This document shows, piece after piece, positions 1 to 56,069 of a stretch of 56,069 nucleotides of DNA (the first letter of the stretch is position 1; each line of letters opens with the position of its first letter). This DNA comes from Lachnospiraceae bacterium (GTDB taxonomy: Bacteria; Bacillota; Clostridia; Lachnospirales; Lachnospiraceae). A program made the position numbers and the translations under genes. The notes under the pieces were generated by a model. The model did no database searches. It saw only the letters and a program-made list of their open reading frames with translations, and had not been told where the DNA came from. Location of the stretch: NCBI GenBank assembly GCA_963588615.1, contig CAVAJA010000028.1, forward strand, positions 1 to 56,069. The letters run 5' to 3'.

Positions 1-413
1 GTGTAAAATCGGCATTGTGTCGAGCAGGAGTGTATCTGCTCTTCCTGTTTACGCTGATTTTCTTTGGCGCACCGAGTTTGGAATACAGCGGTGCGATTCT
101 GAGGAGATTTCTGGTGTTCACCTATCCGGGATGGCTCTACCGCATGGCGGCAAAGCTGGATATGCCGGAGTTCTGGCTGCTGAACAAGCTGGTTTCGGCA
201 GCGGCACCGGGACTTGCAGATGCGGTGCTCCTTGCAGAACTGCTGGGAATGCTGGCATTGTCACTGCTGCTTGTGAACAGGAAGCGGACGGCGGTAACGC
301 TGTCGGAGACGATGGCGCTGAACGTGCGGAATGCCGTTTTGCTGGGAGCACTGCTGGTGATGTGCCTGTGTTCCGTGTCCGGTGTGTCGACGTACCTGTA
401 TTTTCAGTTCTGA
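1..413 (+). CDS. MBOAT family O-acyltransferase (AlgI/DltB-like), C-terminal part, truncated by window start
   Basis: Hydrophobic helices ending in STYLYFQF, the FxYFQF terminus typical of AlgI-type MBOATs; no credible start inside the window. Confidence 0.75.
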   Translation, partial: VKSALCRAGVYLLFLFTLIFFGAPSLEYSGAILRRFLVFTYPGWLYRMAAKLDMPEFWLLNKLVSAAAPGLADAVLLAELLGMLALSLLLVNRKRTAVTLSETMALNVRNAVLLGALLVMCLCSVSGVSTYLYFQF

Positions 414-463
414 CGAAGATTTTTGCAGGAGTTTTGGATGGGTGCAGCAGGTTTGGAAAACAG

Positions 464-1597
464 ATGATGAAGAGCAGACAAAACGAGCGTGTAAATCACA
501 GCGCAGGACCAAAAAAGGGCGGCGCAGCAAGGTTTCTGACGGCACTGGCTGTTACGGCAGCGGCGCTGGCCGGGCTGTGCGCCCTTGCAGTGTATCTGCT
601 GGATCCCTTTTATCATTACCATAAGCCGTGGTTCGGACTGAAATCTGTCTTAAATGAAAAAGAATATCAGGTGCCCGGAAGCCTTCGGCATTACGAATAT
701 GATTCGGTGCTGGTGGGGTCGTCCGTGGTGGAGAACAATGACAACGCCTGGTACGACGAGGCCTTCGGAGGCACAACGATCAAGGCCGTGCGCAGCTACG
801 GCGGCGTGGCAGATCTGGTGTGGTATCTGAATCTGGCTTTTGAATCGCAGGACATCCGGCAAGTGTTCTTTAACCTGGATCCTTCCTCTTTGACGCAGGA
901 GGCAGAGACGACCTTTGAGGCCTCCGGCTGCCCGATGTATCTGTACGACAGCAATCCTCTCAATGATATACAGTACCTGTTGAATAAAACGGTGCTGCTG
1001 GAAAAGATTCCGTATCTGCTGGCACAGTCCCTGTCTTCTGATTACAATGAGGGGCTCTCCTACAACTGGGCAGAGGGAAAGGATTTCTCGGAAAACGGCG
1101 TGCTGACACATTACGTGCGCAAAAGGAAAGCGTCAGAGGCACTTCCTGCGGAGGCAAAAAAGCAGCAGCTGGAGGATAATCTTGCCTTGCTGACCGAGAT
1201 TGTGGAGGAACATCCGAAAACACAGTTCTATTTTTTCCTGCCGCCGTATTCCATGATCTGGTGGGATGATGCCGTGCGCAGCGGTCTGGAGGAAGTGTAC
1301 CTCTATGATGAAGAGCAGGCAGCAAAGACGCTTCTGCAGTATGAGAATGTGCGCTTTTTTGACTTTCAGAATATGACGGAAACGGTGACGGATCTGAACC
1401 GGTACATGGACACGGTGCACTTCGATCCGCAGACCAATTATGAGATCTGTCAGGCGCTGGCTGCCGGTGAGTGCGAGGTGACAGACGAAAATCTGGAAGA
1501 AGTCTTTGCTGCAACCAGGGCCGGCATTGCCGAATATGAGGCCGGGCAGATCCGCGCCTATGAGGAAGCAGATCGGTTCGTGTATGATTCGGAGTGA
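464..1597 (+). CDS. Membrane-anchored SGNH/DltD-like protein, partner of the MBOAT
   Basis: N-terminal TM helix followed by DPF, a GSS motif (VGSSV) and C-terminal DxxH (DTVH). Start moved to MMKSRQ because the ORF's upstream part overlaps the MBOAT in another frame. Confidence 0.6.
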   Translation: MMKSRQNERVNHSAGPKKGGAARFLTALAVTAAALAGLCALAVYLLDPFYHYHKPWFGLKSVLNEKEYQVPGSLRHYEYDSVLVGSSVVENNDNAWYDEAFGGTTIKAVRSYGGVADLVWYLNLAFESQDIRQVFFNLDPSSLTQEAETTFEASGCPMYLYDSNPLNDIQYLLNKTVLLEKIPYLLAQSLSSDYNEGLSYNWAEGKDFSENGVLTHYVRKRKASEALPAEAKKQQLEDNLALLTEIVEEHPKTQFYFFLPPYSMIWWDDAVRSGLEEVYLYDEEQAAKTLLQYENVRFFDFQNMTETVTDLNRYMDTVHFDPQTNYEICQALAAGECEVTDENLEEVFAATRAGIAEYEAGQIRAYEEADRFVYDSE

Positions 1598-1609
1598 GGA
1601 GCAGTTTTC

Positions 1610-2704
1610 ATGGCAGAGCACGCAGCACAGGTCAATGAACTACTGGAATGGTACGACAGCAATCGTCGGATTCTCCCCTGGCGGGAGGATCCGACGCCTT
1701 ATCATGTGTGGCTTTCGGAAATCATGCTGCAGCAGACCAGAGTAGAGGCTGGAAAGGCCTACTATCTGCGTTTTCTGGAAGAACTGCCGGACATCGCGTC
1801 CCTGGCAGCGGCACAGGAGGAAGTGTACTTAAAGCTGTGGGAAGGCCTGGGGTATTATTCCAGAGTGCGGAATCTTCATAAGGCGGCCGAAAAAATCATG
1901 GAGGATTTCGGAGGCAGGATGCCGAAGGAGGCAGGTGAACTGGAAAAGCTGCCGGGAATCGGCCCCTATTCCGCGGCCGCCATCTCCTCCATTGCATTTG
2001 GACAGCCGGCGGTGGCGTTGGACGGCAATTTGCTGCGCGTCTATGCCCGCATGACGGAATGTGCGGAAGAGAGTAAGAGCCCGAAGGCCAGAAAGGAAGC
2101 TCTTGCATATTATGAGGAGCGGATCGGAGCGGCCGGGAAACGGCCGGGGGATTTCAATCAGGCTCTGATGGATCTGGGGGCAGGAGTCTGTCTGCCTAAC
2201 GGAGAGCCGCTGTGCGGAAAATGTCCGTGGGAAGCAAGATGCCTGTCACACAGCGAAGGAAGAGAGCAGGAGTTCCCCGTGGTTTCGCCGCAAAAGACAC
2301 GCAGGAAGGAAAAGCGGACCGTGCTGATCCTGCGTGCCGGAGACCGGATTGCACTGCGAAGACGTCCGGAAAAGGGACTCCTTGCGGGCTTGTATGAATT
2401 TCCGAACGTGGAAGGGCACTGCAGGGGAAAGGACCTGCCGAGAATTATGCGGCAGCTGCTGTCGCAGGAAGTACCGGAGGGAGCCGTTCGCAGACTTCCT
2501 TCGGCAAGGCATGTATTCTCTCATATCGAATGGGTGATGCAGGGATATGAAATTCGTCTTCCGAGTGTCTGTGAGGCGGAGGACGTGATCTGGGCAACGC
2601 AAGAGGAACTGGAAAGGAAGTATTCCGTTCCCTCGGCGTTTGATGCATACAAACCGGCATCTGCGGCAGCAGGAAGCCCGGACAGCAGCGAAACACAGGC
2701 CTGA
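1610..2704 (+). CDS. mutY: A/G-specific adenine glycosylase MutY
   Basis: LPWR..PYHVWLSEIMLQQT, WEGLGYYSR, HhH LPGIGPY, DGN, Fe-S motif CLPNGEPLCGKCPWEARC, NUDIX-like C-terminus. Confidence 0.95.
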   Translation: MAEHAAQVNELLEWYDSNRRILPWREDPTPYHVWLSEIMLQQTRVEAGKAYYLRFLEELPDIASLAAAQEEVYLKLWEGLGYYSRVRNLHKAAEKIMEDFGGRMPKEAGELEKLPGIGPYSAAAISSIAFGQPAVALDGNLLRVYARMTECAEESKSPKARKEALAYYEERIGAAGKRPGDFNQALMDLGAGVCLPNGEPLCGKCPWEARCLSHSEGREQEFPVVSPQKTRRKEKRTVLILRAGDRIALRRRPEKGLLAGLYEFPNVEGHCRGKDLPRIMRQLLSQEVPEGAVRRLPSARHVFSHIEWVMQGYEIRLPSVCEAEDVIWATQEELERKYSVPSAFDAYKPASAAAGSPDSSETQA

Positions 2705-2731
2705 ACAGGCTCGCGTCGCAGGAGGCAGAAA

Positions 2732-3703
2732 ATGCGGATCGAATATCCGGAATATTATGAGAAATTTCATTGTCTGGCAGAGGCCTGTCCGGACACCTGC
2801 TGCAAGGATTGGGAGGTGGATGTGGATGAAGACACCTTCTATTACTACCGGGTGCAGGAGGGAACGCTGGGAGAGAAGCTGAACCGTCTGCTGAAGGAGG
2901 AGGGGGAGGCCAAATATATTCCGCTGCGGGAAGATGGGCGATGCCCTTTTCTGCGGGAGGATGGGCTCTGCGAAATCTGCGCCGCCCTGGGGGAAGAAGG
3001 CCTTTCTCAGACCTGTCAGGAATATCCGCGCTACTATATGGGAATCGGAGACTATGAACAGATTGATCTGAGTTTGTCCTGCATGGAGGTCGGGCGTCTC
3101 CTGTTCACGGGGAAAGGACCGGTTCATTATGTAAAGGATACCGATGAGGAAGAGCCCTGGGAGACGCTGGAGGAAGGAGAACAGGAACGGCTTGTGAATG
3201 TTCTGAAGCTGCGCGATGAGATCCTGCAGAGTCTTGCAGGATACGAGGCAGGAACGGAAAATGCGGAGGAAGTGCTGCCGGAAGTCCTTCCGGATGAGAG
3301 CGCGGATGAGGAACTGCTGGAACTGATTCCGGAGCTTGAAATTCTGGACACGGAAGGAGCAGGTCTTATCGCGGCAATTCAACAGGACTATACCGAAATC
3401 AGGGATTGCGAAGCGGCTTTCAGGGAACGGTATGAAGAGCTGCTGCGGAGATTGTTCACGAGATTTGCAGCGTATCTGGTGTATCGTTATACCATTGATT
3501 CGTATTACGAGGACATGGAGAATGTGAGGCGGCTGTGGCGGCGAAGTCTGCGCCTGGTGCTCCTGATGTGTATCAACTGCGACCGGCAGAGCGGATCCTT
3601 CGGAATCGGCAGCATGATACGTCTGACGCACAGCTTCTCACGCCAGATTGAGCACAGCGATGAAAATCTGGAGCTGTGGAAAACACGCAGAACAGCACCG
3701 TAA
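2732..3703 (+). CDS. fliB: FliB family (flagellin lysine-N-methylase-like) cysteine-cluster protein
   Basis: FHCLAEACPDTCCKDW, CPFL..GLC, TCQEYPR, LSLSC and C-terminal SRQIEHSDEN; real substrate unknown. Confidence 0.75.
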   Translation: MRIEYPEYYEKFHCLAEACPDTCCKDWEVDVDEDTFYYYRVQEGTLGEKLNRLLKEEGEAKYIPLREDGRCPFLREDGLCEICAALGEEGLSQTCQEYPRYYMGIGDYEQIDLSLSCMEVGRLLFTGKGPVHYVKDTDEEEPWETLEEGEQERLVNVLKLRDEILQSLAGYEAGTENAEEVLPEVLPDESADEELLELIPELEILDTEGAGLIAAIQQDYTEIRDCEAAFRERYEELLRRLFTRFAAYLVYRYTIDSYYEDMENVRRLWRRSLRLVLLMCINCDRQSGSFGIGSMIRLTHSFSRQIEHSDENLELWKTRRTAP

Positions 3704-3777
3704 AGGTGCTTTGAATCGATGCAAAATATGTTATCATCAGTGGAAAAAGTTGAACCCTACACGGAGGAATGAGAGCG

Positions 3778-4380
3778 ATGAATATTGTGTGTCTGGATTT
3801 GGAAGGAGTATTGGTTCCGGAGATATGGATTGCATTTGCAGAGGCTTCCGGAATTCCGGAACTCAAGAGAACCACCAGAGACGAACCTGATTACAATAAG
3901 CTGATGAACTGGCGCCTTGGAATCCTGAAGGAGCACGGGCTTGGTCTGAAGGAGATACAGGAGACCATAGCGACCATCGATCCGCTTCCCGGTGCAAAGG
4001 AATTTCTGGATACGCTTCGCAAGGAGACGCAGGTGATCATCATCAGCGACACCTTCTCCCAGTTTGCCGGTCCTCTGATGGCAAAGCTTGGCTATCCTAC
4101 TATTTTCTGCAATTCCCTTGAGGTGGCAGAGAACGGAGAGATCACAGGTTTTAAGATGCGCATCGAGAACTCGAAGCTGACCACAGTGAAGGCGCTGCAG
4201 TCCATCGGCTACGATACCATCGCCAGCGGAGATTCCTTCAATGATCTTGGCATGATCGGTGCCAGCAAGGCGGGCTTCCTGTTCCGTTCTACGGAGCAGA
4301 TCAAGAAGGATCACCCGGAGCTTGCTGCGTACGAGACCTTTGATGAGCTCCTGGCTGCCATTGAGAAAGCACTGGTATGA
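3778..4380 (+). CDS. thrH: Phosphoserine phosphatase / homoserine phosphotransferase ThrH (HAD)
   Basis: CLDLEGVLVPEIW, TTRDEPDY, IISDTF, GDSFND. Confidence 0.92.
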   Translation: MNIVCLDLEGVLVPEIWIAFAEASGIPELKRTTRDEPDYNKLMNWRLGILKEHGLGLKEIQETIATIDPLPGAKEFLDTLRKETQVIIISDTFSQFAGPLMAKLGYPTIFCNSLEVAENGEITGFKMRIENSKLTTVKALQSIGYDTIASGDSFNDLGMIGASKAGFLFRSTEQIKKDHPELAAYETFDELLAAIEKALV

Positions 4381-5411
4381 AATATTATTTTGCTCCGCTG
4401 GAGGGAATCACGGGGTGCCGCTTTCGCCTGGCACATCATCAGTTCTTTCCCGGGATGGACGCCTATTACACGCCCTTTGTGGTGGCGACCTATACCAATA
4501 AGCTGAAATCAAGGGAAAAGAGGGACGTTCTGCCGGAGAACAACAAGGGAGTGCCGACCGTTCCGCAGGTTCTCACGAATCGAGCGGCTGAATTCCTGCA
4601 TTGTGCTGAATTTCTTGCTGCATTCGGCTATACGGAGGTAAATCTGAATCTGGGATGTCCGGTCGCGACCGTGACGGCTAAGGGAAAGGGTTCCGGTATG
4701 CTGCGGACGCCGGAGGTGTTGGATCGCTTCCTGAACGAGATTTGTGAGGGAGCAGAACGGATTCGGGTGATGGATGCGGACGGGAGATGTCAGCCGCTGC
4801 GCATCTCTGTCAAGACCCGACTTGGCTGGGAGAAGCCGGAGGAATTTGAAGAGCTTCTTGGCGTGTATCAGCGATATCCGCTGGAGAAGCTGATCATTCA
4901 TGCCAGAACCCGGCAGGAGCTGTACCGCGGAAAGCCGGAACTGGAGGCATTTCGAGCAGCCTATCACACTGCGGAGGGAACCGGAGAGAAGAGCCGGCTG
5001 CGGCTGTGCTACAACGGAGACGTTCGGACGGAAAATGATCTGGATTTTCTGGAGCGGGAGTTTCCGGAGTTGGACAGCATCATGATCGGCAGAGGGCTGC
5101 TGTCGGATCCGGGGCTGATTCTGAAGCGGGTGAACGGAATAAGGGCAGGAGTTAAGACCATTCGGGAATTCCACGATGCCCTGTATGCTGCTTACGATGA
5201 GCAGTTTCACGATGACAGGATTCGCATCAACTGCATGAAGGAGCTGTGGACATTTCTGGGACAGAGTTTTCGGGATGAAGGACGCTACGTAAAGGGAATT
5301 CATAAGGCCGGGAGTCGTCTGGAATATGAATCGGCCGTGCGGATGCTGTTCGCGAATTGTTCCCGGCAGCCGCTGCAGGACGGGATCGCGAGCTCCAAGA
5401 TGGGCAGGTAA
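4377..5411 (+). CDS. tRNA-dihydrouridine synthase family protein
   Basis: APLEGIT, NLNLGCP, GSGML, SVKTRLG, IHART, YNGD, MIGRG; ATGA overlap with thrH. Confidence 0.9.
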   Translation: MKYYFAPLEGITGCRFRLAHHQFFPGMDAYYTPFVVATYTNKLKSREKRDVLPENNKGVPTVPQVLTNRAAEFLHCAEFLAAFGYTEVNLNLGCPVATVTAKGKGSGMLRTPEVLDRFLNEICEGAERIRVMDADGRCQPLRISVKTRLGWEKPEEFEELLGVYQRYPLEKLIIHARTRQELYRGKPELEAFRAAYHTAEGTGEKSRLRLCYNGDVRTENDLDFLEREFPELDSIMIGRGLLSDPGLILKRVNGIRAGVKTIREFHDALYAAYDEQFHDDRIRINCMKELWTFLGQSFRDEGRYVKGIHKAGSRLEYESAVRMLFANCSRQPLQDGIASSKMGR

Positions 5412-5477
5412 TGTGCGGCAGACGGTGTCCCCGGAGCGGAATCAGACCGACACGCTGCAAATGGAAGGAGTTCAGAA

Positions 5478-5954
5478 GTGAAGGTAACGATCCTCTGCAT
5501 CGGTCATATGAAGGATAAAGCACTGGCTTCCCTCCAGAATGAATACATCAAGCGTCTTACTGCCTTCTGCAGGGCGGAAGTGACGGAGGTAAAGGATGAA
5601 TCCAATGCCCACGCAGAGAGAGCGGGGGAGGCAGAGCGAATCAAGAACCGGGAGGCGGAGCATGCTCTGGAGAAGATTCGTCCCGGAGATTACTGCATTC
5701 TGCTGGATCTGCATGGAACGGAGTGGAGCTCCGAGGAGTTCGCAGCAAGGTTGGCCGGATGGCAGCAGCGCTCATCCTCTCTGGTATTCGTGATTGCCGG
5801 ATCGCTTGGACCGGGCAAGGCACTGACAGAGCGCGCAGACGAGAGATGGAAGCTGTCCGACCTCACATTTACCCATTTGATGACAAGAGTGCTGGTGCTG
5901 GAACAGATCTATCGGGGCTGCATGATTGAGGCAGGAAGGGATTATCATAAGTAA
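5478..5954 (+). CDS. rlmH: 23S rRNA m3Psi1915 methyltransferase RlmH
   Basis: SSEEFA, FVIAGSLG, LSDLTFTH..RVLVLEQIYRG, C-terminal YHK; GTG start with GAAGGAG RBS. Confidence 0.93.
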   Translation: MKVTILCIGHMKDKALASLQNEYIKRLTAFCRAEVTEVKDESNAHAERAGEAERIKNREAEHALEKIRPGDYCILLDLHGTEWSSEEFAARLAGWQQRSSSLVFVIAGSLGPGKALTERADERWKLSDLTFTHLMTRVLVLEQIYRGCMIEAGRDYHK

Positions 5955-6604
5955 TGGAACAACAGGGAATGCGCAGGTACGGCGCCTCGGAGCTTGCCAG
6001 AGTTTACTGTGAGAAATGCAATGGCTGCGGAGAGTGCTGCCATGGAATGGGAGAGAGCATCCGGCTGGATCCCTGGGATGTCAACCAGCTCACCAGGGGT
6101 CTTGGAAAGAGTTTTGAGGAACTTCGGGAGGCGGGAATCGTCGGGCTCCATGCAGAGGACGGAATGATCCTGCCGCATATGCAGATGAAGGAAAACGGAG
6201 ACGGTGCCTGTTCCATGCTGGGAGACGATGGAAGGTGCCGGATTCATCCATACCGTTCGGGGTATTGCAGATTGTTCCCGCTGGGAAGGGATTACGATGA
6301 GGATACCCGCAGCTTTCGGTATTTTATTGTTGACAGCGGCTGCGCCATGCCGGGAAAACAGAAGGTAAGAATCAGCAGGTGGCTCGGCATCGAGAATCTG
6401 CCGCGGTATGAGCAGTTCGTGTGTGACTGGCATTATTACTGCAGGGATGTGAAAGCATTTCTGGCCGCCTCGGAGGATGAAAATTTCCGGCAGCAGCTGA
6501 ACCTATTCATCCTGAAGGTGTTCTATGCGACCCCTTATCGTGAGGCGGATTTTTATTCTTTGTTTGACATGCGCCTTCGGCAGGCAAAAAGTGTGATGGA
6601 ATAG
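5954..6604 (+). CDS. YkgJ family (CxxCxxCC) cysteine-cluster protein
   Basis: CNGCGECC, CSML..GRCRIH..R..CRLFPLGR; TAATG overlap with rlmH. Confidence 0.85.
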   Translation: MEQQGMRRYGASELARVYCEKCNGCGECCHGMGESIRLDPWDVNQLTRGLGKSFEELREAGIVGLHAEDGMILPHMQMKENGDGACSMLGDDGRCRIHPYRSGYCRLFPLGRDYDEDTRSFRYFIVDSGCAMPGKQKVRISRWLGIENLPRYEQFVCDWHYYCRDVKAFLAASEDENFRQQLNLFILKVFYATPYREADFYSLFDMRLRQAKSVME

Positions 6605-6735
6605 CTGCCTTCATTCATGGGATTCAGCGGGTGCCCGCGGCAGTTCCGATGCACAGAAAAGGGAACTGCTGCGCAGCAGCGGATCTGCAGATGAAGTTTG
6701 AACAGTTATAGTGTTGCGAAACATGGAGGACAAAA

Positions 6736-8736
6736 ATGGCTGCATTTAAGAGAATGTTGTACGGCGGTGACTACAATCCCAATCAGTGGCCCAGAGAAGT
6801 CTGGAACGAGGATATGCGCATGTTCCGGGATGCGCACATCAACAGTGCAACGATCAATGTATTTTCGTGGGCAAAGCTTCAGCCGAATGAAAACACGTAT
6901 GATTTTTCCTGTCTGGACGAAATGGTGGACATGCTGTCAAAGGAAAACTATGACATTGTCATGGCGACCTCCACGGCGGCACTTCCTGCGTGGATGGTGC
7001 GGGACTATCCGGAAACCATGTTCGCTGACTATGAGGGACGTCGTCACCACTTCGGCGGACGGCACAATTTCTGCCCGAATTCCCAGGTGTACCGCAAGTT
7101 TGCATCAGCCCTTACCAGGAAGCTGGCACAGCGGTATGCCGGCAATCCGCATATCACCTGCTGGCACATCAGCAACGAGTACGGCGTGGTTTGCTACTGC
7201 GACAACTGCAGGAAGGCCTTTCAGGAGTGGCTGAAGAACCGCTACCATACCATTGAAGCACTGAATCAGGCCTGGAATATGGAATTTTGGGGACATCTGG
7301 TCTACAACTGGGATGAAATTGTTGTTCCGAACGTGCTGGGAGACAGCTTCAACGGCAACAGGACGAATTTTGCAGGGCTCTCCATCGACTACTGCAGATT
7401 CCAGTCGGAGAGCATACTGGACTGCTACAAGATGGAACGGGATGTGATCCGCGAATATATCCCGAATGCGCTGATTACGACCAACCTCATGGGAACCTTT
7501 AAGGCTCTGGATTATTTTAAGTGGGCAAAGGAGATGGACATTGTCTCCTGGGACAACTATCCGTCTTACGATACACCGTGGAGCATGACGGCGATGACCC
7601 ATGATCTGATGCGCGGTCTGAAGGATGCGAATTTCATGCTGATGGAGCAGACGCCGAGTCAGCAGAACTGGCAGCCCTACAATTCTCTGAAGCGCCCCGG
7701 ACAGATGCGGGCCCAGAGCTACCAGACCATAGCTCATGGTGCGGATACTGTTCAGTTCTTTCAGCTGCGCCGCAGTGCGGGGGGCTGCGAGAAATTCCAC
7801 GGGGCGGTCATCTCCCATGCAGGAACGGAGAATACCCGTGTATTCCGGGAGGTGGCAGCGCTTGGAAAGGAACTGGAGGAGATCGGGCCGCAGGTTCTGA
7901 AGACACAGAAGCATTCGGAGATCGGGCTTATTTTTGACTGGGAGAATTACTGGGCACTGGAATACACCAGCGGCCCGTCGACGGATCTGCGTTATGTAGA
8001 TCAGATCCACCAGTATTACGAGTATTTCTATCAGAGAAATTATTCGGTGGATATGATTCCGGCGGATGCAGACTTCAGCAGATATAAGATCATTGCCGCA
8101 CCGGTGCTGTATATGGTGAAGGCGGGGATGAAGGAGGCTCTGGAGGAGTATGTCCGAAACGGAGGAATCCTGATCACCACGTTCATGAGCGGAATTGTAA
8201 ACGAGTCCGATAATGTCTATCTGGGCGGATATCCCGGCCCGTTAAGAGAACTGGCCGGTGTTTTCGTGGAGGAAATCGATGCACTGGCTCCGGAACAGAG
8301 GGGAAGCGTGACCTTCGGTGACGGAACAGAGGCAGAATGCAGCCTGCTGTGTGACCTTATGCACGCAGAAGGTGCAGAGGTTCTGGCATCCTATTCCAGT
8401 GATTTCTACGCAGGCATGCCTGCTGTCACGAGAAATTCCTATGGAAAGGGAACCGTGTATTACGTCGGAACACAGCTTGCGGCGGAAGGTCTTGCCAGAG
8501 TTTTGAGTCAGGCGGCGGAGGAATCCGGCGTGAAAGCTTCTGTGCCGGAAGAAACCGGATTGGAAATTACGTGCCGCGAAGGAGAGGGAATCCGCCTGTA
8601 TTTCGTCATGAATCTCTCTGACGGAGCCAAAAAACTTCCCGCGAGCCTTGTCGGAAAATATGACCTTTTGAGCAAGGCACCTGCCGGAGAGGATGCGGTG
8701 CTGCAGAAGTGGGATACGATGATCCTGCAGGATTGA
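6736..8736 (+). CDS. Beta-galactosidase, glycoside hydrolase family 42
   Basis: YGGDYNPNQW, FSWAKLQP, WHISNEY (acid/base), CYCDNC, LMEQTPS (nucleophile), EKFHGAVI. Confidence 0.93.
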   Translation: MAAFKRMLYGGDYNPNQWPREVWNEDMRMFRDAHINSATINVFSWAKLQPNENTYDFSCLDEMVDMLSKENYDIVMATSTAALPAWMVRDYPETMFADYEGRRHHFGGRHNFCPNSQVYRKFASALTRKLAQRYAGNPHITCWHISNEYGVVCYCDNCRKAFQEWLKNRYHTIEALNQAWNMEFWGHLVYNWDEIVVPNVLGDSFNGNRTNFAGLSIDYCRFQSESILDCYKMERDVIREYIPNALITTNLMGTFKALDYFKWAKEMDIVSWDNYPSYDTPWSMTAMTHDLMRGLKDANFMLMEQTPSQQNWQPYNSLKRPGQMRAQSYQTIAHGADTVQFFQLRRSAGGCEKFHGAVISHAGTENTRVFREVAALGKELEEIGPQVLKTQKHSEIGLIFDWENYWALEYTSGPSTDLRYVDQIHQYYEYFYQRNYSVDMIPADADFSRYKIIAAPVLYMVKAGMKEALEEYVRNGGILITTFMSGIVNESDNVYLGGYPGPLRELAGVFVEEIDALAPEQRGSVTFGDGTEAECSLLCDLMHAEGAEVLASYSSDFYAGMPAVTRNSYGKGTVYYVGTQLAAEGLARVLSQAAEESGVKASVPEETGLEITCREGEGIRLYFVMNLSDGAKKLPASLVGKYDLLSKAPAGEDAVLQKWDTMILQD

Positions 8737-8856
8737 AATGGGATGCAGTTCTGCCGCAGTCTGCGGGAGTTCTTTCCATCCGTTCTCTCCAAAGATTCAT
8801 TCGGCAGTAAGAGAATGTGGATTGCAGAAGTGCGGTGATGGCAGAGGTGGCGGTCT

Positions 8857-9522
8857 ATGAATATATTCGATGTGGTGGGACCGGTGATGGTCGGCCCGTC
8901 AAGTTCGCACACGGCGGGAGCCGTCAGAATCGGCAATGTCAGCAGAAAGCTTCTGGGAGAGGACATCAAGGAGGCCAGAATATTCCTTCACGGCTCATTT
9001 CTGGCAACGGGTGCAGGGCACGGAACTGACCGGGCGCTGGTTGCGGGACTGCTGGGGCTTGCAGTTGACGATGACAGAATTCCGCACAGCTTTGAGCTTG
9101 CCAGGGAAAGGGAAATGTCGTTCCGTTTCGGGGCAGTGGATTTGGGGGAGGAGGCACATCCCAATTCGGTGAAGCTTTGTCTCACGTCCGTTTCAGGAAG
9201 GGAGCTGGAGATTGTGGGGGCTTCCGTCGGGGGCGGACGGATCCTGATTCAGGAGCTGGACGGCCTGCGGGCGAATTTCAGCGGCGATTATCCCACACTG
9301 ATCGTCCACAACGAAGATCAGCCGGGACATGTGGCGGAGGTCACGTCGATGCTGCAGCATAAATCGGTGAACATTGCGGCAATGCAGCTGTATCGATCCG
9401 GCCGCGGGGGCAATGCGGTTATGGTCATTGAGTGTGATCAGGAGATTCCGCTTCCTGCGGTGCACTGGCTGGAACACCTGGAGGGTGTAGTAAAGGTGAC
9501 ATATTACAGCGCACAGGGATGA
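8857..9522 (+). CDS. sdaAB: L-serine dehydratase, Fe-S dependent, beta subunit
   Basis: GPVMVGPSSSHTAGA, GHGTDRA, HPNS, SVGGG, C-terminal ACT domain. Confidence 0.95.
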   Translation: MNIFDVVGPVMVGPSSSHTAGAVRIGNVSRKLLGEDIKEARIFLHGSFLATGAGHGTDRALVAGLLGLAVDDDRIPHSFELAREREMSFRFGAVDLGEEAHPNSVKLCLTSVSGRELEIVGASVGGGRILIQELDGLRANFSGDYPTLIVHNEDQPGHVAEVTSMLQHKSVNIAAMQLYRSGRGGNAVMVIECDQEIPLPAVHWLEHLEGVVKVTYYSAQG

Positions 9523-9627
9523 GGGCTGCGATTGACATCGGTGACAGCGAACGACGCAGCAATGGATTCGCCGAAGACAGCGAACGGCAGGTGTCGAAGG
9601 CGTGGTCAGATAGCGGGAGGATTGGTG

Positions 9628-10506
9628 ATGTTTCAGTCACTTCAGGAGATCATCGAAGAGTGCGGCAGGACAGGAAAGCCCTTTTGGAAGGTGATTCAGC
9701 AGGAGGATTGCCGCGAGGAGAACATGACGGAGGAGGAATCCTTCGAGCGAATGACCCGAATCTATGAGGCCATGCGCAGTTCAGATGAGAATTATGAGCC
9801 GACACTCCGGTCAGCCAGCGGATTGGTGGGAACGGATGCAGAGAAGCTGCGGAAAAGGGAAGAACAGGGAAAACTCCTGAATGATCGGTTCACGGTACAT
9901 GTCATGGAACGGGCACTCCGTGTGGCCGAGTCCAATGCCTGCATGAAACGGATCGCAGCAGCACCGACCGCAGGTTCCTGCGGCGTAGTCCCTGCTGTGC
10001 TCCTTTCGATGCAGGAAAAGATGGAATATTCGGAAGAGAAAATGATTCAGGCTCTGTATGTGGCGGCGGGAATCGGCGGCGTGATCGCTGCCAGAGCCAG
10101 TCTTTCTGGGGCGGCCGGAGGATGTCAGGCAGAGATCGGTTCGGCATCCTCCATGGCAGCAGGAGCTGCGGCGGCGCTTCTTGGCGGTACGCCGGAGCAG
10201 ATGGCGCATGCTGCGGCGATGGCAATGTCAGCATTGTTGGGACTGGTGTGTGACCCGGTGGCCGGTCTGGTAGAAGTCCCCTGCGTGAAACGAAACGTTG
10301 CGGGGGCGATGAACGCCGTTCTGTACGCGGACATGGCAATGGCAGGAATTGAGAGCCGCATTCCGCCGGATGAAGTGATCGATGCGATGAAGTCTGTGGG
10401 GCATGCGATGTCGATGGACCTTCGTGAGACCGGTCGCGGCGGTCTTGCCGGAACTCCGACGGGACAGGAAATTGCGGAACGGATGCAGAACAGCGGAGCA
10501 AAATAA
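9628..10506 (+). CDS. sdaAA: L-serine dehydratase, Fe-S dependent, alpha subunit
   Basis: AAPTAGSCG, GGCQAEIG, LGLVCDPVAGLVEVPCVKRN, LRETGRGGLA; start at MFQSL after a GGAGG RBS. Confidence 0.95.
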   Translation: MFQSLQEIIEECGRTGKPFWKVIQQEDCREENMTEEESFERMTRIYEAMRSSDENYEPTLRSASGLVGTDAEKLRKREEQGKLLNDRFTVHVMERALRVAESNACMKRIAAAPTAGSCGVVPAVLLSMQEKMEYSEEKMIQALYVAAGIGGVIAARASLSGAAGGCQAEIGSASSMAAGAAAALLGGTPEQMAHAAAMAMSALLGLVCDPVAGLVEVPCVKRNVAGAMNAVLYADMAMAGIESRIPPDEVIDAMKSVGHAMSMDLRETGRGGLAGTPTGQEIAERMQNSGAK

Positions 10507-10520
10507 TAAATACGATGATT

Positions 10521-10562
10521 CAGAAGATCCCGGATTCCCTCGTGGAAATCCGGGATCTTCTG
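10521..10562. terminator. Inverted repeat between convergent sdaAA and the P-II-like gene, probable bidirectional terminator
   Basis: CAGAAGATCCCGGATT / AATCCGGGATCTTCTG, a 16-bp perfect stem. Confidence 0.75.
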
Positions 10563-10568
10563 TGAAGT

Positions 10569-11420
10569 CTAAACCAGTCCGACGGCGTCTTCAACAGGAA
10601 GGGAGACCACGACGCCCTTCGCAGGAGTGTTGAGTCCGCAGGACGTCGTGATGGCCTGCATCACCGCAGCCTTTTTATCTGCCGGGACAATGATCATGAC
10701 AAAATCCTGTTCCTCCTGGCCGTCGAAACCAAGGTAAGAAACGGTGGAGTCGCCGATGCGGCGGCCGTGAAGAACCGTGCCTCCTCTGGCACCGACCGCA
10801 CGGGCAGCATTGACAACGTCATCGCTGTGTCCGGAGGCTACGCTGACCCATAAGAGATGATAACGGGGAGCGGCAGAGTTGTCTGCGGCATGATCCGCAT
10901 AATTGCCGGTGTTGGGGTTGTCGTTCGAATTCATTTGATTGGACATATCGTTTTTACCTGTTCTGTTCTGTGTGTCTGCCGTCTGACTGGCGGCGGGCAG
11001 AATCGCATCGCCGGTCAACAGCTGTACGAGGGCACCCTGAACGGCATTCAGGGGCAGAGAGACGGCAATACCGGTACCTCTGCGGCCATAGGCCAGCGCC
11101 CGATTCATTCCATCGAAAATCTCTCTGACGCGGGCCCGGGGAACATAGGCGATGGTCAGAATTCGGATGTTGTCACCCAATCCGAGGATATCCAGAAATT
11201 CTGTGGGCGCCGTTCCTCTTGCACGAAGTTCACATAAAAGAGGCGCGCCGTGGGCATGGAACAACTCGGATACATGCCGTCTGGCCTCCTCATTGGTGAC
11301 GGAGAGGAGCAGCCGCAGGGAGGCCCTGGAAGTCATCAGGGAGGCATCCTGCGCTGCCGGCGGCTGAGGATCCGGCTTTGCCGTCCAACCCGGCAGCGGA
11401 AGATCAATTTTACCAATCAT
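10569..11420 (-). CDS. Tandem P-II (GlnB-like) domain protein
   Basis: Two P-II-like units (ARGTA...GTGIAVSLPL and GARGGTVLHGR...GVVVSLPVEDAVG) joined by a polar linker. Confidence 0.75.
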   Translation of the reverse strand: MIGKIDLPLPGWTAKPDPQPPAAQDASLMTSRASLRLLLSVTNEEARRHVSELFHAHGAPLLCELRARGTAPTEFLDILGLGDNIRILTIAYVPRARVREIFDGMNRALAYGRRGTGIAVSLPLNAVQGALVQLLTGDAILPAASQTADTQNRTGKNDMSNQMNSNDNPNTGNYADHAADNSAAPRYHLLWVSVASGHSDDVVNAARAVGARGGTVLHGRRIGDSTVSYLGFDGQEEQDFVMIIVPADKKAAVMQAITTSCGLNTPAKGVVVSLPVEDAVGLV

Positions 11421-11458
11421 AGTAGCTCCTTACATGTTATCTGCGAACGAAGACGGCA

Positions 11459-12964
11459 TCAGGCTTCTTCGAGGATCACAATGCTGTCATCAAAGTGTGC
11501 AGGGACCGATGCTTTCTTTGCCGCCTTCCGGCGATACAAAAGTCCCATAATCTGAATGGCAATGAGCGGAGCCAGTGCAACCAGAGCAACGACACCAAAA
11601 GCATCGGTGACGATGTTGCCGCCGACGGCTTCGCAGGCCCCCATGGCCAGAGGCAGCAGGAAGGTGGATGTCATGGGACCACTGGCAACTCCGCCGGAGT
11701 CGAACGCAATGCCGACAAAGACCGAAGGTACGAAGCGGCTCATAATCAGCGCGGCAGCATAGCCGGGAATCAGAATCCAGTAGATGCTGATCCCGGTGAG
11801 AACACGCATCATGGCAAGAGCAACGGCGCAGGCAACACCGGCCTGAAGAGCGATATTCATGGAATTGCGGGAGATCATTCCCGCGGTAATCTCCTCCACC
11901 TGTTCGTTCAGTACCTGTACGGCAGGCTCGGCTTTTACGATGTAGTAACCGATGAGGATGCCGATGGGAATCAGAATCCATGCGGTACGGCTGTTCGCAA
12001 TGCCGCTGCCCAGAAGGTTTCCGACAGGAGCAAAGCCAACGTTCACACCTGTCAGGAACAGAATCAGACCGACGATGGTATAGGCAAAGCCCATGAGGAT
12101 TCGGATGATTTTCTTTTTACTATAATAATGTGTCAGGAGCTGGAACAGGAAGAATACACCTACGATCGGAAGCGTGCTCCTGAGAACCTCTGAGGTGTAT
12201 TCCGGGAGTTCCTGAATGAACTGCAGCGCAACGTCCTGGGTGGTCAGAACCGGAGCCAGTTCGACGGCGTTGTAGGTCGCTTCCGATGGATGATAGAAAA
12301 TTCCCAGCAGCATGACCATGAGAATGGGACCGACGCTGCACAGAGCGATCAGACCGAAGCTGTCATTGCTGCCTTTATTGCTGCGGACACTGGAGAAACC
12401 GATGCCCAGCGCCATGATGAAGGGGACGGTCATAGGACCGGTTGTGACGCCGCCCGCATCAAAGGCAACCGCAAGAAAATCCTTCGGCACGAAAAGGGAC
12501 AGCAGGAACAGTACGAGATACAAAATCAGCAGCATCCGTGAGAGCGGAATTTTAAAGAGAATTCGGAGAACTGAAACGGCGGTGAAAAGTCCGACACCCG
12601 CCGCCACCGTCCAGATCAGCACATCATTGGGAATGGCCGATACCTGATTGGCCAGAACCTGCAGATCCGGCTCTGAGATGGTGATGAGCGCCCCGATGAG
12701 AAAACAGATGAGGACTGCGGCTGCGATGCTTTTCTGCCGGACGATCTTTCCTCCGATTCCCTGACCAAGAGGTGTCATGGAAATTTCAGCGCCCAGCTGG
12801 AAAAAACCCATTCCGATGATGAGGAGCACGGCTCCCATAAGGAATAAGGCAATGGTACCGATCTCCATGGGAACAACGGTCATGCTCAGAATGAGGACAA
12901 TAATGGTAATGGGAAGGACACTGGAGAGGGACTCTTTGGTTTTCTCTTTTAGCTTTTCGTTCAT
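11459..12964 (-). CDS. DUF1538 family membrane protein with two tandem domains
   Basis: Repeated halves with EPDLQVL / EPAVQVL and AFDAGGVTTGPMT / AFDSGGVASGPMT; start at MNEKLKEK after an AAGGAG RBS. Confidence 0.85.
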   Translation of the reverse strand: MNEKLKEKTKESLSSVLPITIIVLILSMTVVPMEIGTIALFLMGAVLLIIGMGFFQLGAEISMTPLGQGIGGKIVRQKSIAAAVLICFLIGALITISEPDLQVLANQVSAIPNDVLIWTVAAGVGLFTAVSVLRILFKIPLSRMLLILYLVLFLLSLFVPKDFLAVAFDAGGVTTGPMTVPFIMALGIGFSSVRSNKGSNDSFGLIALCSVGPILMVMLLGIFYHPSEATYNAVELAPVLTTQDVALQFIQELPEYTSEVLRSTLPIVGVFFLFQLLTHYYSKKKIIRILMGFAYTIVGLILFLTGVNVGFAPVGNLLGSGIANSRTAWILIPIGILIGYYIVKAEPAVQVLNEQVEEITAGMISRNSMNIALQAGVACAVALAMMRVLTGISIYWILIPGYAAALIMSRFVPSVFVGIAFDSGGVASGPMTSTFLLPLAMGACEAVGGNIVTDAFGVVALVALAPLIAIQIMGLLYRRKAAKKASVPAHFDDSIVILEEA

Positions 12965-13205
12965 GAAACTCCTTGCGAATGCAGCGTTTTTGCCAAACAA
13001 ATTAGCAGAAAATGAGTCCGTCAATGCAGGCATTGTCCGCACATTTTATGCCAATTCGCCTGGCATGGGATAATTACTCACATTTTAACATAAAGAAAAT
13101 TGTGAAATGCGGTCGCTAAGAAATCTTAACAGAAAATTCAGGAGAGGTGTCTGCTGTCCGCAAGTGATTGATTCACGTTGAAATCGTCAGGTGCTGAACG
13201 GATAC

Positions 13206-13245
13206 AAAAAAAGCCCCGGCACGGAATGCTGCATCGCGCGGGGCT
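13206..13245 (-). terminator. Rho-independent terminator after the small ORF
   Basis: Minus strand AGCCCC...GGGGCT stem followed by a T run. Confidence 0.75.
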
Positions 13246-13280
13246 AAATCTTATCCGGCATATTCAATTCACTCTCCGCA

Positions 13281-13361
13281 TCATCTTCCGATGTACATGT
13301 GATCCGGGAACATATCACCGAACTGAACCAGAAAATCTACGACTTCAGATAATAATCTCAT
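13281..13361 (-). CDS. Small protein, 26 aa: MRLLSEVVDFLVQFGDMFPDHMYIGR (below the ORF-track cutoff)
   Basis: AAGGAGG RBS at 13369-13375, 7 nt from ATG; TATAAT at 13387-13392; terminator directly downstream. Confidence 0.7.
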   Translation of the reverse strand: MRLLSEVVDFLVQFGDMFPDHMYIGR

Positions 13362-13644
13362 AATATTGCCTCCTTAGAACAGATGTATTATAAAACATAT
13401 CAATAGCTATTATGAAAGTGGGCCGCCGGATACAGGGGTTATGAAATGCTTTGTATCCCTGCCGGATCTTCTATAAAAAGTCTGACCGGAAGTTTTGCTT
13501 CCCTCTTTCTGATGCTAGGATAAGACAAAAAAGAAAAATGGTAAAATACGAATAATTGGGACACAATCATATAATTTATATATAATTACATGCGGGCTGC
13601 GGTTCCTCGGCGGAAGAACCGCAGCATGCGGAAAGGAGCATCAC

Positions 13645-14841
13645 ATGAAATACGATTTTACTTCCATCATAGACCGCAGCGGGATGGATGCCATTGCGCT
13701 GGAGGAGATTCCGTTCGCAGATGCGCCGGTGAGGGATGGCTTCGATCGGATTCCCATGTGGGTGGCTGATATGAATTTTGCGACCGTTCCTACGATTCAG
13801 GAACACATGGCAGGGAGAATCGCACATCCGCTGTTCGGATATTTTGCACCGAGAGAGGAATACTATGAATCGATCGTTCGCTGGCAGAGGGACCACAACC
13901 AGGTCACAGACCTGACAAAGGAGGCGATCGGCTACGAGAATGGGGTCATCGGCTGTCTTTCGAGTGCACTGCAGGCATTTACGGCGCCGGGAGAAGCGGT
14001 GTTCCTGCATTCTCCGACATACATCGGATTTACGGGGGCACTGGAGGAGAATGGGCGCAGGCTTGCCGCATCACCGCTCGTAAAGGACGAAGAAGGAATC
14101 TGGCGGATGGATTACGCGGATATGGATCGCGTAATCAAGGAAAATCACATCCATTTTGCAATATTCTGCTCACCGCACAATCCCTGCGGACGTGTTTGGG
14201 AGAAGGAGGAAATCGAAAAGGCAATGGAGATTTTCCGCGAGAATAACTGCTGCGTATTCTCGGATGAGATATGGTCGGATCTTGTTCTGAACGGACATCG
14301 GCATATTCCGACGCAGAGCGTGTCAGAGGATGCAAAAATGCGCACGATTGCAGCCTATGCGCCGTCCAAGACGTTTAATCTGGCGGGGCTGGTAGGAGCT
14401 TACCATATCATATACAATCCGTATCTGAGAGATCGCATGGAAAAACAGGCCCGCCTCTCTCATTACAACGAGATGAATGTGCTGTCCATGCACGCGCTCA
14501 TCGGGGCGTATGAGCCGGAGGGATATGAATGGCTGGAGGAGCTGAAAGAGGTTTTGTCGGACAACATTAACTGGGCATGTGATTACATCGCGGAAAACTT
14601 TGAAGGGGTAAAGGTGTCCCGGCCGCAGGGAACCTATATGCTGTTCCTGGATTGCAGTGAATGGCTGGAGGCACATCACATGACGCAGGATGAGCTGATG
14701 CGTGCCGGCATTGCCGTTGGCGTCATCTGGCAGGACGGGCGCATGTTCCAGCAGGACGGAGCGATCCGGATGAATCTTGCGCTGCCGAGGAGCAGAATAG
14801 AAGAAGCCTTCCGCAGATTGAAGAAATATGTTTTTGGATAA
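13645..14841 (+). CDS. MalY/PatB family PLP enzyme (cystathionine beta-lyase / C-S lyase-like)
   Basis: PMWVADMNF, CSPHNPCGRVW, SDEI, APSKTFNLAGL (PLP lysine), GTYMLFLD, RMNLA. Confidence 0.9.
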   Translation: MKYDFTSIIDRSGMDAIALEEIPFADAPVRDGFDRIPMWVADMNFATVPTIQEHMAGRIAHPLFGYFAPREEYYESIVRWQRDHNQVTDLTKEAIGYENGVIGCLSSALQAFTAPGEAVFLHSPTYIGFTGALEENGRRLAASPLVKDEEGIWRMDYADMDRVIKENHIHFAIFCSPHNPCGRVWEKEEIEKAMEIFRENNCCVFSDEIWSDLVLNGHRHIPTQSVSEDAKMRTIAAYAPSKTFNLAGLVGAYHIIYNPYLRDRMEKQARLSHYNEMNVLSMHALIGAYEPEGYEWLEELKEVLSDNINWACDYIAENFEGVKVSRPQGTYMLFLDCSEWLEAHHMTQDELMRAGIAVGVIWQDGRMFQQDGAIRMNLALPRSRIEEAFRRLKKYVFG

Positions 14842-14886
14842 AACACCGGGCAGCTTACCGGAGAATTATGGAAAGAAGGGTGACTT

Positions 14887-15387
14887 ATGAAGACAAGGGA
14901 AGAATTGCTGGATCAGCTGTTCCTGGCCATGATTCATTTTGACAACGCAGACCCGAAGAGAATTCAGCACTTTACGAAGGTTCACAGCTATGCTCGTCTC
15001 ATCGGCAGGCTGGAGAACCTTGATGAAGAGGCACTGTTCACGCTGGAGGCTGCGGCCTATGTGCACGACATCGGAATTCGTGTCGCAGAGAAGAAATACG
15101 GCTATCAGAACGGAAAGCTGCAGGAGCAGGAAGGACCGGCCGCGGCCCGGGAGCTGATGCAGCCGCTTGGCTTTTCGCAGGACGTCATTGACAGAGTGAG
15201 CTTCCTGGTGGGACACCATCACACCTATGAGGGAATTGCGGACCTGGATTATCAGATTCTGGTGGAGGCGGATTTCCTGGTGAATCTGTTTGAGGACGGC
15301 GCTTCGGCGGAAACCGTGCACAGTGTGAGGGAGAAAATCTTCCGAACAGTTTCCGGGACAAAGCTCCTGAAAGAAATGTTCGGATGA
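14887..15387 (+). CDS. HD domain phosphohydrolase
   Basis: H...HDIG...HHH...EAD metal-binding pattern. Confidence 0.85.
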   Translation: MKTREELLDQLFLAMIHFDNADPKRIQHFTKVHSYARLIGRLENLDEEALFTLEAAAYVHDIGIRVAEKKYGYQNGKLQEQEGPAAARELMQPLGFSQDVIDRVSFLVGHHHTYEGIADLDYQILVEADFLVNLFEDGASAETVHSVREKIFRTVSGTKLLKEMFG

Positions 15388-15396
15388 ACGGCCAAA

Positions 15397-15424
15397 GTCC
15401 CTGCAGTCATTCGGCTGCAGGGAC
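15397..15424. terminator. Hairpin between convergent genes
   Basis: GTCCCTGCAG...CTGCAGGGAC. Confidence 0.6.
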
Positions 15425-15430
15425 CGATGT

Positions 15431-15850
15431 CTACCCGATTACTTCGAGCAGCCGTTTGCTGACCCTTGTTGTGACATCCAGATAGTATTGATAATCGGCG
15501 GCAGACATGGAGTCTGTGTCCTGTTTGTCGAGAGAGTTCATCGCCTCGGTGTACTCATCCAGCATATTGGAATAATCGCTGAGCATAGACAGTACATCGG
15601 AGGAACTGGCGGATTGGTATTTCTCCATAAAGTCGCAGTATTCATTCATCATGCTCTCATAGGAATCGAGGGCTTCTTTCAGCTCAGGGGTGACACTGGA
15701 GAGCTCATCGGAAGAAGCGCTGCCGGAGTCGTCAGCCTCAGAAGCGGTGTCAGCCTCGGAAGCGGTGTCAGTCTCAGAGGCGGTGTCGGTCTCAGAAGCA
15801 TTGTCGGCTTCGGAAGCGCTCTCGGTTCCGGAGGCATTGCCGCCGCTGCA
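15431..15850 (-). pseudogene. 5'-truncated lipoprotein (DUF6591-like C-terminus) lacking start codon and signal peptide
   Basis: Frame reads CSGGNASGTESASEAD...VTPELKEALDSYESMMNEYCDF...; upstream of the Cys it runs into the Mor-like gene and hits a stop with no start. Confidence 0.6.
15733..15820. repeat. Degenerate 18-bp tandem repeat encoding ASE(A/T)D(T/N) linker units
   Basis: GAAGCGGTGTCAGCCTC-like units repeated about 4-5 times. Confidence 0.75.
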
Positions 15851-16052
15851 GCTCCTTTGCCATTTCCGACGGCTTCATCTGGCCCAGATTATCCCGGATA
15901 AAGGAACGCATATATTCTTTTGAGTAGAGTTTGGTGGGAAAGGTGACATTGGTTCCGCCGTATTCCTTCCATAGCTTGCGTACCGCTGCGTCGCCGATGA
16001 GTTCCGCCATATCATGGTACAGTCTGCAGTATTTATCCGAATGGTCTGTCAT
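15792..16052 (-). pseudogene. Mor transcription activator family protein, 3'-truncated within the HTH
   Basis: Y.DMAELIG...LWKEYGGTNVTFPTKLYSKEY...SEMAKEL, then out-of-frame tail QRRQCLRNRERF. Confidence 0.6.
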
Positions 16053-16263
16053 GCTCTCCCCCTTTTGAAACAATTCTAGGGATTCTTTTTCGTAATTATC
16101 CTCTGCTGGCTTCATGTGAAATTTGCAGTACCGATTTCAGATTTTGCATTCTTATCTCTCTGTCATAGAATGTAGGACAGAAATGTACTGCCGCCTCCTT
16201 AAGAAGGGGACGGAAATTTCCGCGGAAATAAAAAGCGATCCGTACATGAGGGAGGAGCAGAAA

Positions 16264-16953
16264 ATGAAAAAGGGAGTAAGAGAAATGGCGGCAATTGCGC
16301 TGTGTGCGGTCTGCGCAGTTTTCATTGTGTTCAACGTGGTGCATCAGACGTTTGACTCAGGGGAAACGGAAAGTTCACAGGTGAATCCGCAGAAGGAGAG
16401 CATCTGGTCCAGCAAGATGCAGATCGGAGACATCTGCGTTGCCCTGCAGGAGGCGGTGTTGGGAAATGCGTCTGAGCAGAAGAAACTGGAGGTATATACG
16501 CAGGAAATCACAGATATTACAAAGGTAACGGATAAGGGGGCTTTGCCGTTTGGACTTTCAGAAAAATACCAGTATGTTCAGTACACCGGAACCGCAACCT
16601 ATACGGTGGATCTTGCCGGGATTGATGAAGAGCACATTTCCGTGGATGAGGACGCCAAAACAATCACACTGACAGTTCCGCATACGCAGGAGAATCTGGA
16701 CATTGAGGAAGAACAGACGGATACGGAGGAGACGGAAAAGGTTGGGATTCTGGCAGTGGGAGATCCTAAAATGTCAGAGGATGAACGGAAAACATTAATT
16801 CTTGAGGTTCGTGAGAAGATGGAAGCCAAGCTGGAGGAACAGGGAACGAGCGAAAAGGCCGACGAGATGGCCAGAACCATCGTTGCACAGATTTACCAGC
16901 CGTTTGTGACGGCGATCGATAAAGATTATCAGGTGAAGATTGCGTTCGAATGA
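16264..16953 (+). CDS. DUF4230 domain protein (membrane-anchored)
   Basis: N-terminal TM helix; YTGTATYTVDL..I.....VDEDAKTITLTVP pattern; GGAGGAG RBS. Confidence 0.7.
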   Translation: MKKGVREMAAIALCAVCAVFIVFNVVHQTFDSGETESSQVNPQKESIWSSKMQIGDICVALQEAVLGNASEQKKLEVYTQEITDITKVTDKGALPFGLSEKYQYVQYTGTATYTVDLAGIDEEHISVDEDAKTITLTVPHTQENLDIEEEQTDTEETEKVGILAVGDPKMSEDERKTLILEVREKMEAKLEEQGTSEKADEMARTIVAQIYQPFVTAIDKDYQVKIAFE

Positions 16954-17894
16954 TCGGGAATGGATCAAAAAGAGCTGAGATGAAAGAGATGAGCAGTAGG
17001 GAGGAGAAGAGCATGAGAGATGGAGAACATTCCGGCAGATGCGTGGTTTTGATCGTATGTCTTTTGGCTGCAATCGTATCGGCCACGGTGATAGGACCGA
17101 AGGTATCCAGTCCTCAAACAGCGGTATATCAGCATTTTGCACAGTCCCTGGACAGTAAGAAGCAGACCGTGGAGGCGATGGCGGGATCCGCAGCAGCAGC
17201 CTGTGCAGTCATTTCTCTGATGCCGGGAGATTTCGGGACGCCGATTGCCAATAAGCTGGCGGACCTGTCTGTGTGTTTCCTGTTCATTTTGTGTGCCCTG
17301 TATATTGAGAAATTCCTTCTGTCACTGACGGGGGTGGTGGTTTTCGAGCTGCTGATTCCGATCGCGCTGATCTTGTATGCGGTCAGCGGATATACAGAGG
17401 CAGTGATAAGACCTCTTGCGAAGAAACTTTTGTGTTTTTCGGTGATTTTCGCTCTGGTGGCACCCGTGAGCATTATGACGTCTGACCTGGTGGAGCAGCA
17501 GCACAATGCAGAGATTCAGCAGACCATAGAGCAGATGAACAGTGAGGTGACCGATATCTCCGGTGCTGCGGAGCAGGCGGACAGCGACAATTCGAGTGTG
17601 TGGAGCAAGTTCATTCAGACCGTAAAAGGCGGCAGCGAGACACTTCTGAACAAGCTTAAGGGAGTGCTGAACAGCTTCGTGGATCTGATTGCAATCTACA
17701 TTGTCACGACCTGCGTGATTCCGGTTGTGTGTCTGCTTATTGCGGGGTGGCTGATGAAGGTACTGTTCCAGATCGAGATCCCCGTTGCGGCAAGAATGAT
17801 TCCGCAGGAGGTGTGGAGGCACATGCCCTCACAACAGGCCAAAAATCGCGCGGATCTGAAGCGGATCGGGCATCGCAAAGACGACGCGGATTGA
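16950..17894 (+). CDS. Hypothetical multi-pass membrane protein
   Basis: Several TM helices, PGDFGTPIANKLADLS..EKFLL motif; ATGA coupling to the DUF4230 gene (alternative start near 17013). Confidence 0.7.
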   Translation: MIGNGSKRAEMKEMSSREEKSMRDGEHSGRCVVLIVCLLAAIVSATVIGPKVSSPQTAVYQHFAQSLDSKKQTVEAMAGSAAAACAVISLMPGDFGTPIANKLADLSVCFLFILCALYIEKFLLSLTGVVVFELLIPIALILYAVSGYTEAVIRPLAKKLLCFSVIFALVAPVSIMTSDLVEQQHNAEIQQTIEQMNSEVTDISGAAEQADSDNSSVWSKFIQTVKGGSETLLNKLKGVLNSFVDLIAIYIVTTCVIPVVCLLIAGWLMKVLFQIEIPVAARMIPQEVWRHMPSQQAKNRADLKRIGHRKDDAD

Positions 17895-17946
17895 TGGAAG
17901 AGATTCCGTTTTGACAGAACAAAGGGGAACATCAGCCACGTCCCAT

Positions 17947-18318
17947 TCACCCAAGCAGCACGTCCAGAACCATCATGGTGGTTCGCCTGAAATGGATGCG
18001 AACGCCTTCTGCCTCTGTGTTGAACTGATGCAGATGCGGCACGATGTGGTCCAGAAGGAGCAGAAAGAGAATTCCCAGCCAGAAGCCGCCGGCAGCAGGG
18101 AGAATCTCACTGCCGCCGGAACTCGCCGCCTGCTCCATAGAGGGAATCAGGAGGCTCCAGACGGAGGCGGCTACCATGACACCGGCAGCGAATCCGGTGA
18201 GTGTCTTCTGAAGAGAAGGCCGCAGCTCACGCTTCATGAAGAAAACACAGGCAGAATCGAGAGCTGTTCCCAGAAAAGGGATTCCCAGTCCAATCAGTGT
18301 GGCATAGAATGAATTCAT
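17947..18318 (-). pseudogene. ZIP/ZupT family metal transporter with an internal in-frame deletion
   Basis: GFAAGVMVAASVWSLLIP and LDHIVPHLH N-half joined directly to the C-terminal MMVLDVLLG; the HNxPEG core is absent; 123 aa. Confidence 0.8.
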
Positions 18319-18491
18319 AAATAACTCCGTGCAGCTGCAGGCGGGATCCGCAGGATTTCTGACCGGCAGAGGAACCGCAGCAGCCGATGATTCATTGTGC
18401 GTTATGATGTCCGCACACGCGGGAAAGGAAGCTCCCGAACCTGTCGTATTCCGGCAGGTATGGATGGTGCGAAGGAGGCAAGAGAAAACAC

Positions 18492-18509
18492 AGTTAGTAT
18501 AAGCTAACT
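18492..18509. promoter_or_regulatory. Putative DtxR/MntR-family metal-repressor box upstream of the ZIP gene
   Basis: Palindrome AGTTAG-TATAAG-CTAACT. Confidence 0.6.
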
Positions 18510-18617
18510 CACGGAGGAGCACAAGCTGCTCCTTCCGCAGTGCGGTTTTCGGAAGAAAAATTGGTGGGTGAAAATCGGGAGCAATGCAGGAGATTGAGGA
18601 AAAGGAGGTCAGAAAAG

Positions 18618-19676
18618 ATGAGAAGAAGAGGATGGTTTGCATTGTGTCTTGCAGCCTGCCTGCTCACAGGCTGCAGTCAGACGGGAACAGGGACGACAGA
18701 TACTGCAGCTGCAGATGCAGAATCGCAGGAACAGGCAGCAGACAGCGAGGCGGAAACGGCAGAGAATTCCGGGGAAACAGCGGAGAATGCAGGAGATGCT
18801 GAGGAGAAAGGCGGTCGGGAGGCGTCCGCTGCAGAGGAAGAAAATGTCCGCGCGGTGATGGTGAACGGCGAGATCTATTACGACACGGGCCTCATCAATG
18901 CGAACATGGGACGCTGCGGGACGCTGGATGGGAACATTACATCCGTCTGCAATTCCGATGAACTGCCGAAAGAGGACGGCGAGGCGAACTTTGAGGGAGC
19001 CGAAGGATTCCAGAACGGTCTGGAGGACGGAACCATAGAAATTGAATTGCAGGATGAACAGGAGGAGAAATCTGGTGATGAACCTGCCGATGAGGACGCG
19101 GAAGGTGCGGCAAAACACTGGTATGTTTTCGCCGTGGAATCCGTGAAGGAGGATCTGCTGCAGAATGCCCTGCCGCCCTACCGATACAGCGGCGAGGATG
19201 AACAGGAAGCTGCGCTGATCACGTATTTTCTGACAGAGCAGAACTACTATTACCAATCCTACGGATCGGTTACAATTCCGGCCTTCTGCATTCTTTCGTC
19301 TGAGGATGCGGAGGATGGAAGAATCAAGGTCTACGGGAATTTCTGGATGTTCTCTTACTTGAAGGATGGTGAGACGCTGTCCTGCGAGAGCGGCGGAGTG
19401 ACACCGGGGGCAGCTTACCTTCGCAAGGAGGACGGCGGCTATGCGGTGGATGAATTCGACCGGATCGAGGACGGAGACGATTACAGCACAGAGCTTGACA
19501 GGATCTGCGGGGGCAACTCCTCATTGGAGGAGCAGTACCGCGCATCTGCCGGCGGGGATTCCGAGGTGCTCAAGGAAAGCCGCCTGCAGTTTATCAATCA
19601 GTATGTACAGGACAATGATCTGGACATCACGGCATATCAGGATTACGGACAGGATCCGATATTGCTCTCGGACTGA
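18618..19676 (+). CDS. Acidic lipoprotein of unknown function
   Basis: MRRRGWFALCLAACLLTGC lipobox, A/E-rich linker, VMVNGEIYYDTG domain. Confidence 0.85.
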   Translation: MRRRGWFALCLAACLLTGCSQTGTGTTDTAAADAESQEQAADSEAETAENSGETAENAGDAEEKGGREASAAEEENVRAVMVNGEIYYDTGLINANMGRCGTLDGNITSVCNSDELPKEDGEANFEGAEGFQNGLEDGTIEIELQDEQEEKSGDEPADEDAEGAAKHWYVFAVESVKEDLLQNALPPYRYSGEDEQEAALITYFLTEQNYYYQSYGSVTIPAFCILSSEDAEDGRIKVYGNFWMFSYLKDGETLSCESGGVTPGAAYLRKEDGGYAVDEFDRIEDGDDYSTELDRICGGNSSLEEQYRASAGGDSEVLKESRLQFINQYVQDNDLDITAYQDYGQDPILLSD

Positions 19677-19728
19677 GAGAAGAATTGTCTGTCCTTGAAC
19701 GACAGTTCACGGAATTGGAATAAAATCA

Positions 19729-19799
19729 CAAAAAGCCCGCAGAGCGGTTGTTGAACCGCCCTGCGGGCTTTTGTGCGGGGATGGATTCAATCCATCCCC
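19729..19799. terminator. Bidirectional terminator plus a second hairpin between the lipoprotein and hsp20
   Basis: AAAAGCCCGCAG...CTGCGGGCTTTT, then GGGGATGGATT-C-AATCCATCCCC. Confidence 0.85.
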
Positions 19800-19843
19800 A
19801 TGTATATAGGAGAATAGAGAATTAAATGAGCCTGTATCACAGA

Positions 19844-20296
19844 TTATCCTTCTATGGCAATGTAGTTATTGCTCGGGATTGCCTTCTGATCCGGCTTCGG
19901 AAGGGTCAGCTTCAGGATGCCGTCCTCATATTTTGCATGGATGTCAGTCTCCTTTACGGCATCGCCGACGTAGAAGCTGCGGCTTACGCTGCCGACGAAG
20001 CGCTCTCTGCGGATATATTTGCCGTTCTCGTCCTTCTTATCGTTGCTCGTATTCTGAACAGCGGCCATCGTCAGATAACCATCCTTGAGCTGCAGCTTAA
20101 TGTCCTCCTTCTTCACACCGGGGAGATCAACATCCAGCTCATAATGATCGCCTATGTCACGGATATCGGTCTTCATCATGTTCTGTCCCTGATCCTTACA
20201 GAAGGGGTTTTTCCTGCCCCAGAATTCATCGCGGAACGGGAAATCCATCCAATCATCATCAAATAAATTTTCACCAAATACTCTAGGCATCAACAT
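19844..20296 (-). CDS. Hsp20/alpha-crystallin small heat-shock protein
   Basis: MKTDIRD..Y.L.VDLPGVKKEDI, RERFVGSVSRSF, AKYEDGILKLTLPK; AAGGAG RBS. Confidence 0.95.
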   Translation of the reverse strand: MLMPRVFGENLFDDDWMDFPFRDEFWGRKNPFCKDQGQNMMKTDIRDIGDHYELDVDLPGVKKEDIKLQLKDGYLTMAAVQNTSNDKKDENGKYIRRERFVGSVSRSFYVGDAVKETDIHAKYEDGILKLTLPKPDQKAIPSNNYIAIEG

Positions 20297-20430
20297 AACA
20301 ACGCTCCTTTCTGTCCAGACGTATCCGTCTGTACAATGTATGTATATGCAATGGCGTATGCGGTACGTCGTGTTTCCGAACAAGCAGCGGAGGGAATCTT
20401 TGTGTCATCCCTTTCACATGTTCTAGTTGT

Positions 20431-20458
20431 AGTATAACACGCGAATTAGCACTGTCAA
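20431..20458 (-). promoter_or_regulatory. Sigma-A promoter of hsp20
   Basis: Minus strand TTGACA-16 nt-TATACT with TG extension. Confidence 0.75.
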
Positions 20459-20472
20459 CACGGGAGTGCTAA
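20446..20472. promoter_or_regulatory. CIRCE element (HrcA operator) overlapping the hsp20 -35 box
   Basis: TTAGCACTG-N9-GAGTGCTAA, one mismatch to the consensus TTAGCACTC-N9-GAGTGCTAA. Confidence 0.92.
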
Positions 20473-20722
20473 TTTTACAATTTGTTTAGAAATATCTGCT
20501 GCGCAGGTCAAACATCTGCATTTGCAATTTTGCGAACTGTGCGCACCGCAAGACAGGCCGAACAAGCAGCGCTTCGCTGCGGCAGATTCGCAGCCTGCCG
20601 AGGATGACGCATGTGAGCAAATGCAGATGCCTGATGCGGGCATCCATTTCAAGCATACATATGGAAGCGGAGTACCTATCTGGTGTATGATTCATCCAGT
20701 GAGTTTAAAGGGGGATTCAATT

Positions 20723-22261
20723 ATGTATGGAACCGCATGGTCTCTGCTGCCGCCCGTGGTAGCAATTGTATTGGCATTGATCACGAAGGAGGTGTACTCC
20801 TCCTTGTTCATCGGAATTGTGACAGGAGCCTTGATCTACACAGGATTTTCGCCGGTCGCAGCACTGGATACGGTGATCAATGAGGGCTTTATTCAGTCTG
20901 TGGCGAGTGCCTGGAACATCGGCATCTTCATGTTCCTGATCCTGCTGGGGGCGATGGTGGCCCTGATGAACAAGGCAGGCGGCTCTGCTGCCTTCGGCGA
21001 GTGGGCGCAGAAGCATGTGAAGACGCGGCGTGGAGCGCTGCTCGCCACCTTCCTTCTGGGGGTAATGATCTTCGTGGATGATTATTTTAACTGTCTGACG
21101 GTAGGCTCCGTAATGATGCCGGTGACGGACGGACATAAAATTTCCAGAGCAAAGCTTGCCTATGTCATCGATGCGACAGCGGCTCCCATCTGCATGATCG
21201 CGCCGATTTCTTCCTGGGCGGCTGCTGTGTCCGGAATGGTGGACGAGGGTGTGTATTCCGGCATTGAGCTGTTCGTCCGGGCGATTCCGTACAATTACTA
21301 TTCACTTTTGACCATTGTATTCGTCATCGGCCTTGCTGTGATGGGATTTGACTACGGCCCTATGGCAAAGCATGAGAAAAACGCGCGGGAGAACGGAGAT
21401 CTTTTCACCGAAGGAGAGCGCGTCGGTGCATCACTGGAAGTGCCGCAGAGCTCCGGAAAGGGGAAGGTTTATGATCTGCTGATTCCGGTTGTCGTTTTGA
21501 TTGTCTGCTGCATTCTGGGCATGATTTATGTAGGCGGATTTTTTCAGGGGGCCGGCTTTATCGATGCCTTCAGCGCAACCGATGCATCGGTGGGATTGCC
21601 CTGGGGATCGTTGATCGCTCTTTTGTTTGCGGTGGTGTATTACATATGTCGGAGACTGGTGTCTTTTAAGGAAGCAATGAGCTGCCTGACAGCTGGGTTT
21701 AATGCCATGGTCCCCGCGATGCTGATTTTGTCCTTTGCTGTCACACTGAAAACGATGACGGGGTTGTTGGGAGCAGATGTATATGTTGCCGGTCTGATGC
21801 AGGGAGCATCCAGCAGTCTGACGCACATGCTGCCGGCGATCATTTTCCTGGTTGCCTGCTTTTTAGCCTTCGCGTCCGGAACCAGCTGGGGTACCTTCGG
21901 AATTCTGATTCCGATTGTGACGAGCGTGTTCACGGATGCTTCGACCGGTGCAATTCTACCCGGCGCCGAGCATCTGATCATTATCGGCATCTCGGCCTGC
22001 CTGGCCGGTGCAGTCATGGGGGATCATTGTTCTCCGATCAGTGATACCACGATCATGGCGTCTGCAGGAGCGCAGTGCTGGCACATCAATCACGTCAACA
22101 CACAGATCCCGTATGTGTTGACAGTTGCAGCGGTATCCTTTGTGACCTATATCGTGGCAGGCTTTGTGGAGAATGCGGTCATCAGCCTGCTGATCGGCAT
22201 TGCTCTGATGCTCGGGACAATGGCAGTACTGCAGAAAACCATCGGGACAGAGAATCGATAG
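20723..22261 (+). CDS. NhaC family Na+/H+ antiporter / amino-acid transporter
   Basis: WSLLPPVVAI, FVDDYFNCL, ISRAKLAYVIDATAAP, GTSWGTFGIL, GDHCSPISDTTI. Confidence 0.9.
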   Translation: MYGTAWSLLPPVVAIVLALITKEVYSSLFIGIVTGALIYTGFSPVAALDTVINEGFIQSVASAWNIGIFMFLILLGAMVALMNKAGGSAAFGEWAQKHVKTRRGALLATFLLGVMIFVDDYFNCLTVGSVMMPVTDGHKISRAKLAYVIDATAAPICMIAPISSWAAAVSGMVDEGVYSGIELFVRAIPYNYYSLLTIVFVIGLAVMGFDYGPMAKHEKNARENGDLFTEGERVGASLEVPQSSGKGKVYDLLIPVVVLIVCCILGMIYVGGFFQGAGFIDAFSATDASVGLPWGSLIALLFAVVYYICRRLVSFKEAMSCLTAGFNAMVPAMLILSFAVTLKTMTGLLGADVYVAGLMQGASSSLTHMLPAIIFLVACFLAFASGTSWGTFGILIPIVTSVFTDASTGAILPGAEHLIIIGISACLAGAVMGDHCSPISDTTIMASAGAQCWHINHVNTQIPYVLTVAAVSFVTYIVAGFVENAVISLLIGIALMLGTMAVLQKTIGTENR

Positions 22262-22400
22262 TAAGAGAAAATCGGACGGAAGACGCTGGAAGCATGAGGA
22301 AGCTGTGCTTTCAGCGCCTTTTCGTAGTCTTTGATTCATTTGAATCGTTTAAATATAGCTTGAAAGAGTGACAACAAGACGGAGAAAGGGACGGAATAAG

Positions 22401-23216
22401 GTGGACGTAAGAATACTGGGAACGGGAAATGCCGTGGCGACAGAATGCTACAACACGTGTTTTCTCATGGAGGATGAGACGCGGACGATTCAGGATCGAT
22501 ATTTTCTCGTAGACGGGGGAGGCGGCAATCAGCTGCTGAAGCGTCTGAAGGATGCAGGGACCGGCTGGGAGAGCGTGCGCACGATGTTCCTGACCCACAG
22601 ACATATGGATCATCTTACGGGAATGATCTGGATGATGCGGATGATTCTCGTCGGGATGCAGCGGGGGGAATACGAAGGTGAGGCTGTAATTTACGGACAT
22701 GATGAGGTCATAAGACTGCTGCGGAAGCTGGCAGCGCTGCTGCTGACACCGAAGGACTGTGCATTTCTGGATGAAAGGCTGCACCTTGTCGAAGTGGAAA
22801 ACGGGCAGACGTGGGAAATCCTGGGCCGCAAAACTACCTTTTTTGATGTGAGATCGACGAAGGCAAAACAGTTCGGCTTTTCAATGGAGTATGAACCGAA
22901 GAAAAAGCTGGTGTGCTGCGGGGATGAACCCTGCAGAGGTGATGGCCGCAGGTATGCGGAGGGCGCAGACTGGCTGTTTCATGAGGCACTGTGCCTTGAG
23001 GGGCAGGCGGATATTTTCCATCCGCAGCAAAAGCACCATTCCACAGCGGCGGATGCGGCGAAATGTGCAGAGGAATTGGGCGTCTCGAATCTGCTCCTCT
23101 ACCACACGGAAGATATGAATCTGCAGGAGCGCAGGAAGCTTTATACCGAAGAAGCTCGGAAATATTACAGAGGGAATGTGCTGGTGCCGGATGACATGGA
23201 AGTGATCCGTCTGTAA
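22401..23216 (+). CDS. Metallo-beta-lactamase fold hydrolase, RNase Z-like
   Basis: LGTG, VDGG, THRHMDH (HxHxDH), GDE, HEA, HHST, LLYH; GTG start. Confidence 0.85.
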   Translation: MDVRILGTGNAVATECYNTCFLMEDETRTIQDRYFLVDGGGGNQLLKRLKDAGTGWESVRTMFLTHRHMDHLTGMIWMMRMILVGMQRGEYEGEAVIYGHDEVIRLLRKLAALLLTPKDCAFLDERLHLVEVENGQTWEILGRKTTFFDVRSTKAKQFGFSMEYEPKKKLVCCGDEPCRGDGRRYAEGADWLFHEALCLEGQADIFHPQQKHHSTAADAAKCAEELGVSNLLLYHTEDMNLQERRKLYTEEARKYYRGNVLVPDDMEVIRL

Positions 23217-23386
23217 AAAGGATGGACTGCAGCATCTTTGCAGCAACAGATTTTTAATTGTAATTAATGAATTGCATGATAAAGTAAAAGTGTTCTGAAA
23301 TTTCAAGATAGATCTTCTGATTTTGATGCGGGAAGCCCTGCTGCTTGGGGACCTTTGCCGAACGATATGTTATCTGGGGGAATGGA

Positions 23387-26300
23387 ATGAGAAGGAAAAT
23401 TGCCTATCGGGTGATCAGCGCTGTGTTGGCGGCAGTTACTACATTCAGCAGCGTTACATCCAGTGTCTATGCCGCGTCTGACGTGACGATTTCTTCGGAA
23501 GCGACAGCTGCGCAGCAGACATCACAGACAGAGTCAGCGCAGCAGTCCCAGGTGGAGAGTGCCGTCGAAGTATTAAAGGAGCAGGCATCAAAAGATATCG
23601 CGGCGGCAGACACAGCCTCCGAAAGCGAAGAGAGACAGTCTGCAGCAGCTGCTGAAGAGAGCGGCAAAGCGGAGGAGACGCCGTCTTCTGAGAGCGCAGC
23701 GGACACAGGGAAGACAGCGGCGGCAGATACACAGGATACGTCCGGCGGAAGTGGGGACTCTTCTGCTGCAGAATCGGACGGACTGATTACAGATATTACG
23801 CAGAACGAAGACGGCACCATTACTGCGACGGATAAGACAGGCGGCAAGACGACGGTTGATCCGGAGACGGGAGATGTCAGCGTGGAGCTCTCGGACAGCA
23901 CCTCCGAACTGGTTTACAATGAAGAGGATGCGGCAAGGGACATGGACGGCGCTGAGTACGTGGGAACGGACGAGGAGACCGGACTTGCACTGTACAAGAG
24001 AGTACAGAGTGCGGAGGAATACGAGGCCGCTGCGCAGGAGTATCAGGATGAGCTGGAGCAGCTGGAGGAGTGGGCTGATACGCCGAGTCTGTCCGGAAAC
24101 GACCTGATAAGTGCCATGCAGGAAGCGTCCGAATGGGATGCAGCGGTTCGCGATGCACTCTATGAGCCGGTGTACGAAGATGGCTCAGAGGGCGGCATCA
24201 TGACGGCAGATTTGTCCGACGAGGAAGACGAAGACGCACAGAGCGAAGAGGATGCGGAGACGGACGAGGAGACCGCATCGAATGTCGTGGTTGGCTACGT
24301 CCTGAAGGAGGAATATGAGGAAGAAGAGCCGACCCTGACAGAGAATGTCAGCTTCGGCAAGGTGGAAGGTTCTGCGGATGATGCGAATGCCGTCATGACG
24401 GCGGGAGTGGATGACGAGACGTCGTCAGACGATGCGAGCGGACAAAGCGAGAGCAGCACGGACGATTCCTGGGCGGGAACCACGGTATATTTTGTCTCAG
24501 AGGGGACACTTTTGATCCGGGTCGTCGATGCACAGACAAAGCAGGGAATCAACGGTGCATCGGTAACGGTGAAGACTTCAACGACAGAATGGACGAGTGT
24601 AACCAAATCCCTGACGGATGGGGCACAGACGAGCACCGGTATGGTGGAGCTCAACGGCATCAGCGGTACGCAGAGTGCGTTCATTAACATCAGCTGCCCG
24701 AATTATCGTGGGGTGACCAGGGTTTCGGAGACGGTGAGCGGAGACGGAGAGGTTCTGACCTTTGAGCTGCAGCCCGCACAGACCGGGGAGGTCTATCTGC
24801 GCGGGATGACCATCGATGGATTGGATGTATTTGACACCAACCGTCAGATCTATGTAAGTAAGAGGAATGACTCCAGCTGTGAGATTGTTGCTTTTGTAGA
24901 GAAGGTGAACTGCCTGCCGAGCGAGCTGCCGGCTGCGGATCAGCTGGAATTGTGCAGCGACGGTGAGAGCGTCAACTCGCTGGCGGAGAGCGTAACCTGT
25001 GCGGATTCGGTTGTCTCCACCACCGGAGAAGCGACCGGAAACGCAGGATATCGCGCATATACCTATAAGGGGCAGTGGAACGGCTACTATGAGGCCGACA
25101 GATTTGATGCAAGGGTCTGGGTTCCCAGGCTGCAGATCGGAAAGACCGTATCGGTACGATGGAAGGAGTCTGCCGGGACCGTGTGGTCCAACGAAGAAGC
25201 CGGCGACGATGGGAGAACGATGGCTTCCAAGCTGACGGTGACTGAGGCAGCAGACAGCACAAGTTCCGGAGTGGGAGTCTTCCGCTTTCTGTCGGGGAAG
25301 GATGGAGCTTCACTTGGCTGGAAGGGTCAGGTGGGGTTCGGAGCTCTGGATGTATCGTTATCCTTTCCGACGAATCTTTTTCAGGATTGGCCGGTGAAGG
25401 TGACTGCAGATGTAGACGGAGCCTATTGGATATCCGCCACGATCATCAACAGGGATCAATACAAGCGCACACATAATAATGATGGTGGGAATGCTCAGGC
25501 AGCGGACAATGACAACGCAGATGGGCTGATTATAAACAGAGACGACGGCAACCTCGCTCCGGCACAGCAGGAACACGTAAAATACCTGAAGGAGATGTAT
25601 TTCGACAAGCAGGTAAAGCTGATGACCAATGAGAACAACAATCGCGTTGGCCAGTACACGTATGACGGGTCATGGGATTGGGAACTCGAAGTTCTGGCCG
25701 GCTTTAAATATGACCGGGCAGCGAATGAATTTAAGGGAATAGTGGGAATATCCTTTACGATTTCCGGCAGCGCGAGTTATACGCAGTATCTGGGAGTCCT
25801 GCCGGTCTACGTCGGTGTTCAGGTCATTGCATCAGGAAAGGTTTCTCTTGCGACGAGTCTCGTTGCGGACCTTACAAATTTTAAGAAAACCGGAGATGTG
25901 CTTGATTCGCTGAGTTGGGGGGGAGTTGACCTGCAGGCACTGATTTCGGTTGTGATCAGTTTTTATGTTGGAGTCGGAGTCCGCGGACTTTGGAGCGCGT
26001 TGGAGGGAACCGGTTCGGGAGGAGTCTATATCCTGTTCGATCTGCTCCCGGATCAGAGAGCTCGCGTCTACCTGGGATATGATATTCGATTTACCCTGAA
26101 TCTGTTTTTCCTCAAGGCCGCGTACATCGTGTCGAGCAAGATTTACAAGGTGGCGGATACCAAAAAGGAGTGCATGGGCGATAAGAACGACCAGACTCCA
26201 TCGATCGACGGCGGCACGGTACCCTTTCCGGTTTCGCTGGCATCGGAGGAGGATACCGATGATTCCCTGACAGAGGATGCTCCTGTTGCGGAAGAGAATA

Positions 26301-29300
26301 CGGGGGAGGTGTCTTTGCTGGTTTCGGGAGCGGGAACAGATGGGGCAGAGGAGGTCACGATTGCTTCCGATGGTGAGCAGAATGTGGAACAGAGTTCTGT
26401 GACGGAGACGGAGGCTAAAATTGACAACAATGAAAAGGAACAGACGGTACTGGAGAACGTGGCGGCCTCGAATTCCATCGCCTATGTCTCCGGGTTGTTC
26501 GTCCGCATTGCCAACGTAAAGGATGAGGAGCATTTCGGCGGGCAAACGGTGCCGCGTGTCACGGTTGCCAAAACGAGCGATAAGGGGATTATAACGAATC
26601 CGACCGCGATTCCGGCAACGGAGAACACGAACGGCGGGGAAGCATATCAGGGCAGCTATTACGGCTATGACTATGCCTTTGATGTATATGAGGGGGAGAA
26701 GTATTATTTCCTCATCATTTCGAGCTCCTGTGTGATTCCGGGGAGTTACACGTTGACGGAGCTGGCCGAGGCGAACAGTCTGCGGCTGATTCTGCTGGAT
26801 AAAGAAACGCTGGAGGTCGTGCGTGAGAGTGTCCTCCCCAAGAGTGAATATAAGGAGACCGGCGCCGATACGGGGAGAAGGGATTATTTCTTCACATCGC
26901 CCCTTATCAGTGCAGACAATCTGACGGAGGATAAGCTTACCGATACAGAGAAGGCTCAGCTCAAGGGAAAGGACGGATATCTGGACCAGAGCGGCTACTA
27001 TGTCGCTTCTACGTTGATCACGAATCTCTCCGGTGTGATTGCGATGGCATCCGATGACAGCTCGGAGGAGGCCGATCCGGGGTACGGGCTGTACGTTGCC
27101 CGCGGCGGCAATTACGAGAAGGATCATCCGAGTGCTTTCCAGGATTACATTAAGGTCGGCGGAATCCAGCCAAGGCAGATGGCTTTTGCCAATACCGATG
27201 CGAGAAATCCGCAGCTGGTGTTCACGGATCAGAACGACTTCTATGCACTGAACGTGCTGGATCTGTGTACGAATACGCAGTACCCGTACAGCCTGCAGTG
27301 CTCGAACATCGTGACGAAATCCATGGAAGGGCCGGTGTACAGTCTGCAGTCTGTGGAGGGTGTGCTGTATGCCGTTGTGGACGGTGAGCTGTGCCGCATC
27401 AACACGAGCTTTAATGATGTGAATACGCTCACGGTGGCCACAACGAAAATGGGAAGCACCACAGAGACGAATTCCTACGTCCAGGTTCCGGAAATGGACT
27501 GCATGAAGCTGCTGAAGGACAAGGATACGGATACCATTTTCGGTGTGATTGCAATGAATATTTCGGGATCGCCGGACGAGAACTGGAATGCTTCTACAGA
27601 CAGCCGGATTCTGGTGTATACCATTTCGGATGCCAGCACGGAGAAACCGGTGATCAGCGGACCGACTTCCTATGATGTGGAAAAGCGGCAGATGTTCCAG
27701 ACCGTGTGTGCGATTGAAACGGGAGAAAGCGACACCGATTGGGTGCTGCGGGTCCTGTATCTTGCGGATGAACAGCAGAAAAAGATATCGACCTACGAGA
27801 AGAATGACACGACGGAGGCCGATGAATACGTCCCTGGTACGATCAGCTCGACCTGCAATCTGTACATGTGGGAGCTGCACGGAGGAAGAGCGGCGAAGCT
27901 GGAAGGGATCTCCGTAGAGGACACCGTGATCAAGAAGTCGGATAAAACATTCAAAATGCAGCTGTCCGTTAAGAACGTCGGGACGGAGCGTGTGAAATCG
28001 GTCACGTTCTGTGTGACGGATGACAAGAACAGTACGGGACAGCTGTATACCGTGGAGAAGGTCGGCACAGAAAACGGAATCGGTCTTGGAAGCACGGCGA
28101 CCATTGAGGCAGATATTGACATTCAGGATAACTGGAAGGGAACGACGACACTGTACGCGAAGATCCTGAAGGTGAACGGCGAGGAAATGTCAGAGGGCTT
28201 TACGCCGGAGTGGATCAGTGTCGGAGAGCTCTGGGAAAACGGAGACTTTGAGATTGAGGCGTCGGAGACCGGAATCGGACGGAATCCTTATGCACACGTA
28301 AAGATCATCAATCACTCGAACCGATCCTTCAAGGACGTGGCGCTTCTGGTGGAGAAACAGGACAACAGCGGCAGTTGGACGACTGTGGCGCAGTACGATT
28401 TCAGCAGTTTGAACGGGGCGGAGGCCACCGGCGCGGATGATGAGGAAAAAGTGGAAATTGTCGACATTCCGCTGAAAACGCTCTGGGACAGCATGGAGGT
28501 TGCCGCAGCCAGATTTACGCTGGTCGGACAGAACGACATCACGCTGAACAATGCTTATGCGTCGAGCGAAACGCTGTATCACAGCAATTACGGACAGTAC
28601 CTGTGGACGAATGTCCGTGTATCTTCCTCAGATGATTCCATGGGGACGGCTGCTGTAAAGGCGAACGACGGCACGCAGGAGGGCGATGGATCCTCGGTTT
28701 ACGTGCAGCTGAACACTGAGGTCACACTCAGCGCAGAGGCCTGCGAGAACTATGAGTTCGACCACTGGGAGATTCAGAGCGTATCAGGCGAATGGTTCCG
28801 TCTGGAAGAAGGGGCGGAGTTCACAGCACGCGCCGGCGAGGAACGGGTAATCGGTGAAAATGCGGACGGAACCAAGGAAGTTCTGCCGGAGGGCACGGAT
28901 TATATGCTGAGAGCCTGCTTTAGGGTGGCATCGGATAAATCCCGCATTACGGTGATGTCACTGGAGAAAACGACAGTGACGGATGAAGACGGAACGGTGA
29001 CCGTTTCCTATGCGTACAACGCAGAGATTCCGGAGGAAAGGATCACGCTGGAGGACGGCACATCGGCCGAAGAATATCTTGCAAATGGTTTTCTGGGAGA
29101 GAATACGGCCTATCTGCTGAATGCGGGGCAGAAAATCAAGCTGTCGACACCGGAGACGAAGGTCACAACAACAGAATACGACTGGACAGATGACTGGGTA
29201 TTTGACGGCTTCTATTATTTCACCTACACGGGCGGAGTATATTCGATCGCGGACAATGCAGAGGCTGCCGGAGAGACAGAAGGTGAGGGCAACAGCAGGA

Positions 29301-31402
29301 GTCTTCTGATGACACCGGAAGGCGGACAGGACATCTACGTTGCGCTGGTCTATGAGAAGAATCCGAACCCACCGAAGTGGGTGACGGTCGACTACGGAGA
29401 AGGGACGCTTACAGAAGCTGCAAAGGAGGACGCGGCACTGCTGAAGGCCGGCAGGAATAAGATTTTGTACGGAACAAAGCTGAAAAATGTCCTGCCGAAT
29501 GCTTCGCAGCTGATCGGAATTTACAGCACGCTGATGGGCTATTATGTTTCAAGTGAGGCGGAAAGCAATGATGTGAATACGGAATCTCTCGGAATCAGCG
29601 ATGTCCAATGGGAGGAGCTGGGATATGATGACATCGAGGATGGAGATGTCATTGTAGCAGTATTCGAACCCACGGGAGTGATTGCGCTTCATACGAACTA
29701 CCCGGGCTGGGGCGAGGTCTCCTTCGAACGGAACAAAGCCGTGAAAACCAATGAGAGCGGAGAACTCATCGCATCCCCCGGCACGGAAATCACATTTAAG
29801 GCAACGCCGGCGGACGGATATCGATTCACGCGGTGGGAGTTTTATGACAGGACAACAGGTGAATATACGAAGCTTGAGAATTCCGTGACAGAGCTTGCGT
29901 TCTACGATACCTACAAGCATACGATGCAGACCGGAAGATATAACCTTCTGGCGGTATTCGAGCCGGTCTATGAGCTTACCGTCATAGGAGGGATGATCAC
30001 AGAGTTGTATAAGCCGGGAGGATTTGCGGCAGGCGACAAGGTCACCATAAGCCTGAATGAAAACGAGATTCCGGAAGGGTACACCTTCAGCAAGTGGTAT
30101 GTGTGGCCGGAGGATACGGAGTACTCTGTAGATGCCGCAAATTCTGTCTATCTTACGATGCCGGAAGGTGATGTGATGGTAGTGGCAATCTATACCGACA
30201 ACAGACCTGTCATTGATATCAATGCGGGCGAGGGAGGCACGGTTACCCCGAGCGGTCGAGTGCAGGCTGCAGTCGGAACGGATTGTACCATCACGGTTAC
30301 GGCAAATGACGGGTATGTGATTGATACACTGACCGTTGGCAGCGCTTCCGGAACAAGCACCGTCATTACGAATGAAGCAGGGAAAACCAGCTGCACCTAT
30401 ACGTTTGAGAATGTGACGGAGAATCAGACATTCGAAGCTAAATTTACAAAAAAAGATGAAACTGGAACGACCTATCCGCTGTCCGTGGTGGGCGGCACCG
30501 GAAGAGGCTGCTACAAGGAGGGAGCCAAGGTTCACATTGATGCGATGCAGATGGGCGACAAGCAGTCCTTCAGCGGCTGGGAGGGCCTGGACGGCGTCAC
30601 GATCGTTTCCGGAAGTGAAACGGATTCTTCCATTGTCATCGAGATGCCGGCACACGAGCTGACGATTACGGCGCAGTACAAGACGGTGCATAAAATCCTC
30701 GCAACGGCCGGCACGGGCGGAAGCATTCGTCCGAAGGATCACGAGGCCAGTCCGACCGGCCTGGAAGAGGTTGTGGATGGTCAGGATCAGACATTTGAGA
30801 TCGAAGCCAAGGAGGGTTATGAGGTCGACGAGGTGTGGATCGGAATGGAGAAGTCGGAGGATGCGAGAAAGGAGGTCCTCGAGACGGGCTCCTATACCTT
30901 CCGGAACGTGACAAAGGACAACACGATCCATGTGAGCTTTAAGCAGCTGGAACATTATACGATTACCGCCACGGCGACCGGGCACGGGACGATTAAAGTG
31001 AAGACAGACAGCACAGTCACTGCGGAAGATGATGCGGAGCAGACAGACAGTGCGGTTCTGCTGTCAGCGGATACGGAGGATGCAGAAGGTGTCAGTGACA
31101 GCAAGGATTACAGCGTGACAAAGGGAGGCAGCATCACCTTCATTGCGACTCCGGATGACTGGTATCAGCTGAGCGAGCTGAAGGTGGACGACGCTGCGGT
31201 GTCCTTGGAAGGAGGCACATACACCTTTGAAAATGTAAAGGCGAACCACACAATCGAGGCCGTGTTCACAGAGGTTACCCCGGATCCGCCGATCGACTCG
31301 GGAGTCTTCACGGATTCGATTCCGTATTTCCTTCTGCTGGCAGTGTTCGGAGCAGGACTGGCAGTTTACATTGTCAGAAAGAGGAGAAAAAGGGACGAGT
31401 AA
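23387..31402 (+). CDS. Giant (~2670 aa) cell-wall-anchored surface protein with Ig-like and InlB-B/bacterial repeat domains
   Basis: Signal peptide ending VYA-A; acidic S/E/D-rich N-terminus; repeats such as ATPADGYRFTRW, GYVIDTLTV and YTFENV; C-terminal PPIDSG + TM helix + RKRRKR tail. Confidence 0.85.
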   Translation: MRRKIAYRVISAVLAAVTTFSSVTSSVYAASDVTISSEATAAQQTSQTESAQQSQVESAVEVLKEQASKDIAAADTASESEERQSAAAAEESGKAEETPSSESAADTGKTAAADTQDTSGGSGDSSAAESDGLITDITQNEDGTITATDKTGGKTTVDPETGDVSVELSDSTSELVYNEEDAARDMDGAEYVGTDEETGLALYKRVQSAEEYEAAAQEYQDELEQLEEWADTPSLSGNDLISAMQEASEWDAAVRDALYEPVYEDGSEGGIMTADLSDEEDEDAQSEEDAETDEETASNVVVGYVLKEEYEEEEPTLTENVSFGKVEGSADDANAVMTAGVDDETSSDDASGQSESSTDDSWAGTTVYFVSEGTLLIRVVDAQTKQGINGASVTVKTSTTEWTSVTKSLTDGAQTSTGMVELNGISGTQSAFINISCPNYRGVTRVSETVSGDGEVLTFELQPAQTGEVYLRGMTIDGLDVFDTNRQIYVSKRNDSSCEIVAFVEKVNCLPSELPAADQLELCSDGESVNSLAESVTCADSVVSTTGEATGNAGYRAYTYKGQWNGYYEADRFDARVWVPRLQIGKTVSVRWKESAGTVWSNEEAGDDGRTMASKLTVTEAADSTSSGVGVFRFLSGKDGASLGWKGQVGFGALDVSLSFPTNLFQDWPVKVTADVDGAYWISATIINRDQYKRTHNNDGGNAQAADNDNADGLIINRDDGNLAPAQQEHVKYLKEMYFDKQVKLMTNENNNRVGQYTYDGSWDWELEVLAGFKYDRAANEFKGIVGISFTISGSASYTQYLGVLPVYVGVQVIASGKVSLATSLVADLTNFKKTGDVLDSLSWGGVDLQALISVVISFYVGVGVRGLWSALEGTGSGGVYILFDLLPDQRARVYLGYDIRFTLNLFFLKAAYIVSSKIYKVADTKKECMGDKNDQTPSIDGGTVPFPVSLASEEDTDDSLTEDAPVAEENTGEVSLLVSGAGTDGAEEVTIASDGEQNVEQSSVTETEAKIDNNEKEQTVLENVAASNSIAYVSGLFVRIANVKDEEHFGGQTVPRVTVAKTSDKGIITNPTAIPATENTNGGEAYQGSYYGYDYAFDVYEGEKYYFLIISSSCVIPGSYTLTELAEANSLRLILLDKETLEVVRESVLPKSEYKETGADTGRRDYFFTSPLISADNLTEDKLTDTEKAQLKGKDGYLDQSGYYVASTLITNLSGVIAMASDDSSEEADPGYGLYVARGGNYEKDHPSAFQDYIKVGGIQPRQMAFANTDARNPQLVFTDQNDFYALNVLDLCTNTQYPYSLQCSNIVTKSMEGPVYSLQSVEGVLYAVVDGELCRINTSFNDVNTLTVATTKMGSTTETNSYVQVPEMDCMKLLKDKDTDTIFGVIAMNISGSPDENWNASTDSRILVYTISDASTEKPVISGPTSYDVEKRQMFQTVCAIETGESDTDWVLRVLYLADEQQKKISTYEKNDTTEADEYVPGTISSTCNLYMWELHGGRAAKLEGISVEDTVIKKSDKTFKMQLSVKNVGTERVKSVTFCVTDDKNSTGQLYTVEKVGTENGIGLGSTATIEADIDIQDNWKGTTTLYAKILKVNGEEMSEGFTPEWISVGELWENGDFEIEASETGIGRNPYAHVKIINHSNRSFKDVALLVEKQDNSGSWTTVAQYDFSSLNGAEATGADDEEKVEIVDIPLKTLWDSMEVAAARFTLVGQNDITLNNAYASSETLYHSNYGQYLWTNVRVSSSDDSMGTAAVKANDGTQEGDGSSVYVQLNTEVTLSAEACENYEFDHWEIQSVSGEWFRLEEGAEFTARAGEERVIGENADGTKEVLPEGTDYMLRACFRVASDKSRITVMSLEKTTVTDEDGTVTVSYAYNAEIPEERITLEDGTSAEEYLANGFLGENTAYLLNAGQKIKLSTPETKVTTTEYDWTDDWVFDGFYYFTYTGGVYSIADNAEAAGETEGEGNSRSLLMTPEGGQDIYVALVYEKNPNPPKWVTVDYGEGTLTEAAKEDAALLKAGRNKILYGTKLKNVLPNASQLIGIYSTLMGYYVSSEAESNDVNTESLGISDVQWEELGYDDIEDGDVIVAVFEPTGVIALHTNYPGWGEVSFERNKAVKTNESGELIASPGTEITFKATPADGYRFTRWEFYDRTTGEYTKLENSVTELAFYDTYKHTMQTGRYNLLAVFEPVYELTVIGGMITELYKPGGFAAGDKVTISLNENEIPEGYTFSKWYVWPEDTEYSVDAANSVYLTMPEGDVMVVAIYTDNRPVIDINAGEGGTVTPSGRVQAAVGTDCTITVTANDGYVIDTLTVGSASGTSTVITNEAGKTSCTYTFENVTENQTFEAKFTKKDETGTTYPLSVVGGTGRGCYKEGAKVHIDAMQMGDKQSFSGWEGLDGVTIVSGSETDSSIVIEMPAHELTITAQYKTVHKILATAGTGGSIRPKDHEASPTGLEEVVDGQDQTFEIEAKEGYEVDEVWIGMEKSEDARKEVLETGSYTFRNVTKDNTIHVSFKQLEHYTITATATGHGTIKVKTDSTVTAEDDAEQTDSAVLLSADTEDAEGVSDSKDYSVTKGGSITFIATPDDWYQLSELKVDDAAVSLEGGTYTFENVKANHTIEAVFTEVTPDPPIDSGVFTDSIPYFLLLAVFGAGLAVYIVRKRRKRDE

Positions 31403-31464
31403 GGCTTGGACAGCTCGAAAAGAGAACGGAACCGATATCGATAGGACAACCTGAAATACATTCG

Positions 31465-31500
31465 ATCCCCGCTGCGCAGGATGCGCGGCGGGGATATTTT
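31465..31500 (+). terminator. Rho-independent terminator after the giant gene
   Basis: ATCCCCGCTGCGCA...TGCGCGGCGGGGAT followed by ATTTT. Confidence 0.75.
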
Positions 31501-31747
31501 GTGTCTTCTTGCCTGAAAAAACATTTCATAAAATATTGGCGCAGAATGAAATATGAGCTAAGATGGAAACTATAGAGGCGTTTCCGGCGGAGTTTGCTGG
31601 TTTGCAGACGTAAAATTCCGGCCCTGCGGTGTGCAAAGTTCGCCGAATGAGAGACGTGGTCATATGGAGGATGGCTGGTGCTGAATATGATAAAATTGCA
31701 CATGATTTCATCATATAGTCGGCACAAAATTGGTGAAAAGAGGTAAA

Positions 31748-31936
31748 ATGATGAGAGATCACTGGGGGAAGAACGGATTGAGCGGGAATTCTGACAGGGG
31801 AGAGGATTCCTCATCGAACAAGGGAATGCTGATGGGTGTTCTGATCGGTGTGCTGCTGTATTCCTTTACCGGGATACCGGCCATGGTCGTATTGGGACTT
31901 TTGATCGGACTGTGCATTGGGAAAGCACGGAAATGA
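31748..31936 (+). CDS. Small two-TM membrane protein
   Basis: GAGG RBS; GMLMGVLIGVLLY...GLLIGLCIGKARK glycine-zipper-like hairpin. Confidence 0.55.
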   Translation: MMRDHWGKNGLSGNSDRGEDSSSNKGMLMGVLIGVLLYSFTGIPAMVVLGLLIGLCIGKARK

Positions 31937-31954
31937 CGAAGCGGGGGAAACAAA

Positions 31955-32803
31955 ATGATTGAGGGAAGCTGCAAGGAGAAGATACGCGGCCGAATACCGC
32001 GCCTGACCAGTACGGAAGCGAAGATCGCGAATTATATTGTGGAGCATTTTGATGATGTTCTCTCGCTGAACGTTGCGGAATTGGCCAAGGAAGTGGGAGT
32101 TTCGGATGCTTCTGTAGTCAGATTCTCAAGGAGTGTCGGATTCAAGGGATTTCAGGATCTGAAAATGAATATGGCAAGAGACATCCTGCCTCACGAGAAA
32201 GAGGTCAATCCGATTCTGGTGAAAGGCGATGACACGGAGGCGATCTGCCGGAAAATCTTTGCTTCTGAGGAGAATGTGCTGCATCGAACACTTATGGAGC
32301 TGGATCTGGAAGTGGTGGAGCGTGCGGCTGCGAAGATCGGGAAGGCCAGAAAGGTCGTGATGTTCGGGACGGGAGGCAGTCAGAAGGTGGTTCAGGACGC
32401 GCAGCATAAGTTCCTGAAGGTGGGGTATGCAGTGACTGCGCATGAAGACATTGACCTGCAGCTCATGGAGTCTGCACTCATGACCAAGGAGGATGTGGCG
32501 GTCTGTATCTCGTTTTCGGGGAACAATTCTCATGTCCTTGAGTGCATGAAGACCGCACACAGCAAAGGAGCATATTGCCTGGGGATCATCAGTCTTGGGA
32601 AATCTGCGGTTTCCAAGCAGGTGGATGATGTGCTGTATGCCTCATATGATGAAACAATATTTCAGTCGGAATCCGTGAGTACGAGGATCGCCCAGCTGGC
32701 AATCATTGACTGCCTGGTGAGCTGTGTCGCAATGACGAATTATGAATATGCGCGCAGATCCATCAACCATACGCGGGAGGCGACCATTACCAGTAAATAC
32801 TGA
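31955..32803 (+). CDS. MurR/RpiR family transcriptional regulator
   Basis: LTSTEAKIANY, ELAKEVGVSDASVVRF..GFKGFQDLK HTH; SIS domain with GTGGS, ISFSG and SRIAQL-like motif. Confidence 0.93.
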   Translation: MIEGSCKEKIRGRIPRLTSTEAKIANYIVEHFDDVLSLNVAELAKEVGVSDASVVRFSRSVGFKGFQDLKMNMARDILPHEKEVNPILVKGDDTEAICRKIFASEENVLHRTLMELDLEVVERAAAKIGKARKVVMFGTGGSQKVVQDAQHKFLKVGYAVTAHEDIDLQLMESALMTKEDVAVCISFSGNNSHVLECMKTAHSKGAYCLGIISLGKSAVSKQVDDVLYASYDETIFQSESVSTRIAQLAIIDCLVSCVAMTNYEYARRSINHTREATITSKY

Positions 32804-32927
32804 GAGAATCCGCGCGGGGGATCTCCGGGCGCACAAATCAAAGACGCTGTGCAAGATGGCGCTGACAGGTTTGGAAGCCTGAAAATTATATAACTGCAGG
32901 TTCCTTGAAACAATCGGAGGGAGCGGT

Positions 32928-32972
32928 AAAGAGCCGTGATTGTGCACTTGCTGCACAGTCACGGCTCTTTTT
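32928..32972 (+). terminator. Terminator after the RpiR regulator gene
   Basis: AAAGAGCCGTGATTGTGCA...TGCACAGTCACGGCTCTTTTT. Confidence 0.85.
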
Positions 32973-33182
32973 GCGCGGACTGCAGAGCTAAAAATGCAGA
33001 TTCCCGGGAAGGGATGTGAAACCCATTCGGACAGGGGAGCGGCAAATCGGATGAAATGCAGAGGAACGGACGAAAGCAGCAGGTTTTTACTGATTTTCGC
33101 GGATTGTGGAGGGATATTTGTGAGAAGCGCACAAAAAAGAGAGAACAAAATGAAACAAAACGACAAAATAAAAAGAAGGGTA

Positions 33183-33241
33183 TTGAAATAAAATTACAGA
33201 TGAGCTACAACTATTTCAGCAAACAAAGAAATGAAATTTCA
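33183..33241 (+). promoter_or_regulatory. Candidate promoter with two RpiR-type operator palindromes
   Basis: TGAAATAAAATTACA (overlaps TTGAAA) and GAAATGAAATTTC just upstream of the AAGGAGG RBS. Confidence 0.45.
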
Positions 33242-33261
33242 AGCCAAGGAGGAATGGTGTG

Positions 33262-34314
33262 ATGAAGGCAGTCATTTTACATGGGCCGGACAATTACCCG
33301 AATAACTATGAGGTTACCGAAATCGAAAAGCCTTCCTGCGGAGAGGACGAGATCGTTGTCCACATGAGAGCGGCTGCTCTGTGCGGAACAGATAAGCGAA
33401 TCTTCACAGGGGCCAAAACAAAGGGGGTCCGTCCGGATTCCGTTGTGGGACATGAGATTTGCGGTGACATCGCTGAGGTTGGTGCAAAGGTAGAAGGATA
33501 CCGTGTTGGCGAGAAGGTTGCAATTGCAAACGTGATTCCCTGCGGACACTGCCCTGCATGCCTCTCGGGAAGAGAGAATGCCTGCACCAATCGCAAGGCA
33601 ATCGGCTATGAGTTCAACGGTGGCTTTGAGGAGTATATCGAGGTACCGAAAATCTGCATCGAGGCAGGAAACGTTGTCAAGCTGCCGGAGGATGTCAGCT
33701 ATGAGGCCGGCGCTTTGATCGAGCCACTGGCATGCTGCATCCGCGGTCTCCGGAATACAGGCACCGGATTCAATGATACTGTGCTGATCATCGGCGCAGG
33801 CCCCATTGGTCTGATGCATCTGGAGCTCTCCAAGATTGCCGGTGCCAAGAAGGTTATCGTCAGCGAGCTGGATGCAGACAAGCGTGAAATTGCAAAGAAT
33901 CTCGGTGCAGATCGCGTGGTTGACTCTGCAGCAGAGGATCTGGCCGCAGTGATTGCAGAAGAGACCGACGGTTTCGGCGTAGATCGAATTGTTATGGCAA
34001 TCGGTGTAACCGGTCTTGTGAACGACACGCTGAAGCTTGCAAAGAAGGGCGGCACGGTTTGCCTGTTTGCAGGATTCCCGAAGGGAAAGACGGCCGACAT
34101 CGATCCGTCCATCATTCACTACAACGAGCTGAATGTGACCGGATCTACCGCATACAAGAGAATTGACTATCTGCAGGCAGCCGACATGGTAAAGACCAAG
34201 AAGATCGATCTGGATGCCATTGTATCCGCCAGATATTCACTGGATGATTTCCGGGAGGCACTGGATCTGCATATGTCCGGCAAGGCACTGAAGGTTCTGG
34301 TAGTCAACGAATAA
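33262..34314 (+). CDS. Zn-dependent polyol / sugar-acid dehydrogenase (MDR family)
   Basis: CGTD, GHE, CGHCPAC...C, EPLAC, GAGPIG. Confidence 0.9.
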   Translation: MKAVILHGPDNYPNNYEVTEIEKPSCGEDEIVVHMRAAALCGTDKRIFTGAKTKGVRPDSVVGHEICGDIAEVGAKVEGYRVGEKVAIANVIPCGHCPACLSGRENACTNRKAIGYEFNGGFEEYIEVPKICIEAGNVVKLPEDVSYEAGALIEPLACCIRGLRNTGTGFNDTVLIIGAGPIGLMHLELSKIAGAKKVIVSELDADKREIAKNLGADRVVDSAAEDLAAVIAEETDGFGVDRIVMAIGVTGLVNDTLKLAKKGGTVCLFAGFPKGKTADIDPSIIHYNELNVTGSTAYKRIDYLQAADMVKTKKIDLDAIVSARYSLDDFREALDLHMSGKALKVLVVNE

Positions 34315-34386
34315 GAACGGAACAGATGGGAAGCGATGATGCCGGGAAAACGGCTCACAATACACACAAAATAAGGAGAATGAAAG

Positions 34387-35298
34387 ATGGGCGTAGTAAC
34401 TGAATCTGCAGCACCGATGTATGCAATGGGAAAAGCGGTAAGACTTTCCCGCATGGTAAATTCGGAGAGCAACAAGATGATGGCAATCACGGTTGACCAT
34501 GCAACCTCCAGAGGAATTGCTCCGATGACCGGAATCCATGATATTCAGGGAGCAATCGACAAGATCGTTCTGGGGCATCCGGATGCAATGACCATGACCT
34601 GGGGAATTCAGAAGAGATGCTGGGGACCTCACGTAGGATCCGGAATCTCCATCCTGCACAAGATTTCCAACTATGCACCGACCTCTCCCACCAACGATAT
34701 GATATTCGGCTCTGTAGATGCTGCCATTCGTTCCGGTGCAGATGCGGTATCTCTTGGCTGCATGACTCTGGGTGATTTCCAGAACGAGCAGTTCGAGAGA
34801 ATCGGTGAGATTTCCGAGTACTGCGATGAAGTCGGCATGCCTCTGATCGGCCATATCTATCCGAAGGGCGAGAGCGTTCCTGCAGACAAGAGAACTGCAT
34901 GGGAGAACATCGCATACTGCGCAAGAAGTGCAGCAGAGCTTGGTCTGGACGTTGTTAAGACGACCTACACCGGTGATCCCGAGTCCATGGCAAAGGTCAT
35001 TGCCTGCGTTCCTTCTACCTTCCGCGTTGTCATTCAGGGCGGAGATACCCCGAAGGGGCTTGAGGGCGATGCACTTCTGGACTACTACTTCCAGATGACA
35101 AGAGATGCTCTGGATGCCGGCTGCGGCGGCGTTACGATGGGCAGATGGGTATGGGATTACAAGGACGTTACTGCTCTTGTCATTGCACTCAGAAGACTGA
35201 TTCACAAGGGATATTCCGCAAAGGAGACAAGACAGCTGCTTGAGACCGTTGAGCAGGATAAGAATTATGCAGATTACCTGGATCTGAACAAGGGTTGA
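34387..35298 (+). CDS. DhnA/FbaB/LsrF-type class I aldolase
   Basis: ITVDH, GADAVS, GMPL, RSAAELGLDVVKTTYTGD (Schiff-base Lys), GG, GVTMGR. Confidence 0.88.
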   Translation: MGVVTESAAPMYAMGKAVRLSRMVNSESNKMMAITVDHATSRGIAPMTGIHDIQGAIDKIVLGHPDAMTMTWGIQKRCWGPHVGSGISILHKISNYAPTSPTNDMIFGSVDAAIRSGADAVSLGCMTLGDFQNEQFERIGEISEYCDEVGMPLIGHIYPKGESVPADKRTAWENIAYCARSAAELGLDVVKTTYTGDPESMAKVIACVPSTFRVVIQGGDTPKGLEGDALLDYYFQMTRDALDAGCGGVTMGRWVWDYKDVTALVIALRRLIHKGYSAKETRQLLETVEQDKNYADYLDLNKG

Positions 35299-35317
35299 GC
35301 GGCAGAGGAGTTAAGTG

Positions 35318-36847
35318 ATGGCCAGATATTTGTTAGGCGTGGATGTCGGAACCACCAGTCTGAAGGTGGCAATCATCGACGAAAATGCACGACTTCTAGG
35401 GATTTCCAGCAGTAAATATCGCCTGATCACTCCGGATCAAAGTTCAGTTCAGATTGACGCTGAGAGCATGTGGGATGCCTTTGTGACCTGTGTTCGGTTA
35501 TTGAAAGAGGGCAAGGACATCGATCTGTCAGCAGTTGCCGGCATCAGCATCTCTTCTCTGTGCCCGGGCCTGATCGCCCTGGGTGCAGACGGAGAGGTTT
35601 TGGTGGATCCGATCATTTATTCGGATCGCAGAAGTACGGAAGAGGCAGACTTGATTCTCGCCTCTGTAGGAAGAGAAAAGCTGTTCGAGATTACGGCCAA
35701 CAGTTCCATGGCCGGGGCCTTTTCCGGCTCCTCAATGCTGTGGATCAAACGCCACCTCCCCGATGAATATGCTAAAACAAAGTATTTTGGCCACTTGAAC
35801 ACTTTTCTTGCCTTCCGTATGACAGGAGAGATTGGAATCGACTGTTCCAATGCATCTTATACAAATCTGTTTGAGACGACAGGCGGGAAGAAGTGGTCGG
35901 AGTACCTTTGCGAAAAGATCGGAATCGAGCGGGAAAAGCTGCCGGAGATTCATGAATCAACGGATGTTATCGGCGGACTGATCAACAAAGAGCTGATTCA
36001 GATGGGAATTCCGGAGGGAACACCGGTTGCGATCGGCGGAGCAGATACGCCGTGTGCCACCCTGGCGGCAGGCGTTACGAGAGCAGGCGATGTGTGTGAA
36101 TCGGTAGGAACAACCGACGTGCTGACCGTGTGCATCGATAAGCCGGTCTTCGACAGAGGGTTCATCAACCGATGCCACGTGGTGCCGGGGACATGGATCT
36201 ATCAGGGGGCGATGTCCTTTACCGGTGCGGCGAATGAATGGTTTCTGAATCAGTTCTACGGTGATCTGATCGAGAAGGCCGAGGATATGGGAGATGCGTT
36301 CAGCAGGATGAATGCAGATGCCGCATTGGCAGAGCCGGGCTGCGGAGGGGTTGTTTTCCTTCCGTATATGCTGGGAGAGCGGAGTCCGATCTGGGATTCC
36401 TATGCAAGAGGGGTATTCTTCGGGATATCCTTGAAAACCACAAGAAAAGAAATGAACCGGGCGGTTCTGGAAGGATGCGGCTATGGCCTGCGGCAGCTTT
36501 CAGAGATTGCCGAGAGAATAACAGGAAATACCATTTCAGGCTTTACATCGATTGGCGGAGGGGCCAAGAGTGAGGTCTGGGCTCAGATCAAGGCGGACAT
36601 CACAGGGAAGACGCTTAAGATTCTGGATATGCGCGATATGGCACCGGTGGGTGCTGCCATGTTGGCGGGCGTAGGAGCCGGCGTTTTCAAAGATGTGTAT
36701 GAAGCATCCGAGAAAGTGGAGAAAACGGTATATCGGATTGTCGAGCCGAGGCATGACAACGATGAGATCTATGCCAGAAGATTTGAGGTTTACACGAGCT
36801 TATATCCTGCGCTGAAGGACATCTTCAGGAAGAATATCACAGGATAA
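35318..36847 (+). CDS. FGGY family carbohydrate kinase (xylulokinase-like)
   Basis: LGVDVGTTSLK, SDRRS, GGAD, FLPYMLGERSP, RAVLEG, GGGAKS..WAQIKAD. Confidence 0.92.
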   Translation: MARYLLGVDVGTTSLKVAIIDENARLLGISSSKYRLITPDQSSVQIDAESMWDAFVTCVRLLKEGKDIDLSAVAGISISSLCPGLIALGADGEVLVDPIIYSDRRSTEEADLILASVGREKLFEITANSSMAGAFSGSSMLWIKRHLPDEYAKTKYFGHLNTFLAFRMTGEIGIDCSNASYTNLFETTGGKKWSEYLCEKIGIEREKLPEIHESTDVIGGLINKELIQMGIPEGTPVAIGGADTPCATLAAGVTRAGDVCESVGTTDVLTVCIDKPVFDRGFINRCHVVPGTWIYQGAMSFTGAANEWFLNQFYGDLIEKAEDMGDAFSRMNADAALAEPGCGGVVFLPYMLGERSPIWDSYARGVFFGISLKTTRKEMNRAVLEGCGYGLRQLSEIAERITGNTISGFTSIGGGAKSEVWAQIKADITGKTLKILDMRDMAPVGAAMLAGVGAGVFKDVYEASEKVEKTVYRIVEPRHDNDEIYARRFEVYTSLYPALKDIFRKNITG

Positions 36848-36875
36848 AATAGGGCACAAAGGAAAAGGAGAGATC

Positions 36876-38042
36876 ATGAAAAAGAAAATTATGGCTGTGG
36901 TATTGGCGGCAGCAATGGCAGCGATGTCGCTGGCAGGCTGCGGATCTTCTGCAAGCTCTTCCACACAGACGAGCAGCACCGAAGCATCCGAGGAGACCGA
37001 GGAGACTGCAGATGCAGCAGAGGAGACTGAGGAGACAGCGGATGCTGAGACTGAAGATGCTGCAGCAGAGGGCACGATCACCTATACGGAGAAGCCTGAA
37101 ATTGCAAGCGGGGCAACCAAGATTACGATTGCTGTTCCGGATCCGGACGGATCGTACATTGCAACGGCTGCTACGGAATTTGCCAATCGTGCAATGACCT
37201 ATGCAAATGGAACACTGGATATCACCGTTTCCGGAAACGGATCCTTGTACGGCGGCGATACCGCAGCAGGTATTAAGATGCTGTCTGCAGGATCTCTGCA
37301 GATGCTGATTCTGGCTTCGAGCGTGTACGCAAGCTTCATCCCCGGAATGAACGTTATTTCTGTTCCCTACATGTTCGATGATCAGGCTCAGCTCCTGGAT
37401 TACCTGAACAGCGAGACCGGTACAGAGCTGTTCAGCCGTGTGGAGGACATGGGCATCACAGCAGCAGGTGCATGGACGAGATCCTTCCGCGAAGTGACGA
37501 ACTCCAAGAGACCGATCACCTGCCCGGACGATCTGAAGGGACTGGTTCTGCGCGTACCGAACAACTCTCTGTATGTTGAGTTCTTCAGCGCATGCGGTGC
37601 GGTTACGACCCCTATGAACTTCTCTGAGGTTTACAATTCCCTTCAGCTGAACACACTGGACGGCCAGGAGAACCCGGTCGATGTTCCTTATTCCAACAAG
37701 TTCTATGAGGTTCAGAAGTACATCTCCTACACCAATCACATGGCAGATGCATGGGTAGTCGGCATCAATTCCGATTTCATGAGCAGTCTGACACAGGAGC
37801 AGCAGGATGCCATCACAAAGGCAGCACAGGAAGTGCAGAGCTGGAACGTTGATTACATGGAAGAGCAGGATCAGGTCGCTTTGAAGACACTTACCGACAA
37901 CGGAATGGAAGTAAACGAGCTGTCCGACGAAGCAATTCAGCAGTTCATCGAGATTTCTCAGTCCTGCTATGACAAGTTCAAGGAACTCATCGAGGACGAT
38001 GATCTGTTCAACGCTACTACTGAATTCACAGGCAGAAGCTGA
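36876..38042 (+). CDS. dctP: TRAP transporter substrate-binding lipoprotein
   Basis: LAGC lipobox, E/T/A-rich repeated linker, DLKGLVLRV (carboxylate-binding Arg), FSEVYNSLQ..LDGQENP. Confidence 0.92.
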   Translation: MKKKIMAVVLAAAMAAMSLAGCGSSASSSTQTSSTEASEETEETADAAEETEETADAETEDAAAEGTITYTEKPEIASGATKITIAVPDPDGSYIATAATEFANRAMTYANGTLDITVSGNGSLYGGDTAAGIKMLSAGSLQMLILASSVYASFIPGMNVISVPYMFDDQAQLLDYLNSETGTELFSRVEDMGITAAGAWTRSFREVTNSKRPITCPDDLKGLVLRVPNNSLYVEFFSACGAVTTPMNFSEVYNSLQLNTLDGQENPVDVPYSNKFYEVQKYISYTNHMADAWVVGINSDFMSSLTQEQQDAITKAAQEVQSWNVDYMEEQDQVALKTLTDNGMEVNELSDEAIQQFIEISQSCYDKFKELIEDDDLFNATTEFTGRS

Positions 38043-38174
38043 CAGACGGTTCGCGGCATCTGAAGTTCTGATACAACATGTATGACAGCCTGTGCGCCCC
38101 GAATGACGATGGGCGGGGCGCATGGGATTGCCTATAAAGGGCAGGGTCATGCAGTGGATGGAGGGTTAGTTAAA

Positions 38175-38711
38175 ATGGAACGCAAAAAGTCCAAGCTATC
38201 CGGGTTTTTCGACGTTGTGAATAAGATCGAGGATATCATTCTGGCGATTCTGGTGATCGGAATGATTGCAACGATCCTGCTGCAGATTATCGGCAGAATT
38301 GTGGGGCATCCGTTCCCGTGGACAGAGGAGACTTCACGGTATCTGTTCCTGTGGATGATGTTCGTCGCTCTGGCAGCCGGATTTAATATGTGCGAGTCCT
38401 CTCGCGTAACACTGCTGCTGCAGGTCGGTCCCAAGTGGCTGAAAAAAGTAAGCGAGGTTCTCTATTTTGTTGTTGTAGAAGGGTTCTTTGCCTTCATGTT
38501 CATTTACGGTCTGCAGGTGGTTCAGCAGCAGATCTCCCTGAATGAGATGGGAACGGCACTTCGCATTCCGATGTATCTCATCGGCATCTGCCAGCCGGTC
38601 GGTGCAGTAATGGGCTTTATCGGAACAATTCAGAGTTTCCTGGAGTATCACGGCAAGGTCGCCATCGGCGATAAGGAAACCGAGAAACAGAAGGCACTTG
38701 AGAATGGTTGA
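38175..38711 (+). CDS. dctQ: TRAP transporter small permease
   Basis: Four TM helices, PWTEETSRYLFLW. Confidence 0.9.
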   Translation: MERKKSKLSGFFDVVNKIEDIILAILVIGMIATILLQIIGRIVGHPFPWTEETSRYLFLWMMFVALAAGFNMCESSRVTLLLQVGPKWLKKVSEVLYFVVVEGFFAFMFIYGLQVVQQQISLNEMGTALRIPMYLIGICQPVGAVMGFIGTIQSFLEYHGKVAIGDKETEKQKALENG

Positions 38712-38724
38712 GGAGGATTAGAAA

Positions 38725-40005
38725 ATGAGTGCGGCTATAATTATTCTCTTCATGGTTCTGATGTTCCTGGGAGTGCCGATCGCAGTATCCTTGGGCGCAG
38801 CATCCGTGATCGTGATGGCAACAATGTCATCACTTCCTCTGAGCATGGCAGCACAGTCCATGTTCACATCGATGAACTCTTTCATCATGGTAGCAGTTCC
38901 GCTGTTTATCCTCTGCGGTTCCCTGATGGACGAGGGCGGAATCGCAGATCGTATCTATGATCTGGCAGAGGCACTGGTCGGCTGGATTTACGGCGGCCTC
39001 GGACATGTATCGGTTGTGGTGAATATGCTGTTCGCCGGAATGTCCGGTTCTTCTGTTGCAGCAATTGCCTCCATCGGCAAGATGAGCATCAATGCTCTGG
39101 ATAAGAAGGGTTATCCGAAGGATTACGCAACTGCCATCAACCTGTCCGGCTCCATGCTGGCATCGGTTATCCCGCCTTCGATTCTGATGATCAATGCGGC
39201 GGCAACCGGCAACGTATCCATTGGTCAGGCTCTGCTGGGCGGCTTCATCCCGGGTCTTATCATCGGCTTCGTGTTCATGGTATACAATTATTTTTACTGC
39301 AAGAAGCACGGCATCGGAGATCGCATTCCGTTCAATGTCGGAAAGCTGGGAAAGGCTTTTGTCCGCGCCATTCCTGCTCTGCTGACTCCGGTTATTCTGC
39401 TGGGCGGCGTGTACACCGGCTTCTACACTCCTACTGAGGGCGCAGCCATCGCCGTAGCATATACCTGCCTGGTATCCATCTACGTGTTCAAGAATCTGAA
39501 GTGGAGGGATATCCCCCGCATCATGATCAAGAACGCACGTTCCACCGGAACCATCCTGTTCGTGGCAATCGCTGCAAAGCCGGCGTCTCTTCTGTTTGAG
39601 ATCGACGGACTTCCGAGCCGCGTTGCGAACATGATCTCCGGAATCTCCGACAACAGAATCGTGATTCTCTTCGTTCTGTATCTGTTCCTGATCGTCGTAG
39701 GAATGTTCATGGATGCAACGGCAGCCATCTTCATCCTTGTGCCGATTCTGCTCCCTGCAGTGCAGACCGTTGGTGTTTCACCGCTGTTCTTCACGGTATT
39801 CCTGGTAATCACTCTTTCCTTTGGCCTGATTACTCCTCCGGTCGGTGTGTGCCTGTACGCGGCAGAAAATGTGACGGGACTGCCATTGGAAAAGATCATC
39901 AAGGCATCGATCCCGTGGATCATATTGATCGCAATTTCCCTTTGCGTATTCATTATCTTCCCGCAGATCATTGAGGTGCCGGTGGCATTGATATTCGGAA
40001 CCTGA
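38725..40005 (+). CDS. dctM: TRAP transporter large permease
   Basis: AVPLFIL, GGLGHV, FAGMSGSS, IPPSI, TPTE, GLITPPVG. Confidence 0.93.
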   Translation: MSAAIIILFMVLMFLGVPIAVSLGAASVIVMATMSSLPLSMAAQSMFTSMNSFIMVAVPLFILCGSLMDEGGIADRIYDLAEALVGWIYGGLGHVSVVVNMLFAGMSGSSVAAIASIGKMSINALDKKGYPKDYATAINLSGSMLASVIPPSILMINAAATGNVSIGQALLGGFIPGLIIGFVFMVYNYFYCKKHGIGDRIPFNVGKLGKAFVRAIPALLTPVILLGGVYTGFYTPTEGAAIAVAYTCLVSIYVFKNLKWRDIPRIMIKNARSTGTILFVAIAAKPASLLFEIDGLPSRVANMISGISDNRIVILFVLYLFLIVVGMFMDATAAIFILVPILLPAVQTVGVSPLFFTVFLVITLSFGLITPPVGVCLYAAENVTGLPLEKIIKASIPWIILIAISLCVFIIFPQIIEVPVALIFGT

Positions 40006-40011
40006 TAAAAC

Positions 40012-40052
40012 AAGGGCCTTTCATCTGATACAATCTGATGGAAGGCTTTTTT
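40012..40052 (+). terminator. Probable terminator after dctM
   Basis: GCCTTTCATC...GATGGAAGGC followed by a T run. Confidence 0.6.
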
Positions 40053-40083
40053 AAACAAGAAGAATAGAAGGAGATATGACATT

Positions 40084-41052
40084 ATGAAAATCGTCGTTTT
40101 GGACGGATATACCGAGAATCCCGGAGACCTCTCCTGGGAGAGCCTGGAAGCGCTTGGAGAGGTAACAGTTTATGACAGGACTTCGTACGTGGAGGCACCG
40201 ATCATCGCAGAGAGACTCGGCGATGCGGACGTTGCTGTCATCAATAAGACACCGATTTCGAAGGAGACGATCGATGCCTGCCCGAACCTGAAGCTGATTG
40301 CAGTTCTGGCAACGGGATACAACGTTGTAGACTATAACTATGCAAAGGAAAGAGGAATCCCGGTCGTGAATGTTCCTACCTACGGCACACAGATCGTCGG
40401 ACAGTATGCGGTAGGACTCCTGCTCGAGATCTGCTCTCATTTCGCAGCACATGATGCAGCGGTAAAGGAAGGCAGATGGGAGAACAATGAGGACTGGTGC
40501 TTCTGGGACTATCCGATGATCGAGCTGTACGGCAAGACCGCGGGCATCATCGGTTTCGGCCGCATCGGTCAGGCAACCGGAAAGATTCTGAAGGCTATGA
40601 ACATGCGCGTTCTGGTCAACGACAAGTTTGAGTCGGAGTCCGGAAAGGCCATTGCAGATGCCTATGTTGACAGAGATACGCTTCTGAAGGAATCAGATGT
40701 TATTTTCCTTCACTGCCCGCTCTTCCCGGACACAGAGGGACTGATCAACAAAGAGAATATTGATAAGATGAAGGACGGCGTCATCATCATCAACAACAGC
40801 CGCGGCCAGCTGGTGGTGGAGCAGGATCTGGCGGATGCGCTGAATTCCGGAAAGGTGTACGCTGCAGGACTGGATGTTGTATCGACAGAGCCCATCAAGG
40901 GGGACAACCCGCTCCTGACAGCGAAAAACTGTCTGATTACGCCTCATATTTCATGGGCGGCACAGGCGGCAAGGCAGCGCATCATGGACATCACGGCAGA
41001 CAACATCAAGGCATTCCAGAACGGACAGCCTGTCAACGTGGTGAATCAATAA
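40084..41052 (+). CDS. D-2-hydroxyacid dehydrogenase (glycerate dehydrogenase / hydroxypyruvate reductase-like)
   Basis: NPGDLSW, ATGYNVVD, GIIGFGRIG, LHCPL, NNSRG, LDVVSTEP, TPHISW. Confidence 0.9.
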   Translation: MKIVVLDGYTENPGDLSWESLEALGEVTVYDRTSYVEAPIIAERLGDADVAVINKTPISKETIDACPNLKLIAVLATGYNVVDYNYAKERGIPVVNVPTYGTQIVGQYAVGLLLEICSHFAAHDAAVKEGRWENNEDWCFWDYPMIELYGKTAGIIGFGRIGQATGKILKAMNMRVLVNDKFESESGKAIADAYVDRDTLLKESDVIFLHCPLFPDTEGLINKENIDKMKDGVIIINNSRGQLVVEQDLADALNSGKVYAAGLDVVSTEPIKGDNPLLTAKNCLITPHISWAAQAARQRIMDITADNIKAFQNGQPVNVVNQ

Positions 41053-41155
41053 GAAACAGACGGAAGCGGTTTACCGAAGCGGAAACGTATTCAGCGGGGC
41101 AAGGGAGCTAAACTTCCATGCGGCCGATTGCGTGAGCGGATGTGAATAGGGGAGA

Positions 41156-42484
41156 ATGGAAATGGATAAAAACTTATCGTTTGATTATTCCAATGCAGCA
41201 TCTTTTCTGGGCGAGAATGAAGTTCGCGAGATGAAGTTTACAGCGGAGAATGCCGCGGAAAAGCTGAAATCCGGCAAAGGCGAGGGAAATGATTTTCAGG
41301 GCTGGATCGATCTGCCGGTCAACTACGACCGCGAGGAGTTCGACCGCATCAAGAAGGCGGCGAAAAAGATTCAGGGTGATTCTGACATTCTGTTCGTTAT
41401 CGGAATCGGAGGCTCCTATCTGGGAGCCCGTGCAGCCATCGAATTCCTGCGTCATGCATATTATAACGAGGTTCCGGATGAACAGCGCGGCACGCCGAAA
41501 ATTTATTTCGTCGGCAACAGCATGAGCGGAACCTATATCGAGGAGGTAATTGATCTGATAGGCGATCAGGATTTCTCGATCAATGTCATCTCCAAATCGG
41601 GAACCACGACGGAGTCCGCCATTGCGTTCCGCGTGTTCCGGAAGCTTTTGATTCAGAAATACGGAAAGGAAGAGGCTGCACGCCGCATTTATTCCACAAC
41701 GGATCAGGCGAGGGGGGCTCTGAAGACGCTCTCGGATGCAGAGGGCTATGAGTGTTTTGTCATTCCGGACGATATCGGCGGACGCTTCTCGGTACTGACG
41801 GCGGTAGGCCTGCTTCCGATCGCCGTGAGCGGCGCCGACATCGATCAGCTGATGGCAGGTGCTGCGGCTTACCGTGAAATCGCACGAAAAGAGCCGTACG
41901 AGAACAATCCGTCTCTTCTGTACGCAGGACTTCGGAACATTCTGTACCGCAAGGGCAAGACGGTGGAAATTCTGGTGAACTACGAGCCGAGTCACCACTA
42001 CATCTCGGAGTGGTGGAAACAGCTTGCCGGCGAGAGCGAAGGAAAGGATCAGAAGGGAATTTTCCCTGCATCTGTGGATTTGACCACGGATCTGCATTCT
42101 ATGGGACAGTTCATTCAGGAGGGCTCAAGGATCAAGTTTGAAACAGTTCTGAATCTGGAGAAGCCCAAGCGCGACTTTGTTCTGGAGGCGGAAGAGAATG
42201 ATCTTGACGGTTTGAATTATCTGGACGGCAGGACGATGGATTTCGTCAACAAGTGCGCCATGAAGGGAACGATGAATGCTCACGTCGAGGGCGGCAATCC
42301 GAACCTGATGGTGAACATCCCGGAGCAGAACGAATTCTATCTGGGGCAGCTGTTCTATTTCTTTGAGTATGCAATTGCGGTCAGCGGATACATCAATGCC
42401 ATCAATCCGTTCAACCAGCCCGGTGTTGAATTCTACAAGAGCAACATGTTCAAGCTGCTCGGAAAGCCCGGCTACGATAAGTAA
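41156..42484 (+). CDS. pgi: Glucose-6-phosphate isomerase
   Basis: [50 protein letters not shown]. Confidence 0.96.
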
Positions 42485-42570
42485 AATGTGAATCGGGTTA
42501 AGACTCCTCCTTGCTGAAAACGGACACGAGGATACTCTGACCCGTGACTCATACCATATCAATCCTCAAC

Positions 42571-42615
42571 AGCGAAAGCGCCTGATCCGGAAAATACGGA
42601 TCGGGCGCTTTCGCT
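42571..42615. terminator. Inverted repeat between convergent pgi and the DapA-like gene
   Basis: AGCGAAAGCGCCTGATCCG...CGGATCGGGCGCTTTCGCT. Confidence 0.8.
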
Positions 42616-42654
42616 GTGGAAAAGCATATAATTTCAGGCTTTTCGGTCAGAATT

Positions 42655-43554
42655 TTACAGGAGCCCGGCAGCGGTCATGGTATCTGCGAACCCCTTTGCG
42701 GCGGGACCTTCCGGCGTGGGGAGAGAAGGCAGATAGGGAACGCCTACATCGCGACCGCGAAGGGATGCCATATCCTTGGCGGCAACGGGGAAGCTGGCGG
42801 CGTCCATGGAAAGGCGGACGGGATTGAGCTTGAACTGTGCCTCAAGGCTTCCCTTCTGATCACCGGCAGCATATTTGTTGTAGATATCGGTGATCAGTTC
42901 CGGCATGAAGTTGGCTGCGGTGCAGACACCGCCGACGGCACCGTGACAAAGGCTGGCGTAGAGGAGCGTATCCTTGCCGCCGAATACCCTGAAATTCACA
43001 TCCCGGGTGCGGCGGATGAATTCGGAGGTCAGGGTGATGTCACCGCTCGTATCCTTCATGCCGACAATGTTGGGAATATTGTGAGCCAGCTCGTCCACGA
43101 GCTGGGCAGTGAGGCCGTAGCCGACACGCCCCGGATTGTTGTACAGGAGCATGGGGGTGTCGGGAATGCTCTCTGCAATCGTCTTAAAATGCAGGTACAG
43201 CTCTGCATAGGTCGGCTTCAGGAACATCGGCTGCAGTACACTGACAGCGGCGGCACCGTTTGCCGCGGCCATTTTGGCAAGCCGGCAGCACTTTCTGGTG
43301 TTGATGGCGCCGATGCCGAAATAGACCGGAACCCGGCCGGCGGCCTGATCGACCATGATCTTCAGGCCGCGCTCCATTTCATCCTCTTCGAGCATATAGA
43401 ACTCGCCGTTGGATCCGAAAGCCAGGATTCCGGAGACGCCGCCCTCGATTACATAATCTACCTGGCTCCGCTGACGGGCCTCATCAATGAGCTCGTTCTC
43501 ATCGCAGCAGGTTAGAATGGGTACAACCACACCCTTGATAAATTCAGTATTCAT
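42655..43554 (-). CDS. DHDPS/NAL family aldolase (2-keto-3-deoxy sugar-acid aldolase-like, probably not true DapA)
   Basis: GSNGEF in place of GTTGE, LLYNNP, GMKDTSGD; co-transcribed with garR. Confidence 0.85.
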   Translation of the reverse strand: MNTEFIKGVVVPILTCCDENELIDEARQRSQVDYVIEGGVSGILAFGSNGEFYMLEEDEMERGLKIMVDQAAGRVPVYFGIGAINTRKCCRLAKMAAANGAAAVSVLQPMFLKPTYAELYLHFKTIAESIPDTPMLLYNNPGRVGYGLTAQLVDELAHNIPNIVGMKDTSGDITLTSEFIRRTRDVNFRVFGGKDTLLYASLCHGAVGGVCTAANFMPELITDIYNKYAAGDQKGSLEAQFKLNPVRLSMDAASFPVAAKDMASLRGRDVGVPYLPSLPTPEGPAAKGFADTMTAAGLL

Positions 43555-43562
43555 ACAGCACC

Positions 43563-44450
43563 TCAGCGTCCGATCTCGATATCAGCCATCATTTCATAAT
43601 ACTGGGCAATGGCACTGTGATCCGCCTGCCCCTTGTCGTGACTGTGGAGCCACTGGAGGACTTCCTGAACCTCGGCAGTCATGGGGACGGGAGCGCCTAC
43701 GCTGTGGGCACAGTCCAGAGCATTGTTCAAATCCTTGATGTGCAGATCGATCTTGAAGCCGGGCTTGTCGTTTCCTTCGATCATCATCGGAGCCTTGGCA
43801 TTCATGACGGTGGAGCCTGCCAGTCCTCCCTTGATGGCCTGGAACACCAGCTGGGGATCCACACCGGCCTTTTGTGCAAGGGTCAGCGCCTCAGCCAGAG
43901 CCTGAATGTTGCAGGCTACGATGATCTGATTGGCGAGCTTGGTTGTATTGCCGGCACCTACCTCGCCGCAGCGGACGACAGAGGAACCCATTGCCAGAAG
44001 AAGAGGCTTGAAGGTGTCGAACACCTCCTGCTTGCCGCCGACCATGAAGCTGAGCGTGCCGTCGATGGCCTTCGGCTCGCCGCCGGAAACAGGCGCATCC
44101 AGCATTTCAATTCCCTTTTTCTCCAGTTCTGCATAGATCTCTTTGGAGGCTACGGGGTTGATGGAGCTGCAGTCGATGAAAACAGAACCTGCTTTCATGA
44201 AGCTTGCCACCTTTCCGTCTTCGAGCATGACACTTTTGACCTGAGGAGAGTTGGGCAGCATGGTGATTACGACATCGCACTGCTCACCGATTTCCTGATA
44301 GGTGGAGGCTGCCTTTGCGCCTGCAGAAACGAGTTCCTCTACAGGGGCCTGACTGCGGTTGTAAACCAGAAGGTCGGTGTAGCCGTTTTTCAGAAGATTT
44401 TTAGCCATGGGCTTTCCCATGATGCCGAGTCCGATAAATCCGATTTTCAT
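43563..44450 (-). CDS. garR: 2-hydroxy-3-oxopropionate (tartronate semialdehyde) reductase
   Basis: KIGFIGLGIMGKPM, TMLPNSPQVK, DAPVSGGEPKAIDGTLS, KLANQ, PGFKIDLHIKDL.NAL. Confidence 0.93.
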   Translation of the reverse strand: MKIGFIGLGIMGKPMAKNLLKNGYTDLLVYNRSQAPVEELVSAGAKAASTYQEIGEQCDVVITMLPNSPQVKSVMLEDGKVASFMKAGSVFIDCSSINPVASKEIYAELEKKGIEMLDAPVSGGEPKAIDGTLSFMVGGKQEVFDTFKPLLLAMGSSVVRCGEVGAGNTTKLANQIIVACNIQALAEALTLAQKAGVDPQLVFQAIKGGLAGSTVMNAKAPMMIEGNDKPGFKIDLHIKDLNNALDCAHSVGAPVPMTAEVQEVLQWLHSHDKGQADHSAIAQYYEMMADIEIGR

Positions 44451-44575
44451 GATGTAATTCCTCCTTATTTATCTTAAGAATAGGGAAAATGCAGAATTGC
44501 GGCAATCGGCAGGACTTCCAAAGGAGAAGCCCTGCCGATGCACGAAGTGTGAAAGGTTGCAGAAAATGAAAAGAT

Positions 44576-46522
44576 TTATTTCAAAACGATTCCGTATTTT
44601 TTCATGCGGCGCCAGAGCGTTGTTTTGCTGATGCCGAGTGCATCGGCGGCGGCCTGACGGTTTCCGGCGTGCTGCTTTAGGAGCTCCTCGAGCTCAGCGG
44701 CCCGGGGGTCCTTGATCACCACGACCTGTTCGGGATGAGGAGCGATGCGAGGTGCCATTTGCTCCAGCTCTTTTTGAAGGAATACTTCATCGATGGTGCG
44801 GCGTTCTGCCGTCAGGACGATGCGCTCGCACAGCCCGCGGAGCTGATCAAGATTGCCGGGCCAGGAATACTGCCGCAGGTAATCCCTTGCCCCCTGTGTC
44901 AGAGTGAAATAGCGCTTGTATCGTTTCTGAGCTTCCCTCATGCAGCTGTCGATCCAGGGGAGAATGTCATCGCGGCGCTCCCGCAGGGGCGGGAAATGCA
45001 GAGAAAGGACGTTCAGCCCGTAGTACAGATCACCGCGGAAGGTTCCCTGCTCCACCATGGAAACAAGATTAGTGCTGGTGGAGGCAATGACGCGGATGTC
45101 GGCACAAATGGGGCGGCTGGTGCCATTCCTGCGCAGCTTGCCGCGAATCAGCTGCAGCACCTTGTACTGAAGGGAAGGCGGGAGACTGTCCACGTGCTCG
45201 AGACAAAGCGTCCCCTTCTGTGCAGCCTCGGCGTAGCAGGTGTCCGAATCGGATCGGACGGAATAGCTGCCGAAGAGCAGAATGTCGAGGTCTTCCGGAT
45301 CAAAGGCAGCGCAGTCCACATCGACGAAGGCATTGGAAGCGGCAAGGCTTGCGTTGTGGAGGCACTGCGCCAGAATCAGATTTCCGTTTCCATGTTCGCC
45401 GGTGATCAGGACCGGAGCCGGGAATTTAGCAAATCTTTTTGCACGTATGAAAAGCTTTCGGGTTTGGGAATCTGCAGCGGGAAGCTGATCAAACTGGTAT
45501 CTGGCGACAAAGCCGCGCTGATAGAATTCCTCGCGAAGCCGATTGTCAATCTCAATGATCCGGTGGCTCTCCTGAAACGTCATGATGGCCCCGCAGATCT
45601 GTTCTTCTATGAGGATAGGAGCAATGTTGACAACAACCGCATGATTTTCGATGGGGACCAGGAGCGCGTAGGCTTCCTCTCCGCTGCAGAGCACTTTGTG
45701 CAGGATATCCTCCTGCAGCTTGGGAAAAATATCCCGAACGGAGTGTCCGAGGAGTGCGGAAGGATGCAGGTCCAGAAGGGAGCAGACAACACGGTTGCAG
45801 CGGCGGATGACGCCGGAGACATCGATCTGAAGAATTCCGCTGAACGTGAAGTCCAGCATGGTGTTGATTTCGGAGGCATTCTGTTTCTGAAGGTCGATGG
45901 CATGCCCCATATGATTTGCGGCAGAAAGGGCATTTCGGACACTCTCTGTTCCGGAGTGGAGCAGCATGTGCGGAAGCCCTGCTGCAGCTGCTCTGGCGCA
46001 GACAACCTCACCGCCGAAAACCGCATGACAGCCATCCTGAAGCGCCCGGTCAACGAGTGCCTCCAGGGCGGCCCGGGCGGAAATCCCGGCGGAGAAAACG
46101 GAAGCACCCGGATCATCTGCGATGTCCTCGTCCCGCAGCGTGTAGCGAACCAGTTCCATGTCGAACAGCTTTCCAAAGGAGGAGGTATCGTCCAGCGTGT
46201 TCTCGAATCCGATGATGCCGATTTGCGGATGAGCCAGCCCAAGCTGCTGTTTCATATCGAGAACCATAAGCCCCAGTTCCTGAGCTGTGATGGAAATGGT
46301 AATGACAGGGAGCGCGGTCCTGCGGCGGATGACACAGGCCTGAAGTCCCCTTGCAATGATAAGATCACAGTCTGTGCCGTTCAATGCGGCCGCACGGTCA
46401 GAGGCCTCATCGGTGTGGATCTGGTCGATGCACAGCGGCGTAAGATTCGGATATTCTTCGATGAGCTGAGAGCACAGCTCCTTCATCTGCAGCTGAGGGA
46501 CCAGAATGGCGACCTTTGCCAT
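44576..46522 (-). CDS. PrpR-like regulator (PrpR_N-PAS-AAA-Fis HTH) with a degenerate AAA+ domain
   Basis: DLIIARG N-domain, PAS, PVLITGEHGNG, FRGDLYY.LNVL...PPLRERRDDI, WPGN, LGISKTTLWRR. Confidence 0.88.
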   Translation of the reverse strand: MAKVAILVPQLQMKELCSQLIEEYPNLTPLCIDQIHTDEASDRAAALNGTDCDLIIARGLQACVIRRRTALPVITISITAQELGLMVLDMKQQLGLAHPQIGIIGFENTLDDTSSFGKLFDMELVRYTLRDEDIADDPGASVFSAGISARAALEALVDRALQDGCHAVFGGEVVCARAAAAGLPHMLLHSGTESVRNALSAANHMGHAIDLQKQNASEINTMLDFTFSGILQIDVSGVIRRCNRVVCSLLDLHPSALLGHSVRDIFPKLQEDILHKVLCSGEEAYALLVPIENHAVVVNIAPILIEEQICGAIMTFQESHRIIEIDNRLREEFYQRGFVARYQFDQLPAADSQTRKLFIRAKRFAKFPAPVLITGEHGNGNLILAQCLHNASLAASNAFVDVDCAAFDPEDLDILLFGSYSVRSDSDTCYAEAAQKGTLCLEHVDSLPPSLQYKVLQLIRGKLRRNGTSRPICADIRVIASTSTNLVSMVEQGTFRGDLYYGLNVLSLHFPPLRERRDDILPWIDSCMREAQKRYKRYFTLTQGARDYLRQYSWPGNLDQLRGLCERIVLTAERRTIDEVFLQKELEQMAPRIAPHPEQVVVIKDPRAAELEELLKQHAGNRQAAADALGISKTTLWRRMKKYGIVLK

Positions 46523-46535
46523 AGAAAACCTCTTC

Positions 46536-47465
46536 CTAATGTTTCTTTCCGGCGACAGAGATCAGAATCAGCATCAGGAAAATTGCTGCGAATCCGATTC
46601 CGTCCGTAAAGGTAAACGGACTGCCGAGAAAAACAGTGGAGATGACGGCAGCAGTAACCGGTTCGGAGAAGCCGTAGAGACTTCCTTTGTTGGGACCGAT
46701 GTATTTGAGCCCCTGGATGTAGAGAGGAAAAGCCAGTACATTTCCGACCAGCACCACGAAGGCGATGCCGAACCAGCCGACGGCGGTAGGAACATAGTGC
46801 TGATTCCAGGAACGGAAGATGATTGCGATGGCAATGCTGCCCATGAGGAAGGACCAGCCCTGCAGCAGGAGAACAGAATAACGCTTCATGAGCTTGCCGG
46901 GGACCATGTTGTAGATGGTAACGCAGACAGAACTTAGGACACCGGTTGCAAGTGCCTGAGGCGAGATCTGCATGTGCGTGATGTCTCCTCCGGTGGAAAG
47001 AAGGAATACACCGAATAATGCAAGGAAAATGGCCAGAATCTCGAGAAATCCGGGGCAACGCTTTGCAAGAAAGCAGGATATCAGAAGGATCATGGCCGGT
47101 GCGAGATCCTGCAGCAGGGTGGCGGCTCCTGCACTGGAGAGCTGAATGGTGGTGAAATACAGGAACTGGCAGGCAGATACGCCGGCCAGACCATAGATGA
47201 GGAGCCGGGATCTGTCGGAGTGATTTTTCCAGGGATCCAGAATATGCGCACCGGATTTGATGAAGCAGTAAATCAGAAGGAGAATGCCGGCCATTCCCAG
47301 ACGGATGGGAACCAGCCATCGGACATCCATCCCCTCGTGATTGAACAGGAATTGTCCCATGGAACCGGACAGACCCCAGCAGGCACCGCCCGACAAAGTC
47401 AGGACGGCGCCTTTGATGTGGTCAGAATTGGTGCGTTGCTGTATGGTGTTGCGCTTCATGTTCAT
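46536..47465 (-). CDS. DMT/EamA family transporter
   Basis: About 10 TM helices in two repeats; WGLSG, ATLLQ.LAP, EPVTA. Confidence 0.88.
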   Translation of the reverse strand: MNMKRNTIQQRTNSDHIKGAVLTLSGGACWGLSGSMGQFLFNHEGMDVRWLVPIRLGMAGILLLIYCFIKSGAHILDPWKNHSDRSRLLIYGLAGVSACQFLYFTTIQLSSAGAATLLQDLAPAMILLISCFLAKRCPGFLEILAIFLALFGVFLLSTGGDITHMQISPQALATGVLSSVCVTIYNMVPGKLMKRYSVLLLQGWSFLMGSIAIAIIFRSWNQHYVPTAVGWFGIAFVVLVGNVLAFPLYIQGLKYIGPNKGSLYGFSEPVTAAVISTVFLGSPFTFTDGIGFAAIFLMLILISVAGKKH

Positions 47466-47535
47466 GACAGATTCTCCGTGAGAGTTTAAAACCGCACGGG
47501 AAGGGCGTAAAACAAAATTTGCGGCATACGGAGTA

Positions 47536-48732
47536 TTATAACTGAGCCTGTATGTTGTAGTCCAGCATCTGCAGCATTTCCTGACGCCACTGCGGATTGA
47601 TCAGGATCTTTTCCGCATAGGCTTTGCAGTATCCGCATGCGCCGCAGTCCCCGTGACAGACGATCTTCTCGTCTGCAAAGCGCTGAAGAAAGCCGTCCAG
47701 AGCCTGGTTGTCGATTCCTACCTGCCAGTCACGGCTCTCGTGTATGAAGGCATCGGTCAATGCGGCCAGTTCCTGTTCATTCAGCAGCTGATCGGAGACC
47801 TCGGCGTTTGCATCGATGTCAGACAGGTGCTCACAGAATTCAGGCTGCAGCAGATGGAAAAGATTGTGCGGATAGCTGCCCGCAAGATAAGCTCCTACAA
47901 CAGAAAGGAGGTAGGCAGGCTCTTTATCTCTTCCGTCGATTTTAAAGAGGGAAATTCCCTCTTTGGCATAGACCGGCATATCCTCCGGGCGAATCCAGTG
48001 GAGCTTGATGAGTTCGGTGAGATCCCGGAAAAACCGATGACGGCAGTAAAAGCTGCAGTAGGGGACCGGGAATATGTTTTCCCCCTGCACGGCAGGTGCG
48101 ATGTGCGAGTTGCTCATGGCAGAGGAGTACGTGCCGTGGAAATGCACGTTGATGCAGTGGAGTACACAGGCGGAGTTGCAGAGCACCTTGATCTCCCCCT
48201 TTGTGTGACGCCGGATATCGCGCAGCAGCGGGAAATCGCGGTTTACATCCCGGTCAAGCACGAGCACCTCAGCCCCCAGCTCCTCGAATTCCACGGCCTC
48301 TGATACCGTCGAAATTTCATTGCAGATGGAGGCGTTGACCTTCAGGTTCGGGAAATGTTTCCGGATGAGCATCATCAGGTACGGAATTGTCACCGTAATT
48401 TCATCCACGCCGGCTGCTGTCAGCTGCTGCAGGAAATCCATCACTTCGTCCCGATACTCTGCCGTAAGGGGAATCGGAATGAGTTCAGAATTGATGATGT
48501 AGTTGAAGCGGATCCCGTGTGCATGGAGCTTTTTCACATTGTCTGTCAACTGCGCCATCGTCATCGGGCGGACGCTTTCCGGCGGACGCAGATTGCCGAT
48601 CGGATCCTTTGGAAGAGAACCGTACAGTTCATAGATGCAGCGGTCGGGAGCACAGTGATCTGCCATTTCGGAGATGCTGTCGATGTAGTGGCTGTCGTTG
48701 ATAAACGGAACGCAAAGCTTGATTTTTTCCAT
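47536..48732 (-). CDS. Peptidase U32 family protein (probable Fe-S enzyme)
   Basis: FNYIIN, GVDEITV, NSACVLHC, CSFYC, WIRPED, FKIDGR, C-terminal CHGDCGACGYC; GAGGT RBS before MEKIKL. Confidence 0.85.
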   Translation of the reverse strand: MEKIKLCVPFINDSHYIDSISEMADHCAPDRCIYELYGSLPKDPIGNLRPPESVRPMTMAQLTDNVKKLHAHGIRFNYIINSELIPIPLTAEYRDEVMDFLQQLTAAGVDEITVTIPYLMMLIRKHFPNLKVNASICNEISTVSEAVEFEELGAEVLVLDRDVNRDFPLLRDIRRHTKGEIKVLCNSACVLHCINVHFHGTYSSAMSNSHIAPAVQGENIFPVPYCSFYCRHRFFRDLTELIKLHWIRPEDMPVYAKEGISLFKIDGRDKEPAYLLSVVGAYLAGSYPHNLFHLLQPEFCEHLSDIDANAEVSDQLLNEQELAALTDAFIHESRDWQVGIDNQALDGFLQRFADEKIVCHGDCGACGYCKAYAEKILINPQWRQEMLQMLDYNIQAQL

Positions 48733-48811
48733 GATAGATACCTCGATTTCTGCTGCAGTCATACCGACTGCGGCAGATTCGTATTTTTGCTGTTGATCTG
48801 CAGGCAGTGCC

Positions 48812-50221
48812 CTAATTGTCGGAGACGATGTTCCTTTCCCACAGTCCGCTCTTGATCAGGATGATTCCGAAAACGCTTTTGATCAGAACGAGCGAACTGA
48901 CAATGAGGTACACCAGAGCTGCGGAGAGTTCTGTATAGTGCGTCAGCATAAAGGCGGACGGGATGATCGTCACCCAGCTGAAGCAGCTGTCAAAAAGGAA
49001 GGTGATGAGTGTCTTGCCGCCGGCGCGGACGGAGGAATAGGCACAGTTCGCAAGTGCATAGAGCGGCATGCAGAGAGCACATATGTACAGGAACTCTGAT
49101 GCCAGAGCACGCACGGAGGCCTCCGTGTTGTACAGGCGCGGAATGAACGATGAACTGAGAACGAGCAGAATGCCCATCACAACGGAGGAAAACAGTGACA
49201 GCGTCATCATGCGCCACGCGGTGCGGCGGGCGTCCTCAATGCGGTTCGCGCCGAGCTCCTGCCCGACAACAATTGCGGTGGCATCTCCCAGCGAGAAGAA
49301 AGCCTGATTGAAAATCTGCGAGACGGTGCTGCAGATGTTCATTGCAGCGACAACCTGTATCCCGCGCACGGAATAGCACTGCAGCAGAACCGCAAGGCTG
49401 GTGCTCCAGAGAACTTCATTGAGCAGCAGCGGGAAGGATCTCACGAAAATATCTCGGGCCAGCCCGAGCGGAATTTTCGTGTTTGCATAGGGACGCCCAA
49501 AGAAGGGATATCGATCGGCGTGCCGGACAATGCCGAGCAGAATGATTGCAAGCTCGACGAAGCGTGAAATCACCGACGCAATTGCGGCGCCGACGACCCC
49601 GAGACGCGGGAAACCCAGAAGACCAAAGATCAGGAGCGAATTAAACACGAGATTGGTCAGAATTGCTGCAATGCTCGCCTTCATCGGCAGAACGGTCTGT
49701 CCGGTCTCGCGCATGGTGCCGGCAAGGCACTGCGTCAGACAAAACGGAATGAGACCGACCAGCATGATATTGAGATAATTCATCGCACAATCAAGGATTT
49801 CGGCCTTATTCTCGTAGGAAGTCTGGGAGGCGATAAAGCTTCCGACAATGGATCTCCCGAAGAATATAAAAAGGAAAATGGTTGCTGCCGTGATGATGGT
49901 GACAATGATCAGCTTGTACCGAAATGTGCTGTGCAGCCCTTCCATATTGTGCTGACCGTAGAATTGTGCACCGTATACCCCTGCGCCGGAGATGCTGCCC
50001 CATATGGAAAGCTGGAATACCAAAAGCAGCTGTGCGGCGATGGCAACACCGATGAGCGGAAGCGTGCCGATCTGACCGATCATGATATTGTCCAGAAGGG
50101 ACACCACATTGGTCAGAGTGTCCTGCACAATGATGGGCAGCACAATGGTCAGAACCTTGCGATAAAAGCATCGATCGCCGGTGACATATTCAAAAAAAGA
50201 TAGCTTTTTGGCCAATTCCAT
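48812..50221 (-). CDS. MATE family efflux transporter
   Basis: LPIIVQ..LDNIMIGQIG, NSLLIFG..G.P.LGVVGAAIAS, GQELGA, RAGG. Confidence 0.92.
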   Translation of the reverse strand: MELAKKLSFFEYVTGDRCFYRKVLTIVLPIIVQDTLTNVVSLLDNIMIGQIGTLPLIGVAIAAQLLLVFQLSIWGSISGAGVYGAQFYGQHNMEGLHSTFRYKLIIVTIITAATIFLFIFFGRSIVGSFIASQTSYENKAEILDCAMNYLNIMLVGLIPFCLTQCLAGTMRETGQTVLPMKASIAAILTNLVFNSLLIFGLLGFPRLGVVGAAIASVISRFVELAIILLGIVRHADRYPFFGRPYANTKIPLGLARDIFVRSFPLLLNEVLWSTSLAVLLQCYSVRGIQVVAAMNICSTVSQIFNQAFFSLGDATAIVVGQELGANRIEDARRTAWRMMTLSLFSSVVMGILLVLSSSFIPRLYNTEASVRALASEFLYICALCMPLYALANCAYSSVRAGGKTLITFLFDSCFSWVTIIPSAFMLTHYTELSAALVYLIVSSLVLIKSVFGIILIKSGLWERNIVSDN

Positions 50222-50572
50222 AAAATGTCCTCAATCGTAAAAATGATGCAGGCAGTTCCCGACATTCCACATTGCGGCATTCGGCGGCTGTGAGAGCACC
50301 GGCCTGGTGAGAATCTGCAGAACGGGGGATGATCATGAAATAAGTGAGATAGCATATAATTTTCATAATCAGATAACGGAGAATGTACTTATCAACATAA
50401 AGATACGTACATATGATGGATTTTATAACAGCAAATCAATTCATGAAATAAAAATATGAACAGATAAGATTTTTTAATAATGCAGCAGAAAAAACAGACC
50501 CGGTTCTCTCGGGCATGGAAAGACGTGGATGGAAAAAAGTCCGGATGCAGCAATGATTTCAGAAAGGGAGTG

Positions 50573-50601
50573 TTGACAAACAGGTGAGACGGCTGTAGAC
50601 T
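50573..50601 (+). promoter_or_regulatory. Sigma-A promoter of the feo operon
   Basis: TTGACA-17 nt-TAGACT. Confidence 0.7.
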
Positions 50602-50609
50602 ATGTCCGC

Positions 50610-50628
50610 GTTAGTTATAATGAACTAA
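50610..50628. promoter_or_regulatory. Putative DtxR/MntR-family operator of feoAAB
   Basis: Palindrome TTAGTT-ATAATG-AACTAA just downstream of the promoter. Confidence 0.6.
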
Positions 50629-50692
50629 TTACAATTATGCTTCTATAAAATATAATTTTAAAACCTTACACGGATAAGCGAGGCAAAACGAT

Positions 50693-50911
50693 ATGATGCC
50701 ATTGGCGTTTGCAAAAACAGGAGAGAAGGTTCTGGTTGCCAGAATCGGCGGGAATGAAGAGGCTAAAAAACACCTCGAGGATCTGGGGTTCGTTGTCGGG
50801 ACTCAGGTGGAGGTCATTTCTGCGGCAGGAGACGGCAATATCATTGTAAATCTGAAGGAGTCGAGACTGGCCATCACAGCTGAGATGGCTTCGAAGATTA
50901 TGACGAACTGA
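50693..50911 (+). CDS. feoA: Ferrous iron transport protein A
   Basis: MPL..GE, HLEDLGFVVG, SRLAI...A.KI. Confidence 0.9.
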   Translation: MMPLAFAKTGEKVLVARIGGNEEAKKHLEDLGFVVGTQVEVISAAGDGNIIVNLKESRLAITAEMASKIMTN

Positions 50912-51071
50912 AGACGGATTGTCAGGAAACACGAACCGGCGCCCGGGGGCCGGAATGCGATGCCGGATTGTCTGGAAAAGCGGCTGCCGGAGATTGGAAT
51001 CAGAGATACATCGGGCACACAGCGTGCCCTGATGAATGCGGGAGACCGCGCAGGATATGAGGAGGAACGGT

Positions 51072-51293
51072 ATGAAAACATTGAGAGACATCCCTGTCGG
51101 TCAGACAGCTACTGTCGTGAAAATCCACGGCGAGGGCGGTCTGAAGAGACGGATCATGGACATGGGGATTACCAAGGGCACGGAGATCTATGTGCGCAAG
51201 GTAGCACCTCTGGGAGACCCGGTGGAGGTTACGGTTCGCGGCTACGAGCTTTCCCTTCGCAAGGAAGACGCAGACATTCTGGAGATGCAGTAA
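51072..51293 (+). CDS. feoA: Ferrous iron transport protein A (second copy)
   Basis: RRIMDMGITKG, APLGDP, RGYELSLRK; GGAGG RBS. Confidence 0.95.
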   Translation: MKTLRDIPVGQTATVVKIHGEGGLKRRIMDMGITKGTEIYVRKVAPLGDPVEVTVRGYELSLRKEDADILEMQ

Positions 51294-51399
51294 GAATGTG
51301 AGATTGCTGCTTTGCTGCATCGGGGCTTTTCCATAGAGCGCAGATGCCGACAGCGGTACGGTTCTGATATTCAGATAGTGAGTAAAGAAGGAGCATCAA

Positions 51400-53535
51400 A
51401 TGGAAATCAAAATTGCATTGGCAGGTAATCCGAACTGCGGTAAAACAACCCTGTTCAACAACCTGACCGGCAGCAACCAGTACGTTGGTAACTGGCCGGG
51501 CGTTACCGTTGAGAAAAAGGAAGGCCGTCTCAAAAACCACAAGGACGTCATCATTCAGGACCTTCCGGGCATCTATTCCCTGAGTCCGTACACGCTCGAG
51601 GAAGTGGTAACCCGCAACTACCTCGTAAATGAGAAGCCGGACGCCATCCTGAACATCGTTGACGGAACGAACATTGAGCGCAACCTGTATCTGACCACAC
51701 AGCTGGTTGAGATCGGCATCCCGGTTGTCATCGCCATCAACATGATGGATCTGGTCCGCAAGAACGGCGACAACATCGACATCAAGAAGCTGGGGCAGGA
51801 GCTGGGCTGCAAGGTGATCGAGATCTCTGCTCTTAAGAACGAGAATACTCTGGAGGCTGCTGAGCTGTGCCTCGAGGCTGCAAAGGCAGAGAAGAAGGAA
51901 CTTCCTCATGTCTTCACCGGAAGTGTAGAGCATGCCATTGCTCATATCGAAGAGTCCGTTCAGAACATCGTGGACAGGCAGGAGCTTCGCTGGTATGCCA
52001 TCAAGATCTTTGAGCGCGATGAGAAGGCGCTTGAGAAGCTTACCATCGATTCCGCAACAAAGGCTCACATGGAAGCGCATATCAAGGATTGTGAGAAGGA
52101 ACTGGACGATGATGCGGAGTCCATCATCACCAACCAGAGATACACCTACATCACGGACCTGATTGCCAAGACCGTGAAGAAGGGCAAACAGCCCGGTGCT
52201 CTTACCACATCGGATAAGATCGACCGCATTGTTACCAACCGCTGGCTGGCTCTGCCGATCTTCGCAGCTGTTATGTTTTTTGTTTATTACATTGCAGTCA
52301 GTACCGTTGGTACGGTTGTGACGGACTGGACGAACGATGTTCTGTTCGGCGAGATCATCGGCGGCAATGTCGAGACCCTGCTGACTAATATGGGTGCTTC
52401 GGACTGGGTTATTTCGCTGGTGGTTGACGGTATCATCGGCGGCATCGGCGCTCCGATGGGATTCGTTCCGCAGATGGCAATCGTATTCCTGTTCCTGAGC
52501 TTCCTCGAGGACGTCGGATACATGGCACGTGTTGCCTTCATCATGGACCGTATTTTCCGCAAGTTCGGGTTGTCCGGAAAGAGCTTCATTCCGTTCCTGA
52601 TCTCCTCCGGCTGCGGTGTTCCCGGCATCATGTCTACCCGTACCATTGAGTCCGAGCAGGATCGCCGCATGACCATGATCACCACGACCATGATCCCCTG
52701 CGGAGCAAAGCTTCCTGTAATCGCTTTGATCGCCGGTTATCTGATGGGCGGTGCATGGTGGATGACTCCGGTGATGTATTTTGCGGGCATTGCACTGGTT
52801 ATTGTTTACTGCATCATTTTGAAGAAGACCAAGTTCTTCTCCGGCGATCCGGTTCCGTTCGTTATGGAGCTCCCGGCTTACCACCTTCCTTCCCTGAAGG
52901 GCATCCTGCTCCATGTATGGGAGCGTGTATGGGCCTTCATCAAGAAGGCAGGTACCATCCTGTTCCTGTGCTGCGCGGTGATGTGGTTCCTTGGCAGCTT
53001 CGGTGTGGTTGACGGCGCCTTCGGTCTGGTTGACACGGCTGATTCTCTGCTGGCAGTCATCGGCGGCGTTCTCGCTCCGATCTTCGCTCCTCTGGGCTTT
53101 GGTACCTGGCAGGCTGTGGCTTCCTCTCTGTCCGGCTTTGTGGCAAAGGAAGGTATTGTTTCCACAATGTCTCTGCTGTCTGCTCTGGGCGAGGAGATCG
53201 AGGAGTACGATGTCACGATGCACGATGCATTCCAGGCATTCTTCCCGACCAGCATCGCAGCCATTTCCTTCCTGGTATTCAACTGCTTTGACTCACCGTG
53301 CCTGGCAGCCATTTCCACTATGGCGAAGGAAGTCGGCAGCCGCAAGTATTTCTGGTACGCTCTGCTGTTCCAGAACGTTGCAGCTTACTGTGTGACCCTG
53401 ATCATCTATCAGCTGGTTGGTTTCGCAATCGGCGAGGTGGCCTTTGGCGTCGGTACCGTTGTTGCAGCTGTTCTGCTGATCGCAGTTCTCTACCTTCTGT
53501 TCCGCAAGGATCCTAATAAGAAGGCCAAGGCATAA
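51400..53535 (+). CDS. feoB: Ferrous iron transport protein B
   Basis: GNPNCGKTT, GNWPGVTVE, DLPG, NMMD, GCGVP, PCGAK, FVMELP. Confidence 0.97.
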   Translation: MEIKIALAGNPNCGKTTLFNNLTGSNQYVGNWPGVTVEKKEGRLKNHKDVIIQDLPGIYSLSPYTLEEVVTRNYLVNEKPDAILNIVDGTNIERNLYLTTQLVEIGIPVVIAINMMDLVRKNGDNIDIKKLGQELGCKVIEISALKNENTLEAAELCLEAAKAEKKELPHVFTGSVEHAIAHIEESVQNIVDRQELRWYAIKIFERDEKALEKLTIDSATKAHMEAHIKDCEKELDDDAESIITNQRYTYITDLIAKTVKKGKQPGALTTSDKIDRIVTNRWLALPIFAAVMFFVYYIAVSTVGTVVTDWTNDVLFGEIIGGNVETLLTNMGASDWVISLVVDGIIGGIGAPMGFVPQMAIVFLFLSFLEDVGYMARVAFIMDRIFRKFGLSGKSFIPFLISSGCGVPGIMSTRTIESEQDRRMTMITTTMIPCGAKLPVIALIAGYLMGGAWWMTPVMYFAGIALVIVYCIILKKTKFFSGDPVPFVMELPAYHLPSLKGILLHVWERVWAFIKKAGTILFLCCAVMWFLGSFGVVDGAFGLVDTADSLLAVIGGVLAPIFAPLGFGTWQAVASSLSGFVAKEGIVSTMSLLSALGEEIEEYDVTMHDAFQAFFPTSIAAISFLVFNCFDSPCLAAISTMAKEVGSRKYFWYALLFQNVAAYCVTLIIYQLVGFAIGEVAFGVGTVVAAVLLIAVLYLLFRKDPNKKAKA

Positions 53536-53618
53536 TTACCGGCTCTATGAAAATTTAGAACGAAAGACCTGCGGACGCGATGTCTGTGGGTCTTTCTTTT
53601 AAATACGAGGAGATGATT

Positions 53619-53792
53619 ATGAAATTTAATGTTCCGATCAATCAGGCAGATGCTGTTGTTCTGGTCATTCTGGCTATTATGATGGTCATCGGCGTGAGGA
53701 TTGTCATCGGCTTTTTCAAAACACCCAAACACCGCGACACACAGGACCGCGTGGATGAGGAGAAAGAGCGCCGGGACGGGCCAAAAAGCTGA
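53619..53792 (+). CDS. Small single-TM protein in the feo locus
   Basis: GAGGAG RBS; one hydrophobic helix followed by a charged tail. Confidence 0.6.
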   Translation: MKFNVPINQADAVVLVILAIMMVIGVRIVIGFFKTPKHRDTQDRVDEEKERRDGPKS

Positions 53793-53841
53793 GACAGACA
53801 GTGGAGAAGTTTGATAGAATTCGCAGCGAAGGAGGCAAATC

Positions 53842-54030
53842 ATGGCTGTAGATATTGTGGTTGTCGGAATTGTGCTGCTCCTGTGCGCAGCCTGCGTGCG
53901 GAAGCTGATTTTGAACAGAAAGAACGGAGTCTCCAACTGCAGCGGCTGCAGCGGGTGCGGCAGCTCCTGTGGGTGCGAAGGAGGCTGCAGCACGGAGAAT
54001 GTGCCGGAACGGTTCAAGGCAAAGAAGTAA
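53842..54030 (+). CDS. FeoB-associated Cys-rich membrane protein
   Basis: AAGGAGG RBS; TM helix followed by CSGCSGCGSSCGCEGGC. Confidence 0.85.
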   Translation: MAVDIVVVGIVLLLCAACVRKLILNRKNGVSNCSGCSGCGSSCGCEGGCSTENVPERFKAKK

Positions 54031-54075
54031 CAGGATTTTGCAGGAGTCGAGCAGATCTCCGGGAGAAGGGAGCAG

Positions 54076-54348
54076 ATGATGGTACAGGTTGTGGCTGAAA
54101 TTGATGGTATGATGTGCGGAATGTGTGAGTCCCACATTGCAGATGCCATTCGCAGGCAGTTTTCGGAAGCGAAGAAGGTGTCGGCTTCGGCAGGAAAGGG
54201 AGAAGCCGTGTTTCTTCTGGAAAATGAGATCCCGCTTCCAATGCTGAAGCATGAGCTTCACAGTGCAGTGGATCCCCTGGGATACCAGCTTTTGTCCGTG
54301 TCTGTCAGAGAACCGGAAAAGAAAAAGGGCCTTTTTCACTTTGGCTGA
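54076..54348 (+). CDS. Heavy-metal-associated (HMA/CopZ-like) domain protein
   Basis: IDGMMCGMCESHI metal-binding motif. Confidence 0.88.
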   Translation: MMVQVVAEIDGMMCGMCESHIADAIRRQFSEAKKVSASAGKGEAVFLLENEIPLPMLKHELHSAVDPLGYQLLSVSVREPEKKKGLFHFG

Positions 54349-54446
54349 TTTTATGCGGCTGACAACAGAATGATGCTATAATGAACGAACCGTACCGGAC
54401 AAGGATGTCAGGACGGTTCATTTGTGTTATAAGGAGGCCGTTTTCC

Positions 54447-55007
54447 ATGCAGGAGCTGATACTATACAACGGGCGTCCGGAATCGGATAAGCTTGCAGGA
54501 AGAGAAGAGAAGGAGATTCGTGTCTATGATCTTCTGGATTCTCTTGGAATTGAATATAAGAGAACGGATCATGGTCATGCGGACACGATGGAGGCCTGCC
54601 ACGACATTGATGCAGTGCTGGACTGCCTGATCTGCAAGAATCTGTTCCTCTGCAATCGGCAGAAGACGAAATTCTATCTGCTGATGATGCCGGGGGATAA
54701 GCCTTTTAAGACAAAGGAACTGTCCGCACAGATTCAGTCTGCGCGCCTGTCCTTTGCCTCACCGGAGAAAATGGAAGAATACCTGGATATCAAGCCGGGA
54801 TCTGTCAGCATCATGGGACTGATGAACGATCATGCGAATCAGGTGCAGCTCCTGGTGGATGAGGAGGTAAGAGATGGGGAGTATCTGGGCTGTCATCCCT
54901 GTGTCAATACCTCCAGCCTGAAGATGAAGGTATCGGATGTCTTTGAGAAATTTTTGCCGGCGGTTCATCACGAACCGATTTTTGTAAAGCTGACAGGAGA
55001 GGAATGA
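54447..55007 (+). CDS. YbaK/ProX family prolyl-tRNA editing domain protein
   Basis: CKNLFL, RLSFAS, PGSVSIMGL.ND, GCHPCVNTSS; AAGGAGG RBS. Confidence 0.9.
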   Translation: MQELILYNGRPESDKLAGREEKEIRVYDLLDSLGIEYKRTDHGHADTMEACHDIDAVLDCLICKNLFLCNRQKTKFYLLMMPGDKPFKTKELSAQIQSARLSFASPEKMEEYLDIKPGSVSIMGLMNDHANQVQLLVDEEVRDGEYLGCHPCVNTSSLKMKVSDVFEKFLPAVHHEPIFVKLTGEE

Positions 55008-56069
55008 TGAGCAGTATTAAAGAGGCAGCAAGGCAGATGAAACGCACTGCTCCGGAGATGGCATCGGCATCTCTGAATAAGAGGAATCAGGCTCTTTGGA
55101 ACATTGCAGAGGCTCTGGAGGCAGAAAAACAGGAGATTTTCGCTGCAAATCGGGAAGATCTGGAGGCGGCGAAAAGGGAAAATCTGGCAGAGGCGGTGCA
55201 GAAACGCCTGAAATATGATGAAGCGAAAATGAGAGACAGCATTGCAGGGCTGCGCCAGCTGGAAGGACTTGCAGATCCGGTGGGGCGGCAGCTGATGGCA
55301 AGACAGCTGGACGAGGGGCTGGATCTGTATCGCGTCAGCGTTCCCATCGGAGTGATCGGAGTGATCTTTGAGGCACGGCCGGACGCCATGGTGCAGGTGG
55401 CCTCTCTGTGCATCAAAAGCGGGAACTGTGCAGTTTTAAAGGGCGGAAAGGAGACGGCGAGAACCAATCGGGTGCTGTTTTCTCTTATTAAAAATGCTGT
55501 TCTGAAGGCAGGGCTTCCGGAAGGCTGCCTGTTTCAGGCAGAAGGACACAGTGAAATTGATGAGCTGCTGTCATGTGATGAGGAGGTGGATCTTCTGATC
55601 CCGCGGGGCTCCAATCGGTTCGTGCGGTACATCATGGAGCATACCCGAATTCCGGTCATGGGACATTCGAGCGGGATCTGTCATATTTATGTGGATGAAA
55701 AGGTCGACCAGGAGCAGGCAATTCCGATTATCGTAGATGCAAAGACACAATATCCGGCGGCCTGCAATGCAGTGGAGACACTGCTTGTTCACCGGGGAAT
55801 TGCAGAGGAATTCCTTCCCAGGGCAGCAGAAGCGCTTGCAAAGGCAGGGGTTCGGCTGCGGGGAACGAAAGAGGCGGCCGATCTTCTGGAGTGTCTTGGA
55901 AAGGGTGCTGCGGCATCAAAGCAGGGAGATCTCTGCGATTTGGCAAAAGAGAGGACAGAAGCCGGTGTCTGCGGCGAAGGACGAGCAGCTGCCCGTATTG
56001 CGGCAGATGACGTGATGCAGGAGACCGATTTTGGCACGGAGTACGGGGATCTGACGCTTTCTGTTAAGC
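55004..56069 (+). CDS. proA: Glutamate-5-semialdehyde dehydrogenase ProA, truncated by window end
   Basis: Manual translation: VPIGVIGVIFEARP, KSGNCAVLKGGKE, DLLIPRGS, GICHIYVD, YPAACNAVETLL, TEY; ATGA overlap with the upstream gene. Confidence 0.95.
   Translation, partial: MMSSIKEAARQMKRTAPEMASASLNKRNQALWNIAEALEAEKQEIFAANREDLEAAKRENLAEAVQKRLKYDEAKMRDSIAGLRQLEGLADPVGRQLMARQLDEGLDLYRVSVPIGVIGVIFEARPDAMVQVASLCIKSGNCAVLKGGKETARTNRVLFSLIKNAVLKAGLPEGCLFQAEGHSEIDELLSCDEEVDLLIPRGSNRFVRYIMEHTRIPVMGHSSGICHIYVDEKVDQEQAIPIIVDAKTQYPAACNAVETLLVHRGIAEEFLPRAAEALAKAGVRLRGTKEAADLLECLGKGAAASKQGDLCDLAKERTEAGVCGEGRAAARIAADDVMQETDFGTEYGDLTLSVK

Follow-up and report, generated by a model that had tools for sequence, protein, structure and literature searches.

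A conserved gut-bacterial operon encoding a probable dehydratase-free aldol route for sugar-acid breakdown

Locus organization

The window analysed is the entire contig CAVAJA010000028.1 (C28; 56,069 nt) of a Lachnospiraceae bacterium, assembly GCA_963588615.1. It carries two convergent units, a plus-strand operon and a minus-strand group of garR, a DHDPS-family aldolase gene and a gene for a PrpR-like activator, with a 21-bp hairpin between them (Table 1). Every gene listed in an earlier note on this DNA was found again at the same position, and the DHDPS-family aldolase between pgi and garR, absent from that list, is added here. The operon had been described as converging on garR; the convergence stands, but garR is not retained as a pathway member because it lies on the opposite strand, behind the hairpin. 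The window was also said to contain no dehydratase, KdgK or KdgA, and this was borne out: matches to UxaA/GarD, UxuA and KdgA in the genome fall on other contigs only, where UxaA, UxuA and KdgA are encoded, BLAST with a GudD-like protein query gave no match for GudD anywhere in the genome, and no KdgK was seen when the ORF lists of the window were read by eye.

Table 1 Features of the locus and the basis of their assignment
Feature	Position	Strand	Basis or remark
Operator-like palindrome TGAAA-N5-TTTCA, upstream of rpiR	31514..31528		Pattern match
RpiR/MurR-family regulator (HTH_6 + SIS)	31955..32803	+	Domain/family profiles
Operator-like site TGAAA-N5-TTACA, upstream of ZnDH	33184..33198		Pattern match
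Zn-dependent MDR dehydrogenase (ZnDH)	33259..34314	+	Below all NCBIfam cut-offs
DhnA-type (DhnA/DeoC-family) class I aldolase	34387..35298	+	Profiles, structure match, active-site residues
FGGY carbohydrate kinase	35315..36847	+	Profiles; below XylB/GntK/LsrK cut-offs
TRAP solute-binding protein DctP, has R226	36876..38042	+	Profiles, alignment
TRAP small permease DctQ	38082..38711	+	True start probably more downstream
TRAP large permease DctM	38725..40005	+	Profiles
D-2-hydroxyacid dehydrogenase (2HADH), GHRC subfamily (HprA-like)	40084..41052	+	PDB match, motifs
Second glucose-6-phosphate isomerase (PGI, pgi)	41156..42484	+	Profiles; second copy elsewhere in genome
21-bp hairpin between convergent units, likely terminator	42569..42617		-44.9 kcal/mol, z -10.8
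DHDPS-family class I aldolase, separate unit	42655..43554	-	Profiles
GarR tartronate semialdehyde reductase, separate unit	43563..44450	-	TIGR01505 396 bits, cut-off 341
PrpR-like sigma54 activator, upstream of garR	44576..46522	-	Profiles

The operator-like pattern has three matches in the whole 56 kb window, every one of them at rpiR/ZnDH, and the site upstream of ZnDH is likely a RpiR site. Upstream windows of homologous loci contain the motif in 35 of 61 cases against a mean of 0.26 in shuffles, the pattern having been derived from the same windows; it is present in 31 of 43 upstream windows with RpiR and in 4 of 18 without. RpiR lies near 53 of 80 homologous loci.

Properties of the encoded proteins

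The operon aldolase has the TIM barrel, Schiff-base Lys (K191), Asp (D37), Tyr (Y158) and GG/GR phosphate site (G218-G219/G252-R253) of DhnA class I aldolases, residues which we take to have the catalytic and phosphate-binding roles usual in the family; R42 and H156 mark its subfamily. All 33 aldolase sequences compared keep the phosphate-site and catalytic residues unchanged. The closest structure is MJ0400 (2QJG; TM 0.78, 33 % identity). Fold, Schiff-base Lys, Asp and phosphate site are shared with the DhnA family members MJ0400 (ADH synthase), T. tenax FBPA and E. coli LsrF, from which the operon aldolase differs in being at most 33 % identical, in having R42 and H156, and in its gene context. 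This common fold family and the match to MJ0400 are what would favour an LsrK/LsrF-like thiolytic route, which the earlier note had kept as its alternative, or an ADH synthase or plain FBP aldolase, but the aldolase scores below the cut-offs for ADH synthase (TIGR01949, 160.5/299; NF005556, 185.7/241), LsrF (NF006081, 92.9/297) and class I FBP aldolase (NF040816, 113/430), the kinase scores 195/528 against LsrK, and Y158 is kept where LsrF differs. No LsrG-, CoA- or DHQ-synthase-II-like neighbour recurs among the clustered ORFs, and a class II FBP aldolase already adjoins the housekeeping pgi, so that these three functions are the least probable of all those considered and the thiolytic route is set aside.

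Genes of a related aldolase clade with the same R42 and H156, recognised in a quick tree, lie beside those of IolC kinases (3/3 tested above cut-off); the operon kinase is FGGY, and IolC is found only beside the related clade. The intact DHAP phosphate site and this IolC neighbourhood suggest that DHAP is the likely donor half of the cleavage. Position 96 is Tyr in the aldolase of the window and Phe in the IolC-linked 2-deoxy clade, which by inference cleaves a linear acid and whose operons are likewise without a C3-semialdehyde gene, an observation on the side of linear acids.

A conserved basic cluster in ZnDH (R47, K53, K55, R58, R112) hints that the kinase step precedes the dehydrogenase. 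The FGGY kinase also falls below the XylB and GntK cut-offs. The carboxylate-binding Arg reported earlier for the TRAP system was confirmed by alignment as R226 of DctP, within an 'LRVPN' motif and invariant at the 97 % level among 57 aligned DctPs; its role is presumably to bind the carboxylate. PDB searches found no close ligand-informative relative of DctP, ZnDH or either of the two FGGY kinases, and this want of close characterised relatives was counted against a branched substrate.

The best PDB match of the operon reductase is 5TX7 (320 bits, against 181 for the next), a GHRC protein, and the one characterised member of that subfamily reduces hydroxypyruvate and glyoxylate (PMC6303947). 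NK and PHxxW motifs occur in 47 of 52 full-length 2HADH homologues, and the operon 2HADH is accordingly annotated as a predicted GHRC hydroxypyruvate/glyoxylate reductase.

Conservation and variants of the cluster

Conservation was counted over 80 gut-bacterial homologous loci, 44 of which have enough flank. ZnDH is present in 72 of the 80; in the well-flanked subset ZnDH is found in 42, the FGGY kinase in 42 (plus 2 of a second type), DctM in 37, 2HADH in 33 (missing from 11), glycerate kinase in 17 and GarR in 4. The 2HADH, aldolase, ZnDH and FGGY set recurs, reshuffled, in all four proteobacterial loci read (L157, L168, L175, L176), followed by a glycerate kinase in two and a CdaR-like regulator in one, and garR is found in none of these stretches. 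Because the core is kept across phyla, the plus-strand cluster is not a chance assembly. The operon ranges over Lachnospiraceae, Succinivibrionaceae, Synergistota, Rhizobium and enterobacteria. Many of the closest loci come from rumen-labelled records, which was noted in favour of a leaf-derived acid such as 2-carboxy-D-arabinitol, and homologues also occur in marine and halophilic genera, which was noted against it. Among 24 other genomes belonging to the genus of the window, one has the aldolase, and 400 genomes drawn from the phylum of genome G271 added no match. Canonical dehydratases (UxaA/UxuA/GarD/GudD) and KdgA are not among the recurring neighbours of the homologous loci.

Seven of the 80 loci form a second type (type B) with the same aldolase, a different FGGY kinase and GntP/TRAP carriers. 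In the quick tree their aldolases are nested inside the clade, with matching active-site residues. The five type B genomes checked have no ZnDH orthologue (best match 33 %), and these operons apparently take up a keto acid that is already formed. A PTE-family lactonase, which fits a lactone-forming acid, occurs in nine loci, eight of them with an ABC binding protein; its closest family is phospho-furanose lactonase, at a score far below cut-off. Accessory genes comprise a KduD/gluconate-5-DH-like SDR (5/80) and a psicose-epimerase/IolO-like enzyme (3/80), and GntP, KdgT and ACS-MFS are the other carriers; these enzymes and carriers suggest linear acids. The neighbourhoods of the ABC variants show no recurring aldose dehydrogenase for hamamelose, a further point against carboxyarabinitol.

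The housekeeping pgi is located on another contig (C37), is 70 % identical to the operon copy and adjoins the class II FBP aldolase. With this copy elsewhere, and with 19 of 80 loci carrying a PGI of one or the other of two types, accidental adjacency of a housekeeping gene was rejected for the operon pgi, whose product shows no active-site change. A hexose-phosphate product (from a C9 acid, with transaldolase) was also considered as the reason for PGI and discarded, no natural substrate having been found. That PGI acts as a hydroxypyruvate isomerase is speculation; a search for a TPI motif found none in any homologous locus.

The three-carbon product

The earlier note had placed GarR and tartronate semialdehyde at the C3 step. 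This was not upheld: garR is near only 5 of 80 homologous loci and outside the operator-marked unit, and the conserved reductase is GHRC, found near 55 of 80. GarR was thus eliminated as the pathway reductase by conservation, opposite strand, hairpin and operator position; in three loci (L017, L020, L021) garR is co-directional and there lies upstream of the operator-like site. Homologues of the DHDPS-family aldolase, 73 % identical, stand beside GarR and a GudD-like enzyme in L028 and L029. This DHDPS-family aldolase likely forms pyruvate and tartronate semialdehyde, and the garR-DHDPS unit likely belongs with canonical hexonate/aldarate-type routes. The partners that recur with the cluster are the GHRC reductase and, in 22 of 80 loci, glycerate kinases belonging to two non-homologous types (19 + 3), so that hydroxypyruvate, not tartronate semialdehyde, is the likely C3 product.

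Proposed pathway and alternatives

A dehydratase-free aldol route that yields triose phosphate and glycerate is considered probable. The earlier proposal of an oxidise, phosphorylate and aldol-cleave module ending in glycerate is upheld to this extent, the module being conserved, the DHAP site intact and glycerate kinase repeatedly recruited. DHAP and hydroxypyruvate as products would require a branched six-carbon acid, and the substrate is tentatively, at well below even odds, taken to be such an acid, most simply 2-carboxy-D-arabinitol (CA, hamamelonate). The TRAP transporter would import it, ZnDH would oxidise it at C4 and the FGGY kinase would phosphorylate it at C5, perhaps with the kinase acting first. 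The aldolase would split the product into DHAP and hydroxypyruvate, and the GHRC reductase would convert the latter to D-glycerate, to be phosphorylated by glycerate kinase, the NADH of the oxidation being balanced by that reduction. We infer the substrate, the sites at which it is oxidised and phosphorylated, the sequence of the kinase and dehydrogenase steps, and both cleavage products. In Fischer projection, CA oxidised at C4 would have the D-threo geometry of FBP and xylulose-1-P; we know of no natural 4-keto-CA, and the seven type B operons without ZnDH count against a branched substrate. DHAP aldolases (RhaD) can use hydroxypyruvate as electrophile in vitro (PMC6202814), and CA is a leaf metabolite derived from hamamelose (PMC9833046). 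We put at roughly one in three the probability that the operon encodes an O2-independent CA pathway common to rumen, gut, soil and plant bacteria, in which the DhnA enzyme, as a natural class I aldolase, would both form and cleave a tertiary alcohol by joining DHAP to the ketone hydroxypyruvate or separating the two. Recruitment of PGI is unaccounted for by this pathway.

A linear hexonate (L-idonate/D-gluconate or L-gulonate/D-mannonate), converted to a 5-keto-6-phosphate and cleaved to DHAP and tartronate semialdehyde, is a close competitor, only slightly less probable than CA. The semialdehyde would either tautomerise to hydroxypyruvate for GHRC or serve as substrate for a GarR encoded elsewhere. 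MDR 5-dehydrogenases are known (IdnD/LgoD), the related aldolase clade is IolC-linked, Tyr96 could by inference read the extra hydroxyl, the SDR and IolO-like epimerase would find a place, and type B operons could take up 5-ketogluconate or fructuronate via GntP. GarR is above cut-off in the genome of the window and in four of five additional cluster genomes, which, like the loci from which 2HADH is missing, also speaks against CA. However, the operon reductase is of a type that acts on 2-keto acids, and garR is rarely linked; among 50 cluster genomes, GarR exceeds its cut-off in 13, and among 52 none has Hyi above cut-off; 17 of 50, many of them MAGs of unstated completeness, lack both a GarR-like and a Hyi-like match. 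Alongside the operon, 31 of 52 cluster genomes, including that of the window, already have the canonical UxuA route, which counts against a linear hexonate and for CA. Tagaturonate, suggested earlier as one type of substrate, would not fit at C3/C4 if the aldolase has FBP-type stereochemistry.

Less probable than the linear hexonate, yet still a close competitor, is a route in which the kinase forms a 6-phospho-hexonate, ZnDH oxidises C2 and the aldolase cleaves 2-keto-6-phosphogluconate to hydroxypyruvate (as donor) and GAP. It would form hydroxypyruvate directly and fits the basic cluster of ZnDH; GatD and TarJ oxidise distal to phosphate, 2-ketogluconate, which type B operons would take up, is a common natural keto acid, and inhibition of PGI by 6-phospho-aldonates could account for the extra pgi. 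Against it are the unchanged DHAP phosphate site and the IolC-linked clade, and we know of no DhnA enzyme with a 2-keto-acid donor. Very improbable is a pentonate (D-arabinonate or L-xylonate), cleaved as the 4-keto-5-phosphate to DHAP and glyoxylate, from which GHRC would make glycolate. Its stereochemistry would fit, 5-phosphoarabinonate inhibits PGI, and the lactonase is nearest to phospho-furanose lactonase; it leaves unexplained the glycerate kinases, which occur as two types in 22 of 80 loci and also in two enterobacterial loci, the glyoxylate activity of GHRC (PMC6303947) notwithstanding. Isosaccharinate was rejected, as it would yield acetol phosphate and no genes to use this were seen.

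Comparison with known systems

The lower myo-inositol pathway uses a 5-dehydro-2-deoxygluconate kinase (IolC) and an aldolase (IolJ) to form DHAP and malonate semialdehyde. The proposed CA route resembles it in phosphorylating a keto sugar acid at the position adjoining the ketone and then splitting it by aldol cleavage into DHAP and a C3 acid, and differs in its FGGY rather than PfkB kinase, the preceding MDR dehydrogenase, and the conversion of the C3 acid by a hydroxypyruvate reductase and a glycerate kinase. Pathways for tetronates and apionate proceed by oxidation, phosphorylation and then cleavage or decarboxylation, with DUF1537 kinases and with class II aldolase-like decarboxylases, RLPs or transketolases; they too handle acid sugars, some of them branched, without a dehydratase, but lack the pairing of DhnA aldolase and GHRC reductase. 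Canonical hexonate and aldarate routes (UxuA/UxaA-KdgK-KdgA; GudD/GarD-GarL-GarR-GarK) have in common sugar-acid uptake and, in the aldarate route, the glycerate kinase exit, but need a dehydratase and yield pyruvate. Bacterial breakdown of the hamamelose skeleton exists in Ochrobactrum anthropi, where, as described in PMC8914248 (citing Kim et al. 2018), an O2-using Rubisco-like protein gives 3-phosphoglycerate and glycolate; cleavage in the proposed operon would instead be aldolytic and O2-independent, and no Rubisco-like protein was found among ORF clusters in at least three loci or among scanned neighbours.

Conclusions

Literature searches found no description of such a pathway, and the available parts of the LPP-1 plasmid paper and one supplement make no mention of it. 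Whichever of the three leading readings holds, the operon encodes a route of sugar-acid catabolism that these searches did not turn up in any paper, and a function would be gained for an aldolase subfamily that now goes under the labels FBP aldolase or ADH synthase. The operon can be tested directly in cultured carriers such as Blautia producta DSM 2950. If the substrate is carboxyarabinitol, the operon would show what becomes, in microbes, of a common leaf metabolite, the precursor in leaves of the Rubisco inhibitor CA1P, and its aldolase would be a natural DHAP aldolase that accepts a ketone, of use in the synthesis of branched sugars.

Gene organization

ORF listing and family scans recovered every gene that the earlier note had named in the cluster. 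Nine genes follow one another on the + strand, with intergenic gaps of 13-103 bp downstream of the Zn-MDR dehydrogenase (ZnDH), and a 21-bp hairpin separates this unit from a - strand unit, whose DHDPS-family aldolase the earlier note had not listed. Other contigs of the genome (88 % complete) carry UxaA adjoining a UxaB-like gene, UxuA, KdgA, glycerate kinase, class II FBP aldolase and a second pgi.

Features of the window
Feature	Position	Strand
Secreted protein, 2685 aa; acidic N-terminus, repeated domains, C-terminal membrane anchor with basic tail	23345-31402	+
Nine-gene unit	31955-42484	+
PGI	41156-42484	
DHDPS-family aldolase	42655-43554	-
garR	43563-44450	-
PrpR-like activator	44576-46522	-
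EamA transporter, U32 peptidase-family protein, MATE transporter, FeoB-like ORF (last by eye)	46536-53535	

Distribution and regulation

Searching GTDB genomes with an alignment of 33 aldolases gave 137 relatives; the analysis covers the best 80. At these best 80 of 137 loci, BLAST with the window proteins matched ZnDH in 72, the FGGY kinase in 77, DctP, DctQ and DctM of the TRAP transporter in 60, 54 and 59, the D-2-hydroxyacid dehydrogenase (2HADH) in 55, RpiR in 53 and PGI in 14, and the - strand genes GarR, DHDPS and PrpR in 5, 2 and 1. Contigs are short for many; the 44 with enough flank gave ZnDH 42, FGGY 42 + 2, DctM 37, 2HADH 33, glycerate kinase 17, PGI 14 and GarR 4. By record title, hosts among the best 80 of 137 include Lachnospiraceae, Oscillospiraceae, Succinivibrionaceae, Synergistota, one Fusobacterium and one Sphaerochaetaceae genome, and the same gene order recurs in metagenome loci. 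The set TRAP-2HADH-aldolase-ZnDH-FGGY is also found on a plasmid of Rhizobium sp. X9, where every gene is the top hit for its counterpart in the window (33-49 % identity), and three enterobacterial loci (L168, L175, L176) carry 2HADH-aldolase-ZnDH-FGGY-MFS, with glycerate kinase next in two. The module is patchy, occurring in 1/24 other genomes of the genus, 3/401 in the family of genome G271 and 4/400 in the class.

Several loci have further neighbours. A second module of split transketolase, mostly with SDR, RpiR and another TRAP, often adjoins the cluster (L036, L078, L085, L177, L178, L179); an IolO-like epimerase occurs in L177 and L081; a nickel-pincer isomerase (LarA group 22), a possible sugar-acid epimerase, adjoins TRAP genes in L068 (15601-16968) and L081; and tandem LeuC/LeuD-like aconitase-family pairs lie on the opposite strand in L048, L049, L060 and L063.

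The palindrome TGWAA-N5-TTWCA lies upstream of the dehydrogenase in 35 of 61 loci, mostly in those that have RpiR; the loci are related and not independent, and the pattern was taken from the same windows. In some loci it also precedes glxK, lactonase-ABC genes and SDR-TRAP genes. Further matches in this genome lie at G000:C266:1450 and C83:1276, one preceding a KdgK-like ORF (by eye).

GarR and the - strand unit

The outline logic of the scheme in the earlier note stands; its reduction by GarR does not. garR was found near five of the best 80 of 137 loci, outside the operator-marked unit and here on the other strand, and is not part of the + strand module. In two of the five (L028, L029) it is encoded opposite to the cluster, together with a DHDPS-family protein of 73 % identity and a GudD-like enzyme that scores 708 bits against a cut-off of 829, so the window's - strand unit is likely an aldarate-type module. 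In Synergistota the garR/DHDPS pair is accompanied by a GudD-like dehydratase, TRAP and LysR; a search for GudD in this genome found none. At the remaining three, garR is upstream of the operator-like site. Among 50 cluster genomes, chosen from the best 80 of 137 for long ZnDH-containing loci, GarR was above cut-off in 13 and without a match at 1e-20 in 19; Hyi was above cut-off in 0/52 cluster genomes. Neither matched in 17/50, genomes of unstated completeness that include three RefSeq isolate records (L007, L016, L024).

Aldolase and C3 branch

The predicted aldolase model (pLDDT 86) best matched the ADH synthase MJ0400 (TM 0.78). The catalytic residues D37, Y158 and K191 and the GG/GR phosphate site are invariant in the 33 sequences. 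So are R42 and H156, at positions where other DhnA enzymes carry different residues. R42 and H156 are shared by five Succinivibrionaceae-order loci (L169-L173) whose aldolases, 44-48 % identical to P0387 (apparently the window's aldolase), lie beside TRAP genes. Their gene set is DeoR, DhnA aldolase, TRAP and IolC-type kinase, with an IolC-like kinase in four and the IolC cut-off passed by 3/3 tested. This aldolase is likely an unrecognised IolJ replacement acting on an imported inositol-derived keto acid. A quick tree joined the two clades with 85 % support and a long-branch warning. By analogy with the substrate of IolC, the IolC-linked clade favours release of the donor half as DHAP, with D-threo geometry.

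The operon reductase is nearest to 5TX7, a member of the hydroxypyruvate/glyoxylate reductase subfamily GHRC, whose sole characterised enzyme reduces both compounds and has a tight pocket (PMC6303947). Glycerate kinases of two unrelated families, at varying operon positions, occur in 22 of the best 80 of 137 loci. The simplest reading of the C3 branch is that hydroxypyruvate would be reduced to D-glycerate and converted to phosphoglycerate. The reductase is absent from 11/44 well-covered loci; transketolase, which can consume hydroxypyruvate, is near several of these and in L178/L179.

Proposed substrate

DHAP and hydroxypyruvate could rejoin solely as branched 2-C-hydroxymethyl-4-keto-pentonate-5-phosphate. 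At a probability of roughly one in three, the substrate is 2-carboxy-D-arabinitol (CA), identical to hamamelonate, which would be oxidised at C4 to 4-carboxy-D-xylulose, of FBP-like geometry, and cleaved to DHAP and hydroxypyruvate. Leaves make CA from hamamelose and it can be abundant (PMC9833046), and RhaD accepts hydroxypyruvate as electrophile in vitro (PMC6202814). A PTE-family lactonase, mostly alongside an ABC importer, occurs in nine of the best 80 of 137 loci, so a lactone form is likely imported too.

The CA reading is weakened by seven operons (L047, L058, L066, L076, L080, L084, L085) that pair the same aldolase with GntP or TRAP and an FGGY kinase of another type, and in which a search found no dehydrogenase orthologue; a natural linear keto acid explains these more easily. 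L177 carries both kinase types. Cleavage of a linear 5-keto acid to DHAP and tartronate semialdehyde is nearly as likely as the CA reading: ready-made 5-ketogluconate or fructuronate would fit these operons, and GarR, counter to the garR-free picture, is present in 4/5 further cluster genomes, but tartronate semialdehyde would have to reach a 2-keto-acid reductase without an isomerase. Ready-made 2-ketogluconate, cleaved as 2-keto-6-phosphogluconate to hydroxypyruvate and GAP, would fit them too and is less likely than either; it requires an aldolase donor with no known precedent. A linear acid of either kind is also hinted at by the SDR, by the IolO/psicose-epimerase-like gene and by the GntP/KdgT/ACS carriers.

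PGI of two unrelated types occurs in 19 of the best 80 of 137 loci despite a housekeeping pgi, with catalytic motifs unchanged in 12/12 aligned; no TPI motif was found in the loci. As a guess, the extra PGI may relieve inhibition by a phospho-aldonate intermediate.

Relation to known systems

The cleavage step works like that of IolC/IolJ, yet the module is not a member of that system, nor of the Lsr system, ADH synthase or the dehydratase routes. An RLP hamamelose pathway was reportedly described by Kim in 2018, and apiose reportedly treated by Carter in 2018. No published account of the gene set or route was found in the literature searched, whose coverage excluded most subscription journals and bioRxiv supplements. 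The sugar-acid module, apparently undescribed so far, is real, cross-phylum and assembled from known enzyme families.
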